DNA of 64,000 nt from a bacterium (GTDB lineage Bacteria; Patescibacteriota; Minisyncoccia; Moranbacterales; UBA2206), in NCBI GenBank assembly GCA_029567195.1, contig JAKQLJ010000020.1, forward strand, positions 3,971 to 67,970, written 5' to 3'. The position numbers and the translations under genes are program-made. Below the pieces are notes generated by a model. The model did not search any database and was not told where the DNA came from. It was given only the letters and a program-made list of their open reading frames with translations. This document shows positions 1-64,000 of the stretch, piece by piece (positions within the stretch are counted from its first letter, which is position 1; the number at the start of each line of letters is the position of its first letter).

Positions 1-1096
1 CCTCTATTCCTAGACTCATTTCTGAGACTATCACCGGATTGTTTTTGCTCCAAGAAAGAGCGGCAGAGGATGAAGGCAAGGAATGTTTTTGATTGTTTTT
101 TATCAGATAATATTTTTGATCTTCATTGGTAACAAAAATCGTTCCGTCGGGATGGGGGCTGAAGATGGTGAATAACTTTTCTTTTTTATACATAGCCATT
201 TCATCTCCGGAGATTTTCCGGAGATCATCCCAAGAATATCCCATATTTTCAAAAGTAATGGAACTGTCGATGGGAAGCGTTTTTCCGTTTGATACGAGAA
301 AGGCGGAGTCGCCATAAGACACTAAAGATCCGTCGGCAAAACCCTCCGTGTCATCAGAAAGCGGATATTTTTTCAAAAAATCAGCTGTTTTTTCTATCGC
401 CTGATTGTCGGCGTAACTACTCAGATAGGCTTGGCTACTCACAAATTTTCTTAATATATCATCTTTTAAAATATAATATTCATTGTCAATTTTAAAAATG
501 GAATAATTAGGATAAGTGGAAATATCGGAAATTTCCTCTCCTTTCGGATTATATTTCAAATCTTCTGCGGTTGTTTCAATAAAATAATTTTTGTCAAATC
601 CCAGCGTTTCTAAGATTGAATCATTGCGAAATTTTTTCAATTTTCCGTCAGAAACCAAGTAATAATTTCCCTCACTTTTTACGGCCGTTCCGTCCCTAAA
701 GCCTACCGGTTCTCCTTCCGGATAAAAAAAGGCTTGATAGGATTTTCTGGCATTCAAAGAAGCTGAAACAAATTCTTCCGATTTTTTGCTTAGAATTATG
801 GAAACTCTTCCCGTAGAATAATTGCCGATAACAGAAGCATCGAATGTCAATGGTTTTGTTCCTTCTATCCTTCCTCTTTCGGGAAATAACCCTTCCGAGT
901 TTCTTATGTTTGCCAAGTTATTTTTAGTAGAGTTGGGGTTTAGAAAGGAAAATGTTAGGAATTGAGTCGGAAAGGCAATTATAATAAATAAATAGACAGC
1001 TAAAAAAAGAGCCAAAAGATAAACAGCCGTCTGGAACAATCGGTAATGTTTATAATTTTTTTCGTCTAATTCTATTTTTTTAGTGAGATCAAACAT
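1..1096 (-). CDS. Hypothetical membrane-anchored protein, partial (C-terminus beyond window start); N-terminal TM helix then ~340 aa extracytoplasmic region
   Basis: Manual minus-strand translation from ATG at 1094-1096 (MFDLTKKIELDEKNYKHYRLFQTAVYLLALFLAVYLFIIIAF...) shows no stop down to position 1. It is missing from the ORF track only because it runs off the window edge. Spot-checked codons around 300-360 and 990-1096. Confidence 0.45.
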   Translation of the reverse strand, partial: MFDLTKKIELDEKNYKHYRLFQTAVYLLALFLAVYLFIIIAFPTQFLTFSFLNPNSTKNNLANIRNSEGLFPERGRIEGTKPLTFDASVIGNYSTGRVSIILSKKSEEFVSASLNARKSYQAFFYPEGEPVGFRDGTAVKSEGNYYLVSDGKLKKFRNDSILETLGFDKNYFIETTAEDLKYNPKGEEISDISTYPNYSIFKIDNEYYILKDDILRKFVSSQAYLSSYADNQAIEKTADFLKKYPLSDDTEGFADGSLVSYGDSAFLVSNGKTLPIDSSITFENMGYSWDDLRKISGDEMAMYKKEKLFTIFSPHPDGTIFVTNEDQKYYLIKNNQKHSLPSSSAALSWSKNNPVIVSEMSLGIE

Positions 1097-1186
1097 ATCT
1101 TTTTTAATCCGAATCATTTAAGTCATTTTAAGTTAATTCCATCCTGTCTTTATGATAAGCTACTTTATTGGAATAACTTTTGTCTG

Positions 1187-1310
1187 TTGTCATTCCCGCG
1201 AAAGCCATGCCTACCGGCAGGCAGGCCTGCCTACCGGCAGGCAGGCGGGAATCCAGTCTTCATAATCTAGCTTGTTTTCTGGATTCCCAATCAAGTTGGG
1301 AATGACATCG
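1187..1310. repeat. Composite GC-rich palindromic element (intergenic copy): gtcattcccgcg + 2x tandem gcctaccggcaggcaggc + gggaatccag...ctggattcccaatcaagttgggaatgac
   Basis: The outer arms ttgtcattccc/gggaatgacatc are inverted repeats. An internal 20-bp unit is tandemly duplicated (1211-1230, 1231-1250). attcccaa-tcaag-ttgggaat is an 8-bp-stem hairpin. The same cores recur at 11805-11890, 55553-55640 and 56466-56523. Confidence 0.6.
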
Positions 1311-1341
1311 GGAAGAAACTTAATATGATTTTATTATCATT

Positions 1342-3102
1342 CTATTTTATCATGTATATTTTTCCGTAGATAATGGTTTTTTGGCTCTCTGGCAGGCTTA
1401 AATCGGAGTTTTGCGGTTTGTCTTTTTCTCCGCTTTTTATGTTTAAAGACGTGGTTTCTATGCGATATTCCCTCTGAAAATACATTTTTTCTCCTAAGGG
1501 GCTTTTTTCGTATAGCTCAATATTTTTATCTGGCACAACAAGATATACATTGCTAAACCGGCTTAGTTTTATTTTTTCCAAATCTTTGGAATTAAAGAAG
1601 TAAACAGCTTGTTTGCCGTAAAGAAAATTCAACGGTCCTGCCATCATTGACCAGCCGGATCCGGAAGCTTCCCTATCCATCAAAACCAAATCGGAGGAAC
1701 TGAAATGGCGGCTCATTTCTTCAGTCTGGGCCAGTAAATTCTGGTTTTCTTTTACCGGAAAATAAGGGATGAAAATAAAAAGATTTATTATAAGCAGGGC
1801 CAGGGACAGAAAATGGAAAAATATTCTTTTTCTTTCAAAAAATTTGTCCAACAACCAAACGGAATAGAAAATGGAAACGGGAACTATGGTAAAAACAAAT
1901 CTTCTGAGCATCCAAGGGTGGTCGGAAGAAATGCTGGGATTAATAAGATACAAAAAAGCCGGCGAAGATATGAGAAGGGGAAACAAGTTTTCGTAATGTT
2001 TGTTTTTTAAGGCGTAAAAAAGGGCGATGAAAGCGATAATAACAAAATCAAAAATGGCATAGACAAAAAGAACCTTGAAAACATAAAAAAAGGAGAAAAT
2101 ATTACCGGATGGCGTAGTAGTATTTGCCAGTGAACCGAAAAGACCCTTCAGAGCATTTAAATAGAAAGGGTAATTAACGTTGAAACTGAAAAGATAAAGA
2201 ACTATCAAAGAGGCAAAAGCTACAGCCATCCATTTTTTTCTCAAAATATTTCCAAAATCGTTCCAGCTCTTTTGTTTTATGCGGATAAGAAAGATGGCAA
2301 TAGCCAAAAAAGCCAAGCCTTCAATCCTGGTAAAGGCCAGAAAAAGAAAAGAAAGAAGGGCGGACGAGAGATGGAGAGTATGTTTTCTTTCCATAAAAAT
2401 GGAAAAATTCCACAGTCCAAACCAGAAAAGAAAAAGAGCCAGGTTTTCGCTCAGAGTAAATTTAAAAAACCAGGAAAAAACAAAAGAGGTGAGGACCAAA
2501 AGCCAGGCGACAAAAGAAGGATAAGTCTTTAAATAAATTCGGCTGAAAGAAAAAAAGAAAATAAGAAACAAAAATAAGGTAATCCCGTTGGCTAAAACAA
2601 GGCCGGAAAGGCCAAAAATTGAATAAAAAGAAGCCAGCCAGGAAATGTAGCCGATGGGAAAATGGGTTATTAACTGTCCGTCCGCGGTATAGTTAAAGCC
2701 GGGAAAATTAAGCGCTTTTCCAGGACCGTAAATATTAAAAAACTCCCGAGAAGCTGGAAAGCTGAATTTTAATTGATGTTTTTGAGAGAGCCTAATGGCG
2801 GCTTCCGAAAAAGAGCCTTGGTCGCGGCCGGAAAAAATAGTGGGAGAAACAAAGGAAGACAAAATGTATACAAACAACAGGGAAATTATGATAATAACGG
2901 AAAATTTCGCGTGTTTGTAAAAAAAACGCCAATTTTTTCCGAAAATAAAAAAAAGAACGGCAGATCCTAAAATTAAATAAGCGGTTAAAATTTGCCCGTA
3001 AAATAATCCAATGATTGTCATTAAAAGGCTTAAAAAAAGAAGCCCCAACCAAAAAAGTCCCAAAATAGCCAGCAATTGGTTTTTGCCAAAATTAAATTTC
3101 AT
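1342..3102 (-). CDS. Polytopic integral membrane protein, putative GT-C-fold glycosyltransferase
   Basis: 586 aa, more than 12 predicted hydrophobic helices throughout and no soluble domain. It sits beside the glycosylation locus. Confidence 0.45.
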   Translation of the reverse strand: MKFNFGKNQLLAILGLFWLGLLFLSLLMTIIGLFYGQILTAYLILGSAVLFFIFGKNWRFFYKHAKFSVIIIISLLFVYILSSFVSPTIFSGRDQGSFSEAAIRLSQKHQLKFSFPASREFFNIYGPGKALNFPGFNYTADGQLITHFPIGYISWLASFYSIFGLSGLVLANGITLFLFLIFFFSFSRIYLKTYPSFVAWLLVLTSFVFSWFFKFTLSENLALFLFWFGLWNFSIFMERKHTLHLSSALLSFLFLAFTRIEGLAFLAIAIFLIRIKQKSWNDFGNILRKKWMAVAFASLIVLYLFSFNVNYPFYLNALKGLFGSLANTTTPSGNIFSFFYVFKVLFVYAIFDFVIIAFIALFYALKNKHYENLFPLLISSPAFLYLINPSISSDHPWMLRRFVFTIVPVSIFYSVWLLDKFFERKRIFFHFLSLALLIINLFIFIPYFPVKENQNLLAQTEEMSRHFSSSDLVLMDREASGSGWSMMAGPLNFLYGKQAVYFFNSKDLEKIKLSRFSNVYLVVPDKNIELYEKSPLGEKMYFQREYRIETTSLNIKSGEKDKPQNSDLSLPESQKTIIYGKIYMIK

Positions 3103-3206
3103 ACCATTATTATAGCTTCAAAAAAGCTTTCTGCCAATAAGCCGCCCCTTTGCTAGAAGTTGGTTTTTAAGGTAGAATTGTAAAAGAAATAATTTATCAT
3201 TCAATT

Positions 3207-4385
3207 ATGAAAATATTGGTCATCGCGCCAACTCCTTTTTTTTCTGATCGGGGAACGCACATAAGAATATTGGAAGAAGCTCTGGCTCTGGAAAAATTGG
3301 GGCATGAAATTACCATCTCTACTTATCATATTGGGAAAAATATTGATCGGAGAATTAACACCAAGATAGATGTCAGAAGGATTTTGCGCCTTCTTTTTTG
3401 GTATAAAAAGCTGGAAGCGGGACCGGATTGGCAGAAAATAATTTTGGATATCATGCTTATCAGAAAAACTTTTTTTCTGGCCAGAACCAAAAAACCGGAC
3501 ATTATTCACGGCCATCTTCATGAAGGAGTGCTCATCGGCTGGATAGTAAAATACCTTCTTTTTTGGCGCAAGATTAAATTGGTGGCTGATTTCCATGGAA
3601 GCCTTACCGGGGAGATGCTTTCTCATGGCTATCTTAAACGCGGACTCAAGGGAATTTTCTCTCAGATTGAAAAATTTATCAATAAACGTGGCGATTATGC
3701 CATAACCAGTTCCTGGGAATGCACAAAGGATGTGAAAAAATCCAGAAAAGATGGTAAAATAGAAACAGTGCTGGATGGAATTAATCTCGACAGTTTTGTT
3801 TTTTCTTCAAAAAAAGAAGAGATGAAAAAAGAATGGGAAATTCCGGACGGAAAATTTATCGTTGGTTATACCGGGGGACTCATTCCCAATAAAGGAATCG
3901 ATTATCTTTTGAAAGCTATCCCTTTAGTCTTGGAAAAACGGAAGGATGTATTTTTTTTGATTGGCGGTTTTCCTCCGGAAGAAATAGAAAGATTCATAAA
4001 AGACAAAAAATTGGGAGAATTCGTCCGTTTGGTCAGTCCTTTGGATTATTTCCGCTTGCCTGAGTTTTTGCATATTTGCGACATTGCTATCGATCCCAAA
4101 GGCAGTGATACTAACCAAGCCAGCGGCAAGATGCTGAATTATATGGCAGCCGGACTGGCCGTTGTCTGTTTTGACAAAGTTAATAACCGGGAATATTTAG
4201 GTGAAGGGGGATATTTTTGTCGGGAGATGTCTCCTCTGGCTTTGGCCGAAGGGATTTTTTATTTTCTGGAAAAACCGGAAGAGGCGAAACAAAAAGGATT
4301 ATATAACAGGGAAAAAGCTAAAACTTTTAGTTGGGATGCTCCGGCTAAAAAAATTGAATTAATATATAATAAAATAAAAAGTTAA
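3207..4385 (+). CDS. Glycosyltransferase family 4 (GT-B, glycosyl transferase group 1)
   Basis: Motif YTGGLIPNKGIDYLLKAIPLV, and a C-terminal EGGYF...E/K pattern typical of GT4 donor-binding domains. Confidence 0.8.
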   Translation: MKILVIAPTPFFSDRGTHIRILEEALALEKLGHEITISTYHIGKNIDRRINTKIDVRRILRLLFWYKKLEAGPDWQKIILDIMLIRKTFFLARTKKPDIIHGHLHEGVLIGWIVKYLLFWRKIKLVADFHGSLTGEMLSHGYLKRGLKGIFSQIEKFINKRGDYAITSSWECTKDVKKSRKDGKIETVLDGINLDSFVFSSKKEEMKKEWEIPDGKFIVGYTGGLIPNKGIDYLLKAIPLVLEKRKDVFFLIGGFPPEEIERFIKDKKLGEFVRLVSPLDYFRLPEFLHICDIAIDPKGSDTNQASGKMLNYMAAGLAVVCFDKVNNREYLGEGGYFCREMSPLALAEGIFYFLEKPEEAKQKGLYNREKAKTFSWDAPAKKIELIYNKIKS

Positions 4386-4387
4386 CT

Positions 4388-5785
4388 ATGAAAAAAATCG
4401 CAAGGTATTTAGCCGAAAAGAAGGCAATTATTATAGGTTTGGTTATTTTTATCGCTATCTTTACAGCGGCCTTTTTCTTTGCCAGCGGCAACAAAAAGAT
4501 CATCGGGCTAAAATCCCTTTCTTTGGCCAGCAAAGTATCAAAATTTTTGCCTATTACCAAGGACGAGCAAAAAGAATTGGAAGTGGTCAATAAATTGGTG
4601 GAAACATTAAATAAAAAAGACGATCGCACCTGGACATTTATGATATTTCTCCAAAATAATATGGAGCTTCGTCCAGGCGGAGGATTTCTGGGCCAGTATG
4701 CGGTAGTAAAGATAAAAAACGGAGAAGTTATTTCCACTACCATTGAGGATGCCAATTTGTTGGACCAAAGAATCACTGCCAAAGTGGCTCCTCCCTATCC
4801 ATTTAAAAGAATGATGCAGATAAAAAGCTGGAAATTTAGAGATTCCAACTTTTCCCCCGATTTTCCAACTAACATTGAAAAAGCTAAATATTTTTATCGT
4901 TTGTCTGGAAGAGGCGGTGACTTTGACGGTTTTGTTGCTGTCAATACTGAAGTGTTCAATCATATTTTGGCTCTTACCGGTCCAATTACTGTTCCCGGAT
5001 ATTCAGGAGAATATAACAGCCGGGATGGAGCTTTAAAGCTGGAAGAATTTGTGGAAAAGCAATACATTATGAATCCGGAGCTGGACACCCAAAACCGAAA
5101 AATGATTCTTCAGAAAATGGGTCCAATGATAATTGAAAAACTTTTTACTCTTGGCAATGTGACTAAAATCGCTGAATTGGTGCACAATGATCTCAAAAAC
5201 AAGAATATAATGCTCAATTTTAAGGATCCCGCTCTTCAGTCCCAAGTGGAAAGCGTTTTTTGGGACGGCAAAGTGGCAACCGATTGGGGATCGGATTATT
5301 TGATGCTGGTGGATGCCAATATGGGGGCTTTAAAAACTGATTATTACATCAAGCGGGAAATTTCCTATGATGTTGATTTGACGGCAGAGAAGCCAACGGT
5401 TACCCTTAATATCAAATATAAAAATACTGCTCCTTACGGCGATTGGCGAACAAGCGATTATCACACCTTTCTTCGGGTTTACGTGCCGAAAGGATCGACT
5501 TTTTTGGAAAGAACCATGGTAGGTTATCCTAATATTGGAGAAGAATTCGGCAAAACTTATTTCGGGGTGATTGTCCATGTGCTTATAAATGGAGAAACAA
5601 ACGGAATGCTTAAATATGAGCTTCCGGCTGACTTTAACAAGGATGATTACCGGCTTTTGGTTCAGAAGCAATCAGGAGTGGGTGACGTGCCGATAAAAAT
5701 TCACCTGAAAACCAAAGACGGAGAATTTACCCAAGAATCAATTCTCAATCATGACACAAGATTTGAGTTTCAGAAGGGAAAATAA
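4388..5785 (+). CDS. Exported protein with N-terminal TM anchor; possibly DUF4012-like
   Basis: N-terminal helix IIGLVIFIAIFTAAFFFA, then a soluble domain with an LRPGGGFLGQYAVV motif. The family assignment is from memory only. Confidence 0.4.
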   Translation: MKKIARYLAEKKAIIIGLVIFIAIFTAAFFFASGNKKIIGLKSLSLASKVSKFLPITKDEQKELEVVNKLVETLNKKDDRTWTFMIFLQNNMELRPGGGFLGQYAVVKIKNGEVISTTIEDANLLDQRITAKVAPPYPFKRMMQIKSWKFRDSNFSPDFPTNIEKAKYFYRLSGRGGDFDGFVAVNTEVFNHILALTGPITVPGYSGEYNSRDGALKLEEFVEKQYIMNPELDTQNRKMILQKMGPMIIEKLFTLGNVTKIAELVHNDLKNKNIMLNFKDPALQSQVESVFWDGKVATDWGSDYLMLVDANMGALKTDYYIKREISYDVDLTAEKPTVTLNIKYKNTAPYGDWRTSDYHTFLRVYVPKGSTFLERTMVGYPNIGEEFGKTYFGVIVHVLINGETNGMLKYELPADFNKDDYRLLVQKQSGVGDVPIKIHLKTKDGEFTQESILNHDTRFEFQKGK

Positions 5786-5806
5786 TACTTAGAGTTTTTC
5801 AAAAGT

Positions 5807-6988
5807 ATGAAATCATTTCTGGTAAAACTCGGAAAAATATATAAGATGATCAGAAAAAACGGTCCTTGGAACGGATGCAGGATCGTTTTTATGTATGTCG
5901 GAATATTCATAAAAAGCCTTTTCGGAGTTAAGTCGGGAGATATCCTTATCATTACCGGCGGAGTGGGTGATAGCGCTTTTTATCGGGCCGGTAACCAAAA
6001 AGAAGAATTGAATATGCACGGTTTTCGCTGTTTTTCTACTATCACCGATAATCCTTTTCTTTTAAAATATGTTTCCCGGTTTAAAATTTTTATTTTTCAC
6101 CGAACAATTGTCACTCCTAAAATTGCCGCATTTTTGGAAGAAATAAAAAAAGCGAAAAAAGAGATAATTTTTGATACTGATGATCTGGTTTATGATATAA
6201 AATATTTTGAGAATACGGACAGCTATCAGAGTATGAACGCTTTGGAAAAACGCCAATATGAAAAAGGGGTGGGAGAGGAAATTGTGAAAGACGGTTATGT
6301 AAAAGTGGCTACAACTACCACCAGTTTTCTGGCCAACAAACTAAGGGAATCGGGGAAGATTGTTTATATTTCCAAAAATAAAATTTCCAACCACGAATTG
6401 GAGATAGCGGAAAAAATACGCCAAAATTTCAAGAAAAAAGAGGATGGGATTGTCAGAATCGGCTATTATAGCGGCACTATTTCCCACAATAAGGATTTTG
6501 CTTCCATTACTCCGGCGCTTATGAATATTTTAGAAAAGTATGAAAAGACGGAATTGCTTTTAGCCGGACCGCTGGACAGTGAAAACGAGCTGAATAAATT
6601 TAAGGACAGAGTTAAAAAGCTGCCTTTTGTGCCAAGGGATCAATATTATGAAAATCTTTATTTGTCTGATATCAATCTGGCTCCCTTGATTAAAGGCGAT
6701 CCTTTTTGCGAATCAAAATCGGAAATCAAATTTACGGAACCGGGAGTTTTGGGAGTGCCGACGGTGGCAATTAGGAATCAGACCTTTTCTGAAGCCATAG
6801 AAGACGGGGTGGACGGGTTTTTAGCGGACAATATTTCCGAATGGACAGAAAAAATATCCCGGTTAATTGAAAATGAAAATTTACGGCGGGAAATGGGAGA
6901 AAAAGCGCGGGAAAAAGTTTTACGCGAATATTCTAACAAAAATAGTCATAACGAGAAATATTACAATTATCTAAAAAGCAAATTATAA
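5807..6988 (+). CDS. Glycosyltransferase, GT4-like C-terminal domain
   Basis: C-terminal half FTEPGVLGVPTVAIRNQTFSEAIEDGVDGFLADN...EKAREKVLREYS matches the GT1/GT4 donor-binding domain. The N-terminus is divergent. Confidence 0.55.
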   Translation: MKSFLVKLGKIYKMIRKNGPWNGCRIVFMYVGIFIKSLFGVKSGDILIITGGVGDSAFYRAGNQKEELNMHGFRCFSTITDNPFLLKYVSRFKIFIFHRTIVTPKIAAFLEEIKKAKKEIIFDTDDLVYDIKYFENTDSYQSMNALEKRQYEKGVGEEIVKDGYVKVATTTTSFLANKLRESGKIVYISKNKISNHELEIAEKIRQNFKKKEDGIVRIGYYSGTISHNKDFASITPALMNILEKYEKTELLLAGPLDSENELNKFKDRVKKLPFVPRDQYYENLYLSDINLAPLIKGDPFCESKSEIKFTEPGVLGVPTVAIRNQTFSEAIEDGVDGFLADNISEWTEKISRLIENENLRREMGEKAREKVLREYSNKNSHNEKYYNYLKSKL

Positions 6989-7057
6989 GGTTAAAAAGGA
7001 TTATTGAAAATTAATTTTTTTTGAAAATTATAATTATTTAATAGTCAGAAGATAAAA

Positions 7058-8011
7058 ATGGCAACAATATTAATCACTGGCGGAGCGGGGTTTATCGGCT
7101 CGGCGTGCGCTAAAAAATTAATGGATAGAGGAGACAAGGTTGTTATAATTGATAATTTTAATAACTATTACGATCCGTCTTTAAAAGAAGCGAGAATTAA
7201 AAAATTTCTTAAAGGTTACAAGTTCAAGCTCTACCGTGGCGATATTCGGGATGCAAAACTAATTGAAAAAATATTCAGGAAAGAAAAAATTGACAAAGTT
7301 ATCCATCTGGCGGCTTTGGCCGGAGTGAGGAATTCTCTGCTGGATCCCAGAAGTTATTTTGATGTAAACGTCATGGGATCAATCAATCTTCTGGAAGCGG
7401 CGGTGAAATATAAAATAAAAAACTTTGTTTTTGCTTCCTCTTCTTCGGTTTATGGTAATAATAAAAAAACGCCCTTTTCGGAAAGTGATCCGGTGGATAC
7501 TCCCATTTCTCCTTATGCGGCCAGCAAAAAAACAGACGAGCTTATTGCCCACACTTATAGTCACATTTATGGACTCAATATTACGGCGTTAAGGTTTTTT
7601 ACCGTTTACGGCCCTTGGGGAAGGCCGGATATGGCGCTTTTTCTGTTTGCCGACGGGATAACCAGCGGAAAACCGATAAATGTTTTTAATCGCGGAAAAA
7701 TGAGCCGCAATTTTACCTATATTGATGACATCGTTTCCGGAACAATCACAGTCTTGGATAAGTGCCAGGGCTATGGCGTCATGAATATCGGCGGGGATAA
7801 AGAAGAGACGCTTATGCGTTACATCGAAGTTTTGGAAAAAAATCTTGGCAAAAAGGCCAAAAAAAATATGTTGCCAATGCAGCCGGGAGATGTGCCAAAA
7901 ACGGTTGCCGACATTAGAAGACTTAGAAAGCTCGGCTGGAAACCGACTACCAGAATCGAAAAAGGAATAGCTAATTTTGTGGAGTGGTATAAGAAATACT
8001 ACAATAAATGA
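7058..8011 (+). CDS. NAD-dependent epimerase/dehydratase, UDP-glucuronate 4-epimerase-like (Cap1J/Gla family)
   Basis: [12 protein letters not shown] Rossmann motif and YxxxK (YAASK). VYGPWGRPDMALF is the signature seen in UDP-GlcA 4-epimerases. Confidence 0.75.
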   Translation: MATILITGGAGFIGSACAKKLMDRGDKVVIIDNFNNYYDPSLKEARIKKFLKGYKFKLYRGDIRDAKLIEKIFRKEKIDKVIHLAALAGVRNSLLDPRSYFDVNVMGSINLLEAAVKYKIKNFVFASSSSVYGNNKKTPFSESDPVDTPISPYAASKKTDELIAHTYSHIYGLNITALRFFTVYGPWGRPDMALFLFADGITSGKPINVFNRGKMSRNFTYIDDIVSGTITVLDKCQGYGVMNIGGDKEETLMRYIEVLEKNLGKKAKKNMLPMQPGDVPKTVADIRRLRKLGWKPTTRIEKGIANFVEWYKKYYNK

Positions 8012-9276
8012 TCCAAAGGATAAAAAACAACGCTTTTGCCAGAAATAGCCTTATTCTTTTCATTGGCACAATGACAGCCAATGTCCTTAATTATGTTTTT
8101 CATTTGGTAATTGGAAGAATGGTTAGTGCTGAAGTTTATGGAGAAGTGGAATCTTTAGTCTCGCTTATTGCCATAATTTCCGTTCCGGCGGCGACGCTTA
8201 CCATGGTGGCCACAAAATTCAGTGCGGCCAACAAAGCCGAAAATGACAGGGTGGGAAGCAGTGAAATAATGAAATATTTCAACAGGAAAATTTTCGTCTA
8301 TGGCTTGCCTGTTTTTATTGTCGCTGTTGCGATTTCTCCTTTTATCAAGAATTTTTTAAAAATTGAAAGTGTCTGGCCGCTCATTCTGGTCTGGATTATG
8401 ATGTTTTTGTCTTTTTTGGCAGCTGTCACAAGTGGAATTATAAACGGCTGGCAAAAATTCAAAGATGCCAGCTGGATGGGAATTTTTTCAGCGGTTATAA
8501 AACTGGTGGCGGCTGTTTTTTTGGTTAAATTAGGCTTTGCAGTGAACGGAGTGATTGGCGGTTTTGCCTTGGGGGCGCTGGTATCATACGCATTGTCTCT
8601 TTATTTTCTCCGTTTCATTAAAGATGGGGAAAAAAATAACAAAAATACTGTTTCCAATACCAATTTTTTCCCCATAAAAAGATATATTATCCCGGTTTTT
8701 ATTGGAAATTTGGCCATAAATATTTTGAGCAATGCCGATATGGTTCTGGCCAAACATAATCTGGATTCTATTTCAGCCGGCCAATACGGAGCGTTGACGG
8801 TGGTTTCTAAAGTTATTTTTTTTGCCACCGGTATCATTGGCACGGTTCTTTTCTCCATGTCAGCGGAAGATAACCACAAAAAAAATAATTCCAAGTCGAC
8901 ATTTAAACACGCTTTCTGCTTGATGTCAGTTGTGTCGGCAGGAGCGATTTTTTTCTATCTGCTATTTCCTGAATTTATTCTGGCGATGCTGTTTGGCGAT
9001 AAATATCGGGACGTTTCCAACTATCTTATCTGGTTTGCCATATCGGTAACTCTTTTCTCTTTTGTTAACTTGGTTTTTCAGTATCTTATTTCCATTCATA
9101 AAACAGATATCGCCTATGTTCTTTTGGTCGTTTCTGTCTTGGCCTCTCTGGCCGTCTTATTTGTAGGGCGCGGTATTTTTGCTATAATAAGCATAATGAT
9201 AACGGCCCAAGCTTCCGCTCTGATTTTGGGTGCTTATTATGTCTATAAAAATAGGAAAGAAGCCTATGGAAGATAA
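8008..9276 (+). CDS. Polysaccharide biosynthesis protein / oligosaccharide flippase (Wzx, MOP superfamily)
   Basis: 422 aa with ~12 TM helices, and an N-terminus NSLILFIGTMTANVLNYVFHLVIGRMVSAEVYG typical of the Wzx/RfbX family. ATGA start/stop overlap with the upstream epimerase. Confidence 0.75.
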   Translation: MIQRIKNNAFARNSLILFIGTMTANVLNYVFHLVIGRMVSAEVYGEVESLVSLIAIISVPAATLTMVATKFSAANKAENDRVGSSEIMKYFNRKIFVYGLPVFIVAVAISPFIKNFLKIESVWPLILVWIMMFLSFLAAVTSGIINGWQKFKDASWMGIFSAVIKLVAAVFLVKLGFAVNGVIGGFALGALVSYALSLYFLRFIKDGEKNNKNTVSNTNFFPIKRYIIPVFIGNLAINILSNADMVLAKHNLDSISAGQYGALTVVSKVIFFATGIIGTVLFSMSAEDNHKKNNSKSTFKHAFCLMSVVSAGAIFFYLLFPEFILAMLFGDKYRDVSNYLIWFAISVTLFSFVNLVFQYLISIHKTDIAYVLLVVSVLASLAVLFVGRGIFAIISIMITAQASALILGAYYVYKNRKEAYGR

Positions 9277-10204
9277 AAAAATCATTTCTATCATCACTCC
9301 GGTTTATAATGAGGAAAAAAATATCCCCATTTTTTATGCGGAGCTTCAAAAAGTTGTTAACTCTATGGATAAGTATGATTTTGAACTGATTTTTGTAAAT
9401 GACGGCAGTCGGGACAAAAGCCTGGAAGAATTAAGAAAAATGGAAAAGGAAGATGAAAGAGTGATGGTTATTGACTTGTCTCGAAACTTCGGCAAAGAAA
9501 TTGCCACCACTGCCGGAATAAACCATTGTCGGGGTGAAGCCTGTATTATGCTTGATAGCGATCTCCAACACCCGGTGGAAAAAATTCCTGAATTTGTTTC
9601 CAAGTGGGAAAATGGAGCGGAAGTGGTTATAGGAGTGCGAAAGAAAAATAATGGGGAAGGATTAGTGAAAAAAATGGGATCATTTTTCTTTTATAAAATC
9701 ATCAATCGCATATCGGATACTAAAGTTATGTCTAATGCCACTGATTATCGCCTTTTGGACAGGATGGTGATAAATGAGTTCAATAAGTTAACGGAAAAAA
9801 ACCGGATGACAAGAGCGCTTATCGATTGGCTGGGCTTCAAAAGAGAATATATTTATTTTGAGGCCAGGCCTAGAATTCATGGGGAAGCCGGATATAGTTT
9901 TTGGAAGCTAATGAGGCTGGCTTTTAACAGCATGATTTCGCTCAGCATTTTTCCTCTTCGTATTGCCGGATATCTGGGCATTATTATTACCATTTTTTCG
10001 GGCGTTTTGGGCTTATTTATTTTTATAACCAACTATGTGACAGAGAGTCTTGATTTTTCTGGTCCGGCTATTTTGGCGGTAGTGATTCTTTTTCTTATCG
10101 GCATTGTCCTTATTTGCCTCGGACTCATTGCGCTCTATATCGCTAACATCCATTCGGAAGTAAACAATCGGCCGCTTTATGTTGTGAGAAGATCCAGAAA
10201 GTAG
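9266..10204 (+). CDS. GT2 polyprenyl-phosphate glycosyltransferase (GtrB/ArnC/DPM1-like)
   Basis: ISIITPVYNEEKNI...IFVNDGSRDKS...LDSDLQHP, plus two C-terminal TM helices. The start is moved to the ATG at 9266 (MEDKK) rather than the overlapping 9230. Confidence 0.75.
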   Translation: MEDKKIISIITPVYNEEKNIPIFYAELQKVVNSMDKYDFELIFVNDGSRDKSLEELRKMEKEDERVMVIDLSRNFGKEIATTAGINHCRGEACIMLDSDLQHPVEKIPEFVSKWENGAEVVIGVRKKNNGEGLVKKMGSFFFYKIINRISDTKVMSNATDYRLLDRMVINEFNKLTEKNRMTRALIDWLGFKREYIYFEARPRIHGEAGYSFWKLMRLAFNSMISLSIFPLRIAGYLGIIITIFSGVLGLFIFITNYVTESLDFSGPAILAVVILFLIGIVLICLGLIALYIANIHSEVNNRPLYVVRRSRK

Positions 10205-10219
10205 CTTAGACCAACTTTC

Positions 10220-11203
10220 ATGATTAAATACAGTTTTATAATTCCTGTTAAGGAAATAAACGATTATATTCGGGAGTCCATCCCGAAGATTTTGGAAATT
10301 TCCCGGGAGGATTATGAAATAATAATATATCCTGACAATGAGAGCTCGGAATCATGGCCAAAGACAAGGCAAATTGCCAGCGGTCCGGGAGGGCCGGCGA
10401 TGAAAAGGGGGCTGGCAATGAGAGACGCGTTGGGGGATTTTTTGATTTTTATAGACGACGATGCTTTTCCCGAAAATGACATATTAGAAAAGTTAGACGG
10501 CGATTTTTCTGATGAGAAAATAGCGGCCGTCGGCGGTCCGGCAATTACGCCTAGGAATAACAGTTTTTTACAGAAAGTTTCCGGCGGGGTTTATCTGAGC
10601 AATTTAGGAGGAAATTTTCCGGAAAGATATTGCTCTATTGGCAAAAAGAGATTGGTCAGCGACTGGCCAACCGTAAATTTATCTGTTCGAAAAAAAGTTT
10701 TTTTGGAAGTAGGCGGTTTTGACTGCAGTTTTTGGCCGGGAGAGGATACAAAATTCTGTCTGGATATAATCAACAAGCTTGAAAAAAACAACAAGATTCT
10801 CTATGACCCGGAAATTATAGTTTGGCATCATCGAAGAGAGGGGCTGTTGAGGCATCTGAAACAAGTTGCCGGCTATGGTATTCATCGGGGTTTTTTCGCT
10901 AAAAAATATCCTAAAACCTCTTTTAAATTCCGATATTTTGTGCCAAGTTTTTTCTTTTTGTTTGTGGCTTTCGGCTGGCTGACAGTTTTTCTTTCTCCTT
11001 GGATTTTTAAACTTTATCTTTTTGGTTGGATTATATACGGTCTGGCTCTGGTTAAGGTTTTTTTTGATATCACTCGGCGCCAGAAAAATGTTTTAGTCGC
11101 TCTTTATTCTCTGGTTTATGTTTTTTTCACGCATTTGGTTTATGGAGCCAGATTTATACAAGGATTTTTTTATACTAAAGAATTAAAAAGTAAGCTTAGA
11201 TAA
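10220..11203 (+). CDS. Glycosyltransferase family 2 with C-terminal membrane anchor
   Basis: SFIIPVKEIN...IFIDDDAFPEND (DxD), then hydrophobic C-terminal helices. Confidence 0.7.
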   Translation: MIKYSFIIPVKEINDYIRESIPKILEISREDYEIIIYPDNESSESWPKTRQIASGPGGPAMKRGLAMRDALGDFLIFIDDDAFPENDILEKLDGDFSDEKIAAVGGPAITPRNNSFLQKVSGGVYLSNLGGNFPERYCSIGKKRLVSDWPTVNLSVRKKVFLEVGGFDCSFWPGEDTKFCLDIINKLEKNNKILYDPEIIVWHHRREGLLRHLKQVAGYGIHRGFFAKKYPKTSFKFRYFVPSFFFLFVAFGWLTVFLSPWIFKLYLFGWIIYGLALVKVFFDITRRQKNVLVALYSLVYVFFTHLVYGARFIQGFFYTKELKSKLR

Positions 11204-11206
11204 TTT

Positions 11207-12874
11207 ATGGCTGATCAAAATATGCCCGCCAAAGGCGGGTCCGCCTTTGGCGGAAAAATTTCAATTTCTTACCCTCCTTTGGAATCGGAAAAAGGCGTAG
11301 CGTGCCTGAGTCAAAATCGCCAGTTTCAATGGTTTGCCCATCCGACTTACATTTATCCGGTCATTCCGGCTTATGCCGCGTCGCTGTTGGCCAAAAACGG
11401 TTACCAGGTTTTTTGGGATGACGCTATTGCAGAGGAGCTGACTTATGATCAATGGAAAGAAAGAATAATGCGGGAAAAGCCGGACGTCATTGCTATAGAA
11501 ACCAAAACGCCGGTCGTAAAGATGCACTGGAGGATAATTGATGAGATAAAAAAAGAATTGTCGAATTTCTCCCTCCCCTCTGTCCCTTCGGGACATCTCC
11601 CCTCGGGCAAGGGAGAAGGCAATGGATGGAAGCCAATCTTTGTTTTGATGGGGGATCATGTGACAGCGCGCCCTGAAGAATCGCTCAAGAATTGCCAGGT
11701 AGATTATGTAATGGCTTCAGGTGACTACGATTTTATGCTTTTAAATCTAGCCAATCATTTGAGTAAAAACGAACCGCTTGAAGGAGGATTTTGGTATAGA
11801 AAAAGTTGTCATTCCCGGACCTACCTGCCAGAAAGGCAGGAAAGCGGTAATTTAGAGACTGGATCCCCAATCAAGTCGGGGATGACAAATTCAGAAATAA
11901 CTTCTGAATTTGTCAATTCCGGTCCATCAGACATTTCCAAACACAATCTTGACACATTGCCTATAATTGACCGGAAACTCACCAGATGGAAGATGTATGC
12001 TTACAAAAACGGCAATTTCAAATATACTCCCGGCGCTTATATGATGAGCGGCCGCGATTGCTGGTGGGGAAAATGCACTTTTTGTTCCTGGACAACTTTT
12101 TTTCCAGGGGAAAAATTTCGCACTATGTCTGCCCAAAAGGCGCTGGAAGAAGTGGAAAATCTTATCCGGCTGGGAGTGAAAGAAATTATGGAAGACAGCG
12201 GATCTTTGCCGATTGGAAAATGGCTCGATGATTTTTGCAAGGGAATGATTGATAGGGGTTACAATAAAAAAGTGACCATCAGTTGCAATATGCGGATTAC
12301 CGGCATAAAAAAATTGGAAACATGGAAAATGATGAAAAAGGCGGGTTTTAGATTCATCCTTTTCGGTCTGGAATCGGCCAATCAGGAAACTCTGGACAAA
12401 ATCAACAAAAATCTCAAAGTCGAAGAGATTGAGCCGGGACTCAAGATGTGTAAATCCGGAGGGCTCGAACCGCATATAACGGCGATGATCGGCTATCCTT
12501 GGGAAACAAAAGAAATGGCCCAAAAAACGATTGATTTGGCTAAAGATTTATTTAAAAAAGGTTATGTTGATACGCTCCAAGGAACGATTGTCATTCCTTA
12601 CCCCGGAACGCCGCTTTATAAGTATTGCGAAGAAAATAATATGCTTCTGACCCGCGATTATGATCATTTTGACCAGCGAGAAATGGTTATGAAATCATCC
12701 TTATCGTCAGCTGACGCCAAAGAGATGGTCCAGGGCCTTTATAAATCATTCATGAGCCCGCAGTTTATCTGGCGGAAAATAACTTCTATCAGAAGTTTTG
12801 CCGATATCAAGTTTCTTTTTATGGCCGGCTGGAAATGGCTGGGTAAGATGACGGATTTTCACTCTGTCAAATAA
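11207..12874 (+). CDS. Cobalamin (B12)-binding domain radical SAM protein carrying three in-frame GC-rich hairpin insertions
   Basis: N-terminal B12-binding-like region, radical SAM cluster motif DCWWGKCTFC (Cx4Cx2C) and TIM-barrel motifs (ILFGLESANQETLD). Paralogous to 21544-23076. Confidence 0.7.
   Translation: MADQNMPAKGGSAFGGKISISYPPLESEKGVACLSQNRQFQWFAHPTYIYPVIPAYAASLLAKNGYQVFWDDAIAEELTYDQWKERIMREKPDVIAIETKTPVVKMHWRIIDEIKKELSNFSLPSVPSGHLPSGKGEGNGWKPIFVLMGDHVTARPEESLKNCQVDYVMASGDYDFMLLNLANHLSKNEPLEGGFWYRKSCHSRTYLPERQESGNLETGSPIKSGMTNSEITSEFVNSGPSDISKHNLDTLPIIDRKLTRWKMYAYKNGNFKYTPGAYMMSGRDCWWGKCTFCSWTTFFPGEKFRTMSAQKALEEVENLIRLGVKEIMEDSGSLPIGKWLDDFCKGMIDRGYNKKVTISCNMRITGIKKLETWKMMKKAGFRFILFGLESANQETLDKINKNLKVEEIEPGLKMCKSGGLEPHITAMIGYPWETKEMAQKTIDLAKDLFKKGYVDTLQGTIVIPYPGTPLYKYCEENNMLLTRDYDHFDQREMVMKSSLSSADAKEMVQGLYKSFMSPQFIWRKITSIRSFADIKFLFMAGWKWLGKMTDFHSVK
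11223..11258. repeat. GC-rich near-perfect palindrome inside the 5' end of the radical SAM CDS (gcccgccaaaggcgggtccgcctttggcgg)
   Basis: cccgccaaaggcggg and ccgcctttggcgg are mutually complementary hairpins. They encode PAKGGSAFGG in-frame. Confidence 0.45.
11566..11625. repeat. In-frame GC-rich double hairpin (gtcccttcgggac / tctcccctcgggcaagggaga) within the radical SAM CDS
   Basis: Two stem-loops of 5-6 bp stems. The local GC is far above the surrounding coding sequence. It encodes LPSVPSGHLPSGKGEG. Confidence 0.4.
11805..11890. repeat. In-frame palindromic mobile-element copy (ttgtcattcccgg...ctggatccccaatcaagtcggggatgacaa) inside the radical SAM CDS
   Basis: It shares its termini (ttgtcattccc / ggggatgacaa) and the ccccaatcaagtcgggg hairpin with the 1187-1310 element. 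It translates as SCHSRTYLPERQESGNLETGSPIKSGMTNS without a stop. Confidence 0.6.
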
Positions 12875-12889
12875 GACTTGAGTTTGTTG

Positions 12890-12975
12890 ATCCATTCAAC
12901 ATTAATTCGTCATCCTGAATTTGATTCAGGATCTTCTAATAAACCTGCCTACCGGACAGGCAGGCAAGTTCAGCA
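12890..12975. terminator. Pair of hairpins between convergent genes (atcctgaat-ttg-attcaggat; cctgcc-taccggaca-ggcagg), putative bidirectional terminator
   Basis: A 9-bp and a 6-bp stem sit in the 125-bp gap between the stop of the + strand rSAM gene (12874) and the stop of the - strand TPR gene (13000). The second hairpin is related to the gcctaccggcaggcagg repeat core. Confidence 0.4.
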
Positions 12976-12999
12976 TAACAAAAAAATAAACAAGCCCTG

Positions 13000-14739
13000 T
13001 TACTTGGTAGAGTTTAACTTTGATTCAATTATCTTTAAATTTCCCTGAATATTCGGGTCGTTAGGATTTGTCTCCGCGGCTTTTTTTATCATCTCATATG
13101 ACTTTTGGTAATTGCCTCGTTCAAAATAAATGGCGGCTATGTTTTGATAACTTTGCCAAAGGTTGGGATTTATGGAAACGGCCTTTTGATAGCTTTCCAA
13201 CGCTTCCTCAATTTTTCCCATTTCTATATATGTATTGCCTAGATTATGGTAAGCATCGGCATAGTTGGGATTAATTTCAACGGCTTTTTTAAATTCTTCA
13301 ACCGCTTTTTCATAATTTTTCTGCCGGCCGTAAACGTCACCCAAATTATTATGAATATTTTGTCCGGAAGGAGAGGTTTTGGCGGTGGCAAGCCAAAGCG
13401 TATCTTCATTTTGCCAATCCATATTTCTGACGATGGTCCTTGCAGAAAGCAAAACAATTAGAATGGCAAAAACGGAATAAATAATATTTTTTCGGTTGCT
13501 GTATTTTTCAATCAGCCAGTTGAAAAACAGGGCGATAACCACAAATATTCCCAAGGATCCGAGGTAAACATATCGTTCGGCGACTATCCAGGAAATTTTG
13601 AAAGGTGTCAGGGTGGGGGAAAGAGTGATGATGAAAAAGGATAGCCAAAAGAAAACGGCTTTGTTTTTTTTCCAGCCGTAAAATATAAAAGCCAAAAACA
13701 GAAAAAATACCGACAAAAAAATAATATATTGGAAAGTGCTAAAAAACATCTCTGTTTGGTAAAGGCTTAATTTATCCGGCCAGAAAATTAATTTAAGATA
13801 AGAAGAAGTGGCTATTGGAATCTGGACAAATAGGTTGATTGACTGAGTGTCTTGATAGGTAGTTGATTCCAAATCGGCTATCCTGCCACCAATCCTGGCG
13901 GCATACATGATAATTAAAAGCAAACTCATCGAGAAGAAAGGGATAATTTTTTTCCAATTATCTTTCAATTTTCCGGCTGAAATTTCATAAACGAAAAGAA
14001 TAGCAAAAAAAACCATCGATTTTTCAGAAGACAAAAGGGAAAAGGCAAAGGCTAAAACCGCTACCCAGTATATTTTTTTGTTTTCTCCAGAAATAAGATA
14101 AAGGAAAAAGGAAAGAAGGAGAAAAAAGCCGTATTGGGAATACGGTCCGCCGGAGATCCATGTTATAGATTCTGCCATAATGGGATGAATGGCGAAAAGC
14201 AAAGAAGCAAAAATGGCAATCAATTTTTTATTGGTCAAGAAGTTTAGTATGGCAAAAGCCAAGAAAGACGATCCAAGATGAAAAGCGATATTGATTACAC
14301 GGAAAAAGGCTGGATTCAGACCGCCGAGGTGAAAAGAAAAAAAATATAAAATATTTCTCACCGATCCTACCAGTGATTGCGTTAGGGCAAAGGTAAAATC
14401 TCCCACTCGGGGATTTTTTGAAATAAGCTGAACGTCATCGGAAACAAAGCCATTATCAAAAGCATTAAAATAAACTAAAAAAATAGATAGGGATAACATA
14501 ATCAATATATTTATGTTATCAGCGATAAATTCTTTAAAATTGAAATTCGAATCTTTCAAAAAAGGCTTATTAGATGGGTTTTTGGCAATGAAGGAGTTGT
14601 ATTTTTCCTTAGGCCAATGAGTTTTGATGTAGCGGAGAACTTCACCTTCCGGCAAATCCAAGTCCCTCCTTATCTTTTCCAAAGAGAGTCTTTTGATATT
14701 TTTCTTGATGTAATGCTTTTGGCTGGATGTCAGAGACAT
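13000..14739 (-). CDS. Membrane protein with C-terminal TPR repeats (TMTC/PMT-like putative glycosyltransferase)
   Basis: An N-terminal cytoplasmic segment is followed by ~10 TM helices. The C-terminal ~140 aa contain three or four TPR units (AYHNLGNTYIEMGKIEEALESYQKAVSINPN...). Confidence 0.6.
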   Translation of the reverse strand: MSLTSSQKHYIKKNIKRLSLEKIRRDLDLPEGEVLRYIKTHWPKEKYNSFIAKNPSNKPFLKDSNFNFKEFIADNINILIMLSLSIFLVYFNAFDNGFVSDDVQLISKNPRVGDFTFALTQSLVGSVRNILYFFSFHLGGLNPAFFRVINIAFHLGSSFLAFAILNFLTNKKLIAIFASLLFAIHPIMAESITWISGGPYSQYGFFLLLSFFLYLISGENKKIYWVAVLAFAFSLLSSEKSMVFFAILFVYEISAGKLKDNWKKIIPFFSMSLLLIIMYAARIGGRIADLESTTYQDTQSINLFVQIPIATSSYLKLIFWPDKLSLYQTEMFFSTFQYIIFLSVFFLFLAFIFYGWKKNKAVFFWLSFFIITLSPTLTPFKISWIVAERYVYLGSLGIFVVIALFFNWLIEKYSNRKNIIYSVFAILIVLLSARTIVRNMDWQNEDTLWLATAKTSPSGQNIHNNLGDVYGRQKNYEKAVEEFKKAVEINPNYADAYHNLGNTYIEMGKIEEALESYQKAVSINPNLWQSYQNIAAIYFERGNYQKSYEMIKKAAETNPNDPNIQGNLKIIESKLNSTK

Positions 14740-14802
14740 AAGAGTGTTGTTTATTTAATACTATTATATTATGATTTAAAAGTAAATTGATAAAAACAAA
14801 AA

Positions 14803-15300
14803 ATGAATCTTTTTGTCCATCTTTTAATTCACATTTTGTTCGGCCTTCTGGCCGGATTTATTGTTTGGAGAATTTGGAAAAAAATAATTCTGTCTTTTTT
14901 TTCGGCTCTTCTTTCCGGGGTAGCAGTGGATTTTGATCATCTAATTGATTATTTTCTCGTTTTTGGCGCTGATTTCCGGCTGGATTATTTCATAAACGGC
15001 TATTCTTTTTTAAAAAGCGACAAAATTTACGTTTTGTTTCACGGCTGGGAATATGTTATCATAGGGGCGGCGCTGGCGTTAATTTTGGAAAATAAAACAG
15101 CAAAAACAATTTTTTTGGCACTGTCTTTAGGGCTATTTTTTCATTTAAGTGCCGATGTTTTTATTGATAATTTGCCGGTGAAATCTTATTCCTTGCTTTA
15201 TCGGGCTAAAAATAATTTTGATTCTCAAAAATTGCTTTATCCCGATCATTGGCAAAAACACCTGAGGCAAAAAGGGGAGCTAATTTTAATTAAAGAATAA
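14803..15300 (+). CDS. Small inner-membrane protein, DUF457/YdjM-like putative metal-dependent hydrolase
   Basis: 165 aa with four hydrophobic segments and conserved His/Asp motifs ([23 protein letters not shown]). Confidence 0.4.
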
Positions 15301-15301
15301 A

Positions 15302-16273
15302 ATGATTGATAATAAATCCGCTTATGGCGGAAAAAAAATATTAGTAACAGGCGGAGCAGGTTTTATCGGGTCGCATTTATGCCGAAGACTTTTGGAAGAG
15401 GGGAATGAAGTTTTGTGCGTGGATAATTTTTTTACCGGCAACAAAAAAAACATCCTGGATTTAACGGAAAACAAAAAATTCGAATTTATGCGTCACGATG
15501 TGACTTTTCCCCTTTATGTTGAAGTGGATCAGATTTATAACTTGGCTTGTCCGGCTTCGCCTATTCATTATCAGTTTGATCCGGTTCAAACCACCAAAAC
15601 TTCGGTTCACGGAGCAATCAATATGCTGGGGCTGGCCAAGAGGACAAAAGCCACAATTCTTCAGGCTTCCACTTCTGAAGTTTACGGGGATCCGGAAATT
15701 CATCCTCAAGTGGAATCATATTGGGGACGGGTAAATCCTATCGGTATTCGCTCCTGCTATGATGAAGGAAAGAGATGTGCCGAAACCTTGTTTTTTGACT
15801 ATTGGCGCCAGCATAAATTGCCGATACGAGTTATTAGAATTTTTAACACTTACGGTCCTAATATGCACCCTCGGGACGGCCGGGTGGTTTCTAATTTTAT
15901 TGTCCAAGCCCTTAAAAATGAAGACATAACCATTTATGGCGACGGATCGCAAACCAGAAGTTTTCAGTATGTTGATGATCTTATTAGTGGCATGATAAAA
16001 ATGATGGACAATAAGGAAAATTTTACTGGTCCGGTAAACATCGGTAACCCGCATGAATTTACCATAAAGGAACTGGCGGAAAAAGTTTTGAAGATGATTC
16101 CGGAAAGCAAAAGCCGGATTATCTACAACGATCTTCCGCAAGATGATCCGAAAAAGAGACAGCCGGATATAACTCTGGCCAAGGAAAAACTCGATTGGGA
16201 GCCAAAAATACAGCTGGAGGAAGGGCTTAAAAAAACAATCGGATATTTCAACAGTATAAAGAGTGAATTATAA
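15302..16273 (+). CDS. uxs: UDP-glucuronate decarboxylase (UDP-xylose synthase)
   Basis: [24 protein letters not shown], the YDEGKR catalytic Tyr/Lys and [22 protein letters not shown] are near-canonical UXS/ArnA-C-terminal-domain motifs. Confidence 0.85.
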
Positions 16274-16291
16274 ATTTAATATTGAATTTTT

Positions 16292-17299
16292 ATGAAACAA
16301 AAATTTTCATTACCCTTGGTTAATGCTCATACTCATCTGGCGATGATTGCCTTTCGGGGAAAAGCGGAAGACTTACCGCTCGAAAAATGGCTGGAGGAGA
16401 ATATCTGGCCGGCAGAAAGTAAATTTGTCCGTCCGAAATTTGTTTATGAAAATTCCAAAAAAGCGATAAGGGAAATGCGCAAAAACGGGATTGAATTTTT
16501 TTTGGATATGTATTTTTTTGAAGACGAAGTGGCCAGGGCGGCCAGGGAACTGAAAATGAAGGCGGTAATCGGGGAGGCGATGCTTGATTTTCCTACTCCC
16601 AGTGCCAAAAATTTCGATGAAAGCATTGTTATTACTGAGAAATTATTAAAAAAATACAAAAAAGATCCTTTTGTTAAAGTGGCGGTTTCTCCCCACTCTA
16701 TTTATACGGTATCAAAAGAAAACCTGATAAGAGCTAAAAAATTGGCCCGGCAGTATAATGCCATTTATCATATTCATGTAGCGGAAACGAAGTATGAAGT
16801 GGAGGAGTGTCTTAAGAATAATAAAATGGCGCCGATTGAGTATCTGGATAAGATCGGGGTGTTGGATGAAAAAACGATTATGGCTCATTGCGTTTGGCTC
16901 ACTGACAAAGAAATAAACATAATAGCCAAACGAAAAGCGAAGGTTGTCCATTGCCCTTTGAGCAATCTAAAACTCGGGTCAGGCATTGCTCCAATAGCCA
17001 AATTAAGAGAAAAGGGGGTGGCGGTGGCTCTGGGAACCGATGGCGCGGCCAGCTCGAATAGGCTTGATATCTGGGAGGCAGGCAAATTCGCTGCTCTCCT
17101 TCAAAAAGGCATAAGTCATGATCCGACTAAAATTCCAGCCAGAGAGGCTGTTTACATGATGACAATAGCCGGAATGGAAGCCCTGGGAATAGACAGCATT
17201 AAGGGCGTTTCGCTTTCCAATTGGAAGAAAAAATTTCAAAAAATGAAGGATTTTAGTTATCTTTACGAACTTAACTCGGAAAAAATTAAATTTTGGTAA
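16292..17299 (+). CDS. Amidohydrolase family protein (MtaD/chlorohydrolase-like deaminase), short form
   Basis: LVNAHTHLAMIAFRG metal-binding HxH motif, HIHVAETKYE and ALGTDGAASSNRLD. At 335 aa it is about 100 aa shorter than typical family members. Confidence 0.6.
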   Translation: MKQKFSLPLVNAHTHLAMIAFRGKAEDLPLEKWLEENIWPAESKFVRPKFVYENSKKAIREMRKNGIEFFLDMYFFEDEVARAARELKMKAVIGEAMLDFPTPSAKNFDESIVITEKLLKKYKKDPFVKVAVSPHSIYTVSKENLIRAKKLARQYNAIYHIHVAETKYEVEECLKNNKMAPIEYLDKIGVLDEKTIMAHCVWLTDKEINIIAKRKAKVVHCPLSNLKLGSGIAPIAKLREKGVAVALGTDGAASSNRLDIWEAGKFAALLQKGISHDPTKIPAREAVYMMTIAGMEALGIDSIKGVSLSNWKKKFQKMKDFSYLYELNSEKIKFW

Positions 17300-17303
17300 A
17301 TTT

Positions 17304-18119
17304 ATGGAACGTCCTCTTGTTTCCGTTATTATAACCACCAGAAACGAAGAAAAAAATATCGGCAACTGTCTGGAATCAATAAAAAAACAAAAGTATCCAA
17401 CGGAACTTTTGGAAATCATTGTTGTGGATAACAATTCAGAGGACAAGACAAAGGAGACAGCCTTAAAATATACGGATAAGTTTTTTAATAAGGGACCGGA
17501 ACGCAGTGCGCAAAGAAATTATGGGGTGGAAAAATCAAGCGGGGAATATTTTATTTATCTTGATGCCGATATGGTGATGAATGAGAATGTTATTGATCAT
17601 TCGATAGAAAAGATTAAAAGCAATCCGGAAATAGTCGCTCTTTATATCACGGAAATTGTTACCGGAAAAAAGTTTTGGAGCAAAGTCCGAAGGTTTGAGC
17701 GGAGTTTTTATGACGGAACGGTCATTGATTGCGTTCGGTTTATAAAAAAAGACAAATTTCTGGAAGTCGGGGGATTTGACGAGAAACTGACTGGTCCTGA
17801 AGATTGGGATTTGGATAAAAAATTGAGAAATATTGGGAAAACCGTTCTTTTGAAAACCCCTATTTATCATAATGAGGCAGAATTTAATATAAGAAAATAT
17901 CTTAGTAAAAAAGGATATTACGCTCAAAATTTTAATGCCTATATTGCCAAATGGGGGAAAGATGACCCGGACGTCAGCAAGCAATTTGGATTTTTTTATC
18001 GATTTTTCAGTGTTTTTTTAGAAAGAGGAAAATGGAAAAAAATTATTTTTCATCCTATTCTAACACTGGGGATGTATTTGCTTAGATTTTTGGTAGGGAT
18101 AAAATTTTTGTTTCGTTAG
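17304..18119 (+). CDS. Glycosyltransferase family 2
   Basis: VSVIITTRNEEKNI...IVVDNNSEDKT...YLDADMV (DxD). Confidence 0.7.
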   Translation: MERPLVSVIITTRNEEKNIGNCLESIKKQKYPTELLEIIVVDNNSEDKTKETALKYTDKFFNKGPERSAQRNYGVEKSSGEYFIYLDADMVMNENVIDHSIEKIKSNPEIVALYITEIVTGKKFWSKVRRFERSFYDGTVIDCVRFIKKDKFLEVGGFDEKLTGPEDWDLDKKLRNIGKTVLLKTPIYHNEAEFNIRKYLSKKGYYAQNFNAYIAKWGKDDPDVSKQFGFFYRFFSVFLERGKWKKIIFHPILTLGMYLLRFLVGIKFLFR

Positions 18120-18129
18120 ATTTAAATAA

Positions 18130-18165
18130 TTGATAAAGAGGCTGAAAATATGCTATATTGGGTTA
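18130..18165 (+). promoter_or_regulatory. Candidate sigma70-type promoter (TTGATA - 18 nt - TGcTATATT extended -10)
   Basis: Located in the 108-bp gap upstream of the gene starting at 18228. The hexamers are read directly from the sequence. Confidence 0.35.
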
Positions 18166-18227
18166 AGTTATCTTTGCGAAAACAAGGATATGTTTTTTGA
18201 TTAATTAATTAAAAATTCACAAAAAAA

Positions 18228-19274
18228 ATGAAAAAAATGCTTGTTACTGGATCAGGGGGGCTTATTGGATCAGAATCCGTCCGATTTTTTTCGGAAAAAG
18301 GATTTGAAATTCATGGAATCGACAATAATATGCGGGCTTATTTTTTTGGGAAAGATGCCAGCACAGAATGGAGCGTAAAAGAACTCAAAAAAAATATTCC
18401 TAATTATGTTCACCATGATGTTGATATTCGGAACAAGGAAGGGATTGAAAAAATATTTAAAAAATATAAATTTGATCTTATAGTTCATACTGCTGCTCAA
18501 CCGTCTCATGATTGGGCGGCCAGAGAACCATACACTGATTTTGAAGTCAATGCTCACGGGACATTAGTTATGCTGGAAAACTTCAGAAATTATTGTCCGA
18601 AAGCGGTTTTTATTTTTACTTCTACTAATAAAGTTTATGGTGATACTCCCAACATCTTGCCTATAGTGGAACTAGAAAGTCGTTTTGAGATTGATGTTCG
18701 TCATCCTTTTTATAAGGGAATAGATGAAAGTATGAGCATTGATCATTCTAAGCATAGTATTTTTGGAGCTTCTAAATGTGCGGCGGATATAATGGTTCAG
18801 GAATATGGACGTTATTTTAATTTAAAAACAGCTGTTTTTAGGGGAGGTTGCCTAACAGGCCCTAACCACAGCGGAGCAGAACTTCATGGATTTTTAGCCT
18901 ATCTTGGCAAATGTATTGCTACTGGCAAACAATATACAATTTTTGGTTATAAAGGAAAGCAAGTCCGGGATAATATTCACTCCTATGATTTGGTTAATGC
19001 TTTTTGGCATTTTTACAAAAAACCGCGAATAGCGGAAGTTTACAATATGGGTGGTGGACGTCATTCTAATATTTCCATGAAGGAGGCGATAGAAAAATTT
19101 GAAAAAATTACCGGGAAAAAAGCAAATATAAAATATATCAAGCAAAACCGAATTGGAGATCATATCTGGTATATAAGTGATGTATCTAAATTTCAAAGGC
19201 ATTATCCGAAATGGAATTTTAAATATGGAATTGATGACATTATGCATGAGATTTGTAAGTACGGTCATTTCTAA
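18228..19274 (+). CDS. NAD-dependent epimerase, CDP-paratose/tyvelose 2-epimerase-like
   Basis: [34 protein letters not shown] and NMGGG...[10 protein letters not shown] resemble RfbE/Tyv-family motifs ([19 protein letters not shown]). Confidence 0.6.
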
Positions 19275-19283
19275 GTAAATTTT

Positions 19284-20360
19284 ATGAATTATAAAACCAT
19301 TCTTATAACCGGTGGAGCGGGATTCGTCGGATCAAATCTGGCGCTAAAGCTAAAAAAACAATATCCGGACGTAAAGATTATCTCTCTGGACAATTTGATG
19401 CGGCGCGGTTCAGAGCTCAATCTGTCAAGATTGAAAAATGCCGGGGTGGAATTTATCCATGGCGATATCAGAAACAAGGAGGATCTGCTCAATTTAAAGG
19501 ATAAAATAGAATTGATAATTGAATGTTCGGCCGAACCGTCCGTTCTTGCCGGCACAGAAGGATCGCCGGAATATGTCATTAATACCAATTTAATTGGAAC
19601 ATATAACTGTCTGGAGCTGGCCAGAAAAGACAGGGCGGATGTGGTTTTTATGTCAACCAGCCGGATTTATCCGGTGGATGGAATTGCCAAACTCAATTTT
19701 ATTGAAGAGGAAACAAGGTTTTCCATTGCTCCTGAACAAAGCGTGCCGGGAGCAGCGCCCAAGGGGTTTTCAGAGGAATTTCCCCTGGGGAAAAACCGTT
19801 CTTTTTATGGAATGACGAAGCTTTGCTCGGAGTTTTTAATTAACGAATACGCGGCGGCTTATGGCATAAAGGCGGTTATCAACCGGTGCAGCGTGATTAC
19901 CGGTCCGTGGCAAATGGGGAAAATTGATCAGGGGGTGGCGGTTCTCTGGGTAGCCAGGCATATTTGGGCTAATAAGCACCTTTCTTATATTGGTTATGGC
20001 GGGTCTGGAAAACAAGTGCGTGATTTTATCCATATTGACGATATTTTTGATGTGATAAAGACAGAAATGGAAGATATGGAAAAGCACAATGGGGAAATTT
20101 ATAATATCGGTGGCGGACTGGAAAACAGTTTATCTCTTTTGGAGATGACCAAGATTTGTCAGGAAATTACCGGTCATAAACTGGAGATCGGATCAATTGC
20201 CCAAGACAGGCCTAACGATGTAAAATCATATATCACCGATTTTAGTAAATTTGAAAAATCTACCGGCTGGAAACCTAAAAAAAATGTAAAAGAAACATTG
20301 ACTGATGTCCATCAGTGGATTATGGAGAATAAGGAACAACTGGAGAGCATCTTAAATTAA
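19284..20360 (+). CDS. NAD-dependent epimerase, CDP-paratose/tyvelose 2-epimerase-like (paralog of 18228-19274)
   Basis: ILITGGAGFVGSNLA, GSGKQVRDFIHIDD, NIGGGLENSLSLLEMTKI and a KSYITDFSKFEKSTGWKPK tail. Confidence 0.65.
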   Translation: MNYKTILITGGAGFVGSNLALKLKKQYPDVKIISLDNLMRRGSELNLSRLKNAGVEFIHGDIRNKEDLLNLKDKIELIIECSAEPSVLAGTEGSPEYVINTNLIGTYNCLELARKDRADVVFMSTSRIYPVDGIAKLNFIEEETRFSIAPEQSVPGAAPKGFSEEFPLGKNRSFYGMTKLCSEFLINEYAAAYGIKAVINRCSVITGPWQMGKIDQGVAVLWVARHIWANKHLSYIGYGGSGKQVRDFIHIDDIFDVIKTEMEDMEKHNGEIYNIGGGLENSLSLLEMTKICQEITGHKLEIGSIAQDRPNDVKSYITDFSKFEKSTGWKPKKNVKETLTDVHQWIMENKEQLESILN

Positions 20361-21520
20361 TGAAAAAAATTCTTTTTTTAAACCACAATCAGGAAAATTT
20401 TGGCACTTATTATCGTTGCCTTTTTTTGGGGAAAAACCTGGCCAAGAGAGGGCACAGGATTACTATGCTCTGCGCTTCAGGTAAAAAGTTTGATCTTTTG
20501 GTGCGCCGAAAAAAGATAAGTGAAAATTTTACTATTATTACTTTACCCCGCATAAAATACCACGAATATTTTACCGGTCAGATTATTTTCCGCTTGCCGT
20601 TGGCTCTCTTTTTTGTTCTTTTTTCTCACTATGACATCTGCCATGCTTTTACCGTAGCCCAGCCGCAAATTGCTGTTCCGGCATGGGTGGCCAAAGTTAT
20701 TCGTCGGAAAAAACTGGTTATCGACTGGGATGATCTCTGGGGCGGAGGATTTGCGGAAGAGCATGGCGGAATTATTTCAAAGGTTCTTGGATTTTCCGAA
20801 AGATATTTTCTTCGCTTTGCTGACAGAATAACCTATGTATCTGAATTTATCGGAGAGCAAATCGAAAAAGTTAAGTTAAAAACGAAAAAAATAAAAATTC
20901 CCAACGGTTCAAACACGGAACAAATTTCTCCTTTAGAAAAAGGAAAAAGCCGTCAAAAATTGGGACTCAAAAACGAAGAAAATTATCTTGTTTCTATCGG
21001 CAATACTTATACTGATAGTCTTGGACTTATGCTTGAAGCTTTCCGGGAAACACTAAAAAAAGAAAAAGTCAAACTTATTATGGTAGGGGAAGGAAAAGTA
21101 ACGGGAAAATTCAAGAAGCTGTTTGACGAACTCAAGGAAAATATAATTGTTACTGGCAAAAGGCCCTTTGGCGAAGTGCCTCTTTATCTTTCCAGCGCCA
21201 ATGTCCTTCTTCTGCCGATGGATGATAACGGTATTGAAAAAGCGCGTTTTCCTATGCGGTTTGGCGATTATCTTTGTGCCAATCGACCGATAATTTCCAA
21301 TGCTGTGGGAGAGGTCGAATATTATATTAAAAAATATAATTGCGGCCTGGCTTCAAGCCCGGCTTCTTCCCAGGAATTTTCCCAAAATATTTCAAAGGCT
21401 TTGAATGACAGGAATTTATCTGATACAATTGGCTTAAATGCCAGGAAATTAGCCGAGGGGGATCTTAATTGGGATAACATCGGGGAAAAGCTGGAAAAAG
21501 AAGTGTATTTTAAAGTCTGA
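20360..21520 (+). CDS. Glycosyltransferase family 4
   Basis: N-terminal KKILFLNHN...GTYYRCLFLGKNLAKRGHRITMLC, and C-terminal GEGKV...E(x7)E-type GT4 motifs. TAATG overlap with the upstream gene. Confidence 0.75.
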   Translation: MKKILFLNHNQENFGTYYRCLFLGKNLAKRGHRITMLCASGKKFDLLVRRKKISENFTIITLPRIKYHEYFTGQIIFRLPLALFFVLFSHYDICHAFTVAQPQIAVPAWVAKVIRRKKLVIDWDDLWGGGFAEEHGGIISKVLGFSERYFLRFADRITYVSEFIGEQIEKVKLKTKKIKIPNGSNTEQISPLEKGKSRQKLGLKNEENYLVSIGNTYTDSLGLMLEAFRETLKKEKVKLIMVGEGKVTGKFKKLFDELKENIIVTGKRPFGEVPLYLSSANVLLLPMDDNGIEKARFPMRFGDYLCANRPIISNAVGEVEYYIKKYNCGLASSPASSQEFSQNISKALNDRNLSDTIGLNARKLAEGDLNWDNIGEKLEKEVYFKV

Positions 21521-21543
21521 GGTATTTTTAATAAATTTTTATT

Positions 21544-23076
21544 ATGAAGATATTATTAGCCAATCCGCCTTATCGAGTTTCTCTTAATGAACGGGAGGAA
21601 CGATTTTTTATTCGTGCCGGATCACGTTGGCCTTTTTCTGTCACTAAGTGCAAAAACGAAAAATCTGAATATATGCCCTTTCCTTTTTATCTAGCTTACA
21701 CTGCCGCCATGCTGGAAAAGGAAAAGGAAAAGGAAGAGGGAATAGAGGTCTTTGTTGAAGATAGCATCGCTCTTAATGAAACGGAGGAAAAATTTCTGGA
21801 AAAAGTCAAAAAAATAAATCCGGATGTTGTTCTTTTTGAAACTTCGACCAACACCATTCGTCATGACATTGGGTTGGCCAAAAAAATCAAGGAGTTTAAT
21901 GGTAATGCCAAGATAGTTATGGCCGGTTTTCATGTAACAGCGCTTGCCAGGGAAACTTTTGATATTTCCGGCCAGGCTATTGATTTCCTGCTGCTTTCTG
22001 AATACGAATTCAATTTTTTAGAGCTTCTAAGAACTTTGAAGAGGGGCGGAGAATGCTCTGGTCTTGAAGGAATTGCTTTTAAAAAAGGGGATGAAATAAT
22101 AATCAATCCGGTAAAATCGCTTCTTGATATTTCCAAATTACCTTACCCTGCCAGACATTTTTTTCCTTCTAACGGAAACAACGATCTAAGTGTTTATTGG
22201 GACGGATTTTGCCAGACAAAGCCGGCAATTCAAATGCATGCTTCCCGCGGTTGTCCTTTTCGTTGTAATTTTTGCGTCTGGAATCAGATAATGTATCGGA
22301 ATGAAAAATACCGCCCTTTCCCGGTAAATTATATTTGCGACGAAATCGAATCAGTCATTAAAGAGTATGGAGCTCGGGAAATATATTTTGACGATGATAC
22401 CTTCACTGGAAACAAAGAACATGTTTTAGATTTTTGCCGGGAGATGATAAAAAGAGGCCTTCATAAAAAAGTTTTCTGGTCGGCTATGGCTGATTTTATG
22501 ATAACGGACGAAGAGATGATAAGGACCATGAAAAAATCCGGCTGCATCGGTTTGAAATTTGGAGTGGAAAGCGGAAATAAGGATATATTAAATCATATTG
22601 GAAAGCCAATTAATTTTAATAAATTAAAAATCAATACTAGTCTTTGCGCCAAGCTGCGCATCAAGACTCATGGCACCTTTACTTTCGGCCTTTCCAGGGA
22701 AACTAGGAAAACCATGGCCGAAACTTTAAATCTTGCCAAATCTATAGATTGTGATAGTGTTCAGTTTAGTATAACCACTCCTTTTCCGGGAACAAGATAT
22801 TATGAGGAATTGAAAAAAGAAGGAAGACTTTTGTCGGAAAAATGGGAAGATTTTGACGGCAACAATAATTGTGTTGTCAAATTCGATGATTTTAACAGTG
22901 AATTCATAGTTGATTTTTATAAAAAAGCCACTGGCCGGTGGTTGAGACACAAATTAAAGCAGCCTCGATGGTTTTGGCGGCAGCTTTATTATCTTAACCG
23001 TTCCCGGTCATGGCAGGGCAACAGTTTTATTTTTAAGCGAATGAGGAGGGCGCTGATTTTGGTTTTAAGCAGATAA
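21544..23076 (+). CDS. Cobalamin (B12)-binding domain radical SAM protein
   Basis: MKILLANPPYR N-terminus, canonical cluster motif SRGCPFRCNFCVW (Cx3Cx2C) and GVESGNKDILNHIGK. Paralog of 11207-12874. Confidence 0.75.
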   Translation: MKILLANPPYRVSLNEREERFFIRAGSRWPFSVTKCKNEKSEYMPFPFYLAYTAAMLEKEKEKEEGIEVFVEDSIALNETEEKFLEKVKKINPDVVLFETSTNTIRHDIGLAKKIKEFNGNAKIVMAGFHVTALARETFDISGQAIDFLLLSEYEFNFLELLRTLKRGGECSGLEGIAFKKGDEIIINPVKSLLDISKLPYPARHFFPSNGNNDLSVYWDGFCQTKPAIQMHASRGCPFRCNFCVWNQIMYRNEKYRPFPVNYICDEIESVIKEYGAREIYFDDDTFTGNKEHVLDFCREMIKRGLHKKVFWSAMADFMITDEEMIRTMKKSGCIGLKFGVESGNKDILNHIGKPINFNKLKINTSLCAKLRIKTHGTFTFGLSRETRKTMAETLNLAKSIDCDSVQFSITTPFPGTRYYEELKKEGRLLSEKWEDFDGNNNCVVKFDDFNSEFIVDFYKKATGRWLRHKLKQPRWFWRQLYYLNRSRSWQGNSFIFKRMRRALILVLSR

Positions 23077-23087
23077 GGAAATAAAAA

Positions 23088-24269
23088 ATGGCAGAAATAA
23101 AAATAAAGCTGATGAAATCGGCTTTTTACAACGAAAAAGAAACCAAGGAGAAGCTGGCCAAATTTGTAATGGAAGCTTCTTTTTTCAGCATGGGCGAACA
23201 ATGTCGAAAGTTTGAGAATGATTTTGCCAAAAAACAAGGTAGAAAATTTGCCGTTTTTCTGACCAGCGGATCAAGTGCCAACCTTGTGCTTATTCAGGGA
23301 TTGCTCAATCTGGGACGGCTCAAGAAAGGCGACAAGGTGGGGTTTTCAGCTCTAACCTGGTCAACTAATGTTATGCCTTTAATTCAGCTGGGACTTATTC
23401 CAGTTCCCTTGGATTGCAGCCTGAAAACGCTTAATGTTTCTCCGGCAGAAGTGGAAAAGAAAGCGGATGATATCAAAGGAATTTTTCTTACTAATACACT
23501 GGGTTTTTCTGATGATATAGAAAAAATCAAGGAAATCTGTCAGAAAAAAAATATTGTTTTTCTGGAAGACAATTGCGAATCGATGGGTTCGGAAGTGAAT
23601 GGAGTGAAGCTGGGAAATTTTTCCTTAGCCTCCACCTTTTCTTTTTTTATCGGTCATCACATGTCCACTATTGAAGGCGGAATGATCCTGACGGACGATT
23701 CAGAACTTTATAATATGCTGCTTATGACCAGGATTCATGGCTGGGATCGGAATTTGCCAGAAGAAGAAAAAAAAAGAATGAGGACCCTTCACGGAATAGA
23801 TGATTTTTATAGCAAATACGCTTTTTATGATTTGGCTTATAATGCCCGGCCGACTGAAATCAATGGCTTTTTGGGAAATTCCCAGCTTCCTTATTGGGAC
23901 GAGATAGTTTTTAAACGCGAAGGCAATTTCAAACTTTTCCAATATGTAGCCAGAAAGAATGACGATTTGTTTTTACTGGATTTTCCTCATATGAACATTA
24001 TTTCTAATTTTGCTTATCCGGTTATTGCTAAAGATAAGGGGAAAGCGGATTTTTATAAACGAAAAATGGAAGAAGCGGGAGTGGAAATAAGGCCGATTAT
24101 CGCCGGAGATATAACCAAGCAGCCTTTTTTCAAGAAATATGTTTCAGAAACGACAACTTGTCCTAATGCTGATTTTATTCATAGTAACGGCTTTTATTTT
24201 GGCAATAATCCGGAAATGAATCAGGGGGAACTGGAAATTTTATGTAACGCGTTGGAAAAGAAACAATAA
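23088..24269 (+). CDS. colD: GDP-4-keto-6-deoxy-D-mannose 3-dehydratase (DegT-family, His-for-Lys ColD/E1 type)
   Basis: LEDNCESMGS, STFSFFIGHHMSTIEGGMILTDDSELYNMLLMTRIHGWDRNLP has His where aminotransferases carry the Schiff-base Lys, and IRPIIAGD. It closely follows the E. coli O55 ColD motif order. Confidence 0.8.
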   Translation: MAEIKIKLMKSAFYNEKETKEKLAKFVMEASFFSMGEQCRKFENDFAKKQGRKFAVFLTSGSSANLVLIQGLLNLGRLKKGDKVGFSALTWSTNVMPLIQLGLIPVPLDCSLKTLNVSPAEVEKKADDIKGIFLTNTLGFSDDIEKIKEICQKKNIVFLEDNCESMGSEVNGVKLGNFSLASTFSFFIGHHMSTIEGGMILTDDSELYNMLLMTRIHGWDRNLPEEEKKRMRTLHGIDDFYSKYAFYDLAYNARPTEINGFLGNSQLPYWDEIVFKREGNFKLFQYVARKNDDLFLLDFPHMNIISNFAYPVIAKDKGKADFYKRKMEEAGVEIRPIIAGDITKQPFFKKYVSETTTCPNADFIHSNGFYFGNNPEMNQGELEILCNALEKKQ

Positions 24270-24301
24270 AAAAATAACTAATACTAATTCGAACACCGAC
24301 T

Positions 24302-25663
24302 ATGTTAAAAAACGAGAAAAAAACCGAAAAGATAATCCTGTTATTTTTATCTTTGCTTTTGTTTTTTCTGATCTTGATTACGCCCCGGGTCATAGGCGAA
24401 GGCGGTTCCATAAGATTAGATCGCGGATCGGCCATTTCCCTTTTTATGGCTATTGAACTTGGCGCGTTTATTTATATAATTTACGCCTACTTGGTTTTAG
24501 ATAAGAATGTTTCTTCTGTTTTTCAGGAAAAAAAAGAAAACATGGAATATTCCAACTTTAACATTTCTCTTCAGGCTGATGAAAAGGAATTGGGAGAAAA
24601 AAAAGAAGAAAGAAAACAAAATAAAAAAAAGGCTTTGATTACCGGAATAACCGGACAAGACGGATCATACTTGGCAGAGCTGCTTTTGGAAAAGGGCTAT
24701 GAAGTTCACGGGATTGTCCGGAGAGTGAGCACATTTAACCGCCAAAGAATTGAACATCTTTTCATTGATCCGCATGTAGACAAATTTGACATCCATCTTC
24801 ATTATGGCGATCTGACTGATAGCGATTCTTTGCGCCATATCATTAATAAGATAAAACCGGATGAGATTTATCATCTGGGCGCGCAAAGTCATGTCCGGAT
24901 CAGTTTTGATATATCTGAATTTACCGGCAATACTACCGGACTGGGAACATTGAGGATACTGGAAGCTATCAGGGACTCGGGTTATCCGATAAAATTCTAT
25001 CAAGCTTCCAGCAGCGAGATGTTCGGTAAAGTCAAAGAAACTCCCCAAACGGAAACGACGCCATTTTATCCGCGCTCCCCTTATGCCTGTGCCAAAGTTT
25101 ATGCTTACTGGCTCACAGTTAACTATCGGGAAAGTTATGGCATTTTTGCTTGCAACGGAATTTTATTTAATCACGAATCGGAAAGAAGGGGGGAAAATTT
25201 TGTCACTCGAAAAATTACTATTGGTTTGGCCGGGATAAAGGCGGGAAAGCTCCAGAAGCTTTATCTTGGCAATCTGGACGCCAAGAGGGACTGGGGCTAT
25301 GCCAAGGATTATGTTGAAGGAATGTGGAGGATGTTACAACAAGAAAAGCCGAGCGATTATATTTTAGCTACCGGGGAAACTCACAGTGTCCGGGAGTTTG
25401 TCGAAGAAGCGGCAAAGCACGCCGGAATGGAGATTGAATGGCAAGGAGAAGGGTTGGAAGAAAAAGGAATAGACAAAAAAAGCGGAAAAGCGGTTATTGA
25501 AATTGACCCGCGTTATTTCCGGCCGGCAGAAGTCGATCTTCTGATTGGCAACCCGGAAAAATCCAAGAGGGAGTTGGGCTGGGAAGCCAGGACAAAATTT
25601 GCCGATCTTGCTAGAATTATGATGGAGCATGATTTGAAAAATATTAATAAAATTTTTCCCTAA
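24302..25663 (+). CDS. gmd: GDP-mannose 4,6-dehydratase with unusual ~105-aa N-terminal hydrophobic extension
   Basis: From about residue 106, [31 protein letters not shown]...YHLGAQSHV...[10 protein letters not shown]...[10 protein letters not shown] is canonical Gmd. The N-terminal 105 aa contain two hydrophobic helices, so the true start may be internal. Confidence 0.85.
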
Positions 25664-25665
25664 AA

Positions 25666-26610
25666 ATGAGCAAAATAAAAAAAAGAATATTGGTTACTGG
25701 CGGGACGGGATTTTTGGGAAAAAACCTTGTTCCAAAACTGGCTCAAAAATTTGAGTCGGTAACCGTTATTGCTCAGGAAAGGGAAAGGAATATCTTTTCT
25801 GGTTTGGATAATGTTCGAATATTGATTGGAGACATAAAAAATGAGGGATTTTTGCAGAGAGCCTTAAAGAAAAAAGATATTTGTTTTCATTTGGCATCTT
25901 TTAAAAGGAATTTTAAATATCACACGGAAAACCCGGGGAAAGTTTTTTGGGAAAACGAGGAGATTTCCCATTCTTTTTTTAAAAGCGTTTTTGAAAGTAG
26001 CTTAAAAAATCTGATAGTTATGGGATCAGCGGCTGTATATGCGCCAAAAGATTCTTTTATTTCGGAATCTGATCCGCTTAATCTCGAAAGCCAGGATGCT
26101 TATGCTCTTTCCAAGATATCGGCTGAAAATGGCGCGCGCGTCCTTTCTTATTCTCGTCCTGATATGTCCATTGTTCTTGTCCGGTCGGATAATTTTTATG
26201 GAGAAAAAGATAATTTTGGTCCGGAAGCCCAAGTCTTGCCTTCTCTTATTCGGAAATCAATCGAAGACGAGGAAATTGTTGTCTGGGGAAGCGGAAGACA
26301 GAAAAGAACCTTTATTTTCGTGGAAGATGTTTGTGACGCTCTGATCAGGTTGGGAAAACTAAAAAAAGGATTTTATGTTTTTAATATCAGCACCGGCGAA
26401 AAAACCGACTTTAAAAAAATTATTAAAATAATTAAAAAAATTGTAAAAGGCAACAAGAAAGTTATTTTTGATACTTCCAAACCGGAAGGTGCCAGTTGTC
26501 GTTTGGTTTCGGCCGAAAAAATCAAAAAGGAATTAAAATGGAAGCCGAAATATAATTTGGAAAAAGGATTGGAAAAAGCTATAAGATATTATTTAGAAAA
26601 TAAAAATTGA
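25666..26610 (+). CDS. GDP-L-fucose synthase-like NAD(P)-dependent epimerase/reductase (Fcl/ColC family)
   Basis: RILVTGGTGFLG, YALSKISAE (YxxxK), VVWGSGRQKRTFIFVED, IFDTSKPEGASCRL and KELKWKPKYNLEKGLEKAIRYYLEN parallel the Fcl C-terminal motifs. Confidence 0.65.
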   Translation: MSKIKKRILVTGGTGFLGKNLVPKLAQKFESVTVIAQERERNIFSGLDNVRILIGDIKNEGFLQRALKKKDICFHLASFKRNFKYHTENPGKVFWENEEISHSFFKSVFESSLKNLIVMGSAAVYAPKDSFISESDPLNLESQDAYALSKISAENGARVLSYSRPDMSIVLVRSDNFYGEKDNFGPEAQVLPSLIRKSIEDEEIVVWGSGRQKRTFIFVEDVCDALIRLGKLKKGFYVFNISTGEKTDFKKIIKIIKKIVKGNKKVIFDTSKPEGASCRLVSAEKIKKELKWKPKYNLEKGLEKAIRYYLENKN

Positions 26611-27770
26611 CAAAGATAATGCGTGTAGGTATTTTAATCAATTCTATCGAAGTCTTTGGTGGAATTGGAAAAATTGCAATTGAAGAAGTAAAAAATTTGA
26701 GAAAGCTGGGCGTGGATGCTGAGCTTTTAGTTTTTTCTGACTGGGGGAAGGAGAATAAGTATGAGGAAATTTCCTGCGATATTCCGATAGTGAGGTTGCC
26801 ACAAAGATTGCCCAAGAGTCTTAGGATTAACAGAAAAGTTCCTTTTTTTACCGTTTGGAATTTTTGCCATCTTTTTTATCCGCTTTATCTTCCCTTTTAT
26901 ATAAAAAAGGGAGAATGGGATCTAGTCATCAACCATGAGTCATATCTGACTTTTTTTCTTCTTCGTCTGAAACGGAAAAAAATAAAATATATCCAGTTTA
27001 TTTGGGATCCGATTTCGTATATAATCAAGAGGGTGTATACCAAGGGGATTTTAAATTACTTAAATCGAACACTATATCGTATCGGATTATGGCTTGATCA
27101 TCTTTTTATTCGCAAGTCGGAAATGGTATTGACCGGCGGTCAGGCGCACGAAGAATTTATAAAAAAAACAGGAAAGAAATATAAAATACTTTACCCTTCC
27201 GTTTATCCCCAGGAAAAAATAAATGAAAATAGGGAAAAATTCGTTTTTATGATGACGGCATGGAAACAAGGAAAAAATCCAGAGTATGTCTTGGAGCTTT
27301 TGGAAAAAATGCCGGAACTCAGGATAAAAATGGGTGGATTATGGCTGGATAAAAATTATGAAAAAAGCTTTCGGTCATTGGTAAGGGAGAAAAAATTGGA
27401 AGAGAGAATAGAAGTTCTGGGCAGCATCAGCGAAAGGGATCTGAATAACTATTTATCCCGGGCAACGGTTTTGTTGCAAACCAATGATGATAGGGGGTTT
27501 GGCATGCCGGCCTTAGAGACGGCGGCTTGTGGCTGTTCGTTTATTATTCCCGAGGGACAGGGCGTATGTAATCTTTTTTCCAACGAGAAAGAAGGATTTT
27601 TTACCAGGGAAAAAGATACGGAAAGGATAATTTCGCTTCTTGGCCGGTTCTTGTCTGATCAGGTTTTTGCCCGGCAGATGGGAAAAGCGGCATGGGAAAG
27701 GGTAAAAAATAATTACTCATGGCGAATTCATGCCCAGGAAATAATTAATTTGGCCAGGGGTTTAAAATAA
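26607..27770 (+). CDS. Glycosyltransferase family 4
   Basis: The N-terminal MRVGILINSIEVFGGIGKIA is typical of GT4. The C-terminus has RGFGMPALETAACGCSFIIPEGQG. The likely true start is the ATG at 26619. Confidence 0.75.
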   Translation: MTKIMRVGILINSIEVFGGIGKIAIEEVKNLRKLGVDAELLVFSDWGKENKYEEISCDIPIVRLPQRLPKSLRINRKVPFFTVWNFCHLFYPLYLPFYIKKGEWDLVINHESYLTFFLLRLKRKKIKYIQFIWDPISYIIKRVYTKGILNYLNRTLYRIGLWLDHLFIRKSEMVLTGGQAHEEFIKKTGKKYKILYPSVYPQEKINENREKFVFMMTAWKQGKNPEYVLELLEKMPELRIKMGGLWLDKNYEKSFRSLVREKKLEERIEVLGSISERDLNNYLSRATVLLQTNDDRGFGMPALETAACGCSFIIPEGQGVCNLFSNEKEGFFTREKDTERIISLLGRFLSDQVFARQMGKAAWERVKNNYSWRIHAQEIINLARGLK

Positions 27771-27823
27771 TCCAGTAATAAATCTGGTCTTTGATTTTCT
27801 GTTTCAATTTTTAAATTTAATTT

Positions 27824-28960
27824 ATGCCTTCCGCTAAAAAAATAATAAAAATAGCTCTTTCTAATCCGCAATCGGCCCTTCTTCAGGGATTTCATAAATT
27901 ACGAAGAAAAAGCCGGCTGGAATATAATCTGAAAAGCGGTTGGAGTCTGTGTCCTGATTTCATCACCTTTCTTATAACTAAAAGATGCAACTATCGCTGC
28001 TATCGTTGCAGTGCTCATGCGCCGGAAGAAATGAAGGAGCAACTGGCGGCCGAAATGACAACAGATGATTATAAAAGAATAATTGACGAAGTGGCGCCTT
28101 ATAAGCCGGCTATTTATTTTTGCGGTGGAGAGCCAACGTTGCGGGACGATCTTGTAGAAATAATAAAATATATTAAAAAGAAAAAGATGCTTTGCGCCAT
28201 GACTACCAACGCCAGCCTTCTGGAGGAAAAATTAGCGAAAGACTTGGTGGAGTCGGGAATTGATTTTATCTCTATTTCTCTTGATGGTGACGAGGCTGCT
28301 CATGATAGGTCTCGGGGGATTCCAGGCGCTTATAAAAATGTTCTAAGGGGAGTCCGGAATTTACAAAAATATCGGGGCAAAAAATCCCGGCCGCACATAA
28401 AGCTGGTGGGCATTATCGATCCGGAAAACCCCATAGTTTCCCGCCATGTGCTTGAAATGGCCAAGAGTCTGGGAGTAGACGAGGCTAATTTCGGGCACCT
28501 GATGTTTTATCCAAAAAATGTTAAAATTGATCAGGAGGAATTTGCAGCTAAATATAAAATCGGATCGGATTATATAACCGGAATGGAAGCGGAAAAAGAT
28601 TTCCAATCTGACATAAGCGGGCTCAAAAAAATGATCCGGGAAATAAGAAAATTTGAGGGTGTCCATACGAGCATTGCCCAGGGATTTGAAATCGACGTAG
28701 AAAAATATTACGCCTCTCCTTATCAATATCCGAGCTTGAAATCCGAGTGTATGACGCCCTGGTTTTCCGCCATAATCCGGCCTGACGGGAATGTTTCATC
28801 TTGTATGGAATTTGATGTTGGAAACATCAAAGAGAGAAAATTTCTTAAAATTTGGAATGATCCAAAATGGAAACTGTTTCGCCGGTTAAAATCCAGAAAA
28901 AAAGAGCATATTCCGGCCTGTTTTCGTTGCGGAGAGGGGCAGAAAATAAAATTTGATTAA
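27824..28960 (+). CDS. Radical SAM protein with C-terminal SPASM/twitch-like Cys-rich domain
   Basis: ITKRCNYRCYRCSAH (Cx3Cx2C) and GGEPTL. The C-terminal region SSCMEF...ACFRCGEG carries additional Cys. Confidence 0.7.
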   Translation: MPSAKKIIKIALSNPQSALLQGFHKLRRKSRLEYNLKSGWSLCPDFITFLITKRCNYRCYRCSAHAPEEMKEQLAAEMTTDDYKRIIDEVAPYKPAIYFCGGEPTLRDDLVEIIKYIKKKKMLCAMTTNASLLEEKLAKDLVESGIDFISISLDGDEAAHDRSRGIPGAYKNVLRGVRNLQKYRGKKSRPHIKLVGIIDPENPIVSRHVLEMAKSLGVDEANFGHLMFYPKNVKIDQEEFAAKYKIGSDYITGMEAEKDFQSDISGLKKMIREIRKFEGVHTSIAQGFEIDVEKYYASPYQYPSLKSECMTPWFSAIIRPDGNVSSCMEFDVGNIKERKFLKIWNDPKWKLFRRLKSRKKEHIPACFRCGEGQKIKFD

Positions 28961-30125
28961 AATGAAAAATGTATTATTTTTTAATCTAAATAGGATCACC
29001 TATCAAGGCGGCGCGGAGAGTTATATAATAGATATAGGCAATAAGCTTCTGGAATCAGGAAGGCCGGTAGTATATATTGGAGATTTTCGGATTATTTTAA
29101 AATTGTTCGTTATTATTGGATTTTTGCTTCGAAATATTTCTTTTTCTAAGTGTAAAAAAATTATAAAGGAAATAAATCATTATCCGGTAACAGATGAAAA
29201 TAAAATAAAATTTTCAATCAGCTCCATAACGGTTAAGTTTATTTGCCCCTTTTCCCTTCAGAGAAGAAAGATAAAAAGTTTAGTGAAAGAATCCGCCACT
29301 ATTTTTGTTAAAAATGAATTTATTGATATGATGTTTTTTTGGCTTTTTATGCCCAAGCCGGAAAAAAAATATGCCATTATTTTCACATCAATAAAATATC
29401 CGGAAACAAAAACCTTTCGGGCCAAAATTCACAATTTATTTTATCTGGGAAGCATCTATAAGTTTTTTTTAAAGAGATATGACGGATTGATTGTGTCCAA
29501 TATGGCTGATTATGATTTATTAATTTCTCATTTCAAAATAAACAAGGAAAAAATTATTTATATTCCCTATGGCCTTGATTTCGATGAATTCAGGAAGAAA
29601 AAAATTGATTTTGATATTTCCGGACTAAAAGAAGAAAAAAGAAAAATCCTTTTTGTCGGCCGGCTAGAAGAGCAAAAAGGAATAGAGGATTTGATAAAAA
29701 TAATTTCCAAGGCTAATAAATCCGAAAATAATTACCAATTTATAATTATAGGAGACGGACCGTTAAAAGAAAAAATAGAAAAATTATCAAGGGAGCAAGA
29801 AAATGTTATTTATCTGGGGGCGAAGCAGCACGGCGAAGTTCTGGGAATTTATGAAAAAGCAGATATAATTGTTGTTCTTTCTCGCTGGGAAACGTTTTGC
29901 TATGTGGCGCTGGAGGCTCAATTAAGTGGCAAGCCGGTTTTGGCCTATGACGTTTCCGGTCCCAACGAAATTATACTAGACGGAGTTTCCGGAAAAATAA
30001 TAAAAGGTGACTGGAAAGAAATGCTAAAAAATTTAGACGTTGATTATAATTTTGATAAAAATTATTTTGCCTATAAATTTTCGCAGGACAGAGTTCTGGA
30101 GAAATACCGGGCCATTTTAAATTAA
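28953..30125 (+). CDS. Glycosyltransferase family 4
   Basis: ILFVGRLEEQKGIEDLI...ADIIVVLSRWETFCYVALEAQLSGKPVLAYDVSGPNEIILDGVSG is a canonical GT4 C-terminal domain. Confidence 0.75.
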   Translation: MIKMKNVLFFNLNRITYQGGAESYIIDIGNKLLESGRPVVYIGDFRIILKLFVIIGFLLRNISFSKCKKIIKEINHYPVTDENKIKFSISSITVKFICPFSLQRRKIKSLVKESATIFVKNEFIDMMFFWLFMPKPEKKYAIIFTSIKYPETKTFRAKIHNLFYLGSIYKFFLKRYDGLIVSNMADYDLLISHFKINKEKIIYIPYGLDFDEFRKKKIDFDISGLKEEKRKILFVGRLEEQKGIEDLIKIISKANKSENNYQFIIIGDGPLKEKIEKLSREQENVIYLGAKQHGEVLGIYEKADIIVVLSRWETFCYVALEAQLSGKPVLAYDVSGPNEIILDGVSGKIIKGDWKEMLKNLDVDYNFDKNYFAYKFSQDRVLEKYRAILN

Positions 30126-30128
30126 TAT

Positions 30129-32966
30129 ATGTTTGAAGAAATATTGCATAAAATATTTAACAAGACAAAAATGTGGTTTCGAAAGGAATCCGCCTGGGCT
30201 TTTCTATTGGCTTTCATCAATCTTATTGTTATCTGGAATATTTTCGATACCAATTTTCTGATGGGGGTAGATGAATTTTCTCTTCAGTATGATGGATTTT
30301 TTGCCGAAAAATCATCGCTATATACATGGAATGACTGGATTAATCTGGGCCATAACAATCTTTCTACTAATAATATTGCTTATCTGGCCTTGTTTAATTT
30401 TTTTAATTTTATTTTTTCTTCTTCTGTTGTCGAAAGGATTCTTTACTGGATACTTTTCTTTTTCTGCTGTTACTCAATGTTTATCTTACTGGCCAGATAT
30501 TACAAAATAAATTATTTCGTCGCTGCAACCTTTTCCCTGTTTTTTGAATACAATCTCCACCATGTGATTATGCCGCTGGCTGTAAATCCCAAGCTGGTTT
30601 ATATTGCCCTGCCCATGGTCATTATCATATTAAAAAAATATATTCTGGACAGAAAACTGCTGAAACTTTCTATTGTTATGCCTCTTGGCCTTTTGGTAAT
30701 TGCCCAGGTGGCGGCCAACCCGCCGGCTGTTTCGATTATTTTTATTTTAATTTTGGCTTATCTTATTTATCAAATTATTTTAAAAAACATTAAATTTAAA
30801 GAAGCGTTGCTTTTCTTTTTTGGAGCGTCATTTTTTTTCGTTCTTTTCAATTTTTGGTGGCTTTCCACTCTGATTCCAGCCATGCTGGAATCATCAGGTA
30901 ATATTGTTACGGGTTTAAACGCGGCGATTCTAAGAGCTTCGCAATATCTCAATGTTTTTAACGTAATGAGATATTTGGGCTATGGGCCATGGTGGCTGGG
31001 TGAGGGAGTCGGACATAAATATGTCCAATTTTCCCAAGTTTTTGACGGCAGTTATTTCCTTATTGCTTATTCTTTTCTCCCGCCACTTTTTATCATCGGC
31101 GCCTTGGCACTTTTTGGTCTTAGTAAGCAAAAAAACTACTGGAAAGAAAAAGATCTCATTTTTTGGGTGCTGATTTTTATTTTTGGCGTATTCTTGGCGA
31201 AAGGAATTAACGCGCCCGGAGGGTGGTTTTTTGGTTTTCTGTGGCAAAACATCCCGGGCTTTTGGATATTCCGCGACCCTTGGGCGAAATTCATCCCATT
31301 GGTGGTTTTATCTTCGGTAATCACCGGGGCGATAGTTTGTGATTATATCATTCAAAGATTCAAGATTTTCAGGGTGGCAATTTTAGGAATTATGTTGATA
31401 ACTGTATATTTTTATGCTGTCTTCCCTGATATTTATTATAACGATAACTTTTTGACTATGCGCAGCTTGCATGTCGACGTTCCCCAATATTGGGAGAATT
31501 ACGCGGATAAATATGAAAAGAAAAAACTTGTTATGCGCAATCTTACTTTTCCCAAAACTCCCAACGGCAGCCACTTTTTTTCTAGCGGATTTTCCGGTCC
31601 CTTGCCTTTTATTTCTCTTGTTTCCCGCCAGCCTTTTATTATCTATCCCAATTTTAGCAATACGGGAAATGTCAACGACAGAATAATCGATGATTTTTAC
31701 GGTTCCGAATATAAAAATTCCAAACTGTGGAGTTATTTGAATGTCGGTTATGCTACTCAGCAGAATGATTATAACTGGCTGGTCGGATATAAAGACACTT
31801 TTCCTCCTTCGGAAATGGAGAAAATTCTAAATAGCATAGAATTTTTGGAAAAAAAGGATAGTTTTGGAAATTTTGACTTCAATTATATCAGAGGAATAGA
31901 TTTCGGAAGAGACAAGACGGGTGAGGAAAGGCGATTGATTGCCGATGAACTTCGCGGTCGATCGGCACTAGACATTTATAAATTAAAGCCAAATTATTTT
32001 CTTCCGCTTGTTTATATCCCCAAAGAAATAACCTTTTCTTCGAGGGAAGTAGAAAGTATTGCGCGAATTTCCAATGAACAAAAATTGGGCGTTTCTTCAG
32101 CAGTTTTTTTTCTAAACCAAAACAACGGCGAAATCGATGAAGAAAATATTAAAAAAACAAAAATCCTGAATAATTATCAGAAAAGTGATGATACCACGGT
32201 GGAATTTAAAAAAATCAATCCGACAAAGTATAGGATTATAGTGCATAATGCCAGTTCTAAATTTCCTTTGGTTTTTTCAGAGAGTTTTCATGAAAAATGG
32301 AAAATTTATCTGGTCAATGAATTTTCTAAGGATAATAAGCCTGCAAGCTTCTTAAGCGAATATAAAATTTTGGATGGAAATGATGATGATCAGGCAACCA
32401 AAGAGGAGCTTAGTGGTTATATACAAAACGGTTGGATTAGCACATTGGGAGAGGGAAAAGAAAAACAAACTGAATATTACAAGCAAAAGGACAGCAAAAG
32501 GAAATTGGATTATGTGGAAAAATATAAAATAAGTTTTGTTTCTAAAAATTTTCAAGGAACCATTCAAAACGATAATTTACCCGATGGTTATTTTTGGGAA
32601 ACATGGTTTAAAAATCCGATCAGCGAGGAGGATAATCATCTTATGGTTAACGGATATGCCAACTCTTGGATTATAGACGTAGAGAAAATGTGCAAGGACA
32701 ATCCGAATTTTTGCGTAAATAATCTTTCTTGTGAAACGGGGCAGGGCAAATCTTGTCTTTCACAAGACAAGGGTGAATCTTATGATTTTGAACTGGTGGT
32801 TGAATTTTGGCCGCAAAGACTTTTTTATATCGGAGTGGTCGTTTCTTCGGTTGCCCTGTTGCTCTGCGGGGGATATTTAGCGTATGATTGGCGCAAGAGA
32901 ATGAATAATAAATTTTTTATAAATAAAAAAGGGGAAGAATATAAAAATGGCAAAAAAATTATTTAG
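30129..32966 (+). CDS. Large polytopic membrane protein, YfhO-like (putative GT-C glycosyltransferase), 945 aa
   Basis: About 13 N-terminal TM helices, a large extracytoplasmic domain and a final C-terminal TM. The C-terminal motif NGYANSWIID...WPQRL is shared with 34469-36628 (GYANGWKID...YYPTRL). Confidence 0.5.
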   Translation: MFEEILHKIFNKTKMWFRKESAWAFLLAFINLIVIWNIFDTNFLMGVDEFSLQYDGFFAEKSSLYTWNDWINLGHNNLSTNNIAYLALFNFFNFIFSSSVVERILYWILFFFCCYSMFILLARYYKINYFVAATFSLFFEYNLHHVIMPLAVNPKLVYIALPMVIIILKKYILDRKLLKLSIVMPLGLLVIAQVAANPPAVSIIFILILAYLIYQIILKNIKFKEALLFFFGASFFFVLFNFWWLSTLIPAMLESSGNIVTGLNAAILRASQYLNVFNVMRYLGYGPWWLGEGVGHKYVQFSQVFDGSYFLIAYSFLPPLFIIGALALFGLSKQKNYWKEKDLIFWVLIFIFGVFLAKGINAPGGWFFGFLWQNIPGFWIFRDPWAKFIPLVVLSSVITGAIVCDYIIQRFKIFRVAILGIMLITVYFYAVFPDIYYNDNFLTMRSLHVDVPQYWENYADKYEKKKLVMRNLTFPKTPNGSHFFSSGFSGPLPFISLVSRQPFIIYPNFSNTGNVNDRIIDDFYGSEYKNSKLWSYLNVGYATQQNDYNWLVGYKDTFPPSEMEKILNSIEFLEKKDSFGNFDFNYIRGIDFGRDKTGEERRLIADELRGRSALDIYKLKPNYFLPLVYIPKEITFSSREVESIARISNEQKLGVSSAVFFLNQNNGEIDEENIKKTKILNNYQKSDDTTVEFKKINPTKYRIIVHNASSKFPLVFSESFHEKWKIYLVNEFSKDNKPASFLSEYKILDGNDDDQATKEELSGYIQNGWISTLGEGKEKQTEYYKQKDSKRKLDYVEKYKISFVSKNFQGTIQNDNLPDGYFWETWFKNPISEEDNHLMVNGYANSWIIDVEKMCKDNPNFCVNNLSCETGQGKSCLSQDKGESYDFELVVEFWPQRLFYIGVVVSSVALLLCGGYLAYDWRKRMNNKFFINKKGEEYKNGKKII

Positions 32967-34464
32967 ATTTATAAAAGAAAACAAGCAATATGTTTTAGCA
33001 GCCTTGGCACTGATAATGTTTTTTCTGATTGGCAGGATTTTCCCGGCCAATATCATTACTTCAAAAAGTTGTGAGGGAGGAAAATGCAAAGCGGTTATCA
33101 AGGCTCCTGACTTGACCAATGAGAAGCCAAGGTTTTATGTTAATGATATTTTTAATTCCCGGGAAAAAGAATTCTATCGGATAATTTTTGAAGCAAAATC
33201 CAACAGACCAACCAGTCTGAGTATTTTTGCCGCCAATCCGCTGGATGAAAATAAAAAAATGAAGGAAGTGGAATTGGAAAGTGTCAATAACTATCAAACG
33301 AAGGAAATTTTTCTTGCGTCCGATAAAATTTATACGGATTTGCTGTTCAAAAAAAATAATCCTCAGGACGGAGCTGATGTCAGTATCGGCCATATTTATA
33401 TTTCCCGCCTGAATATTTCCAGCGAAGAAGAAATTAAAAATCTTTCTCCGACCATAATCGGCGGCGCTGATGCGGAAATTCTCGATCAAAAACAGGAAAA
33501 CAACAGCGCTTCTTTTGATCAGCTCAAAGAGCCGGGAGTTTTTTTGGGACAGACTTTTGAAGCCGAATTCAACTATATTACCGGAGTATCTTTGGATATT
33601 GATATTATCAAACAGAGCAATATGGGGGATAAGAAATATTCCCTGGAGCTTCGAGAGGTGGAAGACGAGGATACGGTTCCTAATATCAAAAGTGATCCGT
33701 TGGCCATAGTTAAATTTTCAGCAGACGGCATAGAGGAATTTCGCCAGGAAAACGGAAAATTTCTTTTTCCGATTATGGCCAAATTAAAAAAAGACAAAAA
33801 ATATTTTATCGGCATTAATAACGACAATGTAAAAACCAATGAATTTAATTATCTGATTCCCAAAGGCACGAAAAACGGCAATGCTTATGCCAAGGGATCG
33901 GCAGCTGTCAAGTATAAAAAATATTCCTATCTGACTACCGGCGATCTTTATTTTAAAACTTTCGGCTTTAATCTCAAAGAATACGAGGGGTACAATATTT
34001 TACCGGGAACGATCATCGAGGATCGAGGAAAGGGGCAATTGTTTTTTTCATACTCTCAAAGAAACAACAAATATGAATTTATCAACTCAGATTCCGTTTC
34101 CGAGGACATTTATTTTGACGGGGAAAACAATTATATGGCGGGAACAATCAGGGAGGGGAGGGATTCTTTCATAATTTATAAGGTTAACACTATTCATCCG
34201 TTTAAAAACTTTTCTATTTCTGCCAGTCAGGGCGATTTGAATTTAAACAAGATAAGAATATATTTTTCTTTTGATAAAAAGGACTGGCAAGAAGCTCCAT
34301 GGGAGACAAAAAATGAGTTGCAGGTCTGGGATTATACCAGCTTGCAAGTTCCGAATAATCAGAAAGAAATATACGTGAAGATAGAACCGGAAAAAGACAA
34401 ATATCCCGGTCAGACAAAATTTGGCGTGAAAAACTTTAAATTTCAAGCGGAACTTATTAAGTAA
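32947..34464 (+). CDS. Hypothetical exported protein with N-terminal signal-anchor
   Basis: One N-terminal hydrophobic helix (YVLAALALIMFFLIGRIF), then a hydrophilic 470-aa domain. No recognizable motifs. Confidence 0.4.
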   Translation: MAKKLFRFIKENKQYVLAALALIMFFLIGRIFPANIITSKSCEGGKCKAVIKAPDLTNEKPRFYVNDIFNSREKEFYRIIFEAKSNRPTSLSIFAANPLDENKKMKEVELESVNNYQTKEIFLASDKIYTDLLFKKNNPQDGADVSIGHIYISRLNISSEEEIKNLSPTIIGGADAEILDQKQENNSASFDQLKEPGVFLGQTFEAEFNYITGVSLDIDIIKQSNMGDKKYSLELREVEDEDTVPNIKSDPLAIVKFSADGIEEFRQENGKFLFPIMAKLKKDKKYFIGINNDNVKTNEFNYLIPKGTKNGNAYAKGSAAVKYKKYSYLTTGDLYFKTFGFNLKEYEGYNILPGTIIEDRGKGQLFFSYSQRNNKYEFINSDSVSEDIYFDGENNYMAGTIREGRDSFIIYKVNTIHPFKNFSISASQGDLNLNKIRIYFSFDKKDWQEAPWETKNELQVWDYTSLQVPNNQKEIYVKIEPEKDKYPGQTKFGVKNFKFQAELIK

Positions 34465-34468
34465 AAAA

Positions 34469-36628
34469 ATGACTCCCCAATTTATTAGAAAAAATGGTTT
34501 TTTTATCGGCGGGCTTTTTCTTTTGTTTCTTGTTGTTTTGGTAAATATTTTTCCCAGCGGATATGTTTTTGGCGGCGGCGATACAATCCAATTTTTTGGA
34601 AATTGGGAAAATCTCAGGTCGTTATTTTTTGATTGGGGCGGAAGAGCCTGGTTCTTTTATCTGATATTTTATTTGCTTAATATTTTTGGCATTTCGGAAG
34701 CCGGTCAGCTTTCCTGGTATCTGGGTGTTTTTATTTTCGGATCCTACATTTCTTTTTTTATTTTTTCCCGTTTAATTTTAGAAGATTCTCCAGGAAAGAG
34801 GGCTTTTGCCTCCCTTTTTTATGCGCTTAATCTCTATACCCTTTTTATTTTTACGGGCAATTGGGGCTATTCCTATTTTCCGTCCCTTTATATTTTTCTT
34901 CCGCTGATGTTGCTGTTTTTCATTAAATTCATAAAAACTCAAAAAAATATTTTTGGGGCGCTGTTTGTGCTGATTCTCTTTTTGGGCTCTTCCGGGTTTG
35001 GCAATCCGGCCTTTTTACTTTCTTTTATTATTTTTCTTTCAGCTGTTTTTCTGGGACTCTTAATTTTTGGATATTTTCAATGGGACAATAAATTGGCGGT
35101 AAAACTGTTTTTTCTGGCGGTTTTTTCTTTTTTGATAAATTCTTTTTGGATCTTACCGCTTGTCCCCGAAATCAGCCAGGGAGTGGAAAAGTTGCAGTCG
35201 TCCGAGGTGGTGGAATTTGATTGGTGGATACGCCACTCCGCCAGCCCCATCGTGAAAACCGTAAGCCTTAATCATTTTTCCGAAGATTATTTTCCCTATA
35301 ATTTTTATTATAAAGATTTTTCCTATTTTAAAGTTCCTTTTATGGTTATTTCTTTTCTTCCCATGTTAGTTATCGCTTATGGACTGGCTTTTTTTAGGAA
35401 AAAAATGTCTTCTTCTGATCATTCTCTTTTTCTTTCTTTTCTTTTTGTTTTAGTAATTTTTATTCCTTTGGTAGCTCGCCTTATTGAGCCGTTTGAAAGA
35501 ATAAACTATTATATCTATCATTTGCCGGGATTTGTTACCTTGAGAGGTTATGATAAAACCGCTATTTTTATTCCCTTTGTTCTGGCGACACTTTTGCTTT
35601 TGACCATAAATCACTTAAGCAGAAAAAAAGCATTTTTTATCTTAATTTTAATATTAATTATTCCGCTGCCATTTTATCTGGGAAAACTTCAGCAGACAGC
35701 CGGCTATAGAGTAAATTCAGAAAAAGATTTCCGAAAAGCTGCCATGAGCTTTTTAGTCAAGATTCCTGATGAATATCATTCTGTTCGGCCGCTAATTGCC
35801 AATGACAAGGATAAATTTTTTCTAGCCGCTCTGCCGGCCACCAAAAGTGACGGTTCGGGAATAGTATATTATCCAAAATGGAATTTTTACGGAGCGGATA
35901 TGTCGGAAACTCTCTATAACAGGAAGCAAATCCAGCCCAATGTTGTTTATTTTAACGAATGGAATTTTGCGGAGGAATTTGGCGAACAGCAAGGCGAAAA
36001 AAACGACTGGTTGCCAAAGCTTCTCGGGATGATGAACGTTAAATATTTAATTTATCATAAAGATGCTCCCGAGAGTTCAGTGGAAAAAAGCCAGAACAAA
36101 ATAGATGACTTGAAAAACAAAGGACTTATTAAAAATATCGAAAACAATGAATATTTTACTCTATATGAAATTAATTCAAGTCTGTTTTTCCCTTATATAA
36201 CCTATCAACAAGAAAACTTGGATTTTCAAAATGATTCTGTTTGGATTGAGAGAAATCTGGAAAAAATGAAAAACCTGACTGCCAGCGCTGATTTTAGGGA
36301 GATTAATCCCAAAAAGTTCGAAGTGCTTTTTGATAATTTGGAAAATCAAAAAGAATTGGTTTTGGCGGAAAGTTATAATTCTAATTGGAAAGCTTATGCC
36401 ATTTTAAAAAATGGAAGAGAGATTGAAATAGAAAATCACTTTATGGCTCGCGGCTATGCCAATGGCTGGAAGATAGACAGCAATCCAGATATTAAAAAAA
36501 TCGTCATAGAATATTATCCTACTAGGCTTTTGTGCCAAGGATCCGCTGTCAGCCTCTTAGCCCTTTTGTTTTTATCTGTTTATTTGGTAAGATACTATTA
36601 TAACAAACGAGGAAAAAATAATGTTTAA
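34469..36628 (+). CDS. Large polytopic membrane protein, YfhO-like (paralog of 30129-32966)
   Basis: 719 aa with many TM helices, then an extracytoplasmic domain and a terminal TM. It shares the C-terminal motif noted under 30129-32966. Confidence 0.5.
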   Translation: MTPQFIRKNGFFIGGLFLLFLVVLVNIFPSGYVFGGGDTIQFFGNWENLRSLFFDWGGRAWFFYLIFYLLNIFGISEAGQLSWYLGVFIFGSYISFFIFSRLILEDSPGKRAFASLFYALNLYTLFIFTGNWGYSYFPSLYIFLPLMLLFFIKFIKTQKNIFGALFVLILFLGSSGFGNPAFLLSFIIFLSAVFLGLLIFGYFQWDNKLAVKLFFLAVFSFLINSFWILPLVPEISQGVEKLQSSEVVEFDWWIRHSASPIVKTVSLNHFSEDYFPYNFYYKDFSYFKVPFMVISFLPMLVIAYGLAFFRKKMSSSDHSLFLSFLFVLVIFIPLVARLIEPFERINYYIYHLPGFVTLRGYDKTAIFIPFVLATLLLLTINHLSRKKAFFILILILIIPLPFYLGKLQQTAGYRVNSEKDFRKAAMSFLVKIPDEYHSVRPLIANDKDKFFLAALPATKSDGSGIVYYPKWNFYGADMSETLYNRKQIQPNVVYFNEWNFAEEFGEQQGEKNDWLPKLLGMMNVKYLIYHKDAPESSVEKSQNKIDDLKNKGLIKNIENNEYFTLYEINSSLFFPYITYQQENLDFQNDSVWIERNLEKMKNLTASADFREINPKKFEVLFDNLENQKELVLAESYNSNWKAYAILKNGREIEIENHFMARGYANGWKIDSNPDIKKIVIEYYPTRLLCQGSAVSLLALLFLSVYLVRYYYNKRGKNNV

Positions 36629-36956
36629 AAAGATAAATTTAAAACTAAAAACCATTCCTTTAAAGATATATGTTGACACCATTTTTGTCGCTATGGCTGT
36701 ATTCATAGGCGCTTATTTCAAATGGAATGTTGTCGAAATAATGATTTTTGGGGTATTCATTGGAACGCTTCTCCGTCCCGTTCCCAGCCATTATCCGGCT
36801 GTTGTCGCGCTTTTTTTTCTTGCTTTAACGCCTGTTTTTTTGGCTTTTGGCAACAATCTGGTGCCTGAGAAATTGGCTATTTATGCCTATTTTTTCATAA
36901 TAATTTCCGTAATCATGGGAATTTATGAAATTAGAAACGAAAAAAGCCCCAGTTAG
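36621..36956 (+). CDS. Small membrane protein (3 TM helices)
   Basis: 111 aa and hydrophobic. Its start overlaps the upstream stop by 8 nt. Confidence 0.35.
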   Translation: MFKKINLKLKTIPLKIYVDTIFVAMAVFIGAYFKWNVVEIMIFGVFIGTLLRPVPSHYPAVVALFFLALTPVFLAFGNNLVPEKLAIYAYFFIIISVIMGIYEIRNEKSPS

Positions 36957-37020
36957 CTTGTAAACCGTCCGGAAAGAAGCTAAAATGGATTTAATCATAA
37001 TTTATAAATTTCAATAGTTT

Positions 37021-37959
37021 ATGAACGAAAAACCACATATTTCAGTAGTCGTGCCTCTCTATAATGAAGAAGACAATGTCCAAGAACTCCATCGCCGAAT
37101 TTCACAGGCCTGTCAAAAATTGGATAAAACTTTTGAAATTATCTTTATCGATGACGGTTCAAAAGACGGAACGGTCAATAATTGCAAGGGATTATCTCCG
37201 TTAAAACTTATAAAATTCAGGCGTAATTTCGGGCAAACAGCTGCTTTTGACGCGGGCATAAAAGAAGCCAGAGGCGAAATTGTCATTACTATGGACGGTG
37301 ATCTTCAAAATGATCCGGACGACATCGGTCTGCTTTTGGAGGAAATGGAAAAAGGTTTTGACGTGGTTTCCGGTTGGCGAGCCAAAAGAAGAGACAGCTT
37401 GTCCAAAAAAATATTTTCCCGGGGAGCCAATATCCTGAGAAAAATTCTGATTCATGACAAGATTCATGATTCAGGATGCAGTCTGAAAGCTTATAGGCGG
37501 GAATGCTTTCATGATGTTGACTTATTCGGAGAGATGCACCGTTTTATGCCAGCCATTTTGGAAATGGAAGGTTTCAGGGTGGGGGAAGTGAAAGTTTCCC
37601 ATCATCCTCGAGTTCACGGAAAAACCAAATATAACTGGAAAAGAGGAATAAAAGGTTTCGTCGATATGGTTTCTATTTGGTTTTGGAGAAAGTATGCCAA
37701 TCGGCCTCTTCACCTTTTTGGCGGAGGAGGAATAATTTCTTTTTTGGCGGGAACAGTAATTCTTATCTGGATGGCGGTGGAAAAAATATTTTTTAACGCT
37801 TCTCTTTCAGAAAAAATCTGGCCTCTTATGGGGGCATTTCTCGTAATGGTGGGAATTCAATTATTCATTTTCGGACTTTTGGCGGATATTTTAATCAAAA
37901 ATTATTATAAAAACCAAAAGAGAATGAATTATTCGATAAAAGAAATATTAGAATCATAA
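37021..37959 (+). CDS. GT2 polyprenyl-phosphate glycosyltransferase (GtrB/ArnC-like)
   Basis: ISVVVPLYNEEDNV...IFIDDGSKDGT...ITMDGDLQNDPDDI, plus two C-terminal TM helices. Confidence 0.8.
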   Translation: MNEKPHISVVVPLYNEEDNVQELHRRISQACQKLDKTFEIIFIDDGSKDGTVNNCKGLSPLKLIKFRRNFGQTAAFDAGIKEARGEIVITMDGDLQNDPDDIGLLLEEMEKGFDVVSGWRAKRRDSLSKKIFSRGANILRKILIHDKIHDSGCSLKAYRRECFHDVDLFGEMHRFMPAILEMEGFRVGEVKVSHHPRVHGKTKYNWKRGIKGFVDMVSIWFWRKYANRPLHLFGGGGIISFLAGTVILIWMAVEKIFFNASLSEKIWPLMGAFLVMVGIQLFIFGLLADILIKNYYKNQKRMNYSIKEILES

Positions 37960-37962
37960 ATT

Positions 37963-39270
37963 ATGAAAATTGCTATTATCGGTACCGGTTATGTAGGCCT
38001 GGTCAGCGGAACCTGCTTTTCTCAGTTTGGTCATAATGTCACTTGCATAGACAAAGACAAACAAAAAATAGAAGCTCTGAAAAATGGCCAAATTCCCATT
38101 TATGAACCGGGACTGGAAGATTTAGTGAAAGAAAACGTGGCGGCCGAAAGACTTTCTTTTACTACAGAAACAGCGGAGGCGGTCAAAAATGCCAATGCTG
38201 TTTTTATCGCTGTCGGCACGCCCACTTCCCGAAGAGGAGACGGCTATGCCGATCTCAGTTATGTTTATGCGGCGGCGCGGGAAATTGCGCCCTATCTGGA
38301 AAATTACACGGTAATCGTGGATAAAAGCACGGTTCCGGTAGGCACGGCTCAACAAGTGAAAAGAATAATAAGAGAGGAAAATCCCAAGGCCCAGTTTGAT
38401 GTGGCAAGCAATCCGGAATTTCTCCGGGAGGGGGCGGCTATTGATGATTTCATGCAGCCGGACAGAGTGGTGATTGGAGTGGAAACGGAAAAAGCGGCCG
38501 AAGTCTTGAAACAAATTTATAGCCCTCTTGGTCTCACGGAAGCGTCTCTCGTGATAACCAATCCGGAAACGGCTGAACTCATCAAATATGCTTCTAACGC
38601 CTTTTTAGCCGTTAAAATCAGCTATATTAACGATATGGCGAATTTGTGCGAAAAGGCGAAAGCGGATGTTGTGACGCTGGCCGAAGGGATGGGACTGGAC
38701 AGCCGCATTGGTAGTAAATTTCTTCAACCAGGACCGGGTTATGGCGGCTCATGCTTTCCAAAAGACACGCTGGCGCTTAATAAAATAGCTCAGGAGCACG
38801 GAACGACTTTGCGGGTGGTAGAAGCCGCTATTGAAGTAAATTCCGCTCAGAAAGCCAAAATGGTAAAAAAGATAAGAGAAGCTTTGGGGGGCAGTGAATC
38901 AGGGAAAACCATTAGTTGCTTGGGACTGACTTTCAAGCCGGAAACCGACGATATGCGTGAAGCTCCCTCCCTTTCCATCTTGCCGGCGCTTTCTGAAAAA
39001 GGGGCCAAAGTCCGAGCTCATGATCCGCACGGAATGGAAGCGGCCAAGGTTTTAATGTCGGAAATAGAATATTTGGATGATCCGTATGAGGTATGCGAAG
39101 GAGCTGACTGCGTGGTGCTTATGACTGGCTGGAATGAATACCGGGCATTGGATTTGGAAAAATTGGCATCCGTTATGAAGGACAAACTTTTTATCGACCT
39201 GCACAACATCTACGAACCGGAAATATTAAAAGAAAAAGGGTTTAAATATTTCGGCGTAGGGAGAAATTAG
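37963..39270 (+). CDS. ugd: UDP-glucose 6-dehydrogenase
   Basis: MKIAIIGTGYVGLVSG, the NPEFLREGAAI catalytic motif and GGSCFPKDT with the catalytic Cys. Visibly GC-richer than neighbouring genes. Confidence 0.9.
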   Translation: MKIAIIGTGYVGLVSGTCFSQFGHNVTCIDKDKQKIEALKNGQIPIYEPGLEDLVKENVAAERLSFTTETAEAVKNANAVFIAVGTPTSRRGDGYADLSYVYAAAREIAPYLENYTVIVDKSTVPVGTAQQVKRIIREENPKAQFDVASNPEFLREGAAIDDFMQPDRVVIGVETEKAAEVLKQIYSPLGLTEASLVITNPETAELIKYASNAFLAVKISYINDMANLCEKAKADVVTLAEGMGLDSRIGSKFLQPGPGYGGSCFPKDTLALNKIAQEHGTTLRVVEAAIEVNSAQKAKMVKKIREALGGSESGKTISCLGLTFKPETDDMREAPSLSILPALSEKGAKVRAHDPHGMEAAKVLMSEIEYLDDPYEVCEGADCVVLMTGWNEYRALDLEKLASVMKDKLFIDLHNIYEPEILKEKGFKYFGVGRN

Positions 39271-39273
39271 ATT

Positions 39274-40434
39274 ATGAGGGTATTATTTTTCAATTACGAA
39301 TATCCGCCTCTTGGTGGGGGAGCAGCCAATGCTACCTCTTATATTTTGCATGAATTTAAACACATCTCTGACTTGAAGGTAGATTTGGTGACTTCTTCCA
39401 TAGATAATAATTTTCATCTGGAAAAAATAGGGGAAAATATCATAATTCACAAGCTTCCTGTAGGAAAAAATAAAAAAAATCTTCATTATCAGTCACAAAA
39501 AGATTTGCTCGTTTATTCATGGAAAGCTTATTTTTACGCCCGGAAATTGGTAAAAAAAGAGAAATACGATCTCTCACATTCCTTTTTTTCTGTTCCTTGC
39601 GGTTTTATTTCCTGGATTTTAAAAATCCAATATAAAATTCCCTATATTGTTTCTTTGAGGGGGGCGGATGTCCCTGGTTATAGTGAAAGATTTTCTTTTT
39701 GGTATTGGCTGTATACTCCGATAATAAAAATGGTGTGGTCCGGCGCCAAAGCGGTTATTTCCAATAGCCAAGGCTTAAAAGAGTTGGCGCTGAAATCAAG
39801 TCCAAAAAAAGAAATAGGCGTTATTTTTAACGGAATAAATATAAATGACTTTCGGCCGGACGGCAGTCGGAAACCGGAAGACAGATTTATCATTACCAAT
39901 GGCGCTACCAGGCTTACGGCCAGAAAAGGAACGGAATATTTAATAAGGGCAATTTTTTTGCTGATTAAAAAATATCCCCAAATCCGGCTAAAAATCATAG
40001 GTGATGGCAGTGACAGCGAAGATCTTAAAAAACTTTCTTGTAAATTAAAGCTGGAAAAAAATATAGAATTTTTAGGGCGTGTTCCCCATGAGGATGTCCA
40101 AAAATATTATCAGGAAGCGTCTGTTTTTGTTTTGCCGTCGTTAAACGAAGGAATGAGCAATGCGATGCTGGAAGCCCTGTCATCGGGCCTGCCTATTTTG
40201 GCTACTGATACTGGAGGGACAAAAGAATTGATAAGGGAAGGAGAAAACGGTTTCATAATAAAAATGAGAGACAGCGCAGATATAGCGGAAAAAATTGAAA
40301 AATTAATAGAAGATAAAAATTTGCGCCAAAAGATGGCCCAGAACAGCCGAGAAATGGCCAAAAAACTAAGTTGGAAGAATGTGGCGGATAAATATTACCA
40401 ATTGTATGAAAAAATATCTAAAAATATTTCTTAA
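39274..40434 (+). CDS. Glycosyltransferase family 4
   Basis: MRVLFFNYEYPPLGGGAANA, and LPSLNEGMSNAMLEALSSGLPILATDTGGTKELI. Confidence 0.75.
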   Translation: MRVLFFNYEYPPLGGGAANATSYILHEFKHISDLKVDLVTSSIDNNFHLEKIGENIIIHKLPVGKNKKNLHYQSQKDLLVYSWKAYFYARKLVKKEKYDLSHSFFSVPCGFISWILKIQYKIPYIVSLRGADVPGYSERFSFWYWLYTPIIKMVWSGAKAVISNSQGLKELALKSSPKKEIGVIFNGININDFRPDGSRKPEDRFIITNGATRLTARKGTEYLIRAIFLLIKKYPQIRLKIIGDGSDSEDLKKLSCKLKLEKNIEFLGRVPHEDVQKYYQEASVFVLPSLNEGMSNAMLEALSSGLPILATDTGGTKELIREGENGFIIKMRDSADIAEKIEKLIEDKNLRQKMAQNSREMAKKLSWKNVADKYYQLYEKISKNIS

Positions 40435-41335
40435 AATTTTAGTCAGTCTTTTTTTTCTGTGGCTGGTTGTTTATAAGACCGACTGGCCGGAGGTAATGTT
40501 TTATCTTAAAAAAATAGAGATCTGGCAGATAATATTATATGTCGTTGTCTTGCTTTTGGGTATACTCATTTCCGCTTATAAGTGGAAAAAGCTGGCAGAA
40601 TTCAAGGAAATTAATTCTTCTCTTTGGGATTTTTTCAAGCTTTATCTGGTAGGAACTTTTATCAATAATTTTATGCCTTCCTTTATTGCTGGCGATGCTT
40701 TTAAGGCTTATGCCATAGCCGGAAAGGAAAAAAAATACAACGAAGCCGTTTCCACCGTTATGATGGACAGAATCACGGGACTAATTGGGATAATGATCCT
40801 TTCCCTCATGTGCAGTATTTTGAATTTTAAAATGGTGTTGGGAAACGGAATTTTGATAACCATTAACATTCTTATCATTCTTTCTCTCTTTGCTGATATT
40901 ATCATTGCTGAACTTAAAAAAATAACTTTTCTAAAAAATTGGGTGTCCAGGGTTATGCCGAAAAGAGTGATTGATTTTCTTCGCGAGCTTTATAGCTATA
41001 ATAATAATTCTGAAATAATAAAAAAAACCATCTTTCTTTCTTTGGTTTTTTCTCTTGTCGGCGTGGCTTTTTTAAATTATATTCTTTTTTGGGGGCTGGG
41101 AATAGAAATCGGGTTTCTGGATTATCTCTCCGTCATTTTTATAATTAGCATCATTTCTTCCCTTCCTATAAGCATTAACAATATCGGGCTTAAGGAATGG
41201 GCTTATATCACTTTTTTCGGCCTATTTGGCGTAACTTCCGGAGCAGTGGTGGCTGTTTCCGTCATCAGCCGATTTTTGCAGATGGCGGTAAGCTTTTTTG
41301 CCCTGCCGGCTTACCTGAAAGCCAAGAAAAAATAA
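40406..41335 (+). CDS. Flippase-like membrane protein (UPF0104 / LPG-synthase TM-domain family)
   Basis: About 8 TM helices. The N-terminus MKKYLKIFLKILVSLFFLWLVVYKTDW resembles UPF0104 family openers. Start chosen at the internal ATG (40406). Confidence 0.45.
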   Translation: MKKYLKIFLKILVSLFFLWLVVYKTDWPEVMFYLKKIEIWQIILYVVVLLLGILISAYKWKKLAEFKEINSSLWDFFKLYLVGTFINNFMPSFIAGDAFKAYAIAGKEKKYNEAVSTVMMDRITGLIGIMILSLMCSILNFKMVLGNGILITINILIILSLFADIIIAELKKITFLKNWVSRVMPKRVIDFLRELYSYNNNSEIIKKTIFLSLVFSLVGVAFLNYILFWGLGIEIGFLDYLSVIFIISIISSLPISINNIGLKEWAYITFFGLFGVTSGAVVAVSVISRFLQMAVSFFALPAYLKAKKK

Positions 41336-41341
41336 TCAGCA

Positions 41342-42361
41342 TCAGTGCCCTATTTTTTCCAAATGCACCCCATTTTTGTTCCACTCCAGAAAGGCCCAGC
41401 TTCCTTGGTTATTGCTTAGCCTGTTTATGACAAAGTATTTTATCCCATCTCTTTCTTCTTCATGCCAGATGTGGGCGTCGCCGGAAACGGCGATTATTTT
41501 TTTGCCGCTTTCTTTGAGTATTTTTTGAACTTCACCGGCATTGTCTATTTCATAAATTTTTTCACCGGTATCAAGCCTGAAAAGGGGATGATGGCTGATA
41601 ATGATCACTTTTTCTTTTTTTGTTTTTTCCAGCTCATTTCGGAGCCAGTCCAATTGGAGGAGGGAAATTTTTCCCCGGTCAAAAGAACGACTGTTTCTTA
41701 TGTTTTTTTCTTCCCTGAAATAGGAGTCTTTTCGCCGGTCTTTTTCCCATTCCAATCTTTCCCGGGAAATATTATTTTTTTTTGAGAAATTATCAAACTT
41801 TTCCTGGTCTTTTAATATGTCCCGATAAAGTTCATATTGAGTTTTTAACTCTTGGCAATTTTCATCTTCCGAGCATCTATTTTGAGTTCCTTCTCCGCCG
41901 GTCGCGGTGTCCAGAATAATTATTTTAAAATTTTTCAATTCTATCGAATAGTAGGAACTTTTTAATCGGTTGGTTCTTAACCAAAAATCAAAAGAAGAAG
42001 AATTATCAATATCATGGTCGCCCAAAACGTTTAAAAAAGGAAAATTTTTATTGGAAAAATAGTCTACTGTTTGTCTCAGATCAATCTCGGCTGTTTCGTG
42101 GCATTTACCTACGCGATAACTCAAGAGATCGCCAAGATTTATAATTGCATCCGCTTTTTCCGTCTCAACATCAGTTGTAAAATCATTCAACAGCCCGTCT
42201 TTTTCTATTTCCGGACTAAAAGGCAGGCATTTATGCATATCAGCGATGAGTGCCAATTTCAATTGCTCGTTTTTTTCTTCCTTTTTTATTTTTAAAAATA
42301 TAAAAAATATGGAAAAGATAAAAAGGATAAAAATCGCGGAAAAGATGATATTTTTTTTCAT
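41342..42361 (-). CDS. Metallophosphoesterase (calcineurin-like) with N-terminal membrane anchor
   Basis: LALIADMH, INLGDLL, GDHD and SHHP motifs are in the expected order. Confidence 0.6.
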   Translation of the reverse strand: MKKNIIFSAIFILFIFSIFFIFLKIKKEEKNEQLKLALIADMHKCLPFSPEIEKDGLLNDFTTDVETEKADAIINLGDLLSYRVGKCHETAEIDLRQTVDYFSNKNFPFLNVLGDHDIDNSSSFDFWLRTNRLKSSYYSIELKNFKIIILDTATGGEGTQNRCSEDENCQELKTQYELYRDILKDQEKFDNFSKKNNISRERLEWEKDRRKDSYFREEKNIRNSRSFDRGKISLLQLDWLRNELEKTKKEKVIIISHHPLFRLDTGEKIYEIDNAGEVQKILKESGKKIIAVSGDAHIWHEEERDGIKYFVINRLSNNQGSWAFLEWNKNGVHLEKIGH

Positions 42362-42365
42362 AATT

Positions 42366-43952
42366 TTAATTTTTTCCTTCCAATGCCAAAACGGTAAACC
42401 GGCCCAGATTTTTTGAAGCTAGGGTTAGATAACAACATTCATTTTCCGTTTCTGCGTCTTTTGCGTTCTTACTTTTTATAACCATAAATAAAATCGAGTT
42501 TTTGTCCAGTTTTTCTCCGGAAAGGACGGAGATGTTCACACCGGCTCTTTTGTTCAGGTAATTAACAGACCGGCTGAACTCGAAAGGGTAAAGGTAGAGT
42601 TTTTTTCCTGTTTTCTCATTTTTCTTTTGGGAAAAATCATGGATAAATTGGGAAATATCTCGCGCTTCTTTCAGACTTATTCCTCCATAAATATCACTTT
42701 TACCGTTATAATTTTCCAAATCATAAACATTTTTATATGTTTTCAAATTGAAAAAGGCCGAAACTAAAGCGACTAAGGCCATAGCCAGATAAACCGTTTT
42801 TTTATCCAAAAATCTGCTAAAAAAATTGATTAAAAGACCTAAAAAAATAAAAGGCAGAAAGACCAGGACGATGAAAAATCGTAAATTTAATTCGCTGGCC
42901 AGAGGCAAAAACAGAACAAAAGAAAAAGCGAATGACAAAAGGACAAGTCCCAAAAATTTTTTTCTTTTTTCTTCTTTCTCTTTTTGAAAAGACAATATTA
43001 ATCTTATTAACCCAAAAAGAAAAAACAAGCTGCCTGAAAAAGCGGCAATTATTTCCTTGGAGGCGCCAGAGCTGACCAGTTTTTTTACTTTTAGCCAATT
43101 TTTTTGAGGTTCATAGGAAGAAAGGACATAAAAATTTCCCTGCACAAAGAACTGTCCTTCCGCCAAAATATTTTTTACTATCGTGCCGTCTGCTTCTGTT
43201 TTCTTTTCAGCTCCCTTGAAGAAAGAATTAATGTTGTTGCCATTATTTTTTATATCCGAAATTAAAAACGGCAAATTTAAAACGATAGCAATGGTAAAAA
43301 CATAAAGCAATTTGGCTAAAATTTTATTTTGTTTTTTGAAATAGAGAAAAATAAAAGCCGTTGCGACAAGTGCCGGCATCAAAAAAAGAAGAATTGTGTG
43401 CAATTGAATGCCTATGCCCAAAGCTATTCCCAAAATGACAGGCCAAACAAAATCTTTTCTTTCTCTCTTGCCGGCAATTTTTAAAATGGCAATCAAAAAA
43501 AGAAGGATAAAAAAAGGAATAACATTGGGGTTCCAGGCAAAGCGGGAATATTTAATGGCATAAAAAGATGTAGCGTAAAGAAAGCTCAAAAAAAGGGAAA
43601 GAGGTGGCGAAAAATAGTAGCGCAGAAAAAGAAAGAAAAGGGGAATGGAAAGAGTAGCGAGAAGAGGAATGAAAAAAGCCATACCGGCTGGATTATGGCC
43701 GAAAAGAAAAGCGGAAATATATTCCAAATAATAAAAAGCCGGTCCCAACTTGAAAGTGGTTCCGCCGGCTTTTGGGCCAAGGAGGGGAAATTCATTTTTA
43801 TCCATCATTTGGTCAATCACGCTTGCATCCCTTGCCTGGTCGGCGTTAAAGCGGAGAAGATCGGAGAATTGGTAAAATCTCAAAAATCCTCCAATAAAAG
43901 TGATAAGAATTAGCAATAATATAATTTTTCTTCTTTTGATGAAGTTAGTCAT
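42366..43952 (-). CDS. GT-C membrane glycosyltransferase, ArnT/PMT-like (GT39/GT83 family)
   Basis: FLRFYQFSDLLRFNADQARDA...LGPKAGGTTFKLGPAFYY resembles the ArnT/PMT N-terminal loop motif. More than 10 TM helices. Paralog of 48232-50076. Confidence 0.6.
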   Translation of the reverse strand: MTNFIKRRKIILLLILITFIGGFLRFYQFSDLLRFNADQARDASVIDQMMDKNEFPLLGPKAGGTTFKLGPAFYYLEYISAFLFGHNPAGMAFFIPLLATLSIPLFFLFLRYYFSPPLSLFLSFLYATSFYAIKYSRFAWNPNVIPFFILLFLIAILKIAGKRERKDFVWPVILGIALGIGIQLHTILLFLMPALVATAFIFLYFKKQNKILAKLLYVFTIAIVLNLPFLISDIKNNGNNINSFFKGAEKKTEADGTIVKNILAEGQFFVQGNFYVLSSYEPQKNWLKVKKLVSSGASKEIIAAFSGSLFFLFGLIRLILSFQKEKEEKRKKFLGLVLLSFAFSFVLFLPLASELNLRFFIVLVFLPFIFLGLLINFFSRFLDKKTVYLAMALVALVSAFFNLKTYKNVYDLENYNGKSDIYGGISLKEARDISQFIHDFSQKKNEKTGKKLYLYPFEFSRSVNYLNKRAGVNISVLSGEKLDKNSILFMVIKSKNAKDAETENECCYLTLASKNLGRFTVLALEGKN

Positions 43953-43955
43953 TTT

Positions 43956-45845
43956 TTAATTTTCAAATTTTATTATTTTTACAAAATTGTCCGGACGTCC
44001 GTCAATAAAAAGCGCCCACTCGTAATCAGTTTTCATTTTTTCAAAATAATAGCCGCTGTCCTTTCCGGTAAAATCCGGGTTGGTAAAGACGAATCTTTTT
44101 TTAACTTTCAAATCTCCTCTTTTGGAAATGACAAAATAATCAGGCCGGACGATGTTAAGATCTATTTTTCTGGAGTTTAGGCATTTGCCGTGGAAAAACT
44201 GGCAAATGGTGGCAGTGTTGGACCAAATGATCTTATTTTGGGCGTCAGGAAGAGAGTTGAGATACTGAGCCGCTTCATAAGAGCCGTGCCCCCAGGAATT
44301 ATTAATGGTGAATTTTTTGGGAAGCATGGAATTGGCGTAACTGAAATAGAAGGGACGGATGGACCAAAGCGAATAAAAACTGGTAAAAAAAATAAGACAA
44401 GCGCTGAGGATGAGGATTTTTTTGTTTTTAGATTTTAAAACTTCCAAAAATTCTATCAATGCCACAGCGGAAAGAATGGAAAACAGCGGGTAAAGGATGA
44501 TACTGTAGCGAACGTTGGTTACCACTTTGGTAAAAAGAGTGGCGGTGAAATAGATAAGAAAAAAAGAAAGAGTAAAAAATAGGACGGAGAAAGTCCGGTT
44601 GGTTAATTTTCCGGAAAATGACCGGTAGGAAAGAAAAATAACCAAAAGAAGACCGAGGGGAGTAAGAGAGAAAACGAAAGGATAAAATTCCATCAGCAGC
44701 AGTTTTATGTTTTTTTCAATTACTCCGTCGTTGGCCAAAAGTTTTCCAAAATTAAATTCTTTCGGTTCGTTGGCATAGGCGGCGTCACGAAGAAGATCAA
44801 AAGGAATCGCCTTTTGGCCGCTCCAAACGTTCAGAAAAATGGGAATTATCACCAGGAAAAACATCAAAGAAACAAGAATTATGATAACCGATCTCTTTTT
44901 TCTTAAAAATCCGACTAATTGTTCAAAAATATTTTTTTTGAAGAAAATTATTGCTCCCAGAATAAAAACCAAAAAAGCGCCGATTAAAAAATTGTCTTTA
45001 TTTATAAATTGGGAAATTCCCTTCAAGAGGTATTCCGGCTTAACAAAAACAGCCGGCAAGAGGACGGAAAAAATGGCAATGGCAATGGCAAAAATAAGGG
45101 CAACATTTAAAAATTCTTTGCCTAGGAATTTGTAGTCAGTTTTCGGGCTGTTTTTCGGGTCATCGAAAATAATTTTTGCCAAAATGGCTAAAAGATAAAA
45201 AAGAAAAAGAGTAACGGCGGTGTATTTGGAAAGAATAGAAAAACCGGAAAAAATTCCGGCTAAAATCAAAAATTTCTTTTCTCTTTTGTTTTGAAAAGCG
45301 AGAAAAGAAAAAATGGACAAACTGGCAAAAATCCACAAAAAACTATCAGGATTTATGATTTGAGAAATGCCGACGATAACGGGATTTAAAGAAAGAAACA
45401 TCACGGAAAAAAGCGCCAGCCACCAGAAATCAAAGGCTTTAAAAGCCAGCCATAATAACAGCGGCAAGGAGAGAACGGAAAGTAGAAGAATCGGCAGGCG
45501 AAAAAGCAAATTAATAAGCTCGGTTTTAGAGGTGTCAAAAAGGGTAAAAAGACCGCCCTGAGTGGCAATAGGATCAACTATTTTGTGAGTTTCCGGATTA
45601 GGCTCAAAAAGAAGAGCGGAACCGGAAAAAAGAGCGATGGTTACACCGGGCTTATCATTTATGTAAGTTTTCTTCCAATCTTTGTTTTCTATGGCTTGCC
45701 AATATTGCTTTATCCGGCCGTATTTCCATAAATGTTCGTCGGTGGTTTCAAATTTAGTCAAATGGTAAAGACCGAAGGCGAAAAACAATATCACCGAAGC
45801 CAGAAAAAAAATAACAACGATTGCTTTTTCATTTTTCAAATTCAT
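43956..45845 (-). CDS. GT-C membrane glycosyltransferase, ArnT/PMT-like
   Basis: LYHLTKFETTDEHLWKYGRI...DKPGVTIALFSG, and a C-terminal soluble domain. Tandem paralog of 45850-48219. Confidence 0.55.
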   Translation of the reverse strand: MNLKNEKAIVVIFFLASVILFFAFGLYHLTKFETTDEHLWKYGRIKQYWQAIENKDWKKTYINDKPGVTIALFSGSALLFEPNPETHKIVDPIATQGGLFTLFDTSKTELINLLFRLPILLLSVLSLPLLLWLAFKAFDFWWLALFSVMFLSLNPVIVGISQIINPDSFLWIFASLSIFSFLAFQNKREKKFLILAGIFSGFSILSKYTAVTLFLFYLLAILAKIIFDDPKNSPKTDYKFLGKEFLNVALIFAIAIAIFSVLLPAVFVKPEYLLKGISQFINKDNFLIGAFLVFILGAIIFFKKNIFEQLVGFLRKKRSVIIILVSLMFFLVIIPIFLNVWSGQKAIPFDLLRDAAYANEPKEFNFGKLLANDGVIEKNIKLLLMEFYPFVFSLTPLGLLLVIFLSYRSFSGKLTNRTFSVLFFTLSFFLIYFTATLFTKVVTNVRYSIILYPLFSILSAVALIEFLEVLKSKNKKILILSACLIFFTSFYSLWSIRPFYFSYANSMLPKKFTINNSWGHGSYEAAQYLNSLPDAQNKIIWSNTATICQFFHGKCLNSRKIDLNIVRPDYFVISKRGDLKVKKRFVFTNPDFTGKDSGYYFEKMKTDYEWALFIDGRPDNFVKIIKFEN

Positions 45846-45849
45846 AAGT

Positions 45850-48219
45850 TTATAGTTTTTGGATAAATTCTACCTTGGAGACGGAAAATATTTTTATAAA
45901 ATTATTCGGCCGGCCGCCAATTTCGATATTAAAATCCCAATCTGGGGAGTCATAGAGGGGGTAAATTTTTAAGGATGTCAGTCCGGCGTTCAAATGATTG
46001 AGGTTCATGCCGGTTGTTCGGTTTTCTCTGCCTGAAGATACGACAAAATAATCAAATTGAACATTGTCTTCATGCGTAAACTCCACGCCGATATAGCATC
46101 TTCCTTTAAAAAAAGAACAAACGCCTTTTTTATCCGTCCAAACGCCAAGATTTTTGGCGTTAGGCAAATTATTCAGATACTGAGCCGCCTCAAAGGAGCC
46201 GTCTCCCATATCCTTAAGATTGAGAACGTATTTTTTAGGCAGTAGATCGGAAGCATAACTGAAATAAAAAGGCTTTATGGAAAAAAGGCTGAAAAGCGAA
46301 AAAATAATCAGTAAAGAATATAAAAAGATATATTTACCTCGTGCCAGATATGTTCCTTGGTCAAATTCGCCGGTGCGGGTTTTGCGATAACCCAAGTAGT
46401 TTAGAAAATGATGAATTCCGATGGCGGCCAAAATAAAGCCGATAGGGAAAATGATGACCTGATATCTTATGGTCGCGCCGACCAGGTTAATGGTGGAAGC
46501 AAAATAATAAAGAAGAATGAAGAGGACAAAATAAAAAGTTAAAACAGAGTGGGGCGAAAAGTCGTTTTTCCGGAGAGTCTTTTTGATGACAAAAATAATT
46601 AAAAATATAATTGACAAAAAAGCGATGGGCGATATGCCAAAAATCAGGGAATAGAAACTGGAGAAAAAGAGGCCAAAAAATCCAGTTTCCCTGTAAGAAG
46701 TTTTGGGCGAAGCCAGAATTGATTCAAAATCGTACCATTTCATGCCTAAATAAGTATTGGCAAGGACAAAGGCGATGCTTAAGACAAAAAATAAAAGAAA
46801 GGAACAAAGCAGATGCTTTCTTTTTTTAATTAAGGTGGCAATAAGAAAAGATGATATTTTTCCCTTAAGGGCGGAAAGATCAAAAAAAAGAAAAATCATA
46901 ATGGCCGAAAAAAGAAGGTAAACTTTTTGAAAAGCCTGAGAAAAAATTGTGCCTTTAAGAACCAGGGACGGCTCAATCCAGGCGGCTGGCAGAAAAAGGA
47001 AAAAAACCAAAAGGGAGAAAAAAACCAGAACGACATAATCGGCAAGATTTTTTTTAAGGTAGTCTTTCCAAGAAATTGATTTATATTTTTGGCAGTTAAA
47101 CAGATATTCCAAAAACAGAAGAGCGAGAAAAAAAACATAAAAAATATTGGCCACATATTTGGTCAACAGGGAAAAACCCAGAAAGAGTCCGCTGAGATAA
47201 AGATACCGGTCTTTCCTGTCTCTTTGATAGATTATAAAACTCAAAAGGACGCAGGAAGAAAAAATCCAAAGGAGGGCGTCTGGATTTATAATTCGAGAAA
47301 TTCCCAGAAGAATAGGGGAGAGACCGATAAAAATGATGGCTATCAAAGATGTTTCTTTTCCCAGGAGTTTTCGGATAAAAAAATAAAGAAGAAAAAGGGA
47401 CAGGGAGCTGAAAAAGAGAATGGGGAGGCGCATAAAAAAATTCATTTCTTCCACATTTTTTTCTGGCGGGTTGATCTGGCTTTTGAATCTGGTTGATTCG
47501 TAATCTTCCGGATTGACAAAATTAAGTCCCGCGCCGGAAAGAAGAGCCACCGTTATGCCGGGCTTGTCGCTGACATTGGTTTTATACCATTCCCAATCTT
47601 TCAAGTTTTCCCAAAATTTGGGAATTCTGTCAAAAGTCCAAAGCGCTTCATCAACTGCTGAGAATTTTGCCAGATGATAAAGGCCAAAACCAAAGTTTAA
47701 AATTACAACTGTCAGGACCAGGATTATTTCCGCCCGGTTTTTTTTATCGAATATTTTTCCAAAAACGGAAAAGTAATTTTTAATCTTAAAAACGCCTTCT
47801 TTTTTCCTTGCTTTCCAATGAATGATTGTAAAAGCCATAAGAAGAAAAAAAGCGATAATGGAGAGGGGAACAAAATGGTTGATGTTGTAGCAAAAAAGAC
47901 TGCTAGCTTTTTGGCATATCAGCTGATCCAGAGCATAAATCAATACGGCCTGAGTAGGAAAAAAGACGATAATGATTTCCTTGATAATTTTTGGCACGCT
48001 TCTGTTTTTCAGAAAAACCAAGGAAATTACCATAAAAGACAAAAAAATGATCAGATAAGAAAGGGCAAAATAATCCCAAATTTTTCCCGGATCGGAGGGT
48101 GCATTAAACAAGCTGATCCATCGAGGTCGATAAAAGGCGAAGAAAAAGGCGTTAAGAAAGGAAATGAAAGAAATAACCCCAAATGCTACTTTTTTTGAGC
48201 TATTGGTGAAAAAAATCAT
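45850..48219 (-). CDS. GT-C membrane glycosyltransferase, ArnT/PMT-like (paralog of 43956-45845)
   Basis: LYHLAKFSAVDEALWTFDRI...DKPGITVALLSG. At 789 aa it has additional N-terminal TM helices. Confidence 0.55.
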   Translation of the reverse strand: MIFFTNSSKKVAFGVISFISFLNAFFFAFYRPRWISLFNAPSDPGKIWDYFALSYLIIFLSFMVISLVFLKNRSVPKIIKEIIIVFFPTQAVLIYALDQLICQKASSLFCYNINHFVPLSIIAFFLLMAFTIIHWKARKKEGVFKIKNYFSVFGKIFDKKNRAEIILVLTVVILNFGFGLYHLAKFSAVDEALWTFDRIPKFWENLKDWEWYKTNVSDKPGITVALLSGAGLNFVNPEDYESTRFKSQINPPEKNVEEMNFFMRLPILFFSSLSLFLLYFFIRKLLGKETSLIAIIFIGLSPILLGISRIINPDALLWIFSSCVLLSFIIYQRDRKDRYLYLSGLFLGFSLLTKYVANIFYVFFLALLFLEYLFNCQKYKSISWKDYLKKNLADYVVLVFFSLLVFFLFLPAAWIEPSLVLKGTIFSQAFQKVYLLFSAIMIFLFFDLSALKGKISSFLIATLIKKRKHLLCSFLLFFVLSIAFVLANTYLGMKWYDFESILASPKTSYRETGFFGLFFSSFYSLIFGISPIAFLSIIFLIIFVIKKTLRKNDFSPHSVLTFYFVLFILLYYFASTINLVGATIRYQVIIFPIGFILAAIGIHHFLNYLGYRKTRTGEFDQGTYLARGKYIFLYSLLIIFSLFSLFSIKPFYFSYASDLLPKKYVLNLKDMGDGSFEAAQYLNNLPNAKNLGVWTDKKGVCSFFKGRCYIGVEFTHEDNVQFDYFVVSSGRENRTTGMNLNHLNAGLTSLKIYPLYDSPDWDFNIEIGGRPNNFIKIFSVSKVEFIQKL

Positions 48220-48231
48220 ATCGGATAACGT

Positions 48232-50076
48232 TTGCCAAATGGCTTAATAATGATTAAAATAAAGAAAGATACGCATCCTCATTATAAACCAAACAACATG
48301 AAAAATAAAGTCCTGGTGATGTTTAAAAATAAGTATTTTCTGGTCTTTCTGGCAATTATGTTTTTGGGTATTTTCTTGAGAGCCTACCATTTTTCCGACT
48401 GGCTTCATTTCGAATTGGATCAGGCGCGGGACGCTAAAATTACCGATTTGGCTTACCGGGAAGGAGTGGAAAATCTGCCGCTTTTGGGACCGAAAGCGGC
48501 TGGCACTTTTTTGCGGCTAGGACCGGTTTTCTATTATTTTAATTATCTGACTGTTGTTATTTTTGGTAATAATCCGGCTGGAAATGCTGCCAGTTCGCTT
48601 ATTTTTGGCGTTTTATCTATTGTCGTTTTTTATTTTTTAATGAAACGATATTTTGGGGAGAAGATATCCTTGCTTTTAGCGCTTCTTTTTTCTTCTTCCA
48701 TTTTTCTGGTTGTCTACTCGCGTTTTGCCTGGAATCCTAATCCGATTCCTTTTTTCTCTCTTTTGCTTTTTCTTTCTCTTCTCAAGGTGACCGATAAAAA
48801 TGAAAAAAGAAGGGGGGTTTGGCTGGTAGTTTCCGGATTTTCCCTGGCCTGTGTCACGCATATGCATTTTTTGGCTTTTGTTTCCATGCCGGTTATAACC
48901 GCGCTATTTTTGCTTATAAAGTGGCCGAAAATAGCCTGGAAATATTGGCTAATGAGCCTTATGGTGATATTTCTTCTTTATCTTCCGCCAATAATCAACG
49001 ATATCGCCACCGGCGGAGATAATTACGGCCAGTTTTTCAAGGTGGCCGAAGGAAAATCAAATAAAGATGATCACAATTTGCCGGAAAAAGTAATCAAGAA
49101 TTATAAAGAAAATTCTCTCGGATATTTTCTGATTCTGACCGGCCAGGGGCGAACAGAATTGCCAAAAGTGGAAATAAAAAACGAAGTCAATTTGACTTGC
49201 GATCCGAATTGTATGACAAAAGTAAATCTGGGCATGGTGGCGCTGGTTGTTTTTACTGTAGGATTGGGATTGATGATTTTTTATTTCTGGAAAGGGCGAA
49301 AAAATGAAAATAATGATTTTTTGACGCTTTCAGTTTTATGGTTTGCTGTTATTTTCGGCCTTTATACCCTGATTGCTTTTGACATTTCCCCGCGTTTTTG
49401 GCTGGCAGTTTCCGGCTTGCCCTTTATTTTTCTCGGGCTGTTTTTGAAAAGCCTGGAAGATTATTCCCGATTAAACAAGAATCTTATAAATATTTTAGTA
49501 TTCCTTCTGGTGGGAGTCTTGGTGTTTTTTAATCTTTGGGAAGTTAAAAAAAGATTTTGGCAGTATGCCAATGCCCATCAAGAAAGCTTTGCCATTGAAA
49601 CGGATAAAATTTTAAAAGAAAGAACCCGCGTGACTTTGGAACAGCAGTATTTGATTATTGATTATATCGTTGACTTTTATGAAAAAAACAAATATCCGGT
49701 TTATCTTAACAGTGATCCCCAGTTTCGCCGTTCTTTTGTTTTTCATCTGAAAAATAAATCAATTCCCAATGATGATTGGCGAAATGCGGTTATTGGCGGA
49801 AAAGTTTATGCTGAAGGCAACTATTTTCTGGTTTATCCCACGCTTTCTAGCTGGACAGGCGACGTTCAAAAATATGAAAATAATTACCGGTTGATTGATA
49901 AAAAGGAATTTGGAACATTGACCGTTTTTCATCTGGAACCGCTTCCCGGAGCGATTAATTCCCAAAGGCAGGAATTTGAAGAAGATGGAAAAAATAGTAG
50001 CGCACCCGGTGTGCCGGTTCGTTATCAGTGGGATGAAATATTCAATGACGACAGTGAAACCGAAGAAGAAAATTAA
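48232..50076 (+). CDS. GT-C membrane glycosyltransferase, ArnT/PMT-like (paralog of 42366-43952)
   Basis: FLRAYHFSDWLHFELDQARDA...LGPKAAGTFLRLGPVFYY. The likely true start is downstream (MKNKVLVMF, ~48298). Confidence 0.6.
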   Translation: MPNGLIMIKIKKDTHPHYKPNNMKNKVLVMFKNKYFLVFLAIMFLGIFLRAYHFSDWLHFELDQARDAKITDLAYREGVENLPLLGPKAAGTFLRLGPVFYYFNYLTVVIFGNNPAGNAASSLIFGVLSIVVFYFLMKRYFGEKISLLLALLFSSSIFLVVYSRFAWNPNPIPFFSLLLFLSLLKVTDKNEKRRGVWLVVSGFSLACVTHMHFLAFVSMPVITALFLLIKWPKIAWKYWLMSLMVIFLLYLPPIINDIATGGDNYGQFFKVAEGKSNKDDHNLPEKVIKNYKENSLGYFLILTGQGRTELPKVEIKNEVNLTCDPNCMTKVNLGMVALVVFTVGLGLMIFYFWKGRKNENNDFLTLSVLWFAVIFGLYTLIAFDISPRFWLAVSGLPFIFLGLFLKSLEDYSRLNKNLINILVFLLVGVLVFFNLWEVKKRFWQYANAHQESFAIETDKILKERTRVTLEQQYLIIDYIVDFYEKNKYPVYLNSDPQFRRSFVFHLKNKSIPNDDWRNAVIGGKVYAEGNYFLVYPTLSSWTGDVQKYENNYRLIDKKEFGTLTVFHLEPLPGAINSQRQEFEEDGKNSSAPGVPVRYQWDEIFNDDSETEEEN

Positions 50077-50105
50077 AATTATTTTTAATAAAATTAATAA
50101 AATAA

Positions 50106-51647
50106 ATGGATCTGACGAAAAAAAATGCCTTTACTGTCCTGGTGGCAATAATATTATTAGGCGCGTTCCTGCGTTTTTATAATATTGGAGCGACATCTTT
50201 TGTGGCCGATGAGTTTTTGGATATTAACTCCAGTTATGCCTATTTCAAAACCGGCGTATGGCAAAATTGGGATTTTAATTTTTCCCGGGTGAATAGCGAT
50301 AATGTTTTTGAAGCGCGGGATTCGCGGGCTTGGATATATAAAGGGCAAGTGGCTCAGGTTTTTAAATTCCTGCCGCCCACCGAAAGCGTTGCTCGTTCCG
50401 TTAGCGCCGCTTGGGGCGTAATTTCCATCATTCTTATTTATCTGGTGGCCAAGTATTTCACCCGAAAAAAAGAAATCGGGCTTATCTCTGCTTTTCTTTT
50501 TGCGGTCAGCGTTTCCGGCATTATTTTTGACCGGAAGCTGAGGATGTATGCTATGTTTTTTGCCGTATTTTTGGCTTTTTCCTGGATGCTTTATCGATTT
50601 TTGGAAGAAAAATACAAAGGAAAGAATAAGCTGGGTGTTTTCTTTTACCAAAAATTGGATATAAATATTATTTATCTCCTTCCGGCTATAATTTTAGGGG
50701 CTGTGAGCTTTTTGACCCATCAATTGACGGGCAATATAGTCATTATAATTTTTATTTATCTTTTGATCAGATTAATTCAAACCAGGAAAAATCTTTGGCC
50801 GAATAAATATTTGTTGGGACTGTCAGTCTTCTTTGCTGGTTATATCGTGGCTCTTCTTCTTTTTCCTGACAAATTAGCTGTTTTTTCCAAAGGAATCCGA
50901 TTATTCGAAAATCACTGGAGCTATCTGGCGGTAACCTTTTCCGATTACAGCAATTTCATCTTAGCTGGAATTTTTTTAGCAACCGGAATTTATTATTTAG
51001 CCAAAAAAGAAAAGCTAAAAAAGGAAACGCTTTGGCTGGCCGTTTCGTTTTTTGCCGTTCTCTTTTCGGCTATATTAATTTGGAATAGAAACGTGGGCGA
51101 TCAATACATTTTCTTTATCCAATCTTTTATGATAATTATTGTAGCTTCCGGCATTTATGCCGTTTGCAGTTTTTTCAAGGAGAATCTTAGCCAATTCGGC
51201 CGGCGCGCTGTTTATGCGCCGATAATTATCATCGCTCTTATTTTACCCAACTGGGGTTATTTTTGGACGGAAAGCAACACATATAAACAAACCAGTCAGT
51301 CAGATAACCCCAATTTTAGGCGGGTTTTTACTTATTTCAAAAAAGCTAAAAATAGCGAGGATGTTCTCATTACCAGAAATTTCAGAAATTATTATTGGAG
51401 TGGAGCGGGCGTAAAGGTTTTTGATTTTGGCGGAGAACTATCAACAGAGAAGCTGAAAACGGAAGATATCCAAAAAATTCAAAACGAAAATCACAGCGGC
51501 TGGTTTATCGTAACCGACAATGATGAAAGTTATGTTTCCAATGATGCTATGGAATATGCAGAAAAAAACTTCCAGCGCGTGAGCAATCCGGAAGTTCGGG
51601 GAAAAATCAAAGTGTATAGATGGCCGGCATCAGAAACTAATCTATAA
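50106..51647 (+). CDS. GT-C membrane glycosyltransferase, ArnT/PMT-like
   Basis: FLRFYNIGATSFVADEF, with an Asp/Glu-containing first periplasmic loop. About 11 TM helices. Confidence 0.6.
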   Translation: MDLTKKNAFTVLVAIILLGAFLRFYNIGATSFVADEFLDINSSYAYFKTGVWQNWDFNFSRVNSDNVFEARDSRAWIYKGQVAQVFKFLPPTESVARSVSAAWGVISIILIYLVAKYFTRKKEIGLISAFLFAVSVSGIIFDRKLRMYAMFFAVFLAFSWMLYRFLEEKYKGKNKLGVFFYQKLDINIIYLLPAIILGAVSFLTHQLTGNIVIIIFIYLLIRLIQTRKNLWPNKYLLGLSVFFAGYIVALLLFPDKLAVFSKGIRLFENHWSYLAVTFSDYSNFILAGIFLATGIYYLAKKEKLKKETLWLAVSFFAVLFSAILIWNRNVGDQYIFFIQSFMIIIVASGIYAVCSFFKENLSQFGRRAVYAPIIIIALILPNWGYFWTESNTYKQTSQSDNPNFRRVFTYFKKAKNSEDVLITRNFRNYYWSGAGVKVFDFGGELSTEKLKTEDIQKIQNENHSGWFIVTDNDESYVSNDAMEYAEKNFQRVSNPEVRGKIKVYRWPASETNL

Positions 51648-53223
51648 AAACCCGACTTTTAATCCTTTCTTCTATATCAAGCATTTTCTTTTCGTATGAA
51701 ATGTTTTTTAGGCTGATATTGTCAGTTTTTTTGCCTTTTATCTTAAAACAAAGTCCCCGATAATCCTGGCAATCAAAGCCGGAAACAGTTATATTTTGAC
51801 TTTCTTTGATTTCAAAAAGGGGATTGTTGTCTATCATTTTTAAAGTTATATTTTCAAAATTGATATTTTTTGCTTTGCTTAGGTATATTCCGTCCTTGGA
51901 AAGTATTTTCAAATTGGAAAAATTTATATTTTCCATCACCCCTTCAAGAAGTCCGTCTACTTTCAAGGTTCTTTGGTATCCAGAAGCTTCGATGTTTTTA
52001 ATATTGATATTTCTTATCTCCGGTTCCCGATCAATACTCGATTTCAATTTGGAATTATAAGAAAGGTCAATGATAGCTATTTCATTGGTGATATTTTCCA
52101 TCTTTATATCTTCCACCCACACATTCTCTATGAAGCCTCCCCGGCTCTTGGCTGACTTTATGCGGATGCCATTGTCAGTATTGGAGAAAATAGAATCATG
52201 AACAAAAACATTTCTTACTCCTCCTGACATTTCACTTCCAATAGCTATTGCTCCATGACCTTTTTGGAAGTAGCAGTTTTTGACGATGATGTTTTCTGAC
52301 GGGCGGTTGACTCTGAATCCGTCTTCTTCCAGTCCGGATTTTATGGCGATAACATCGTCGCCAGTGGAGAATGATGAATTTTCAATGACAACATTCCGGG
52401 AAGAATCAATAACAATGCCGTCAGTGTTGGCGGAATATGTGTCCACCTTTATTTTTCTGATTATAATGTTTTCAGAATAAACCGGATGAATGGTCCACAT
52501 CGGTCCGTCGCCGATAGACAAATCTTCAATCAAAATATTTTTACTGTTTACAAATTGGATAAAGGAAGGGCGCAATCCTGATTTTTCTGTGCCAAAAATT
52601 CTTTTTTCCGTTGGGACGCCGGAAGAAGCCATTTCAAACAATCTTTGGCGTTCTTCCCGACTTTCTACGCTGTCTTTTTGGGCCCAAGTCCACCAAAAAT
52701 CTCCGTTTCCAGTGAGCTTACCTTTTCCGGTTAAGGCTATATTTTGGCAATTAAGTGCGTAAATCAATGGAGAAAAACCATACATTTCCATTCCCTGAAA
52801 GCGGGTAAAAACCACCGGCAAATAATCGTTAAAATCGGTGCTGAAAACTATTTCCGCCCCTTCTTCCAGATGAAAATTTATGTTGCTTTTCAGGTGAATG
52901 GCGCCACTTTTCCATTTACCGGCAGGGATAACCACTTTTCCGCCTCCTTTTTGATGGCAGTCGTCGATGGCTTTTGTTATGGAGTTTGTGCTTAGCCCTT
53001 CGTCATTGTCAATGGCTCCGTAATCTCGGATATTACAAATCAAATTGGGAAATGCCGGCTCTTTTAAATCAGGCATGGAAAAAGGAACCGGCTTATCTTT
53101 TTCCGATTCTTTTTGACTGGTTTCTTTTGTTGAATTAGCTGTTTTTTCTTGATGCCAAAAATAAAAAGCGGTGCCGAATAGAAAAGTAAAAACAAAAAAA
53201 GCAAATAAAATTTTTTTATTCAT
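51637..53223 (-). CDS. Secreted glycoside hydrolase family 28-like (polygalacturonase-type right-handed beta-helix)
   Basis: Signal peptide, then DYGAIDNDEGLSTNSITKAIDDCHQKGGGKVVIPAGKWKSGAIHLKSNINFHLEEGAEIVFS. Later NTDGI.IDS and G.GHG..IGSE motifs are typical of GH28. Confidence 0.65.
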   Translation of the reverse strand: MNKKILFAFFVFTFLFGTAFYFWHQEKTANSTKETSQKESEKDKPVPFSMPDLKEPAFPNLICNIRDYGAIDNDEGLSTNSITKAIDDCHQKGGGKVVIPAGKWKSGAIHLKSNINFHLEEGAEIVFSTDFNDYLPVVFTRFQGMEMYGFSPLIYALNCQNIALTGKGKLTGNGDFWWTWAQKDSVESREERQRLFEMASSGVPTEKRIFGTEKSGLRPSFIQFVNSKNILIEDLSIGDGPMWTIHPVYSENIIIRKIKVDTYSANTDGIVIDSSRNVVIENSSFSTGDDVIAIKSGLEEDGFRVNRPSENIIVKNCYFQKGHGAIAIGSEMSGGVRNVFVHDSIFSNTDNGIRIKSAKSRGGFIENVWVEDIKMENITNEIAIIDLSYNSKLKSSIDREPEIRNINIKNIEASGYQRTLKVDGLLEGVMENINFSNLKILSKDGIYLSKAKNINFENITLKMIDNNPLFEIKESQNITVSGFDCQDYRGLCFKIKGKKTDNISLKNISYEKKMLDIEERIKSRVFID

Positions 53224-53251
53224 TGGTGAAAAATTTTATTAACAAATCAAT

Positions 53252-54679
53252 TTATATGCCAAAAAGTCTCAAAGCCCATCCGAACAAGCTAAAAGATTTT
53301 TCTTTCTGCTGCACAAAAGCTTCATTTTCCTTTAGGCGACCGTCCATCTCATTTTTTAATTGGTCAATGTCCAGTTTGACTTCATCAAGATTAGTATTGT
53401 TGGAAAGTTCACTAAGGACGGCTATGTTTGCCTTAATTTTCTCATTGTATTCCTTGACAGGGGAAACCGCTTTTGGATCGAAGCCGAAAAAGAAAGATTT
53501 AAAGCGGTTGGTTTTGTTAATTTCTGTTTTTTTATTAGAAATTTCCTCCCATAATCTATTTTTATCTGATTTTATTTGCGCCAAAGTTTCCTTATTCTTT
53601 GTTTCTTTTTCCTCTTCCTGTTTGAAAACATCTTCTTCCTGCTCTTGTTTTACAATTTCTTCGGCGGATTTGTCTTCTTCTTTTATGGCTGTTTCACTCT
53701 CGATCGTTTCATTGGTTTTCTTTTCTTCTTCCGTTACCGCCTTTACCACATCGCAAGATCCACTGATGGCCTTTTTTTTGTTAAGTTCGATCTTATTGTT
53801 TGTTACGTCCAGAGAATCACTCCAATAATTGCTAGGCCTGCCTTCTCCGCCGCTGGGAGCGCCGCAATACATGCCGTAATGTCCATTTCGGCTGATAGTG
53901 TTTTTAGTGATGGTTATTTTTCCCGTTTTGCTGGCGCTGGAATAGAACTGGTTGGCTATGCCGCTGGCTTTATTTTTTTTAATGTCATTTCCTCTAATGG
54001 TAAGATTGGCGCTGCCGACCACTATTTCAATGCCACCTTCCCCGTTGCTGAATACATCGTTGCCAATAACCGAACCGCGCACTTTTTCCCTGATATCAAT
54101 TCCTTCTTCATCATTATCGTGAATGGAATTATCAACAATATCAATAGCCCTTCCTTTTTGGACATACATTCCCTTGGCGTTATAAGCCAATTCTGATTTT
54201 TCAATCACTACTGGAGAGCTGCCTTCTGTCATGTTGACTCCATTTTTTCCGGCGTTTTTTATAATACAGCCGGAAACAGTGGTTTTACCCTTGAGATTTA
54301 GGGCGTTCATGCCTCCCGAAACAGTCAGATTTTCCAGCTTATTGTTGCCTTCCAGATTAAGATTATTAAAATCATGCCCCTTTATTATAACCTTGGCTTT
54401 TTCTTGGCCATAAAGCTCTGTTTCCTTGGGAAGAGTCAGGTCGCCATCATACTCGCCATTTTTAAGATGGATTTTTCTTTCGCCGGAACCGTTGCTTTCA
54501 GCTTTTTCCACCGCTTTTTTAAGAGTCTTATATGGCTTGTCAGATGTCCCTTCTTCATCGCCGTCATAGCTCTTGTCAACATAAATGTTATAACTGGCTG
54601 CCCGGGCCATTTGAGGACAAAAAATAACAAACAAAAAAAGCATGACCGGGAGCAAAAGACACCTTTTAAAATGGTTCAT
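53252..54679 (-). CDS. Secreted right-handed parallel beta-helix repeat protein with acidic coiled-coil C-terminal region
   Basis: Signal peptide (MNHFKRCLLLPVMLFLFVIFCPQMARA), repeated NxGxxI/V motifs, then an EEDK/KE-rich tail. Confidence 0.55.
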   Translation of the reverse strand: MNHFKRCLLLPVMLFLFVIFCPQMARAASYNIYVDKSYDGDEEGTSDKPYKTLKKAVEKAESNGSGERKIHLKNGEYDGDLTLPKETELYGQEKAKVIIKGHDFNNLNLEGNNKLENLTVSGGMNALNLKGKTTVSGCIIKNAGKNGVNMTEGSSPVVIEKSELAYNAKGMYVQKGRAIDIVDNSIHDNDEEGIDIREKVRGSVIGNDVFSNGEGGIEIVVGSANLTIRGNDIKKNKASGIANQFYSSASKTGKITITKNTISRNGHYGMYCGAPSGGEGRPSNYWSDSLDVTNNKIELNKKKAISGSCDVVKAVTEEEKKTNETIESETAIKEEDKSAEEIVKQEQEEDVFKQEEEKETKNKETLAQIKSDKNRLWEEISNKKTEINKTNRFKSFFFGFDPKAVSPVKEYNEKIKANIAVLSELSNNTNLDEVKLDIDQLKNEMDGRLKENEAFVQQKEKSFSLFGWALRLFGI

Positions 54680-54696
54680 TAAATTTGAAATAAATA

Positions 54697-56271
54697 TTAT
54701 TTATTTTTTTTAAATCCAAAACTTCGGGCTAAAAACTGCAAATCTTCTTTTTTTATCTCTCTTAAAGTATATAAAATAATAAGGTAAAAGACAAACAGAA
54801 TTACGGACCAGGGAATGAAAATCAAGCTTCCTTTGGAAAAAAAGAAGGAAACTGCGTAGACAACAAGTCCGGCCGAAGATATTTTCAAAAAACTTTTCAG
54901 TTTTATTTTCACGCCGAAATCTCTCCAGACGTAATAGAGCATAAAAAAGGTGACGACGGCCGAAGCGATAGAAGTGGCGATGGCCGATCCCATAATGCCG
55001 TATTTTTTTATTAAAAAATAATTCAAAATGGTGTTGACAGCCAAGCCAAAAATGGAAAGAATCATGGGGATTTTAACTTTTCCGGCGCCGCTCATAACAA
55101 AGCAAAAAACATAATAAATCGTTAAAAAGCCGACACCCCAGACCAAAACGGACATTGGAGCGGCGGCATCAATATAGCGGCTGGAATAAAAAAGCTTGAT
55201 TATTGGCGCGGAAAAAACGCTCATAAGGATGACAGACGGAACAAGAAGAACAAGCATAAGTCGTAGTGTTTGATTGACGATTTCGCCGGCTTTGGTATGA
55301 TTTTTTTCCGCTGTCGTTTTGGAAATAACAGGAAGAAGCACGACAGTCAGAGCGTAAAAAATATAATAAGGAATGCGGCCGATGGTAAGTGCGGCATTGT
55401 ATATGCCGGTCAGATAATCATCTTTCAAAATGCCTTTTACCAGATATAAATCAATGCTGATCAGAAGTTCGTAAGCCAAAAAGAAGATGACAATTTGCCA
55501 GGCATAGTTGACTAACTTCTTCCAGTCAAATGTTATGTCATCGGGCATCTTGTTGTCATTCCCGCGAAGGCGGGAATCTAGCATGGAAATTTTAGCTATC
55601 TCATTGGATGTCGGATCAAGTCCGGGATGACAATTTTCTAATTCTATTTCCTTTGCTTTGATTTTCGGACTTATCCGGATTTTATCGATGGCATAACCGA
55701 TAAAGAACAAAATTCCGGGAGCCATAATATATCCAACTATGGAACCTTTCAACTTGAAATAATAGGCCAAGGCAATGATGAATATCAATCGTAAAACTGA
55801 GCGGGTAATTTTCAGGATTGATTGGATGCCAAATTCGTGAAGTCCGGTGAAATAAGAAAAATAAAATGAAGCGGCGGCAAAGGCGGGAATTATAAGCGTG
55901 GAAATTTGGAAAAGGGGAGTGAGGGTTGGATCTCCAAGAATCTTGGAAATAAGCGGCGCAGACAAGAAAAAAAGGACAGTGATGGAGCCTATAATGATGC
56001 TTTGTAAAATAATAGCTTGCCGTTTTATTATCCCAACCATTCTCGGATTAGATTCAAAAATTTCACTGATATATTTGCTCATGGCGGTCGGAATGCCGTT
56101 GCCGATAAGAATGATGACCATGGTGGTAAGAGTTACCACTAACCCGTATCGTCCATAATCTGCCGGGCCCAAAATTCTTCCGACAACCGAGTGAATGACA
56201 AAACCGGAGATATTAAAGATTATCTCCGAAACAGTGACCCAAATTGTGGCCTTGGCGAAACTTTTAGACAT
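54697..56271 (-). CDS. Polysaccharide biosynthesis protein / flippase (Wzx, MOP superfamily) carrying an in-frame palindromic element
   Basis: 524 aa, 12-14 TM helices and a Wzx-like N-terminus (ATIWVTVSEIIFNISGFVIHSVVGRILGPADYGRYG). A hydrophilic insert ENCHPGLDPTSNEIAKISMLDSRLRGNDNKMP lies mid-protein. Confidence 0.7.
   Translation of the reverse strand: MSKSFAKATIWVTVSEIIFNISGFVIHSVVGRILGPADYGRYGLVVTLTTMVIILIGNGIPTAMSKYISEIFESNPRMVGIIKRQAIILQSIIIGSITVLFFLSAPLISKILGDPTLTPLFQISTLIIPAFAAASFYFSYFTGLHEFGIQSILKITRSVLRLIFIIALAYYFKLKGSIVGYIMAPGILFFIGYAIDKIRISPKIKAKEIELENCHPGLDPTSNEIAKISMLDSRLRGNDNKMPDDITFDWKKLVNYAWQIVIFFLAYELLISIDLYLVKGILKDDYLTGIYNAALTIGRIPYYIFYALTVVLLPVISKTTAEKNHTKAGEIVNQTLRLMLVLLVPSVILMSVFSAPIIKLFYSSRYIDAAAPMSVLVWGVGFLTIYYVFCFVMSGAGKVKIPMILSIFGLAVNTILNYFLIKKYGIMGSAIATSIASAVVTFFMLYYVWRDFGVKIKLKSFLKISSAGLVVYAVSFFFSKGSLIFIPWSVILFVFYLIILYTLREIKKEDLQFLARSFGFKKNK
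55553..55640. repeat. In-frame palindromic mobile-element copy within the flippase CDS (ttgtcattcccgcgaaggcgggaatc...gtccgggatgacaa)
   Basis: Same termini and internal cccgcg-aa-ggcggg hairpin as the 1187 and 11805 copies. Read on the minus strand it gives NCH...RLRGNDN with no stop. Confidence 0.55.
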
Positions 56272-56899
56272 TGTTTTTTATTTCTTCGAAAATTTGCATC
56301 TTGTCCCTGTTGCCGTCAATTATTTTCCAATTCCATTGGTCGGATTTCTTATCATAAATTTCCTTTTTCTTCCGAAGATATTCTATGCCCTGTTCAGGTT
56401 TTCTTTCGCGTTGCATGATTTGTTCGGGAGAGGCTTGGAGGTAAATCGCTATATCGGGACGTATAATTTTGTCATTTCCGCCAAAGCCATGCTTACCGGC
56501 AGGCAGGCGGTAATGACAACTTAAGAATTCTATATTTATTATGCTATCATAAAAATAACGGTCGCTGAGAATATAGTCATAACCGGAATTACGTAATTTA
56601 TTGCGTAATTTTTCAAATCTCCAGATATCGATTTTTAAAAATATTTTTCTCAGTTGAATTTGCATCCAGTTGGCCTTGGTGACGCTTTTTTCTTCGCTGT
56701 TTTTAATATTGCATTTTCCGGTCAACCGGCAAATCAGGCAATATTTATTTTTAAAATTGGCCAGCTTTTTAGCCGTCCCGTGCTGGATGGCATGGAAATA
56801 AAAAACCTTCTTGCCTTGCTGTTCAAGATAGTTTTTGAGCAGTTCTATTTGGGTTGATTTTCCACTGCCATCAAGGCCTGAGATAGTAATAATTTTCAT
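56264..56899 (-). CDS. tmk: Thymidylate kinase-like P-loop kinase carrying an in-frame palindromic element
   Basis: P-loop GLDGSGKSTQ, a DRYFYDSII (DRY..S) motif and a PDIAIYLQASPEQIMQRERKPEQ lid region. A 19-aa insert SCHYRLPAGKHGFGGNDKI lies between the two. Confidence 0.6.
   Translation of the reverse strand: MKIITISGLDGSGKSTQIELLKNYLEQQGKKVFYFHAIQHGTAKKLANFKNKYCLICRLTGKCNIKNSEEKSVTKANWMQIQLRKIFLKIDIWRFEKLRNKLRNSGYDYILSDRYFYDSIINIEFLSCHYRLPAGKHGFGGNDKIIRPDIAIYLQASPEQIMQRERKPEQGIEYLRKKKEIYDKKSDQWNWKIIDGNRDKMQIFEEIKNNV
56466..56523. repeat. In-frame palindromic mobile-element copy within tmk (ttgtcatttccgcc-aaagccatgcttaccggcaggcaggc-ggtaatgacaa)
   Basis: 14-bp inverted arms. The core aaagccatgc(c/t)taccggcaggcaggc is identical to the 1201-1230 copy. 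It is 57 nt long, a multiple of 3. Confidence 0.6.
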
Positions 56900-56955
56900 T
56901 GATTTCTCTGCGAATTACTAATTTTATATAAATATACGAAAAAGAAGATAATTTT

Positions 56956-57789
56956 TTATAACGGGCTTTTGATGTTTTGCAAATTATTATTGGCCACTTT
57001 CGTGTAAATCTGGGTTGTTTCCAGCTTGGCATGCCCTAAAAGCGTCTGGATATATCTTATATCAGTTCCACCTTCCAGTAAATGCGTGGCAAAAGAGTGG
57101 CGAAGAGAATGGCAAGAGGCGCATTTTTTTATGCCTGAATTTTTGAGCGCTTCAGCAAAAACCTTTTGTGCGGTTCGTTCCGTCAGTTTGCCTCCGCGAT
57201 CTGATTCAAAAACATAATTATCCGCGTTTTTATTTTTTACATATTTTCGCAGAACATTGATTATTTTTTCCGACAAAATAGTCGTTCTGTCTTTTGCGCC
57301 TTTAGCGCCGCGGATAAATAATAATTTACCGTCAAAATCAAAATTTTTCACTTTTACGCTCACAACTTCTGATACTCGCAATCCTGATGAATACATAAGT
57401 CCCATCATTAGTTTATGTTTGACGCTTAAAATAGTTCCCAGAATTTTCCTAATTTCCTCTTTTGTAAAAACTTCCGGTATTTTCTTGGGTTTTTTGGCGC
57501 GAGGAATATTGGCAAAAAACCGGCGGCGGAGTATTTTTTCAAAATAAAATCGGAGGGCGCTATAAGCGGTGTTTAGTGTTGAGGCGGATTTGCTGTCATC
57601 TACCAACTTTTCCAAATAATTCCGTAAATCCTGGGCGTTGATATTCCTGGGATTTTTATTTGCGAACTTTAAGGCGGCTGTTATATAATAAAGATAAGAT
57701 TCGACAGTTCTGGGACTAAAATGCCGCAGTTTCATCTCCTGTTTTAATTGATAAACCGGATCCTTGCTAGGGTAATAATTTCCATTCAT
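56956..57789 (-). CDS. Tyrosine site-specific recombinase (Xer-like, 277 aa), divergent from cassette array
   Basis: Catalytic residues are in order: SGLRVSEV (Arg), GAKGAKDR (Lys), HSLRHSFAT (HxxR), LLGHAKLETTQIYTKV (His and the Tyr nucleophile). Confidence 0.8.
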   Translation of the reverse strand: MNGNYYPSKDPVYQLKQEMKLRHFSPRTVESYLYYITAALKFANKNPRNINAQDLRNYLEKLVDDSKSASTLNTAYSALRFYFEKILRRRFFANIPRAKKPKKIPEVFTKEEIRKILGTILSVKHKLMMGLMYSSGLRVSEVVSVKVKNFDFDGKLLFIRGAKGAKDRTTILSEKIINVLRKYVKNKNADNYVFESDRGGKLTERTAQKVFAEALKNSGIKKCASCHSLRHSFATHLLEGGTDIRYIQTLLGHAKLETTQIYTKVANNNLQNIKSPL

Positions 57790-57839
57790 ACCCTCTTATG
57801 ATTAGAAATTTATATTCTAATTTTAGCACAATTAAAGTA

Positions 57840-57885
57840 TATTTTAAAACAATTCGCATATAAGAAGTTATCGGAAATAAATTAA
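57840..57885 (+). other. Putative attI-like recombination site (caaTTCGCATataagaaGTTATCGGAAATA)
   Basis: Lies between the recombinase start and the first cassette gene. It contains a GTT triplet followed by the same 13-mer, GTTATCGGAAATA, found at cassette junction 60901-60913. The TTCGCAT...GTT half resembles the right arms of the downstream attC-like sites. Confidence 0.4.
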
Positions 57886-57897
57886 AAACCTCAACCT

Positions 57898-58323
57898 ATG
57901 AAGAGATTAAAATGTAATGTCGGCGAATATGGCGTAATCGTAAATCAACGAGAAGAATTTTTGATTTTAAGACTCCCCCTAAACAAAGAGTTTGCCAAAG
58001 AAATGTGGATGTTCCCGGGTGGCCGACTTGATGCTGATGACCAACCTGAGCTTGGCTTACAGCGTGAAGTACTAGAAGAAACCAGCCTTAAAATAAAAAT
58101 TATCGCTCCTGTTCACGTCGCCAGATGGGGAATTGAGAATCCGTCGAAGTACTCGGTATTTTTTCTATGTCGTTTAATTGGCAAGCAGGAAGTAAAGATC
58201 AGCCACGAACATATTGAAAGCAAATGGATAAAATTTAGTGATATAGAAAAAATCCCTTGGCATAATATTAACAGTAAGCTAGCAGCAAAAAAATCAAAAA
58301 TTCTCCTGGCGAAAGGTTTTTAA
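57898..58323 (+). CDS. Nudix hydrolase (cassette 1)
   Basis: Nudix box GGRLDADDQPELGLQREVLEETSL (Gx5Ex7REVxEE). Confidence 0.7.
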   Translation: MKRLKCNVGEYGVIVNQREEFLILRLPLNKEFAKEMWMFPGGRLDADDQPELGLQREVLEETSLKIKIIAPVHVARWGIENPSKYSVFFLCRLIGKQEVKISHEHIESKWIKFSDIEKIPWHNINSKLAAKKSKILLAKGF

Positions 58324-58330
58324 TTTACAT

Positions 58331-58406
58331 CCGATAACACGCGATATCCAAAATTTACTACGTTGCACTTTAGTAAACTTCGGATATCGCGGATACGTTA
58401 TCTGAA
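58331..58406 (+). other. attC-like imperfect palindrome 1 (gatAAC-a-cgcgatatcc...ggatatcgcg-gatac-GTTatctgaaat)
   Basis: 10-bp L-type stem with an extended outer stem (aaatttacta/tagtaaa). 5'-AAC is 1 nt from the stem and GTT-3' is 5 nt from it. It directly follows the stop codon. Confidence 0.5.
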
Positions 58407-58428
58407 ATTGCAAAAAGCTTTCTAAAAA

Positions 58429-58980
58429 ATGATAAAAAAACCAAAAAGGATAATCATTGTTCCCAGCAACGACATCAATCCTCTGAACCAGCTATCAAAT
58501 ACTCATACATTGTTGAGATGTAAGGACGCTTTGAAGCTATGGAAAACAAATGGGTTTGATTTTATCGTAACTTCTGGAGGTTGCTACTACAACAAAAAAG
58601 TACAAACTATACCCGCCGCTGACATAATGAAGAGTTGGTTTGTTTCAAATGAAGTTCCTGAGGCTCAAATTATCAGTGAGAATAAATCGCTTGATACTTA
58701 CACTAACCTTCATTATTCGTTGAAATTATTGAAAGATAGCAACATCACTCTTGGTAATTTAGCTATTGTCAGTCATTGGACACACCTGACCAGAATAAAA
58801 ATAATTTTGTGGCGAAATTATAAAATCAAACCCGTTTGTTTTCCCGTTGAGTATAAACTGTCTTTTGCTGAATGGCTACATGAATTTTTTTGGTTTTTTT
58901 ATCATTTTTTAGACAAAACAGGCGATGGATTTCTGGAAAGAAAGATTCGCAAAATGGTTGAGGTTAGAGCTTCTTCGTAG
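58429..58980 (+). CDS. DUF218 (YdcF/ElyC-like) domain protein (cassette 2)
   Basis: IIIVPSNDINPLN...IVTSGG...IISENKSLDTYTNLHYS matches the DUF218 pattern (GG...E...S.nT.eN). Confidence 0.5.
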   Translation: MIKKPKRIIIVPSNDINPLNQLSNTHTLLRCKDALKLWKTNGFDFIVTSGGCYYNKKVQTIPAADIMKSWFVSNEVPEAQIISENKSLDTYTNLHYSLKLLKDSNITLGNLAIVSHWTHLTRIKIILWRNYKIKPVCFPVEYKLSFAEWLHEFFWFFYHFLDKTGDGFLERKIRKMVEVRASS

Positions 58981-58994
58981 GAGCTTTTTGCAAC

Positions 58995-59178
58995 ATCAGA
59001 TAACACGGCACATGCGGTTCATCCCGCCCTTTCATTTTTATATCAAGGTATGGCGGGACTCTCCCAAATTGCGCTGACGATATGGCTAGCTTAGTGATAT
59101 AATCAAGTAAAGCGAAATTAACAAATTTAATCAATAATCCACGGCGCAACTTCGCATGTGCCGAAACGTTGAGCGAAA
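58995..59178 (+). other. attC-like imperfect palindrome 2 (agatAAC-a-cggcacatgcg...cgcatgtgccg-aaac-GTTgagcgaaat)
   Basis: 11-bp stem, internal 7-bp hairpin (tcccgcc...ggcggga). GTTGAGC fits GTTRRRY. Confidence 0.5.
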
Positions 59179-59232
59179 TAATAATAAATTTTCCTTTTAA
59201 CTAAGACAGTTCAATTCCGGTCATTTTCTTAT

Positions 59233-59712
59233 ATGCAGAAAAAAATCAAATATTTAAAATCTTTACCAAGCAAAACCGTGGCAGTAGGTGTTTTATTGTT
59301 TGATAGAAATAATCAACTTCTAGTCTTGAAGCCTGGGTACAAGGATTGCTGGACAATCCCAGGCGGTATTGTAGAAAAACTTGAATCGCCGAATATAGCT
59401 GCAATACGAGAAGCAAAAGAAGAAGTTGGCTTAGCTATTAAGCTTGTTCAATGTATTGGCGTTGATTATTTGTCATACCAACTCGCAGATTATAAAGGTG
59501 AAAGTTTGCATATTATTTTCATTGGCAATCGCTTATCAAGCAAAGATGTTAATAATATTCATATTGATGGTAAGGAAATTATTGAATACAAATTTGTTGA
59601 TTTTAAAGATGCGGTAAAAATGATTGACCCGCTTCTTTCTAGAAGGCTAAGGGGATTGCATAAAAAGCTCAACAAATTTGTGTTTATGGAAAACGGGATA
59701 AGGAAAGCGTAA
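59233..59712 (+). CDS. Nudix hydrolase (cassette 3)
   Basis: Nudix box GGIVEKLESPNIAAIREAKEEVGL. Confidence 0.7.
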   Translation: MQKKIKYLKSLPSKTVAVGVLLFDRNNQLLVLKPGYKDCWTIPGGIVEKLESPNIAAIREAKEEVGLAIKLVQCIGVDYLSYQLADYKGESLHIIFIGNRLSSKDVNNIHIDGKEIIEYKFVDFKDAVKMIDPLLSRRLRGLHKKLNKFVFMENGIRKA

Positions 59713-59767
59713 AAGAAAATGACCCGAATTGAATTACAAATAAGGAATGAAAAATTTATTATTACAT

Positions 59768-59903
59768 CGCCCAACATCGAGTATGGGGTAAAAATATTTA
59801 CCTTTTAGTAATTTAATAGATGAACGTAAAATATTTTTGACCCAAATTCTGTTTCGTTTCACTTCAACAGAACTTCCCATACTCGAAAACGTTAAACGAA
59901 ATT
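59768..59903 (+). other. attC-like imperfect palindrome 3 (gcccAAC-a-tcgagtatggg...cccatactcga-aaac-GTTaaacgaaat)
   Basis: 11-bp stem whose sequence differs from site 2 but keeps identical spacer geometry (1 nt / 4 nt). GTTAAAC fits GTTRRRY. Confidence 0.5.
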
Positions 59904-59912
59904 TTGAAAAAT

Positions 59913-60287
59913 ATGGATTTATCGCAATTAAAAAACGGCAAATATTTTAGAGGGCACTACACTGACCGTGGTGAATATAGAGGGTGGTTTTGTGGATCGT
60001 TTTTAAAAGAAAATCACCCCGGAAAAACGGAACAATTGGAAATAAAATACGCTGAACATAAAAAGGGAGACATCGAAAAGCCGCACTATCATCAAAAAAT
60101 GATTGAAGTATTAATTTTTTTGGAGGGGAAGGCTAAATTTAACGTAAATGGAGAAAATGTTATGCTCGGCAAGGGTGATTTTCTTTTTGTGGATGTGAAC
60201 AATATCATTTCCGGAGAGTTCCTTGAACCCTCTAAAATATTTGCTTTGCATACCCCAAGCCTTCCTGATGATGAAGTATTTGTGTAG
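59913..60287 (+). CDS. Cupin-domain protein (cassette 4)
   Basis: HYHQKMIEVLIFLEGKAKFNVNGENVMLGKGDFLFV is a cupin motif pair. ATG at 59913 is preferred over the TTG at 59904. Confidence 0.6.
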   Translation: MDLSQLKNGKYFRGHYTDRGEYRGWFCGSFLKENHPGKTEQLEIKYAEHKKGDIEKPHYHQKMIEVLIFLEGKAKFNVNGENVMLGKGDFLFVDVNNIISGEFLEPSKIFALHTPSLPDDEVFV

Positions 60288-60304
60288 TAATATTTTTCAA
60301 AACA

Positions 60305-60460
60305 TCGCCTAACACAACATATCCGGCTCATCCCACCTTTCATTTTTATTATTCAAAGTATGGCGGAATTCACCCAAATTGCCGATTTTCTTTTCATTCT
60401 ATATACTTAAATCAAGGTAAAAATCGGCAACTTCGCATGTGCCGAAACGTTATGCGAATT
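60305..60460 (+). other. attC-like imperfect palindrome 4 (gccTAAC...caacttcgcatgtgccg-aaac-GTTatgcgaatt)
   Basis: The right arm is nearly identical to site 2. The left arm is degenerate (acaacatatccgg). It has a GCCTAAC R''-like box. Confidence 0.45.
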
Positions 60461-60510
60461 TTCTTTTAAATTATTTTTTGCTCTTTGGAAACCACAAGAA
60501 GGAGGATGCC

Positions 60511-60732
60511 ATGAAATTCAGTACTATTGCAAGGGTTGTTGTTATTGGCGTATCTTGCATCATAGTTGGATACGTCATGCTAAAGGTGTTCGAGGCTAAT
60601 TGTCGCGAGGGGCTAACTAAGACGAATCATGAGCTTGCTCACTTGGAAAGCATGACTCCGGAAAAATACTACCAGGAGGTGAGGGAGAAGCTTATTCTTC
60701 AAAGAGATAACTACGAGCAAGCACTTAAGTAA
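60511..60732 (+). CDS. Small membrane protein, 73 aa (cassette 5)
   Basis: Strong RBS aggagg 6 nt upstream of the ATG at 60511. One TM helix (VVVIGVSCIIVGYVML). The track ORF start at 60439 lies inside the attC-like site and is unlikely to be real. Confidence 0.45.
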   Translation: MKFSTIARVVVIGVSCIIVGYVMLKVFEANCREGLTKTNHELAHLESMTPEKYYQEVREKLILQRDNYEQALK

Positions 60733-60879
60733 ACAAGGGGTGGCTTTCCCAAGGAGGCCACCCATTCATTCTTAGCAAAAAATTTTTCAAAATGAAACTC
60801 AAGGGACATTGCGCTTTTGCCCCACTCAAATTTTGTGCCCTTTTCTTTCTTTTATATTATAATAAGGAAGAAAGACAAA

Positions 60880-60915
60880 AACTTCGGATGATGCGTAAAC
60901 GTTATCGGAAATACT
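60880..60915 (+). other. Cassette junction with right-arm-only attC remnant (aacttcggatgatgcgtaaac-GTTATCGGAAATA)
   Basis: The 13-mer after GTT is identical to the attI-like site 57867-57879. No matching left arm was found. A ggggtggc...gccaccc hairpin upstream at 60737-60763 may be a terminator. Confidence 0.35.
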
Positions 60916-60936
60916 TAATTTTTTAATTTCAAAATT

Positions 60937-61194
60937 ATGGATAATAAAAAATTAGCAGAATATATTATGGCTATTTCTAATTTTAAGTGTATACGTGCTG
61001 AGGATAGAATTACATTGAATTCATATTTGGCTGATTCTGCAAAGATACTTGCAAAAATAGAGCTTAATCTTCCTCTCGAAAACGATATTGATAATCATGA
61101 AAAGTTGTGGGGGCATACTTGGCTGATTGATGGAAATAGCCATGAAGTTTTATATAAAAAGTGGTCTGATTTCAAAGAATCTTTAAAAAATTAA
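60937..61194 (+). CDS. Hypothetical protein, 85 aa (cassette 6)
   Basis: ORF directly after the junction site. No motifs recognized. Confidence 0.4.
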   Translation: MDNKKLAEYIMAISNFKCIRAEDRITLNSYLADSAKILAKIELNLPLENDIDNHEKLWGHTWLIDGNSHEVLYKKWSDFKESLKN

Positions 61195-61295
61195 GCGCAT
61201 TCTATAATACCCAATATTTAGTTCCACAAAAGAGAAAAATCCGCATAATTTTTTCATTTTGAATTGAGCTTTTTTTATGATTTTTTACCAAAATA

Positions 61296-61318
61296 AAACC
61301 CCGGGCATTGCTCGGGGC
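61296..61318 (-). terminator. Rho-independent terminator (minus strand): ccccgagcaatgcccgggg + TTTTATTTTGG
   Basis: A 5-bp GC stem followed by a T-run on the minus strand, immediately 3' of ORF 61336-61557. Confidence 0.5.
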
Positions 61319-61335
61319 GAAGAGAACCGTGGAAG

Positions 61336-61557
61336 TTACGAACGGTTATGGTCAATGATTTGCCGAAGCGCTTCCGGCACATTATATTGCGGAAACTCAT
61401 CTGATAATTCACGAACTATCTCTGACGAAAGTTTGGTCGTACGTGCGTATCTATGCGTATACTCACTCCTAATCTTGATTTCTATCAGTATCGGAGCGGA
61501 CGTACGTCCTTCCTGTTTCTGCTGCTCTGCAAGAGCATTAAATTGATCAAAATACAT
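61336..61557 (-). CDS. Hypothetical small protein, 73 aa, in locally GC-rich (~50%) segment
   Basis: RBS aaggagg 7 nt upstream. Its composition is clearly distinct from the flanks. Confidence 0.45.
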   Translation of the reverse strand: MYFDQFNALAEQQKQEGRTSAPILIEIKIRSEYTHRYARTTKLSSEIVRELSDEFPQYNVPEALRQIIDHNRS

Positions 61558-61773
61558 CGCTGTCCTCCTTGGCTGGATGATTTTTTACGGAACTACATCA
61601 ACGTAATAGGATAGCATAAAATAACATTCCTGTCAAATGCCGTTGGCAAAAAATTATAAAAAAGCTCTTAAATTAAGGAAATTATACGGATTTTTCTTTT
61701 TCACTCCACTCAAATTTTCTATTAATCGCTAATCCTTCTTTCTAAAGCCCGAAACGGGAAAATAAATTTAAAA

Positions 61774-61801
61774 CCCCACATTGCAGAAATACAATGCGGG
61801 G
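61774..61801 (-). terminator. Rho-independent terminator (minus strand): ccccgcattg-tatttctg-caatgtgggg + TTTTAAATTTATTTT
   Basis: A 10-bp stem with one mismatch and a T-rich tail, 3' of ORF 61830-62114. Confidence 0.5.
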
Positions 61802-61829
61802 CTGGTTGTTGGTTGAGAGGGAAAATAGC

Positions 61830-62114
61830 TTACCCTTGAACTTCTGTGACGTTGATCGTTCCATCGTTGACATCTAGGAATCCTTTGACATAGAATTCTC
61901 TCCAATTTTCATAATTTGTGTCTAGAACATACACAGTTACAAGCATGCAATCCCTCGGGAACCCTCCTTTAATCAATTCAATCCGACAAATTTGCCCAAC
62001 AAAGTCTTTTTTATTGATTTTCAATTTGACCGGCAAGCCTTCATAAAACTGCCGTAATACAAACAGTCTTAGGCTGAGTCCCTGAACCAATACTGCATCG
62101 GAAACATTTTCCAT
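61830..62114 (-). CDS. Hypothetical protein, 94 aa
   Basis: An ORF with a downstream terminator. No motifs recognized. Confidence 0.4.
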   Translation of the reverse strand: MENVSDAVLVQGLSLRLFVLRQFYEGLPVKLKINKKDFVGQICRIELIKGGFPRDCMLVTVYVLDTNYENWREFYVKGFLDVNDGTINVTEVQG

Positions 62115-62345
62115 AATACCTCCTTAGGCTTAAGTTCAGAGCTATATTGATTTTATGATATTTTGTTAAATTATGATAGTTTTGTCAAGTTATTGTCATA
62201 AAATTTCAAAAAGGACTTGAATCAATTAAAATACTAGCAATTTCAATAAAGATATTTTATAATACACATACGAATGCAATTTGCGGGAAATTTAAGACCA
62301 GATTTTCCTTAAAATAAAACATAATAAACATTATTAAACAGCATT

Positions 62346-62954
62346 ATGAAAAAAATAATCATATCCAGCCTTCTGTTATTTAGCATTTTTCTTTTTACCG
62401 GATGCGGACAAAAGCAAACTGATAAAAACCAAATGCCAAAAGAAGCCGATCCTTTAATAAGGCAATCTCAAGAACCATCAGAAAGTCAGTGGCAAAATGG
62501 CGCAGAAAGCCAATTGTTAAATAATAGCGCTCAAAAAACCTATCAAAATCAAAAATACGGTTTTGGTTTCAATTACCCGGGAAGTTATAAAATCCAGGAA
62601 AATGATTGGGAGAAAGAACCTCAGCCGGGCGGTTCAATCTATCTTGTCCAGCTTGGCGACGAAACCATTACGGACTTTGAAGCTGAATTTGACAAAGGAA
62701 TTTTGATTTATGTAGTTAAAGTTGAAAAAGGACCAGATGGCGCAGATCCGCTTATGGCGCCAAGCGGTGCGGATCCAGTATCAAAAAAGGATATAATTAT
62801 TGGCGGACAAAAAGCCAGGAATTACAATAATGGTCAAATTTATACCGTCGCAAAAAATGGATATGGATATTGGCTAATTTTAGGCGATCAAGCAAGCCGG
62901 TCCACCAAGGATAATTTTGCAAAAATTGTTTCTTCCTTTGAGTTTATCAAATAA
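62346..62954 (+). CDS. Lipoprotein (signal peptide + lipobox LFTGC)
   Basis: MKKIIISSLLLFSIFLFTGCGQ, followed by a low-complexity Q/N-rich linker. Confidence 0.6.
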   Translation: MKKIIISSLLLFSIFLFTGCGQKQTDKNQMPKEADPLIRQSQEPSESQWQNGAESQLLNNSAQKTYQNQKYGFGFNYPGSYKIQENDWEKEPQPGGSIYLVQLGDETITDFEAEFDKGILIYVVKVEKGPDGADPLMAPSGADPVSKKDIIIGGQKARNYNNGQIYTVAKNGYGYWLILGDQASRSTKDNFAKIVSSFEFIK

Positions 62955-63016
62955 AATTGCCAAAAAAAATTAAAAAATAAAACCCGTCCTTTTTTGGCGG
63001 GTTTTTATAAAATCTG

Positions 63017-64000
63017 TTAATACATCAAAACCGCTACCGGTTCCATCTTGGCAACAACATGCGCGATGCCATTGGCTTCAACTCCTTCAATTACCTTGTC
63101 GATATTTTTGTATCGTGCCGAATCCTGGTTAATGACAATTGAAGACTTGGCGTTATAAAGCCGAACATTTTTTTCTTTCATTTTGGCAAATAATTCATCT
63201 TTCGTAAAAACAGATTTTTCTTTTTCATTTTTCCCTTTTCCGGTGCCGTGAGGGGCTGAAAAGAAGCTGTCTTCATTGCGATCGGTTCCGACGCAGATAT
63301 ATGCGTCAGTTGACATGGAAGAGGGGATGAAGACCGGTTCCCCAGTTTTTTTATAAAGCGGATGGCCGGTCATTTTGGCCGGTCCGTAGGCTCTTGAAGT
63401 ATTGCTGCGGTGGACATAAACGTCATGGCCAAAATGATTTTCTCTGGAAATGGAAATATGCGGCATGTCATAAATCAAATCCATCTCCGGGTCTTTATCC
63501 AAGACTCTTTTTATTGTTTCAGAAATATTGTGAGTGATAACAGCTCGATTGGCGGTGCCAAAATTAGACGCGGCGGCCCGGGCATTCATATAAAGTTCTC
63601 CTTCCGGAGCTTTGGCGTCATATTTCAAAAGCGATTCATCGCCAGCCATATGTTTTTCGATTTTTTCCTGCATTTTATTATAAACATCTCTTTTCCTGGT
63701 TTTGAATGTAAATTTTCCCAAACGCACCATTAATGATTGTGACAAGTGTTCCGGTTTTTTAGCGGTGTGGGTGTACATAGTATATTGGCCGAGGATTCCT
63801 GAGCCGGTATGGATCATGAAAAGGTATTGGCCCTTCCTTATTCCCATAAGATCGGCAATTTCCGGATCAATGATGTCGTTCACTTTCAAAAGATCAAGAA
63901 AGTGATTTCCGGCCGCGCCCAGGATGCCCAGGCGGAATTTCGCAAAAAACAAATAAAGTTTCGGAATAACATCAAAAATATCCTGCTTGGAAGCTTCGCT
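63017..64000 (-). CDS. rtcB: RtcB-family RNA ligase, partial (N-terminus beyond window end)
   Basis: SAPHGTGKG (HGAGR-like), VFIPSSMSTDAYICVG (IPGSMG-like), YVHRSNTSRA (VHRKGAT-like) and GNHF motifs. The reading frame stays open through position 64000. Confidence 0.55.
   Translation of the reverse strand, partial: SEASKQDIFDVIPKLYLFFAKFRLGILGAAGNHFLDLLKVNDIIDPEIADLMGIRKGQYLFMIHTGSGILGQYTMYTHTAKKPEHLSQSLMVRLGKFTFKTRKRDVYNKMQEKIEKHMAGDESLLKYDAKAPEGELYMNARAAASNFGTANRAVITHNISETIKRVLDKDPEMDLIYDMPHISISRENHFGHDVYVHRSNTSRAYGPAKMTGHPLYKKTGEPVFIPSSMSTDAYICVGTDRNEDSFFSAPHGTGKGKNEKEKSVFTKDELFAKMKEKNVRLYNAKSSIVINQDSARYKNIDKVIEGVEANGIAHVVAKMEPVAVLMY

Follow-up and report, generated by a model that had tools for sequence, protein, structure and literature searches.

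Integron integrases carry an insertion that is thought to be essential to them, and the recombinase of the present locus, which is short and Xer-like, lacks it. In the window, i.e., the whole stretch of 64,000 nucleotides of Candidatus Moranbacteria DNA that was analysed, the recombinase gene on the minus strand is divergent from six small co-oriented ORFs, all on the plus strand, which code for a Nudix hydrolase, a DUF218 protein, a second Nudix hydrolase, a cupin, a small membrane protein and an 85-aa product; the ORFs and their domains are as originally predicted. Most probably the locus is a gene-cassette platform, chromosomal and sedentary, that functions in the manner of an integron and is built from different parts. 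It is, in other words, an integron analogue on a different recombinase lineage, the mechanism of which is inferred and has not been demonstrated. The platform recurs with differing cargo genes in every related genome examined, and a literature search found no published description of such a cassette platform in Patescibacteria.

Organisation of the cassette array

56956-57789, minus strand: tyrosine recombinase, 277 aa, Pfam PF00589 (Phage_integrase) and PF13495 (Phage_int_SAM_4)
57790-57850, no strand: conserved spacer from the recombinase start codon to attI, with TATGATTAGAAATTTATA and an AATTnTAGC motif
57851-57878, plus strand: 28-bp dif-like attI core, AATTCGCATAT-AAGAAG-TTATCGGAAAT, two 11-bp arms and a 6-bp centre
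57868-58397, plus strand: cassette 1, Nudix hydrolase (57898-58323, Pfam NUDIX) and attC-like site s1 (58327-58408)
58398-59168, plus strand: cassette 2, DUF218 protein (58429-58980) and site s2 (58993-59179)
59169-59891, plus strand: cassette 3, Nudix hydrolase (59233-59712) and site s3 (59764-59902)
59892-60449, plus strand: cassette 4, cupin (59904-60287) and site s4 (60302-60460)
60450-60901, plus strand: cassette 5, small membrane protein, terminator-like hairpin (60738-60763) and the 3' half of site s5
60880-60912, plus strand: s5, 3' half-site only (3'-half HMM, E = 2e-6)
60902-61757, plus strand: distal decayed cassette, 85-aa ORF (60937-61194) and inverted module, ending at CCCGAAAC|GGG
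61336-61557, minus strand: 73-aa ORF in the inverted module of the distal cassette

The architecture of the platform can be read directly from these features. An imperfect palindrome had been proposed to follow each ORF, which holds for the first four, the fifth being followed by a 3' half only and the sixth by a decayed site. Counted with their R'' and R' extensions, the sites s1 to s4 are 82 to 187 nt long; they have DNA fold z scores of -3 to -7, and each has AAC at its 5' and GTT at its 3' end, as had been noted from the start together with the two GTTRRRY fits, GTTGAGC in s2 and GTTAAAC in s3. Site s1 reaches 41 bits (E = 2.7e-9) with a covariance model, is paired at 10/10 positions of its L stem, and folds with -24.8 kcal/mol on the bottom as compared to -19.5 kcal/mol on the top strand. 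The 3' part of s2, a site that also contains a promoter-like box (59074-59103), is 88% identical to a site of the related array L012, and s3 is 76% identical to a site of the Falkowbacteria locus L098. The 3' halves of s4 and s2 are identical, and the L stem of s4 is imperfect: of its 10 positions, 6 are Watson-Crick pairs and 3 are wobble or A.C.

In cassette 5, the small membrane protein probably has its true start at ATG 60511 and ends at 60732; the 5' half of s5 was not found by the half-site HMM, and the region does not fold (z about -1). The ends of the distal inverted module (61215-61289 and 61601-61717) are 79-84% identical to those of the second cassette of L012, the gene of which lies inside the attC loop, flanked by a perfect L''/L' pair. 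Since the decayed site of the sixth ORF ends only near 61757, the array, real as it is, extends past position 61200, where it had been taken to end. Because s5 and the distal site are decayed and the L stem of s4 is imperfect, parts of this array may be frozen.

A recombinase between Xer and IntI

The 277-aa recombinase is intermediate between Xer and IntI and has no IntI additional domain: in the alignment to VchIntIA (2A3V), 59 integrase residues are replaced by 16 query residues, which confirms the predicted absence of the IntI-specific insertion. The protein is intact, its catalytic residues R138, K163, H227, R230, H253 and Y262 being present and invariant in 20 homologues. It passes the NCBIfam model XerA_Arch marginally (227.5 bits, cut-off 220) and stays below the cut-offs of the integron integrase model TIGR02249 (224.4 bits, cut-off 265, with the match split in two), of PRK15417 (154, cut-off 435) and of the XerC and XerD models (199 and 196 bits, cut-offs 335 and 330, respectively). 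The best PDB sequence match is XerA (4A8E, 1e-44), with VchIntIA at 5e-43, and VchIntIA is also the top fold match of the AF2 model (pLDDT 83). Among the matches listed, a sample spread over the ranking, IntI1 (31% identity, E = 2e-41) accounts for most of those from plasmids. In a rough tree, the recombinase belongs to a clade of its own (100% bootstrap), distinct from both E. coli XerC/D and the IntI clade (likewise 100% bootstrap), and placed beside IntI and archaeal XerA. This clade is Patescibacteria-wide, lies between archaeal XerA and the integron integrases, and is very conserved, with 65-84% identity across Moranbacteria, Falkowbacteria and Parcubacteria.

It is accordingly very improbable that the locus represents an integron of the canonical type, in which IntI and the attC sites are genuine and callable by standard tools, as the fold match to VchIntIA is outweighed on the protein side by the missed integrase models, the missing additional domain and the separate clade. 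The absence of this domain also counts against the preferred reading as a cassette platform; in canonical integrons it contacts extrahelical bases and is reported to be necessary for activity, according to work cited in PMC9668308.

A different explanation, which we consider unlikely though not negligible, is that the recombinase is a housekeeping chromosome-dimer resolvase and attI the chromosomal dif, the cassettes being small non-autonomous elements that exploit Xer, integrate as hairpins at dif like the CTX phage and pile up in tandem. Xer-related recombinases of candidate phyla do form a subgroup, termed 'Cand', and it has been suggested that groups of this kind could make up for the lack of a Xer (Smyshlyaev et al. 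2021, PMC8138268); the membership of our recombinase in it is only putative. Judged by sequence, the high identity within the clade across CPR classes and the marginal XerA_Arch pass are as compatible with a housekeeping Xer as with an integrase. Against the former, PF13495 describes the N-terminal domain better (5e-17) than PF02899 does (2e-9), and the SPL motif at the C terminus can be aligned with VchIntIA. This explanation overlaps with that of a cassette platform, the difference being the primary function of the recombinase.

The attI-like site and its surroundings

In all close homologues attI lies 78-79 nt upstream of the recombinase ATG, and its left arm and GTT are conserved, while the next 4 nt vary with the first cassette; in the window the crossover is placed after G57867. 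When TATGATTAGAAATTTATA in the spacer is read as its reverse complement, it shows a TATAAA -10-like box together with the ribosome-binding site of the recombinase; the spacer motifs are conserved in position across L001, L012, L013, L092, L095, L097, L107 and L108, their function being inferred only.

The layout of attI (11-6-11) is that of dif, and its arms match those of E. coli dif at 15/22 positions. In XerS/difSL and similar single-recombinase Xer systems the site adjoins the gene, and so it does here, which would again suit a dimer resolvase. However, the GC skew does not change sign across the locus in L095, L012, L107 and L108, so that no skew switch coincides with the site in these genomes; the local genes diverge from the site and do not converge on it; and the chromosomal neighbours of the recombinase vary by genome (tmk, scpA, smpB, glycosyltransferases, macB, uvrC).

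Site specificity and cassette variation

Half-site HMMs and the covariance model were trained only on 13 sites from other genomes. In the 64-kb window the HMMs find the 5' half at four sites (E between 1e-5 and 0.03) and the 3' half at five (E between 4e-9 and 5e-4), always on the plus strand, and no matches elsewhere, the next best having E > 0.1; the sites are not due to chance. Over 703 kb from 103 loci, all HMM matches at E < 0.01 fall within arrays that lie upstream of and antisense to recombinases at least 47% identical to the query, or on contigs with the window's own array, and no half-site HMM match at all was obtained in about 70 loci whose Xer-like relatives are 33-42% identical. 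The same association of site and recombinase is seen in the additional loci L107-L109 and L014-L016; a point on the other side is L017, with a recombinase of 49% identity, in which no sites were found. Conservation and specificity of the sites are thus observed directly.

Between genomes, cassette proteins are essentially unrelated while recombinase, attI and attC are conserved; the related array L107 has a toxin-antitoxin cassette at its end. Gain of a cassette can be followed at strain level: L092, L093 and L094 have an identical recombinase, shared downstream genes and different cassettes, and L093 corresponds to L092 with a single cassette added at attI, the alignment of its second cassette with the first one of L092 beginning exactly at GTT.

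Next to no chance is left for the palindromes being ordinary intrinsic terminators or repeated extragenic palindromes that neighbour a recombinase by coincidence. Hairpins do follow the stop codons, and the one at 60738-60763 is truly terminator-like, but s1 to s4 have no T-run, the palindromes have no match in Rfam, the sites are strictly tied to one recombinase clade, always upstream and antisense, strains differ by cassette gain at attI, and each R arm pairs with the start of the cassette to which it belongs, as detailed below.

Folding, pairing and strand bias

The 4 variable nt that precede AAC were examined in 19 sites of 7 arrays; with the beginning of the cassette to which they belong they pair at 69/76 positions, as compared to 37/76 for the adjacent sequence (10,000 permutations of random pairing: mean 35.5, maximum 52), a signature of excised circular cassettes with a crossover at G|TT; both the signature and the junction are observed, not assumed. 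The R stem, formed by ATTTCnnnnAAC and GTTnnnnGATGT, reaches 11-12 bp with a conserved internal mismatch, and the L stem, of at least 10 bp, is Watson-Crick paired at 172/190 positions across at least 12 different sequences, i.e., L'' and L' covary over 60-690 nt without conserved sequence. Non-Watson-Crick positions of the R stems are A.C on the top strand (G.T on the bottom strand) in 30 cases and top-strand G.T in 1, and in 18/18 sites the bottom strand is the more stable one (means -26.2 and -22.3 kcal/mol), which establishes the bias in folding.

The proposal that the locus is an integron analogue on a different recombinase clade could have been refuted by bottom strands unable to form bulged hairpins, by constant cassette content at the GTT junctions, or by an ordinary XerC/D beside a dif site. 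All these tests favoured it: the hairpins form, cassettes vary between strains with the same recombinase, and scores as well as the rough tree speak against an ordinary XerC/D, even if the adjoining site is itself dif-like.

For the canonical integron, the folded sites provide arguments in both directions. AAC/GTT ends, the G|TT crossover, a bottom-strand G after AAC and the bottom-strand bias are all integron features, but RYYYAAC and GTTRRRY are satisfied in only about half of the sites, and the extra unpaired bases are on the L'-R' arm, the spacer between R and L stems having 4-5 nt on the arm that is cleaved and 1 nt opposite, whereas canonical attC sites have their extrahelical bases on the R''-L'' arm (PMC2727003), a difference that also weighs against the preferred reading. 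Given this bulge placement, the dif-like attI and the marginal XerA pass, the locus is to be classed as an analogue of integrons, outside the canonical family.

There is also only a slim prospect that the modules are bounded by double-stranded, pdif-like Xer sites undergoing two-strand exchange without folding. Each 5' half, taken as a duplex, can indeed be read as a 28-bp attI-like site in inverted orientation, the centre of which is 6 bp long (e.g., ACATCCGATAA-CACGCG-ATATCCAAAAT). The direct-orientation 3' half, however, has a centre of 10-11 nt instead of 6, the central regions differ between sites, so that complete double-strand exchange would create mismatches, the covariation of L'' and L' without conserved sequence calls for intramolecular pairing, and the 30:1 excess of A.C over G.T remains unexplained by a duplex substrate.

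Proposed mechanism

In the preferred cassette platform, every cassette carries one small gene with an attC-like site behind it, and the bottom strand of this site folds into a hairpin that re-creates the attI duplex. We propose that a recombinase bound to the right arm would cleave the bottom strand between AA and C, one strand would be exchanged between double-stranded attI and folded single-stranded attC, and replication would resolve the product, in the way known for integrons and for the CTX phage when it integrates at dif; insertion at attI in units of TT...G would follow from these steps. Excision as circles might proceed by recombination between two attC sites. It is inferred throughout that the Moranbacteria recombinase is the catalyst, that its substrate is single-stranded, that only one strand is exchanged and that resolution is replicative, and the action of the recombinase on the attI- and attC-like sites has no experimental support.

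Relation to known systems

The locus shares with integrons, the sedentary chromosomal ones in particular, a recombinase gene divergent from an adjacent attI, promoterless-looking single-gene cassettes ending in imperfect AAC...GTT palindromes, the G|TT crossover with R' derived from the cassette's own circle, conservation of structure over sequence with better folding of the bottom strand and its G after AAC, recurrence of related attC sequences within the lineage, and a hypervariable content. It differs by its sub-cut-off recombinase of a separate clade without the additional domain, by the asymmetric spacer with extra bases on the opposite arm, by the longer mismatched R stems and plain 28-bp attI core, and by its patescibacterial hosts.

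In integrative mobile elements exploiting Xer (IMEX) of the CTX-phage type, the incoming single strand folds into a hairpin that mimics a dif-like duplex, its central region containing an unpaired bulge. A double-stranded dif-like site then exchanges one strand with it, replication resolves the product, and elements accumulate in tandem. The hairpin substrate, single-strand exchange, replicative resolution and tandem accumulation would be common to both, as inferred here by analogy. Unlike these elements, the Moranbacteria array contains no phage or replication genes, its type of unit is a cassette of 450-1900 bp with one or two genes, and the site adjoins the recombinase gene without a GC-skew switch in four genomes.

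Single-recombinase Xer systems (archaeal XerA/dif, XerS/difSL, XerH/difH) and the 'Cand' subgroup (PMC8138268) resemble the present one in protein length, two-domain fold, XerA as the best PDB sequence match, the marginal XerA_Arch pass and the 28-bp 11-6-11 core, but not in its tie to a variable cassette array with folded sites, the lack of a terminus-like location, or the SAM_4-type N-terminal domain and the SPL motif common to IntI. The pdif modules of Acinetobacter plasmids, finally, are likewise small gene modules bounded by Xer-type sites; these, however, are alternating inverted double-stranded XerC/D sites, in contrast to the direct-orientation, hairpin-forming pairs with covarying stems and a dedicated adjoining recombinase found in Moranbacteria.

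Layout of the cassette array

In the window, which has a G + C content of 37.6%, six small open reading frames (ORFs) are co-oriented on the plus strand and diverge from a minus-strand gene coding for a tyrosine recombinase of 277 amino acids; the ORFs and their domains were recovered as they had originally been predicted. R'', L'', L' and R' denote the arms of the hairpin sites, which follow each other in this order.

Features of the cassette array (window positions)
56956-57789, minus strand: tyrosine recombinase, 277 aa, with Phage_integrase and SAM_4 domains
57851-57878: attI, the dif-like site adjoining the recombinase gene, 28-bp core AATTCGCATAT-AAGAAG-TTATCGGAAAT
Plus strand, divergent from the recombinase: six small cassette ORFs (Nudix, DUF218, Nudix, cupin, small membrane protein, 85-aa protein)
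58327-58408: attC-like site s1
58993-59179: attC-like site s2
59764-59902: attC-like site s3
60302-60460: attC-like site s4
60880-60912: attC-like site s5

Imperfect palindromes of 82-187 nt, with AAC near the 5' end and GTT near the 3' end, lie 3' of ORFs 1-4. The original prediction had placed a palindrome after each ORF, which is correct for these four, but the fifth site (s5) retains its 3' half alone, and a search for its 5' half did not find it. Common to the sites are a 5' motif, ACATC-N4-AAC-A followed by the 10 nt of L'', and a 3' motif consisting of AACTTC, the 10 nt of L' and (N)AAAC-GTT-N4-GAAAT. In the R'' and R' boxes only AAC and GTT are invariant. The R'' consensus RYYYAAC is fitted by two of four boxes in the window (GCCCAAC, GCCTAAC) and the R' consensus GTTRRRY by two of five (GTTGAGC, GTTAAAC), the latter in agreement with the two exact fits noted previously. 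Parts of the array, namely s4, s5 and the distal module, look degenerate.

The long sites in the window (59040-59110, 60350-60410) and in L012, one of the loci fetched from other genomes or contigs around homologues of the recombinase (L numbers), have a conserved inner module similar to CCACCCAAATTGCGC. Promoter-like boxes with an extended -10 (CTGACG-18-TATAAT at 59074-59103 and TTGCCG-17-TATACT at 60379-60407) face the next cassette, and cassettes may therefore supply promoters to their downstream neighbours. Another promoter-like match on the plus strand (TTGCGA-18-TATAAT, 57660-57689), which is a match to the consensus only, is situated within the coding sequence of the recombinase and faces attI and the cassettes, a placement reminiscent of Pc in class 1 integrons. 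Cassette 2 of L012 (521-1258 in the reverse complement of 1-8000) has 691 nt between its attC-like halves, whose L'' and L' pair perfectly, and a 24-nt inverted repeat (GCAAAAGAGAAAAATCTGTATAAT) brackets a minus-strand gene in the loop. In the window, this loop-gene module has a decayed homologue at 61195-61757, around a minus-strand ORF (61336-61557).

The recombinase-adjoining site and the point of crossover

In all close homologues attI is located 78-79 nt upstream of the recombinase start codon (78 nt in the window), with the consensus A(A/G)TTCG(C/G)ATAT-AAC(T)(A/T)G-TTnnnnGAAAT. Its core has the 11-6-11 layout of dif, i.e., two 11-bp arms and a 6-bp centre, and the arms match those of E. 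coli dif, the sequence of which was verified, at 15 of 22 positions. The cassettes all lie on the strand opposite to the recombinase gene and read away from attI. As cassette 1 begins directly after the GTT of this conserved site, the crossover is fixed at G|TT, which also excludes an exchange at the R'' side.

In integrons, the bases 3' of G|TT belong to the next cassette, so the expected pairing partner of an R'' arm is the beginning of the cassette that the arm closes, not the sequence downstream of the site. Over 19 sites from seven arrays, the four variable bases before AAC were paired with the start of their own cassette at 69 of 76 positions, as against 37 of 76 with the adjacent sequence, and random re-pairing averaged 35.5 positions over 10,000 trials, with 52 as the highest count.

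Cassette content was found to vary at the GTT junctions, as had been anticipated. The loci L092, L093 and L094 do not differ in the recombinase or in the downstream genes (scpA, scpB and others) but have different upstream genes and cassettes. L093 has one extra cassette at attI, its cassette 2 aligning with cassette 1 of L092 from GTT onward with flanks of 86-95% identity, while the later cassettes differ. Beyond the L092/L093 strain pair, a search for cassettes common to different genomes, which would be direct evidence of transfer, found none; from genome to genome the cassette proteins are essentially unrelated and only the attC sequences are shared, at 76-88%.

Folding and geometry of the sites

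The L stems of 19 sites are Watson-Crick paired at 172 of 190 positions across at least a dozen unrelated sequences, and hence covary. Folding z scores are -3 to -7 for s1-s4. At the non-Watson-Crick positions of the R stems, the top strand has A.C 30 times and G.T once, so that what is mismatched in the top strand becomes a G.T wobble in the bottom strand. When folded with DNA energy parameters, 18 of 18 sites are more stable as bottom strands (means of -26.2 versus -22.3 kcal/mol), and the array form is less stable than the circle form, in which R' is the cassette's own. An unpaired spacer is also present in the sites.

The R''-L'' arm of each site is the other strand of an attI-like core with exact 11-6-11 spacing (in s1, ACATCCGATAA-CACGCG-ATATCCAAAAT), and the L'-R' arm has 4-5 extra bases (AAAC, ATAC or GATAC) just 5' of GTT. 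The folded bottom strand would thus be expected to form a duplex resembling attI that bulges next to the point of AA|C cleavage, which is a reading of the sequence without a measured structure; all steps of the mechanism that go beyond architecture and sequence statistics are inferred. With respect to the bulged bottom-strand hairpin proposed originally, the preference for this strand was borne out, but the extra bases reside on the L'-R' arm and not on the R''-L'' arm.

Specificity of the sites

A covariance model built from 13 sites adjoining homologous recombinases in six other loci detected s1 with 41 bits (E = 2.7e-9). As this model cannot span sites longer than about 100 nt, and of s2-s5 only halves were found, separate half-site HMMs were trained on the same 13 sites, with the window sequence excluded. 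A generic scanner for AAC...GTT stems had been dropped for the HMMs because at 9/10 pairing it returned about 12 hits by chance in every 64 kb. In the 64-kb window the half-site HMMs matched the 5' halves of four sites (E 1e-5 to 0.03) and the 3' halves of five (E 4e-9 to 5e-4), always on the plus strand at 58.3-60.9 kb, with the next best match at E > 0.1 and no attC-like site detected elsewhere in the window.

Throughout 703 kb from 103 loci, every HMM match at E < 0.01 falls in an array. The matches are either on contigs with the window's own array or upstream of a recombinase gene whose product shares at least 47% identity with that of the window, and antisense to this gene. The same arrangement of sites and recombinase is found in the later-fetched loci L107-L109 and in a more distant sister group (L014-L016). 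No half-site match was obtained in about 70 loci with Xer-like relatives at 33-42% identity; a profile scan of metagenomes returned mostly such distant relatives (33-48% identity), which served as negative controls and not as further arrays. Rfam contains no matching family for the sites, and scans for tRNAs and tandem repeats were negative or irrelevant. No attI- or attC-like sites were detectable over the 8 kb upstream of the recombinase of L017 (8001-8783; 48-49% identity), which nonetheless groups near the site-bearing clades in a rough tree.

The recombinase and its relation to Xer/dif

The recombinase is identical to an NCBI protein labelled Candidatus Moranbacteria from a metagenome-reconstructed genome. 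Homologues at 64-84% identity are numerous, their source names being Moranbacteria, Falkowbacteria, Parcubacteria or Patescibacteria, and the catalytic residues are invariant among homologues. The score is marginally above the cut-off for NCBIfam XerA_Arch (227.5 bits, cut-off 220) and below it for the integron integrase model TIGR02249 (224.4 bits, cut-off 265, with the match in two stretches) and for NF011946 (153.9 bits, cut-off 435); the XerC (199 bits, cut-off 335) and XerD models (196, cut-off 330) are both far below. By sequence search, P. abyssi XerA, which has a solved structure, is matched in one stretch (1e-44) and VchIntIA (2A3V) in two (5e-43). The inferred lack of the IntI-specific insertion is evident from this alignment, in which residues 185-200 (16 aa) stand in place of residues 182-240 of 2A3V (59 aa), and the AF2 model has only short strands and no extra helix in the patch III region. 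The best fold match of the AlphaFold model (pLDDT 83) is VchIntIA (7e-17), narrowly ahead of XerA (2e-16), and, among the plasmid matches listed in a sample spread over the ranking, most are to IntI1 (31% identity, E 2e-41).

A neighbour-joining tree unites the close homologues with 100% bootstrap support; L013 joins this clade at 99%, L014-L016 are sister to it, and the group is apart from the IntI clade (100% support) as well as from E. coli XerC/D. This is a quick and rough distance tree with weak deep nodes, in which the PDB sequences were transcribed from printed alignments; together with the TIGR02249 score it agrees with the suggestion of a different recombinase clade.

That attI is simply dif is a serious partial rival: its core is dif-like, the XerA cut-off is passed, if marginally, and the recombinase is strongly conserved. 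'Cand' is the name given by Smyshlyaev et al. to Xer-related recombinases of candidate phyla, where they discuss groups that may replace Xer (PMC8138268). Clustering with ordinary XerC/D next to a dif site had been named beforehand as a refutation; the enzyme does not group with E. coli XerC/D, but the site beside it is dif-like, with the 28-bp length and 11-6-11 layout of Xer/dif targets. However, unlike dif, attI is not located at a GC-skew switch in L095, L012, L107 and L108, where the skew has the same sign on both flanks, and the chromosomal neighbours of the recombinase vary between genomes. These four loci speak against a role of attI as the chromosomal dif at the terminus, the skew of the window not being decisive: in the window joined with L101 it is +0.1 to +0.2 over 1-50 kb and then near zero for at least 22 kb (to 73 kb). 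The genes at 50-73 kb include many for glycosyltransferases and surface polysaccharides, and small GIY-YIG ORFs are scattered among them. The readings of attI as dif and of the array as an integron analogue are not mutually exclusive.

Comparison with known systems and evolutionary implications

The system works like an integron. As in canonical integrons, attI adjoins the recombinase gene and the cassette array reads away from it; the cassettes end in R''-L''...L'-R' imperfect inverted repeats with AAC/GTT cores that are conserved in structure over sequence; the crossover is at G|TT, with the R' flank of a cassette deriving from its own circular form; cassette content differs between close relatives; and the sites have a bottom-strand bias and an unpaired spacer. 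In contrast to canonical integrons, the recombinase lacks the IntI additional domain around patch III and is below the curated integron-integrase HMM cut-offs, and the extra bases are on the L'-R' arm, whereas canonical attC sites have 2-3 extrahelical bases on the R''-L'' arm (PMC2727003). Because it fails on two defining traits, the additional domain and the placement of the extrahelical bases (PMC9668308, PMC2727003), and the HMM scores are below cut-off, it is not filed as a canonical integron. With IMEX and CTX phage it has in common that a hairpin mimics the target site, here the dif-like attI, the same logic as in CTX-phage integration, but the cassettes are without replication or phage genes. 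While pdif modules are bounded by inverted double-stranded XerC/D sites, the boundaries here are directly oriented hairpin sites with covarying stems.

In line with the earlier statement that integrons are not generally reported in CPR, no description of an integron or cassette array from Patescibacteria/CPR came up in full-text literature searches; in the text of the IntegronFinder 2.0 survey 'Patescibacteria' is absent and the sole 'Candidatus' is Candidatus Nitrospira inopinata. The chances appear evenly balanced that the recombinases of this patescibacterial clade are the integrases of a second integron lineage, independent of or ancestral to the classical one, with a dif-like attI and folded single-stranded cassettes and without the I2/additional domain; the clade includes proteins labelled XerD or plain tyrosine recombinase in databases. 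If true, this lineage would be a living intermediate between Xer/dif and IntI/attC and could account for attC arrays without IntI elsewhere, e.g., in Archaea, where 75 genomes had attC sites but no more than six IntIs were identified (PMC9668308). If a domain-less Xer-like enzyme does run a cassette system across Patescibacteria, gene capture through folded single-stranded sites would have arisen earlier, or evolve more readily, than has been assumed, a natural intermediate would make the path of evolution from Xer/dif to IntI/attC testable, ultra-small, host-dependent bacteria would have a dedicated route for acquiring accessory genes, and a compact pair of recombinase and site would be usable for engineering. 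Integrons are defined by IntI and its extra domain, by which detection tools separate IntI from Xer. Such tools would therefore not call this recombinase an integron integrase, and, on the same condition, IntegronFinder-based surveys would undercount cassette systems.

Surroundings of related loci

In independent assemblies, contigs end in or near the arrays (L001-L003, L010, L011, L094, L100, L101, L103, L110, L111), either inside them or within about 100-360 nt upstream of the recombinase, which fits repeats, such as the sequence common to s2 and s4, or strain heterogeneity. The last cassette of L107 (5374-5846) is a HicA toxin/DUF7387 pair; large chromosomal integrons frequently contain toxin-antitoxin cassettes. 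In L110, a reverse transcriptase gene (RVT_1, 10083-11059) situated about 9 kb downstream of the recombinase adjoins a bAvd-like gene, the pair resembling a diversity-generating retroelement. In L108 (5900-12238), the recombinase and three cassettes lie between two MacB_PCD/FtsX permease genes of 417 aa each, which suggests either that the platform was inserted into a duplicated or split transporter locus or that a local duplication occurred.

Follow-up and report, generated by a model that had tools for sequence, protein, structure and literature searches.

A repeated 13-mer in a Moranbacteria cassette array as the probable recombinase arm of an integron-like, Xer-type platform

The stretch of DNA analyzed, 64 kb in length and hereafter called the window, contains a gene for a tyrosine recombinase of 277 aa on the minus strand (56956..57789). 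Profile, structure, and homologue comparisons place this enzyme between Xer and IntI, without the IntI-specific insertion. Upstream of it lies, on the plus strand, an attI-like core of 28 bp resembling dif (57851..57878), which consists of the left arm AATTCGCATAT, the centre AAGAAG, whose last base is the crossover G at 57867, and the right arm TTATCGGAAAT supplied by cassette 1. The first copy of the 13-mer GTTATCGGAAATA (57867..57879, plus strand) is thus composed of the crossover GTT and the 5' arm of cassette 1.

A series of cassettes follows on the plus strand, with all ORFs co-oriented and no recombinase encoded by any cassette. Cassette 1 (57868..58397) carries a NUDIX ORF (57898-58323) and an L''/L' hairpin and ends with the junction G at 58397. 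The R'' of its attC, ACATCCGATAAC (58327-58338), pairs with the first 13-mer copy, and the pairing extends to a closing stem of 25 nt (57867-57891 / 58314-58338). Cassette 2 (58398..59168) has a DUF218 ORF (58429-58980), a closing stem (58397-58419 / 58982-59004), and a long attC2 (58993-59179). Cassette 3 (59169..59891) has a second NUDIX ORF (59233-59712), a closing stem (59168-59197 / 59746-59775), a second-tier stem (59210-59236 / 59707-59733), and an attC3 that reaches the junction at 59891. Cassette 4 (59892..60449) has a cupin ORF (59904-60287) and a closing stem (59891-59914 / 60290-60313), and its long attC4 ends at the junction GTTATGCGAATT (60449). Cassette 5 (60450..60901) encodes a membrane-type protein of 73 aa (60511-60732) followed by a terminator-like hairpin (60738-60763); the 3' half of its attC is well formed and the 5' half is decayed.

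The second 13-mer copy (60901..60913, plus strand) forms the 5' arm of cassette 6 (60902..61260), which has an ORF at 60937-61194 and a decayed R''-like partner ending near 61208 (19 of 30 positions complementary). The junction at 60901 had been described as the last one; it is the last well-formed one, and decayed units run on to about 61.7 kb. The distal decayed unit (61230..61700, no strand assigned) is an inverted repeat (61230-61260 / 61670-61700) around a reverse ORF (61336-61557). Within it, the sequence ATTATACGGATTT at 61681 is similar to GTTATACGCAATT, the native right arm in related genomes, a likeness that is suggestive at best; the reading of this unit is weak, because matches at three mismatches occur at chance frequency, and a search of the window for the native right arm gave chance-level matches only. 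Promoter-like sequences in the array are not above background (20 against 14.1 expected), and terminator-like ones are likewise at the background level. Searches of the window and of the related loci L009, L011, and L013 for known RNA families, and for tRNA genes that could be integration targets, gave nothing.

The two copies of GTTATCGGAAATA are the only exact ones in the window. The repeat reported by the sequence-only reading at the attI-like site and the last junction is therefore real, and the word is not frequent at random positions. With up to two mismatches there are 12 matches against 3.15 expected, a number reached in none of 100 shuffles. The bare pattern GTT-N4-GAAAT has seven matches against 7.3 expected, which is about the chance level, and five of the seven are junctions (57867, 58397, 59168, 59891, and 60901). 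The remaining junction (60449) is a GAATT variant, and all six junctions thus carry GTT-N4-GAAAT or, once, GAATT. When a position weight matrix of the junction (24 nt upstream plus the 13 nt) was run over the window, it matched the five attC junctions only, all on the plus strand and none on the minus strand.

The survey was extended to 46 distinct junction right sides from 16 loci with related recombinases. GTT is nearly invariant (G1 45/46, T2 45/46, T3 46/46), position 4 is a purine in 44, and position 13 is A or T in 44. The outer box is conserved to the same degree (G8 43/46, A9 43/46, A10 45/46, A11 45/46, T12 44/46). The extended box is therefore real and general, since G8-T12 are kept in 43-46 of the 46 junctions across the 16 loci, and the conserved sequence is longer than 7 bp, as had been proposed; it is best described as an 11-bp arm, TT-N4-GAAAT, belonging to a dif-like site of Xer type. 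Lineage history, and not constraint, may account for some of the conservation, because taxon-specific conservation of attC sites is known for chromosomal integrons (PMC8352920).

The identity of the two 13-mer copies, in contrast, means little, because the 12-mer GTTATCGGAAAT is the joint commonest allele (6/46 junctions). It recurs in four other genomes, at the attI junctions of L002, L015, and L018 and at an attC junction of L010. GTTAGGC, the canonical core site, is also a common allele. A special relation between attI and the last junction was rejected on this ground, and also because the first copy is cassette 1's own arm, pairing with its own R''.

The relation of the arm to its own cassette is seen in the N4 bases, which match the R'' of the same cassette at 4/4 positions in 17 of 21 cassettes and that of the adjacent hairpin in 1 of 21. 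The sequence after GTT therefore travels with the cassette, as had been claimed. The pairing forms a closing stem, whose positions 1-9 are complementary in 19-21 of the 21 cassettes and whose positions 10-11 are never Watson-Crick (0/21). Positions 12-21 are complementary in all 13 class-A cassettes, falling to 2/13 at position 26, so that a sharp 25-bp stem is present in 13 of the 21. This stem is not obligatory, because in the other eight cassettes (class B, with R'' CCCTC and similar) no extension is seen past 9 bp. In the stem, 82.5% of cells are paired, compared with 59.8% in shuffles (0/500) and 30-43% in slid controls, and both sides have changed in 19 of 24 stem pairs. The sequence-only reading had missed this cassette-closing stem, which is based on the junction arm.

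The hairpins are attC-like: imperfect palindromes of the form R''-L''...L'-R' that fold as single strands and covary. For attC1 the folding z is -4.3 to -5.9. In 18 of 21 attCs the bottom strand folds more stably than the top strand (mean -22.2 versus -19.5 kcal/mol), and the 5' halves of attC4 and attC5 are poorly paired. When the bottom strand of attC1 is folded, its L stem is continuous, with a one-sided bulge of 4 nt; the invariant unpaired positions 10-11 sit in the R arm and not in the L stem. There, AA faces CA, CC, or GG in the top strand, and the bottom strand has a T.G wobble at position 11. Whole-cassette palindromy was rejected as a source of the internal repeats, as self-complementarity is barely above shuffles (mean z 0.96, versus -0.40 in controls).

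The recombinase passes the profile NF040815 (recomb_XerA_Arch; XerA/integron integrase) with 227.5 bits against a cut-off of 220, and falls short of the integron integrase profile TIGR02249 with 224.4 bits against 265, the match being split into two stretches. In the alignment to VchIntIA (2A3V), its residues 184-201 span chain residues 181-241, 16 residues of the query correspond to 59 of VchIntIA, and a region of about 43 residues with the IntI-specific domain is absent. In the AlphaFold model, residues 184-203 contain no helix. Foldseek ranks 2A3V first and XerA next, and the alignment with Pyrococcus abyssi XerA (4A8E) is colinear (E = 1.3e-44). The enzyme is thus a tyrosine recombinase of the Xer family. 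Integrons are defined by an integrase with an additional domain near patch III, intI_Cterm or the I2 helix (IntegronFinder / Messier & Roy; PMC9668308, PMC4889954), and the present enzyme, in which this insertion is absent, falls outside the definition. A true IntI may exist elsewhere in the genome, the view here being 64 kb. Homologues with 65-84% identity are found in Moranbacteria and Parcubacteria MAGs, and the surveyed family spans 47-84% identity across many Patescibacteria.

The layout given by the sequence-only reading is supported, with an attI-like site after the recombinase and then co-oriented cassettes parted by hairpin sites, as is exchange within the invariant GTT, the exact phosphodiester being beyond sequence resolution. 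Its assignment to integron recombination holds for this attI/attC-like layout and for the exchange in GTT, but not for the recombinase. The attI left arm and GTT are conserved about 78 nt upstream of the recombinase start codon in L001, L009-L011, L013, L015, L016, L095, and L096. Like known dif sites, which have an 11-6-11 architecture and may adjoin the recombinase gene, as difSL adjoins xerS (PMC5357621), the window site (57851-57878) has two partly symmetric 11-bp arms and a 6-bp centre. Compared directly by eye with E. coli dif (sequence from PMC3025954), the arms agree at 7/11 positions on the left and 8/11 on the right (15/22 in total); TT-N4-GAAAT extends 11 nt from the crossover, and 8 of these 11 positions equal the XerD arm. 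GC skew shows no consistent sign change at the site in the window, L009, L013, L015, L095, L096, or L097. It thus lends no support to the site as the replication terminus, and the site may not be the chromosomal dif.

Related loci show the platform in different states. L011 is empty: its native attI reads AATTCGCATAT-AACTAG-TTATACGCAAT, the left arm being joined straight to GTTATACGCAATT and the flank. The same flank recurs, with 94-97% identity, at the distal end of the two-cassette arrays L009 and L013. L010 and L009 encode identical recombinase proteins, and their cassette content diverges from GTT onward. These empty and filled platforms agree with insertion of cassettes at attI. The contigs L012 and L003 stop exactly at ...AACTAGTT(A). 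Shared attC types are found between L015 and the window and between L095 and L096. L100-L103, from other assemblies of the same organism, end inside the array (in attC2 or cassette 5) and show no alternative cassette order. The locus contexts came mainly from exact-protein look-ups, because a contig scan with the single recombinase protein gave eight loci only, several of them cut at the site, and a metagenome scan gave mostly distant relatives (35-48% identity).

Taken together, it is probable that the 13-mer is GTT followed by TTATCGGAAAT(A), the commonest allele of an 11-bp recombinase arm, TT-N4-GAAAT, which opens every cassette of an integron-like, Xer-type platform in Patescibacteria (Moranbacteria). 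On this platform, an Xer/IntI-like recombinase encoded about 78 bp from a dif-like 11-6-11 attI would serially insert promoterless, co-oriented cassettes there, each closing with an imperfect attC-like hairpin, R''-L''...L'-R'. On the model of integrons and of CTX-phage insertion at dif, a cassette would be excised as a single-stranded circle. Its bottom strand would fold, R'' pairing with the cassette's own 5' end; one strand would be exchanged with attI at G|TT, and replication would complete the insertion. With the exchange at GTT, the arm and all sequence 3' of it would therefore be carried along with the cassette downstream. Such a single-strand route is suggested by the covariation of the hairpins and by the strand bias.

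Two reasons may be suggested for the maintenance of GAAAT. First, it may form the outer portion of the arm to which the protein binds, comparable to the XerD arm TTATGTTAAAT; its conservation and its resemblance to Xer arms suggest binding by the recombinase. Second, GA and T would pair with TC and A, which are conserved in every R'', and these universal pairs may serve array hairpins that fold with a foreign partner. The unpaired positions 10-11, with the wobble pair at position 11 of the bottom strand, would bias the choice towards that strand. In classical attC sites the strand choice depends on extrahelical bases read by the IntI-specific domain, which this enzyme does not have.

Double-stranded Xer/dif recombination appears unlikely. 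In that case the junctions (ACTTCGCAT...AAC-GTT-N4-GAAAT) would be duplex dif-like sites, the cassettes would be dif modules or IMEX-like islands formed by two strand exchanges, and the hairpin halves would be incidental. The L'-R' half of every attC does read dif-like, with a left arm resembling that of attI, the recombinase passes the XerA cut-off, and inverted copies of the right arm flank the cassettes, as they flank pdif modules. Against this, R''/L'' covary with R'/L' across unrelated sequences, and folding is better for the bottom strand in 18 of 21 attCs. Moreover, the central regions are unequal (6 nt in attI, 9-10 nt in attCs) and vary among attCs in length and sequence. Two-strand exchange by tyrosine recombinases needs homology in the overlap, and it would therefore be blocked.

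An action in RNA is about equally doubtful: the 25-nt end complementarity and the second-tier repeats would direct processing of a polycistronic transcript, of the RNase III type, into stable monocistronic mRNAs, or mask translation starts, with GTT/AAC as the sole signals for recombination. Because both pairing partners belong to one cassette, they are able to pair in a transcript; in addition, the stem is sharp (about 25 bp, with an internal loop), the second-tier repeats cover start and stop codons (58421-58447 / 58887-58913, and those of cassette 3), and long-range repeats are 3.7-fold enriched in arrays. In contrast, the non-Watson-Crick positions favour the antisense (bottom) strand (in the top strand, eight A.C stand against three G.T), conservation of GAAAT is just as strong in class-B cassettes without the extension, and the stem is contiguous with the attC hairpin in the circular form only.

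That the locus is an ordinary integron, with GAAAT reflecting shared attC ancestry in one lineage (cf. Vibrio repeats) and nothing beyond the 7-bp R box, is improbable, although the cassette arrays, AAC/GTT boxes, and hairpins look classical, attC types are shared between loci, and the canonical core site is a common allele. GAAAT does not change, whereas N4, positions 13-25, and the L arms are free to vary, and it is kept over the 46 junctions, attI junctions included, with recombinases down to 47% identity; furthermore, the authors of IntegronFinder do not count enzymes lacking the IntI-specific domain near attC sites as IntI (PMC4889954). Chance repetition of a short AT-rich word, for which the number of bare matches might be taken to speak, is refuted by the placement of exact copies and of five of the seven bare matches at hairpin junctions in one orientation, by the junction-only matrix matches, and by conservation at the homologous position in 16 loci.

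A broader reading, which is held tentatively, is that Patescibacteria have an undescribed class of platform, intermediate between Xer/dif and integrons. Its Xer-like recombinase, which is conserved, lacks the IntI domain, and may have a housekeeping role, would capture hairpin-ended cassettes at its own dif-like site. It would recognize the 11-bp arm and the closing stem of 25 bp, in which a constant step of two unpaired bases would take the place of extrahelical bases. In the integron field, the IntI-specific domain is held to be needed to recombine folded attC, and enzymes without it near attC are not regarded as integron integrases (PMC4889954). Here a whole family without the domain, 47-84% identical, adjoins an insertion site with empty and filled states and cassettes with covarying hairpins. 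If the class is real, the IntI-defining domain would be dispensable for integron-type recombination, and the platform would be a living model of the origin of integrons from Xer systems. If it is active, it would offer a natural test of the evolution of single-strand recombination from Xer/dif, would extend cassette gene capture to ultra-small symbionts with reduced genomes, and would account for the assembly breaks at the site in these genomes. The arm and stem may also serve as search patterns for cassettes that integron finders would call orphan attC clusters or miss.

With integrons the platform shares a recombinase gene that reads away from an array of co-oriented cassettes, most of them with a single ORF, an insertion site adjoining that gene, cassette-end hairpins with AAC...GTT boxes, an L stem, an unpaired spacer, and a variable loop, exchange in GTT such that each cassette's 5' bases correspond to the inverse core of that cassette, better folding of the bottom strand, decay of distal cassettes, and VchIntIA as the closest solved structure. 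It differs in its recombinase without the additional domain, in a conserved R' side of 12 nt (GTT-N4-GAAAT) in place of GTTRRRY, in the covarying 25-bp closing stem with an invariant non-paired dinucleotide, in an attI that is a near-palindromic dif-like 28-mer, and in its host. In the literature searched, no integrons or attC sites were described for Patescibacteria/CPR, nor was a description of this platform found.

The Acinetobacter pdif modules are likewise gene modules bounded by inversely oriented pairs of Xer-type half-sites. They are plasmid-borne, with XerC/XerD sites of fixed sequence, and are not known to have a hairpin partner within a few tens of bases or to form an array beside a recombinase gene, nor is a mechanism known for them.

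The single-recombinase Xer/dif systems (archaeal XerA/dif, XerS/difSL, and XerH/difH) resemble the platform in the XerA-type recombinase, in the two inverted 11-bp arms, and in a site adjoining the recombinase gene, as with xerS. The outer and inner bases are dif-like (TTAT....AAAT, as in the E. coli arm), and CATATAA/TTATA here corresponds to GATATAA/TTATAT in P. abyssi (PMC2958812). In contrast to these systems, the site bears an inserted cassette array with hairpin partners and lacks a consistent GC-skew switch.

Finally, the proposed route resembles that of IMEX (integrative elements exploiting Xer) of the CTX-phage type, whose folded single-stranded attP is said to be inserted at dif by the host Xer (Val and colleagues in 2005 and Das and colleagues in 2013). 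In both, a folded single strand would mimic a dif-like duplex with mismatches, and a host-type Xer would insert it at a dif-like site by one strand exchange, with tandem stacking. The units here, in contrast, are single-gene cassettes free of replication or phage functions, and many of them are assembled beside the recombinase gene.

The recombinase gene of the locus (a tyrosine recombinase of 277 aa, 56956-57789, minus strand) is followed on the plus strand by six co-oriented ORFs, encoding a NUDIX protein, a DUF218 protein, another NUDIX protein, a cupin, a small membrane-type protein and an 85-aa protein, and imperfect hairpins set the cassette units apart. Read along the top strand, the 5' half of a hairpin consists of R'' (consensus ACATC-N4-AAC), one unpaired base, the L'' arm and a variable loop, and the 3' half consists of L' (consensus AACTTCGCAT..), an unpaired spacer of 4-5 nt ending in AC, and then the box GTT-N4-GAAAT.

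Close relatives of the recombinase (65-84% identical) number in the hundreds in MAGs of Moranbacteria, Parcubacteria and other Patescibacteria, and their genomic contexts were retrieved and compared as numbered loci (L001 and so on). Where the identity of the recombinase is 58% or higher, most loci have AATTCGCATATAACTA and then GTT-N4-GAAAT, or a near match to it, at a distance of about 78 nt on the 5' side of the start codon. Three variants are GTTCGGATATAACTA in L009 and L010, GGTACGTATATAAAGA in L099, and AGTTCGTTAATAACTT in L097. Among more distant relatives (47-53% identity), the left arm is recognisable in L019 and L002, and only ...AACGA precedes GTT in L017 and L018; the GAAAT right arm is retained in L002, L017 and L018, and replaced by GTTATCGTAAAT in L019.

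The sequence-only reading had reported an identical 13-mer, GTTATCGGAAATA, at the attI-like site and at the last cassette junction. Both copies were found on the plus strand (57867-57879 and 60901-60913), without further exact copies in the 64-kb window, and the related versions at the other junctions were located at 58397, 59168, 59891 and 60449. The bare pattern GTT-N4-GAAAT is not enriched in the window (7 matches versus 7.3 expected), five of the seven matches being cassette junctions. A weight matrix built from the 24 nt upstream and 13 nt downstream of the junctions gives hits in the window at the five inter-cassette junctions and nowhere else, all on one strand. Of 46 distinct junction right sides from 16 loci, 43-46 have the consensus base at each of G1, T2, T3, G8, A9, A10, A11 and T12; 44 have a purine at position 4, and 44 have A or T at position 13. 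Positions 5-7 and those from 14 on are variable. Therefore, the extended box, which had been proposed to be longer than 7 bp, is real and is kept far outside the genome of the window. That the attI copy and the last-junction copy are identical has no special meaning: GTTATCGGAAAT, with 6 of the 46, shares first place among the 12-mers and also forms the attI junction of L002, L015 and L018 and a junction between cassettes in L010. The thirteenth base is A in 21 of the 46. An allele common to two of the six window junctions calls for no extra explanation. Overall, the observation is confirmed and its interpretation is supported in part. At some junctions of L096, L013 and L019 (about 3641, 3148 and 616 nt upstream of the recombinase gene, respectively), the exchange triplet is mutated to GAT or ATT with the remaining box intact, and the cassettes there appear to be locked in position.

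In 17 of 21 cassettes, the N4 of R'' is the one found at the cassette's own 5' end, and in three more it shares three of the four bases with it. The R' of the same hairpin is part of the next cassette, and its N4 is identical to that of R'' in only one. Together with the comparison across genomes, this bears out the earlier proposal that the sequence 3' of GTT moves with the cassette. Pairing with the R'' of cassette 1 (58327-58338) assigns the 13-mer copy at 57867 to that cassette. L009 and L010 have an identical recombinase protein, and their cassettes differ from GTT onward. In L011 (1-200), the attI left arm is directly joined to GTTATACGCAATT and a flank that is conserved and non-coding, spans about 125-175 nt and has no match in Rfam. 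The same flank (94-97% identity) lies behind two cassettes in L009 and L013, displaced by 1.9 and 1.5 kb to the far end of the arrays, about 1974 and 1591 nt upstream of the recombinase gene, respectively. Judged from this arrangement, L011 looks like an empty platform. The related contigs L012 and L003 end precisely at ...AACTAGTT(A), and the breaks of the related assemblies L012, L003, L001, L011 and L099 lie at this sequence or at most 220 nt upstream of the recombinase gene; in other assemblies of the organism of the window (L100-L103), the ends fall inside the array. Assemblers stop at such a point where the population diverges, and the breaks suggest that cassette content varies within the population.

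The sequence ending in a cassette's own R'' recurs, inverted, at the 5' end of the cassette, a feature absent from the sequence-only reading. In 21 cassettes selected without regard to this stem, positions 1-9 are complementary in 19-21, and positions 10-11 in none. In the 13 cassettes with R'' ACATC (GCATC in one), positions 12-21 are complementary in all, positions 22-25 in 12, 11, 10 and 10, respectively, and position 26 in two; the stem end is sharp at 25 bp. In the other eight (R'' CCCTC, GCCTC and similar), complementarity ends at position 9. When virtual circular junctions are aligned, 82.5% of the cells are paired versus 59.8% after shuffling (0 of 500 shuffles attain the observed value), and in 19 of the 24 stem pairs both partners have changed. 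Pairing drops to 30-43% when the partner is shifted by 1-3 columns. The unpaired step consists of AA on the R' side against CA (13 cases), CC (4) or GG (2), with one further case of CA against CC. In the bottom strand, position 11 is a T.G wobble in 18 of 20, and the stem is therefore better formed in that strand.

The folding of the hairpins is likewise biased. The z-score of attC1, the site ending cassette 1, is -4.3 for the top strand and -5.9 for the bottom strand; of 21 sites from nine loci, 18 fold more stably as the bottom strand (means of -22.2 versus -19.5 kcal/mol). Such a bias is classical for integron attC sites, and that of the present hairpins is the same. Two of the sites, attC2 (58993-59179) and attC4 (60302-60460), are unusually long, with hairpins of about 170 and 140 nt; they have in common an inner module (59043-59072 matching 60353-60382) and an identical 3' end, AACTTCGCATGTGCCGAAACGTT, and contain promoter-like hexamers (59074-59103 and 60379-60407) directed into the next cassette. 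This site type is also present in L015 (88% identity).

A single-strand mechanism is proposed. Excision would release the cassette as a single-stranded circle, whose junction in cassette 1 is predicted to be ...CGGATATCGCGGATACG|TTATCGGAAATAAATTAAAAACC. Circularisation would place the 5' arm of the cassette beside its own L' and let it pair with R'', giving an R stem of 9 or 25 bp that includes the fixed unpaired step. The recombinase would bind the bottom-strand R and L arms together with duplex attI, and exchange one strand at AA|C (G|TT in the top strand), the product being resolved by replication. In the array, R'' would face the arm of the next cassette, so that only the invariant positions (GTT, GA and T) and part of N4 could pair; this geometry would be a reason for the invariance of the box. 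A further prediction from it is that hairpins in the array are weaker than those in the circle, so that capture would be favoured.

A role at the RNA level is less probable for the 25-bp stem and for repeats inside the cassettes, and it could coexist with the single-strand mechanism. Such second-tier inverted repeats are found at 58421-58447/58887-58913, 58541-58565/58820-58844, 59210-59236/59707-59733, 59938-59954/60228-60244 and 57951-57968/58290-58307. Several lie within coding sequence, and one, a perfect repeat of 27 nt, spans the DUF218 start codon and a stretch near the 3' end of the gene. The 3-kb array contains nine of the window's twelve longest long-range inverted repeats, and in nine arrays the density of second-tier repeats is 1.86 per kb versus 0.50 per kb in the flanks; global dyad symmetry of the cassettes, looked for alongside, was not found. 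Double-strand Xer recombination is disfavoured by the hairpin covariation, the strand bias and the heterologous central regions.

Other palindromic elements occur in the array and elsewhere in the window. A terminator-like hairpin of the intrinsic type with a T run (60738-60763) lies within the array, directly 3' of the cassette 5 ORF, and would block read-through to cassette 6. Cassette 6 has a decayed R''-like partner, the end of which is near 61208. Beyond it, a 31-nt inverted repeat (61230-61260 with 61670-61700, 81% complementary) encloses a reverse-oriented ORF of 73 aa (61336-61557), and ATTATACGGATTT at 61681 is similar to the right arm of the uninterrupted site in related genomes; the unit 61230-61700 may be a decayed distal cassette or a former array end. 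GC-rich hairpin repeats are present within ORFs of this AT-rich genome (55557-55580, 1214-1246 and 56496-56508): GTCATTCCCGCGAAGGCGGGAATC lies inside a flippase-like ORF, and CCGGCAGGCAGGC occurs in three copies at 1214-1246 and one at 56496 in a kinase-like ORF (4 versus 0.02 expected). They resemble small palindromic elements that have entered the ORFs in frame.

In Xer sites, a 6-bp centre lies between 11-bp arms, and cleavage takes place where arm and centre meet (PMC5357621); TT-N4-GAAAT extends 11 nt from the exchange point. In comparisons made by eye against published dif sequences, the arm of the 13-mer, TTATCGGAAAT, is identical to the E. coli XerD arm TTATGTTAAAT (PMC3025954) at 8 of 11 positions, and the L009 arm TTATGTGAAAT at 10 of 11; the attI left arm AATTCGCATAT is identical to GGTGCGCATAA at 7 of 11, with equal spacing. 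P. abyssi dif, ATTGGATATAA-TCGGCC-TTATATCTAAA (PMC2958812), has the inner ATATAA / TTATA in common with attI. From the arm length and this likeness to dif arms, the box is read as the predicted binding arm of a Xer-type enzyme within a dif-like attI, and the L'-R' half of each attC as a putative second, longer-spaced version of the dif-like site. GC skew, examined as a sign that the site might also be the chromosomal dif, shows no consistent change of sign there.

The recombinase passes the NCBIfam XerA/integron-integrase model (227.5 bits versus a cut-off of 220) and fails the integron-integrase model (224.4 versus 265), the match to which is in two pieces. It has 16 residues where IntI, in the solved VchIntIA, has 59, and its alignment with P. 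abyssi XerA is colinear. In the AlphaFold model (mean pLDDT 81.6), residues 184-203 form only a loop with short bridges; the structures most like the model are VchIntIA first and XerA second. A full-text literature search (integron/attC) found no description of such arrays in Patescibacteria, CPR, Parcubacteria or Moranbacteria, which is not proof of novelty. The cassette platform is clearly of interest for the questions of how integrons arose and how they are defined. By the definition of bacterial and archaeal integrons (PMC9668308; PMC4889954), the recombinase is not an IntI. According to Cury et al. (PMC4889954), recombinases near attC sites that lack this IntI region are not integron integrases; the consistent arrangement of gene, site and array is either an exception to this rule or a separate system that works alike.

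Follow-up and report, generated by a model that had tools for sequence, protein, structure and literature searches.

Integrons are defined, and searched for, by the insertion specific to IntI and by a canonical model of attC. The attC site is an imperfect palindrome of the form R''-L''...L'-R' with RYYYAAC and GTTRRRY cores and a variable loop, and a long-standing idea holds that integrons descend from Xer recombinases. The candidate phyla radiation (CPR) has small genomes, whose ways of acquiring genes are poorly known. The hallmark of IntI is an additional domain around patch III of the tyrosine recombinase (PMC9668308; Messier & Roy 2001), and the canonical extrahelical bases of attC always lie on the R''-L'' arm, together with a roughly symmetrical unpaired central spacer (PMC3458562). 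The Xer target dif is a 28-bp site composed of two 11-bp, partially symmetrical arms and a 6-bp centre (PMC5357621). It is located at the terminus of replication, and the enzyme resolves dimers of the chromosome. Our search of the literature on integrons, attC, Xer and CPR/Patescibacteria returned no description of arrays like the one reported here, and the results for Xer/dif in Patescibacteria were mostly irrelevant matches.

Here we describe a region within a 64-kb stretch of DNA (the window) from the chromosome of an uncultured Candidatus Moranbacteria (CPR/Patescibacteria). Most probably, though with some room for doubt, the cassettes found there form the array of an integron-like platform for gene capture that uses an Xer-type recombinase.

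Results

Organization of the array

Five cassettes (NUDIX, DUF218, NUDIX, cupin and small membrane protein) are arranged divergently from a recombinase gene and an attI-like site:

56956-57789, minus strand: tyrosine recombinase gene (277 aa), Xer/IntI-related, without the IntI-specific insertion
57796-57848, minus strand: promoter-like site of the recombinase gene (57848-57820, from a promoter scan) and conserved leader TAAAyTTyTAATCATAA (57796-57812, from upstream comparison)
57851-57878, no strand assigned: attI-like site with dif-like 11-6-11 layout; predicted crossover between G57867 and T57868
57868-58397, plus strand: cassette 1, NUDIX hydrolase ORF 57898-58323 (Pfam NUDIX, 2e-14), with site S1 at its 3' end
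58398-59168, plus strand: cassette 2, DUF218 ORF 58429-58980 (Pfam DUF218, 1e-17), with S2
59169-59891, plus strand: cassette 3, NUDIX ORF 59233-59712 (Pfam NUDIX, 4e-18), with S3
59892-60449, plus strand: cassette 4, cupin ORF 59904/59913-60287 (Pfam Cupin_2, 2e-8), with S4
60450-60901, plus strand: cassette 5, ORF 60511-60732 (ORF call), predicted small membrane protein of 73 aa

The five right-half and four left-half sites, all on the strand of the recombinase gene, alternate with single ORFs. The cassettes are single accessory genes, and genes for replication or morphogenesis were absent from this array in the Pfam search. The same search gave no match for the 73-aa protein of cassette 5, a cassette that has its own terminator-like hairpin (60738-60763). 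The two ends of a cassette are complementary to each other: over 23 of 25 nt in cassette 1, between 58397-58419 and 58982-59004 in cassette 2, over about 69 nt with gaps in cassette 3 (59168-59236 versus 59707-59775), and between 59891-59914 and 60290-60313 in cassette 4. An alternative definition, which places the site at the 5' end of the cassette and the crossover at the left AAC, was rejected because cassette 1 begins with the TT-flank right after the left arm of attI, with no stem or loop.

The recombinase and the attI-like site

The recombinase matched Pfam Phage_integrase (2e-42) and, with its N-terminal domain, Phage_int_SAM_4 (5e-17). It reached 227.5 bits with NCBIfam XerA_Arch, above the cut-off of 220, and 224 bits with the integron-integrase model TIGR02249, below the cut-off of 265 and with the match split in two. 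The protein aligned end to end with archaeal XerA 4a8e (E 1e-44, residues 12-272), and about 43-47 residues are missing relative to VchIntIA (2a3v) and IntI1: in the VchIntIA alignment, residues 185-200 stand opposite IntI residues 182-240, and in the comparison with IntI1 of R100 (31% identity) 47 gap positions fall in the IntI-insertion region. Judged by its sequence, the enzyme is located between XerA and IntI. Its C-terminus is ...SPL, as in IntI, and PGAP names its relatives 'site-specific tyrosine recombinase/integron integrase'. Xer-type enzymes are simple two-domain tyrosine recombinases with the catalytic set R-K-H-R-H-Y, and the recombinase is of this type; its catalytic residues (R138, K163, H227, R230, H253, Y262) were invariant in 19 homologues. 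The family is very widespread, and the 119 nearest homologue clusters showed 64-84% identity to the recombinase; such conservation is unusual for the enzyme of a mobile element and fits a housekeeping Xer. In most of the close homologous loci, the region upstream of the gene preserves the leader and a promoter-like pair, TTGAyT-17-TAkAAT.

The attI-like site lies about 62 nt upstream of the recombinase start codon and reads AATTCGCATAT-AAGAAG-TTATCGGAAAT on the top strand (57851-57878). Inspection of the upstream regions of 19 loci gave ATTTCGnnYAA-CTAGTT-ATATGCGAAyT on the recombinase-sense strand of close homologues, with the recombinase side of AAC conserved and the cassette side variable. 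Two homologous contigs (L003, L098) start at the (T)AAC of attI, and a third (L001) starts 14 nt before. Matches to the attI pattern on the viral contigs L104 and L105 had no recombinase homologue nearby. Near 50 kb the GC skew of the window, until then about +0.1, drops to about 0, and its sign does not change at 57.8 kb, over a length of 64 kb that is too short for placing the terminus.

Hairpin sites

The sites of the array are as follows (lower case, bases between the core and the stem):

58327-58408, minus strand: S1, with R'' 58327-58338, a, L'' 58340-58349, loop, L' 58382-58391, spacer GATAC 58392-58396 and R' 58397-58408; reads AAC-a-CGCGATATCC (L'') ... GGATATCGCG (L')-gatac-GTT (58397)
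58993-59179, minus strand: S2, with L'' 59006-59016, L' 59153-59163, spacer AAAC and GTT at 59168; reads AAC-a-CGGCACATGCG (L'') ... CGCATGTGCCG (L')-aaac-GTT
59764-59902, minus strand: S3, with L'' 59777-59787, L' 59876-59886, spacer AAAC and GTT at 59891; reads AAC-a-TCGAGTATGGG (L'') ... CCCATACTCGA (L')-aaac-GTT
60302-60460, minus strand: S4, homologous to S2, right half intact (L' 60434-60444, AAAC, GTT 60449)
60880-60912, minus strand: S5, right half only (L' CGGATGATGCGT 60885-60896, AAAC, GTT 60901)

S1-S3 have YAAC...GTTR cores, perfect L stems of 10-11 bp and loops of about 30 to 136 nt, and as single-stranded DNA they fold with z = -3.2 to -6.2 (for the bottom strand of S1, -20.7 kcal/mol and z -6.2). 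A scan of both strands for perfect stems of at least 10 bp framed by AAC and GTT in the 1 / 4-5 geometry found exactly these three sites in the 64 kb, against a mean of 0.035 and a maximum of 1 in 200 dinucleotide-preserving shuffles of the window. In S4, the right arm equals that of S2; the stem is broken because the left arm (60315-60325) has diverged from S2 at 4 of 11 positions, so that 7 of 11 positions pair. The right half of S5 was found by nhmmer (E 8e-4), and the left-half profile gave no match at this site, whose left partner is lost except for a remnant at 60791-60834. S5 belongs to a subclass with an extra C in the stem (ACGCAT-C-ATC type), for which an intact partner is present in L017, L099, L101 and L102. 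Promoter-like sites on the plus strand lie in the loop of S2 (59074-59103) and in S4 (60379-60407).

The right half is a conserved two-arm site, ATTTCGnnYAAC-GTWT-CGnnATATnCGAAGTT on the minus strand, that resembles attI. Its two arms are inverted and have AAyTTCG in common. The left half is the complement of the right half with a 6-nt centre, as compared to 9-10 nt in the right half. AAC and CGAA are 10 nt apart in attI, as they are in the left half, and 13-14 nt apart in the right half. The L'-R' arm holds the 3-4 surplus bases, which lie in the spacer adjoining the crossover, and in the bulged-C subclass the C is on the L' arm as well. The outer arm GAAGTT of the right half is conserved, and its complement in the left half is not. 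Right and left halves are inverted dif-like sites that pair and leave an imperfect centre.

A covariance model of these sites (R1), which we use as support only, found sites with short and medium loops (46-68 bits; 62.4 bits for S1 and 62.2 bits for S3) and missed long-loop sites, S2 among them, and the degenerate S4 and S5. It did not match the R100 attC. The Rfam search of the region gave no family match at E <= 1. The stems have no T-run behind them, unlike the GC-rich hairpins of intrinsic terminators, and the terminator scan called none of S1-S5.

Covariation of the stems and position of the crossover

Among 23 sites, 9 of the 11 stem pairs change on both sides. The covariation score was 0.477 as compared to 0.156 in shuffles, none of which (0/500) reached the observed value. 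The perfect-stem scan was dropped as evidence for covariation because it is circular in this respect, and was replaced by nhmmer half-site profiles with a permuted-partner control. With halves located from sequence profiles only, complementarity at 10 or more of 11 positions was seen in 27 of 35 neighbouring pairs of a right and a left half (2.6% for permuted partners), and five more pairs fit with a 1-nt bulge.

The initial annotation had described the stems of S1-S3 as entirely different, with identical 1 / 4-5 nt geometry and extra unpaired bases on the right arm, and had read this as attC-like conservation of structure rather than sequence that promoter duplication hardly explains. The three stems do differ in sequence; nevertheless, the consensus CGSnRTATSCG is common to the stems, and of the 11 pairs in the 23 sites one is invariant and another changes on a single side. 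The geometry applies to S1-S3, i.e., three of the five sites, whereas S4 and S5 keep the 4-nt right spacer with no intact partner. The unpaired bases are indeed on the right arm, as the 3-4 surplus bases of L'-R'. Pairing is kept by compensatory change, but 'structure rather than sequence' is overstated, the right half being well conserved in sequence. The term attC-like is appropriate for cassette-associated imperfect palindromes with compensatory stem changes, and promoter duplication does not account for the excess of complementary neighbouring halves over permuted partners.

The position of the crossover was deduced from the four variable bases beside AAC and GTT. Between the two ends of one cassette these bases were complementary in fractions of 0.97, 0.86, 0.86 and 0.94 (n=35), as compared to 0.64, 0.47, 0.31 and 0.58 across one site. 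Since they match within the cassette and not across the site, the crossover is at G/TT (AA/C on the minus strand; the slash marks the break). The complementarity of cassette ends had a median of 23 nt versus 4 nt in controls.

Recurrence in other loci

At least 14 other Patescibacteria loci (L012-L014, L016-L022, L026, L099, L101 and L102) have the same module, which there too lies upstream of a recombinase homologue (41-84% identity). All 40 right-half matches (E <= 0.05) were upstream of the recombinase gene and on its strand. Loci L012 and L013 have an identical recombinase but not the same cassettes: the two are homologous precisely as far as AAC, and at attI L013 contains one cassette more. 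The module has different neighbouring genes in each of the lineages examined. One cassette among these loci, of 7.2 kb, encodes a type I restriction-modification system. Six right-half-like motifs precede small genes on the IMG/VR contig L106, which has one left-half match only and no recombinase in the 10 kb examined; the right-half motif may have other uses. The useful close loci were obtained by exact-protein look-ups. A single-protein search of genome contigs gave 8 loci only, several of which end just upstream of the gene, and among the matches listed in a search of metagenome contigs relatives of 35-48% identity prevailed.

Discussion

Our reading of the region as the array of an integron-like platform builds on what was observed here: the sites and their covariation, cassette boundaries at AA/C (G/TT on the plus strand), a conserved attI and a strict association with one recombinase family. 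The platform would comprise the minus-strand recombinase gene with its promoter, a double-stranded dif-like attI (11-bp arm, 6-bp centre, 11-bp arm) and cassettes of a single gene each, with an imperfect palindrome R''-L''...L'-R' behind it. The right half of the palindrome (L'-spacer-R') would present both recombinase-binding arms in sequence. The platform probably recombines folded single strands. Upon folding of the minus ('bottom') strand, to which the logic of the junctions points, the halves would pair into an Xer-like two-arm duplex, from whose cleaved arm 3-4 surplus bases (GTWT) would bulge out immediately 3' of the cleavage point AA/C. The recombinase would then exchange one strand with attI or another site, and replication would resolve the junction, as in integrons and CTXphi. 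The covariation and the mismatch in centre length between the halves lend indirect support to folded-strand recombination and replicative resolution, and the platform may still be active.

Alternatively, a housekeeping Xer/dif module may have been exploited. The recombinase would then be a chromosome-dimer resolvase, 'attI' would be dif beside its gene as in XerS/difSL, and the cassettes would be IMEX-like minimal elements that, in the manner of CTXphi, pile up at dif via folded attP-like sites. With the gene-capture reading this one shares the whole anatomy; primary function and beneficiary differ. We regard this explanation as rather unlikely, although a good deal fits it: the end-to-end XerA alignment and the passed XerA cut-off, a very conserved and very widespread recombinase, the 11-6-11 layout of attI, which is that of dif, and xerS directly adjoining difSL as a single module (PMC5357621 for both), the placement, by Smyshlyaev et al., of the 'Cand' tyrosine recombinases of candidate phyla beside taxon-specific subgroups suggested to compensate for Xer (PMC8138268), and the integration of CTXphi as folded single-stranded DNA by one Xer strand exchange (PMC3442271). 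However, the GC skew, as far as the short 64-kb window goes, flattens near 50 kb without changing sign at attI, the flanking genes are not constant among lineages, and no locus that extends far enough upstream lacks cassettes, an indication of a dedicated platform. It is less probable still that recombination is conventional and double-stranded without any folding, the right half serving as a two-arm core site and the left half being a decoy, a regulatory copy or a by-product. The right half alone does have both inverted arms with their common AAyTTCG, and the left half alone has canonical spacing; conservation of GAAGTT without its left-half complement, the decay of the left half in S4 and S5 while the right half is kept, and the near absence of left halves beside the right-half-like motifs of L106 also agree with a duplex pathway. 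But the centre of the right half is 9-10 bp long as compared to 6 bp in attI, with only the first base in common, so that a duplex-by-duplex exchange would be out of register. Moreover, the stems covary at non-consensus positions, and such a pathway leaves no role for the 23 nt over which cassette ends are complementary.

A canonical integron, with an IntI integrase, ordinary attC and the IntI-type extrahelical bases, would account for the divergent recombinase gene, attI, same-orientation single-gene cassettes and YAAC...GTTR cores, as well as for the SAM_4 N-terminal domain, the ...SPL C-terminus and the PGAP naming of relatives that includes 'integron integrase'. It is already contradicted on two defining features and retains hardly any probability: the IntI-specific insertion (~43-47 residues) is absent, with TIGR02249 below its cut-off, and the surplus bases are on the L'-R' arm as opposed to the R''-L'' arm (PMC3458562; our fold of the R100 aadA1 attC). 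The initial annotation had proposed testing whether the unpaired bases fall at IntI extrahelical positions; they do not, and the sites are not attC of the IntI type. Furthermore, the spacers are 1 and 4-5 nt long versus 5 and 6 nt in the R100 aadA1 attC, and our site model does not match the R100 attC. Non-mobile intergenic palindromes (duplicated promoter/terminator regions or REP-like sequences) with no role in recombination are strongly disfavoured and, in our estimation, extremely improbable. The promoter-like hexamers in the S2 and S4 loops do face the next gene, S2 and S4 are homologous, and hairpins after genes could terminate transcription; yet the stems lack a following T-run and are not called by the terminator scan, the flanks covary cassette by cassette, one and the same recombinase occurs with different arrays, and AAC is a point at which contigs break. 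The sites are also tied exclusively to one recombinase family and one strand, and they resemble attI.

If the gene-capture platform is real, integron-like gene capture reaches the candidate phyla radiation. With the same logic, an Xer-type enzyme and an inverted site asymmetry, such platforms may escape integron searches. We also put forward, tentatively and as an idea that could well prove wrong, that Parcubacteria-type CPR possess a lineage-wide chromosomal integron analogue, run by a conserved Xer-type recombinase (which may be their only Xer) without the IntI domain, that reads a 3-4 nt bulge on the cleaved arm and not extrahelical bases on the other arm. If true, single-stranded cassette capture would have been invented independently in this analogue, or else the analogue would be an intermediate that has survived between Xer/dif with IMEX and integrons; it would also be a main route by which accessory and defence genes are exchanged in tiny CPR genomes. 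An enzyme between XerA and IntI, a dif-like attI and cassette sites predicted to fold like the attP of CTXphi could provide a handle on the origin of integrons. In addition, cassette cargo could be mined from CPR metagenomes with the half-site profiles, which could also explain assembly breaks beside the recombinase gene.

Comparison with known systems

In the pdif modules of Acinetobacter plasmids, genes are likewise bracketed by Xer-type sites and are thought to be mobile as modules (PMC7399989). The pdif sites are plain 28-bp duplex XerC/D sites in alternating orientation, without hairpin sites, an adjacent dedicated recombinase gene or a single insertion point. The single-recombinase systems XerS/difSL, XerH/difH and archaeal XerA/dif share with our locus one Xer-type recombinase, a site immediately beside its gene and 11-bp arms around a short centre (PMC5357621), XerA being the best structural-sequence match. 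In contrast, their sites are single, double-stranded and used for dimer resolution. To our knowledge, no cassette arrays or hairpin partner sites have been described for them.

CTXphi and IMEX resemble the array in that two inverted dif-like half-sites fold in single-stranded DNA to give a two-arm target with an imperfect centre, a likeness that for our sites would rest on the predicted fold. They integrate beside a dif-like site by an Xer-type enzyme, the elements can stack, and one strand exchange is followed by replication (PMC3442271), which for this array is our proposal. Such elements are self-replicating phages, plasmids or islands that borrow the Xer of the host, whereas each unit of our array is a single gene devoid of replication or phage functions. 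The units form an ordered array behind a dedicated module of promoter, gene and attI, and one recombinase takes the place of XerC plus XerD.

Finally, the locus shares with integrons (class 1 of R100, Vibrio chromosomal and archaeal) a recombinase gene divergent from single-gene cassettes in one orientation, attI beside the gene, crossover at G/TT, and a palindrome R''-L''...L'-R' at the cassette end with YAAC/GTTR cores, a variable loop (~30 to 650 nt) and stems free to vary as long as pairing is kept. The cargo is similar as well, i.e., accessory, toxin-antitoxin and defence genes. It differs from integrons in that the Moranbacteria recombinase is without the IntI-specific insertion, a 3-4 nt spacer block on the L'-R' arm replaces single extrahelical bases in L'' (in R100 aadA1 attC, folded here, the bulges are on the R''-L'' arm and the spacers are 5 and 6 nt), the R box is 9 bp long, typically ~23 bp between the ends of one cassette, versus 7 bp, the right half is much more conserved in sequence, and the host belongs to the CPR.

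A cassette array beside the recombinase gene

The gene of a tyrosine recombinase adjoins an array in which attC-like sites (S1-S5) alternate with single plus-strand ORFs.

Features of the array
56956-57789, minus strand: tyrosine recombinase gene, 277 aa, directly left of the array
57898-58323, plus strand: NUDIX ORF
58429-58980, plus strand: DUF218 ORF
59233-59712, plus strand: NUDIX ORF
about 59913-60287, plus strand: cupin ORF
60511-60732, plus strand: predicted membrane protein ORF, 73 aa
58.3-60.5 kb stretch, plus-strand reading, S1: AAC-a-CGCGATATCC ... GGATATCGCG-gatac-GTT
58.3-60.5 kb stretch, plus-strand reading, S2: AAC-a-CGGCACATGCG ... CGCATGTGCCG-aaac-GTT
58.3-60.5 kb stretch, plus-strand reading, S3: AAC-a-TCGAGTATGGG ... 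CCCATACTCGA-aaac-GTT

The initial annotation had placed the stems of S1-S3 1 nt after AAC and 4-5 nt before GTT, and direct reading confirmed this. When the whole window was scanned for perfect stems of 10 bp or more, framed by AAC and GTT at these spacings, only these three sites came out, compared with a mean of 0.035 and a maximum of 1 in 200 dinucleotide-preserving shuffles. Folded as single-stranded DNA, S1-S3 have z-scores between -3.2 and -6.2. The observed pattern is genuine and far exceeds chance expectation. The geometry applies to S1-S3 but not to S4, a homologue of S2 with an identical right arm and a left stem arm differing at 4 of 11 positions, nor to S5, for which the half-site profiles found a right half only. 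The stems had also been described as entirely different in sequence; they share the consensus CGSnRTATSCG and are thus related. With nhmmer half-site profiles, we found five right halves (L'-spacer-R') and four left halves (R''-L'') in the window, and no convincing match outside the array in the rest of the 64 kb. Other assemblies of this locus break off within the array, at or close to the sequence repeated in S2 and S4 and close to S5.

The loops of two sites contain promoter-like sequences facing the downstream cassette: CTGACG-18-TATAAT with a TG in S2 (59074-59103, plus strand) and TTGCCG-17-TATACT in S4 (60379-60407, plus strand). S2 and S4 may also serve as promoters for the next gene. 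Beyond S5, nested inverted repeats (61229-61260/61670-61701 and 61271-61291/61643-61663) flank a 73-aa minus-strand ORF (61336-61557) with its own terminator-like hairpin, and positions 61675-61718 match the left-hand remnant of S5 (60791-60834) at 70%. The array may end here in a cassette that has decayed or been inverted.

The same module in related loci

For comparison, we used recombinase homologues on long contigs. Wherever a locus extended far enough upstream, small accessory genes separated by sites of the same geometry occupied the region divergent from the recombinase gene (Patescibacteria loci L012, L013, L014, L016-L022, L026, L099, L101 and L102; recombinases 41 to 74% identical to the window protein). 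The cargo includes Fic, HicA/antitoxin, isochorismatase, GIY-YIG/DUF4357, NUDIX, M48 peptidase, Ltp lipoproteins and a type I restriction-modification system. On the bottom (recombinase-sense) strand, the site consensus is 5'-aATTTCGnnYAAC-GTWT(C)-CGSnRTATSCG-AAGTT ... CGSATAYnSCG-T-GTTRnnCGAtgt. The nhmmer half profiles detected 40 right halves at E ≤ 0.05, all on the recombinase strand and upstream of the gene, where they alternate with left halves.

Several loci showed variations. In L012, a left-half site and a right-half site delimit a 7.2-kb unit (815-8024), and their flanks GTTATACGC / GCGTATAAC are complementary. The unit encodes an AAA_13 ATPase and a type I restriction-modification system that is complete (HsdR, HsdM-S), so that a defence system appears to be cassette cargo. 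In L017, L and R arms that are perfectly complementary lie ~650 nt apart (7560-8253) with an ORF inside the 'loop', and therefore a gene can sit in the loop instead of between sites; a nearly empty R''-R' interval of about 40 nt follows directly (8253-8297). Distant insertion-less recombinases (38-42% identity; L032, L042, L078) have sites of the same asymmetry, AAC-gtccc-13-bp stem ... t-GTT. The L032 array (sites about 4050-4170, 5685-5807 and 8026-8150) is downstream of its recombinase gene (1927-2751, plus strand) and in the same direction, an inverted gene orientation. The putative viral contig L106 (IMG/VR UViG_3300031578_000055) contains six right-half-like motifs (YATAAC-GTTT-CGnGnTTATAyG-AAGT; 890-2060, minus strand), each upstream of a small gene, one left-half match, and no recombinase homologue in the 10 kb covered; in the gene-sense strand, the ATAT core of these motifs reads like a TATAAT box.

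Compensatory change in the stems

Among 23 perfect-stem sites, 9 of the 11 L-stem pairs change on both sides, with almost no one-sided changes. The covariation score was 0.477, compared with 0.156 in shuffles (0 of 500 reached the observed value) and 0.053-0.106 in slid controls. Since these sites had been picked for their stems, we repeated the analysis on neighbours found with the half-site profiles alone: 27 of 35 pairs of neighbouring halves were complementary at 10 or more of 11 positions without gaps, versus 2.6% of permuted partners (mean 6.1/11). As the initial annotation had proposed, stem pairing is maintained through compensatory change.

In five of the remaining eight pairs, the stem arm of the right half contains an additional C (ACGCAT-C-ATCTG opposite CAGATATGCGT). 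This subclass recurs at L017 8287/8462, L099 9116/9297, L101 6953/7133, L102 7514/7696, L016 1813/1975 and, as a right half alone, window 60885-60896; the additional C bulges out as a single base and, once more, lies on the L' arm. Despite the conservation of both R-box arms, in all sites the flank positions 10-11 from AAC/GTT are never complementary: ATTtcg stands opposite cgaTGT, giving T.T and T.G as a fixed mismatch.

Cassette ends and crossover

Covariation of the flank bases is a second signal, independent of the stems. As the two ends of one cassette, we compared the flank of a left half with that of the right half in the neighbouring site on the recombinase side, or with attI, the dif-like site beside the gene. 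The four variable bases beside AAC/GTT at the two ends of one cassette were complementary in fractions of 0.97, 0.86, 0.86 and 0.94 (n = 35), versus 0.64, 0.47, 0.31 and 0.58 across a single array site (n = 36). Cassette-end complementarity had a median of 23 nt versus 4 nt in mismatched controls, and in the window it was 23-25 nt, up to about 69 nt gapped. Such complementarity would be expected if each cassette moved as a unit of its own, with exchange at AA|C in the bottom strand, or G|TT in the plus strand; a circular cassette would carry its own long palindrome. A unit with crossover at the left AAC was excluded: the first cassette shows the TT-flank directly after the attI left arm, with no stem.

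Population evidence agrees with crossover at AAC. L012 and L013 have an identical recombinase and different cassettes; their homology ends exactly at AAC, and L013 has one extra cassette beside attI. The first bases of contigs L003 and L098 are (T)AAC; L001 begins 14 nt ahead of AAC.

Inverted repeats in the DUF218 gene (58421-58447/58887-58913, 27 nt at 100%; 58541-58565/58820-58844, 25 nt at 96%) and the cupin gene (59938-59954/60228-60244, 17 nt at 100%) nest within the cassette-end complementarity, as if the entire single-stranded cassette could zip into one hairpin.

attI and a proposed folded substrate

In most close homologues, attI reads ATTTCGnnYAA|CTAGTT|ATATGCGAAyT and lies about 75-80 nt upstream of the start codon; for the window attI (57851-57878) the distance is about 62 nt. 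The side of attI facing the recombinase gene is conserved, and the side facing the cassettes is variable. The inferred crossover coincides with the border between arm and centre, the cleavage position of Xer-type enzymes. The layout is the 11-6-11 one of dif sites (PMC5357621).

The right half has the same two arms as attI. The distance from AAC to CGAA is 10 nt in attI and in the left half and 13-14 nt in the right half, so the centre of the right half is 9-10 nt. As duplex DNA, the right half would be out of register with attI and would have only the first centre base in common. If the halves pair in a folded bottom strand, the result would be a two-arm duplex with canonical spacing, in which 3-4 bases (GTWT) bulge out of the cleaved arm directly 3' of AA|C. 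We favour this folded substrate because of the register of the duplex right half and the covariation of stems and cassette ends.

An Xer-type recombinase

The recombinase, from a Candidatus Moranbacteria MAG, contains Phage_integrase and SAM_4 domains, and an identical protein occurs in NCBI GCA_035393245.1. It passed the NCBIfam XerA model (227.5, cut-off 220) and failed the integron-integrase model (224, cut-off 265), with the match split in two pieces. The alignment with Pyrococcus XerA (4a8e) was end-to-end (E 1e-44), and that with VchIntIA consisted of two blocks, with IntI residues 182-240 facing just 16 recombinase residues. IntI1 of plasmid R100 was 31% identical, with 47 gap positions in the IntI-insertion region. 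From the two alignments and the integron-integrase model, we conclude that the IntI-specific domain is absent. This domain is the defining feature of integron integrases (PMC9668308; PMC8138268), and the archaeal ones do carry it (PMC9668308).

Across 19 homologues, the catalytic residues do not vary. With at least 8000 candidate homologues, this is a very large family; the source names include Moranbacteria, Falkowbacteria and Parcubacteria. The nearest 119 non-identical clusters show 64-84% identity and lengths of 260-302 aa, in nearly all cases 276-285. The probable counterpart of the family is the Xer-related subgroup that Smyshlyaev et al. call 'Cand', listed beside taxon-specific subgroups thought to replace Xer (PMC8138268).

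A leader, TAAAyTTyTAATCATAA, is strongly conserved just 5' of the recombinase start codon (57796-57812, minus strand) and keeps its position in L001, L012-L014, L016-L018, L097-L099, L101 and L102. In most other close loci it comes after a TTGAyT-17-TAkAAT promoter-like pair; the window's own promoter-like site (57848-57820) is weaker. The leader may serve to regulate the recombinase gene.

Alternative explanations

That the sites are non-mobile palindromes or duplicated promoters is hardly credible: the promoter-like hexamers in S2 and S4 would suit such an origin, but it cannot account for the recurrence beside a recombinase, the stem covariation or the crossover evidence, and the initial annotation was right to find promoter duplication a poor explanation. 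Recombination through a purely duplex pathway is unlikely. The right half is indeed better conserved and survives in S4 and S5, but its register and centre length differ from those of attI.

The serious alternative concerns ownership, not anatomy. The enzyme could be the housekeeping dimer resolvase, attI the dif site beside its gene, and the cassettes minimal IMEX-like elements, a view that the high protein conservation favours; XerS/difSL offers a dif site adjoining the gene (PMC5357621) and CTXphi a folded attP (PMC3442271). GC skew across the window drops from about +0.1 to about 0 near 50 kb, keeps its sign at 57.8 kb, and does not discriminate between these readings. We consider this less probable than a dedicated cassette system, while giving it an appreciable chance.

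Comparison with canonical integrons

Canonical attC sites are cut in the R box between A and C on the bottom strand, their unpaired central spacer arises from two non-complementary spacers, and their extrahelical bases always lie on the R''-L'' arm (PMC3458562). As a reference, we used the aadA1 attC of the R100 class 1 integron, which lies downstream of the gene. This attC sequence occurs where expected, at 100% identity, in at least 1962 plasmid records. It has spacers of 5 and 6 nt, and its bulges lie on the bottom-strand 3' arm (R''-L''). In contrast, the Moranbacteria sites are reversed in asymmetry, with 1 nt on the R''-L'' arm and 4-5 nt on the L'-R' arm, and their L stems are perfect or carry the extra C on the L' arm; a model built from them did not match the R100 attC. 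The surplus bases therefore do not lie where IntI-type extrahelical bases would, which answers in the negative the check that the initial annotation had suggested. In the VchIntIA-VCR structure of MacDonald et al. 2006, the IntI insertion reportedly contacts these bases, so the lack of both fits together. A canonical integron, with IntI acting on ordinary attC, is accordingly most improbable, failing on two defining features, the IntI domain and the extrahelical-base position.

In the part of the literature that we covered, no paper describes integron-like arrays, attC-like sites or cassette capture in Patescibacteria/CPR, nor an integron integrase that lacks the insertion and is paired with hairpin sites; an earlier description elsewhere is possible. 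Patescibacteria, CPR and candidate phyla go unmentioned in the IntegronFinder 2.0 paper, where Nitrospira inopinata is the sole 'Candidatus'. The attC-like reading thus stands in kind, as cassette recombination sites with compensatory change, but not in family, since they are not IntI-type. Judged from sequence, we rate the finding as integron logic with an Xer-type enzyme and a different structural code. Such logic on an Xer-type enzyme would surprise a specialist, and it makes the Xer-to-integron question testable with a simple conjugation assay.
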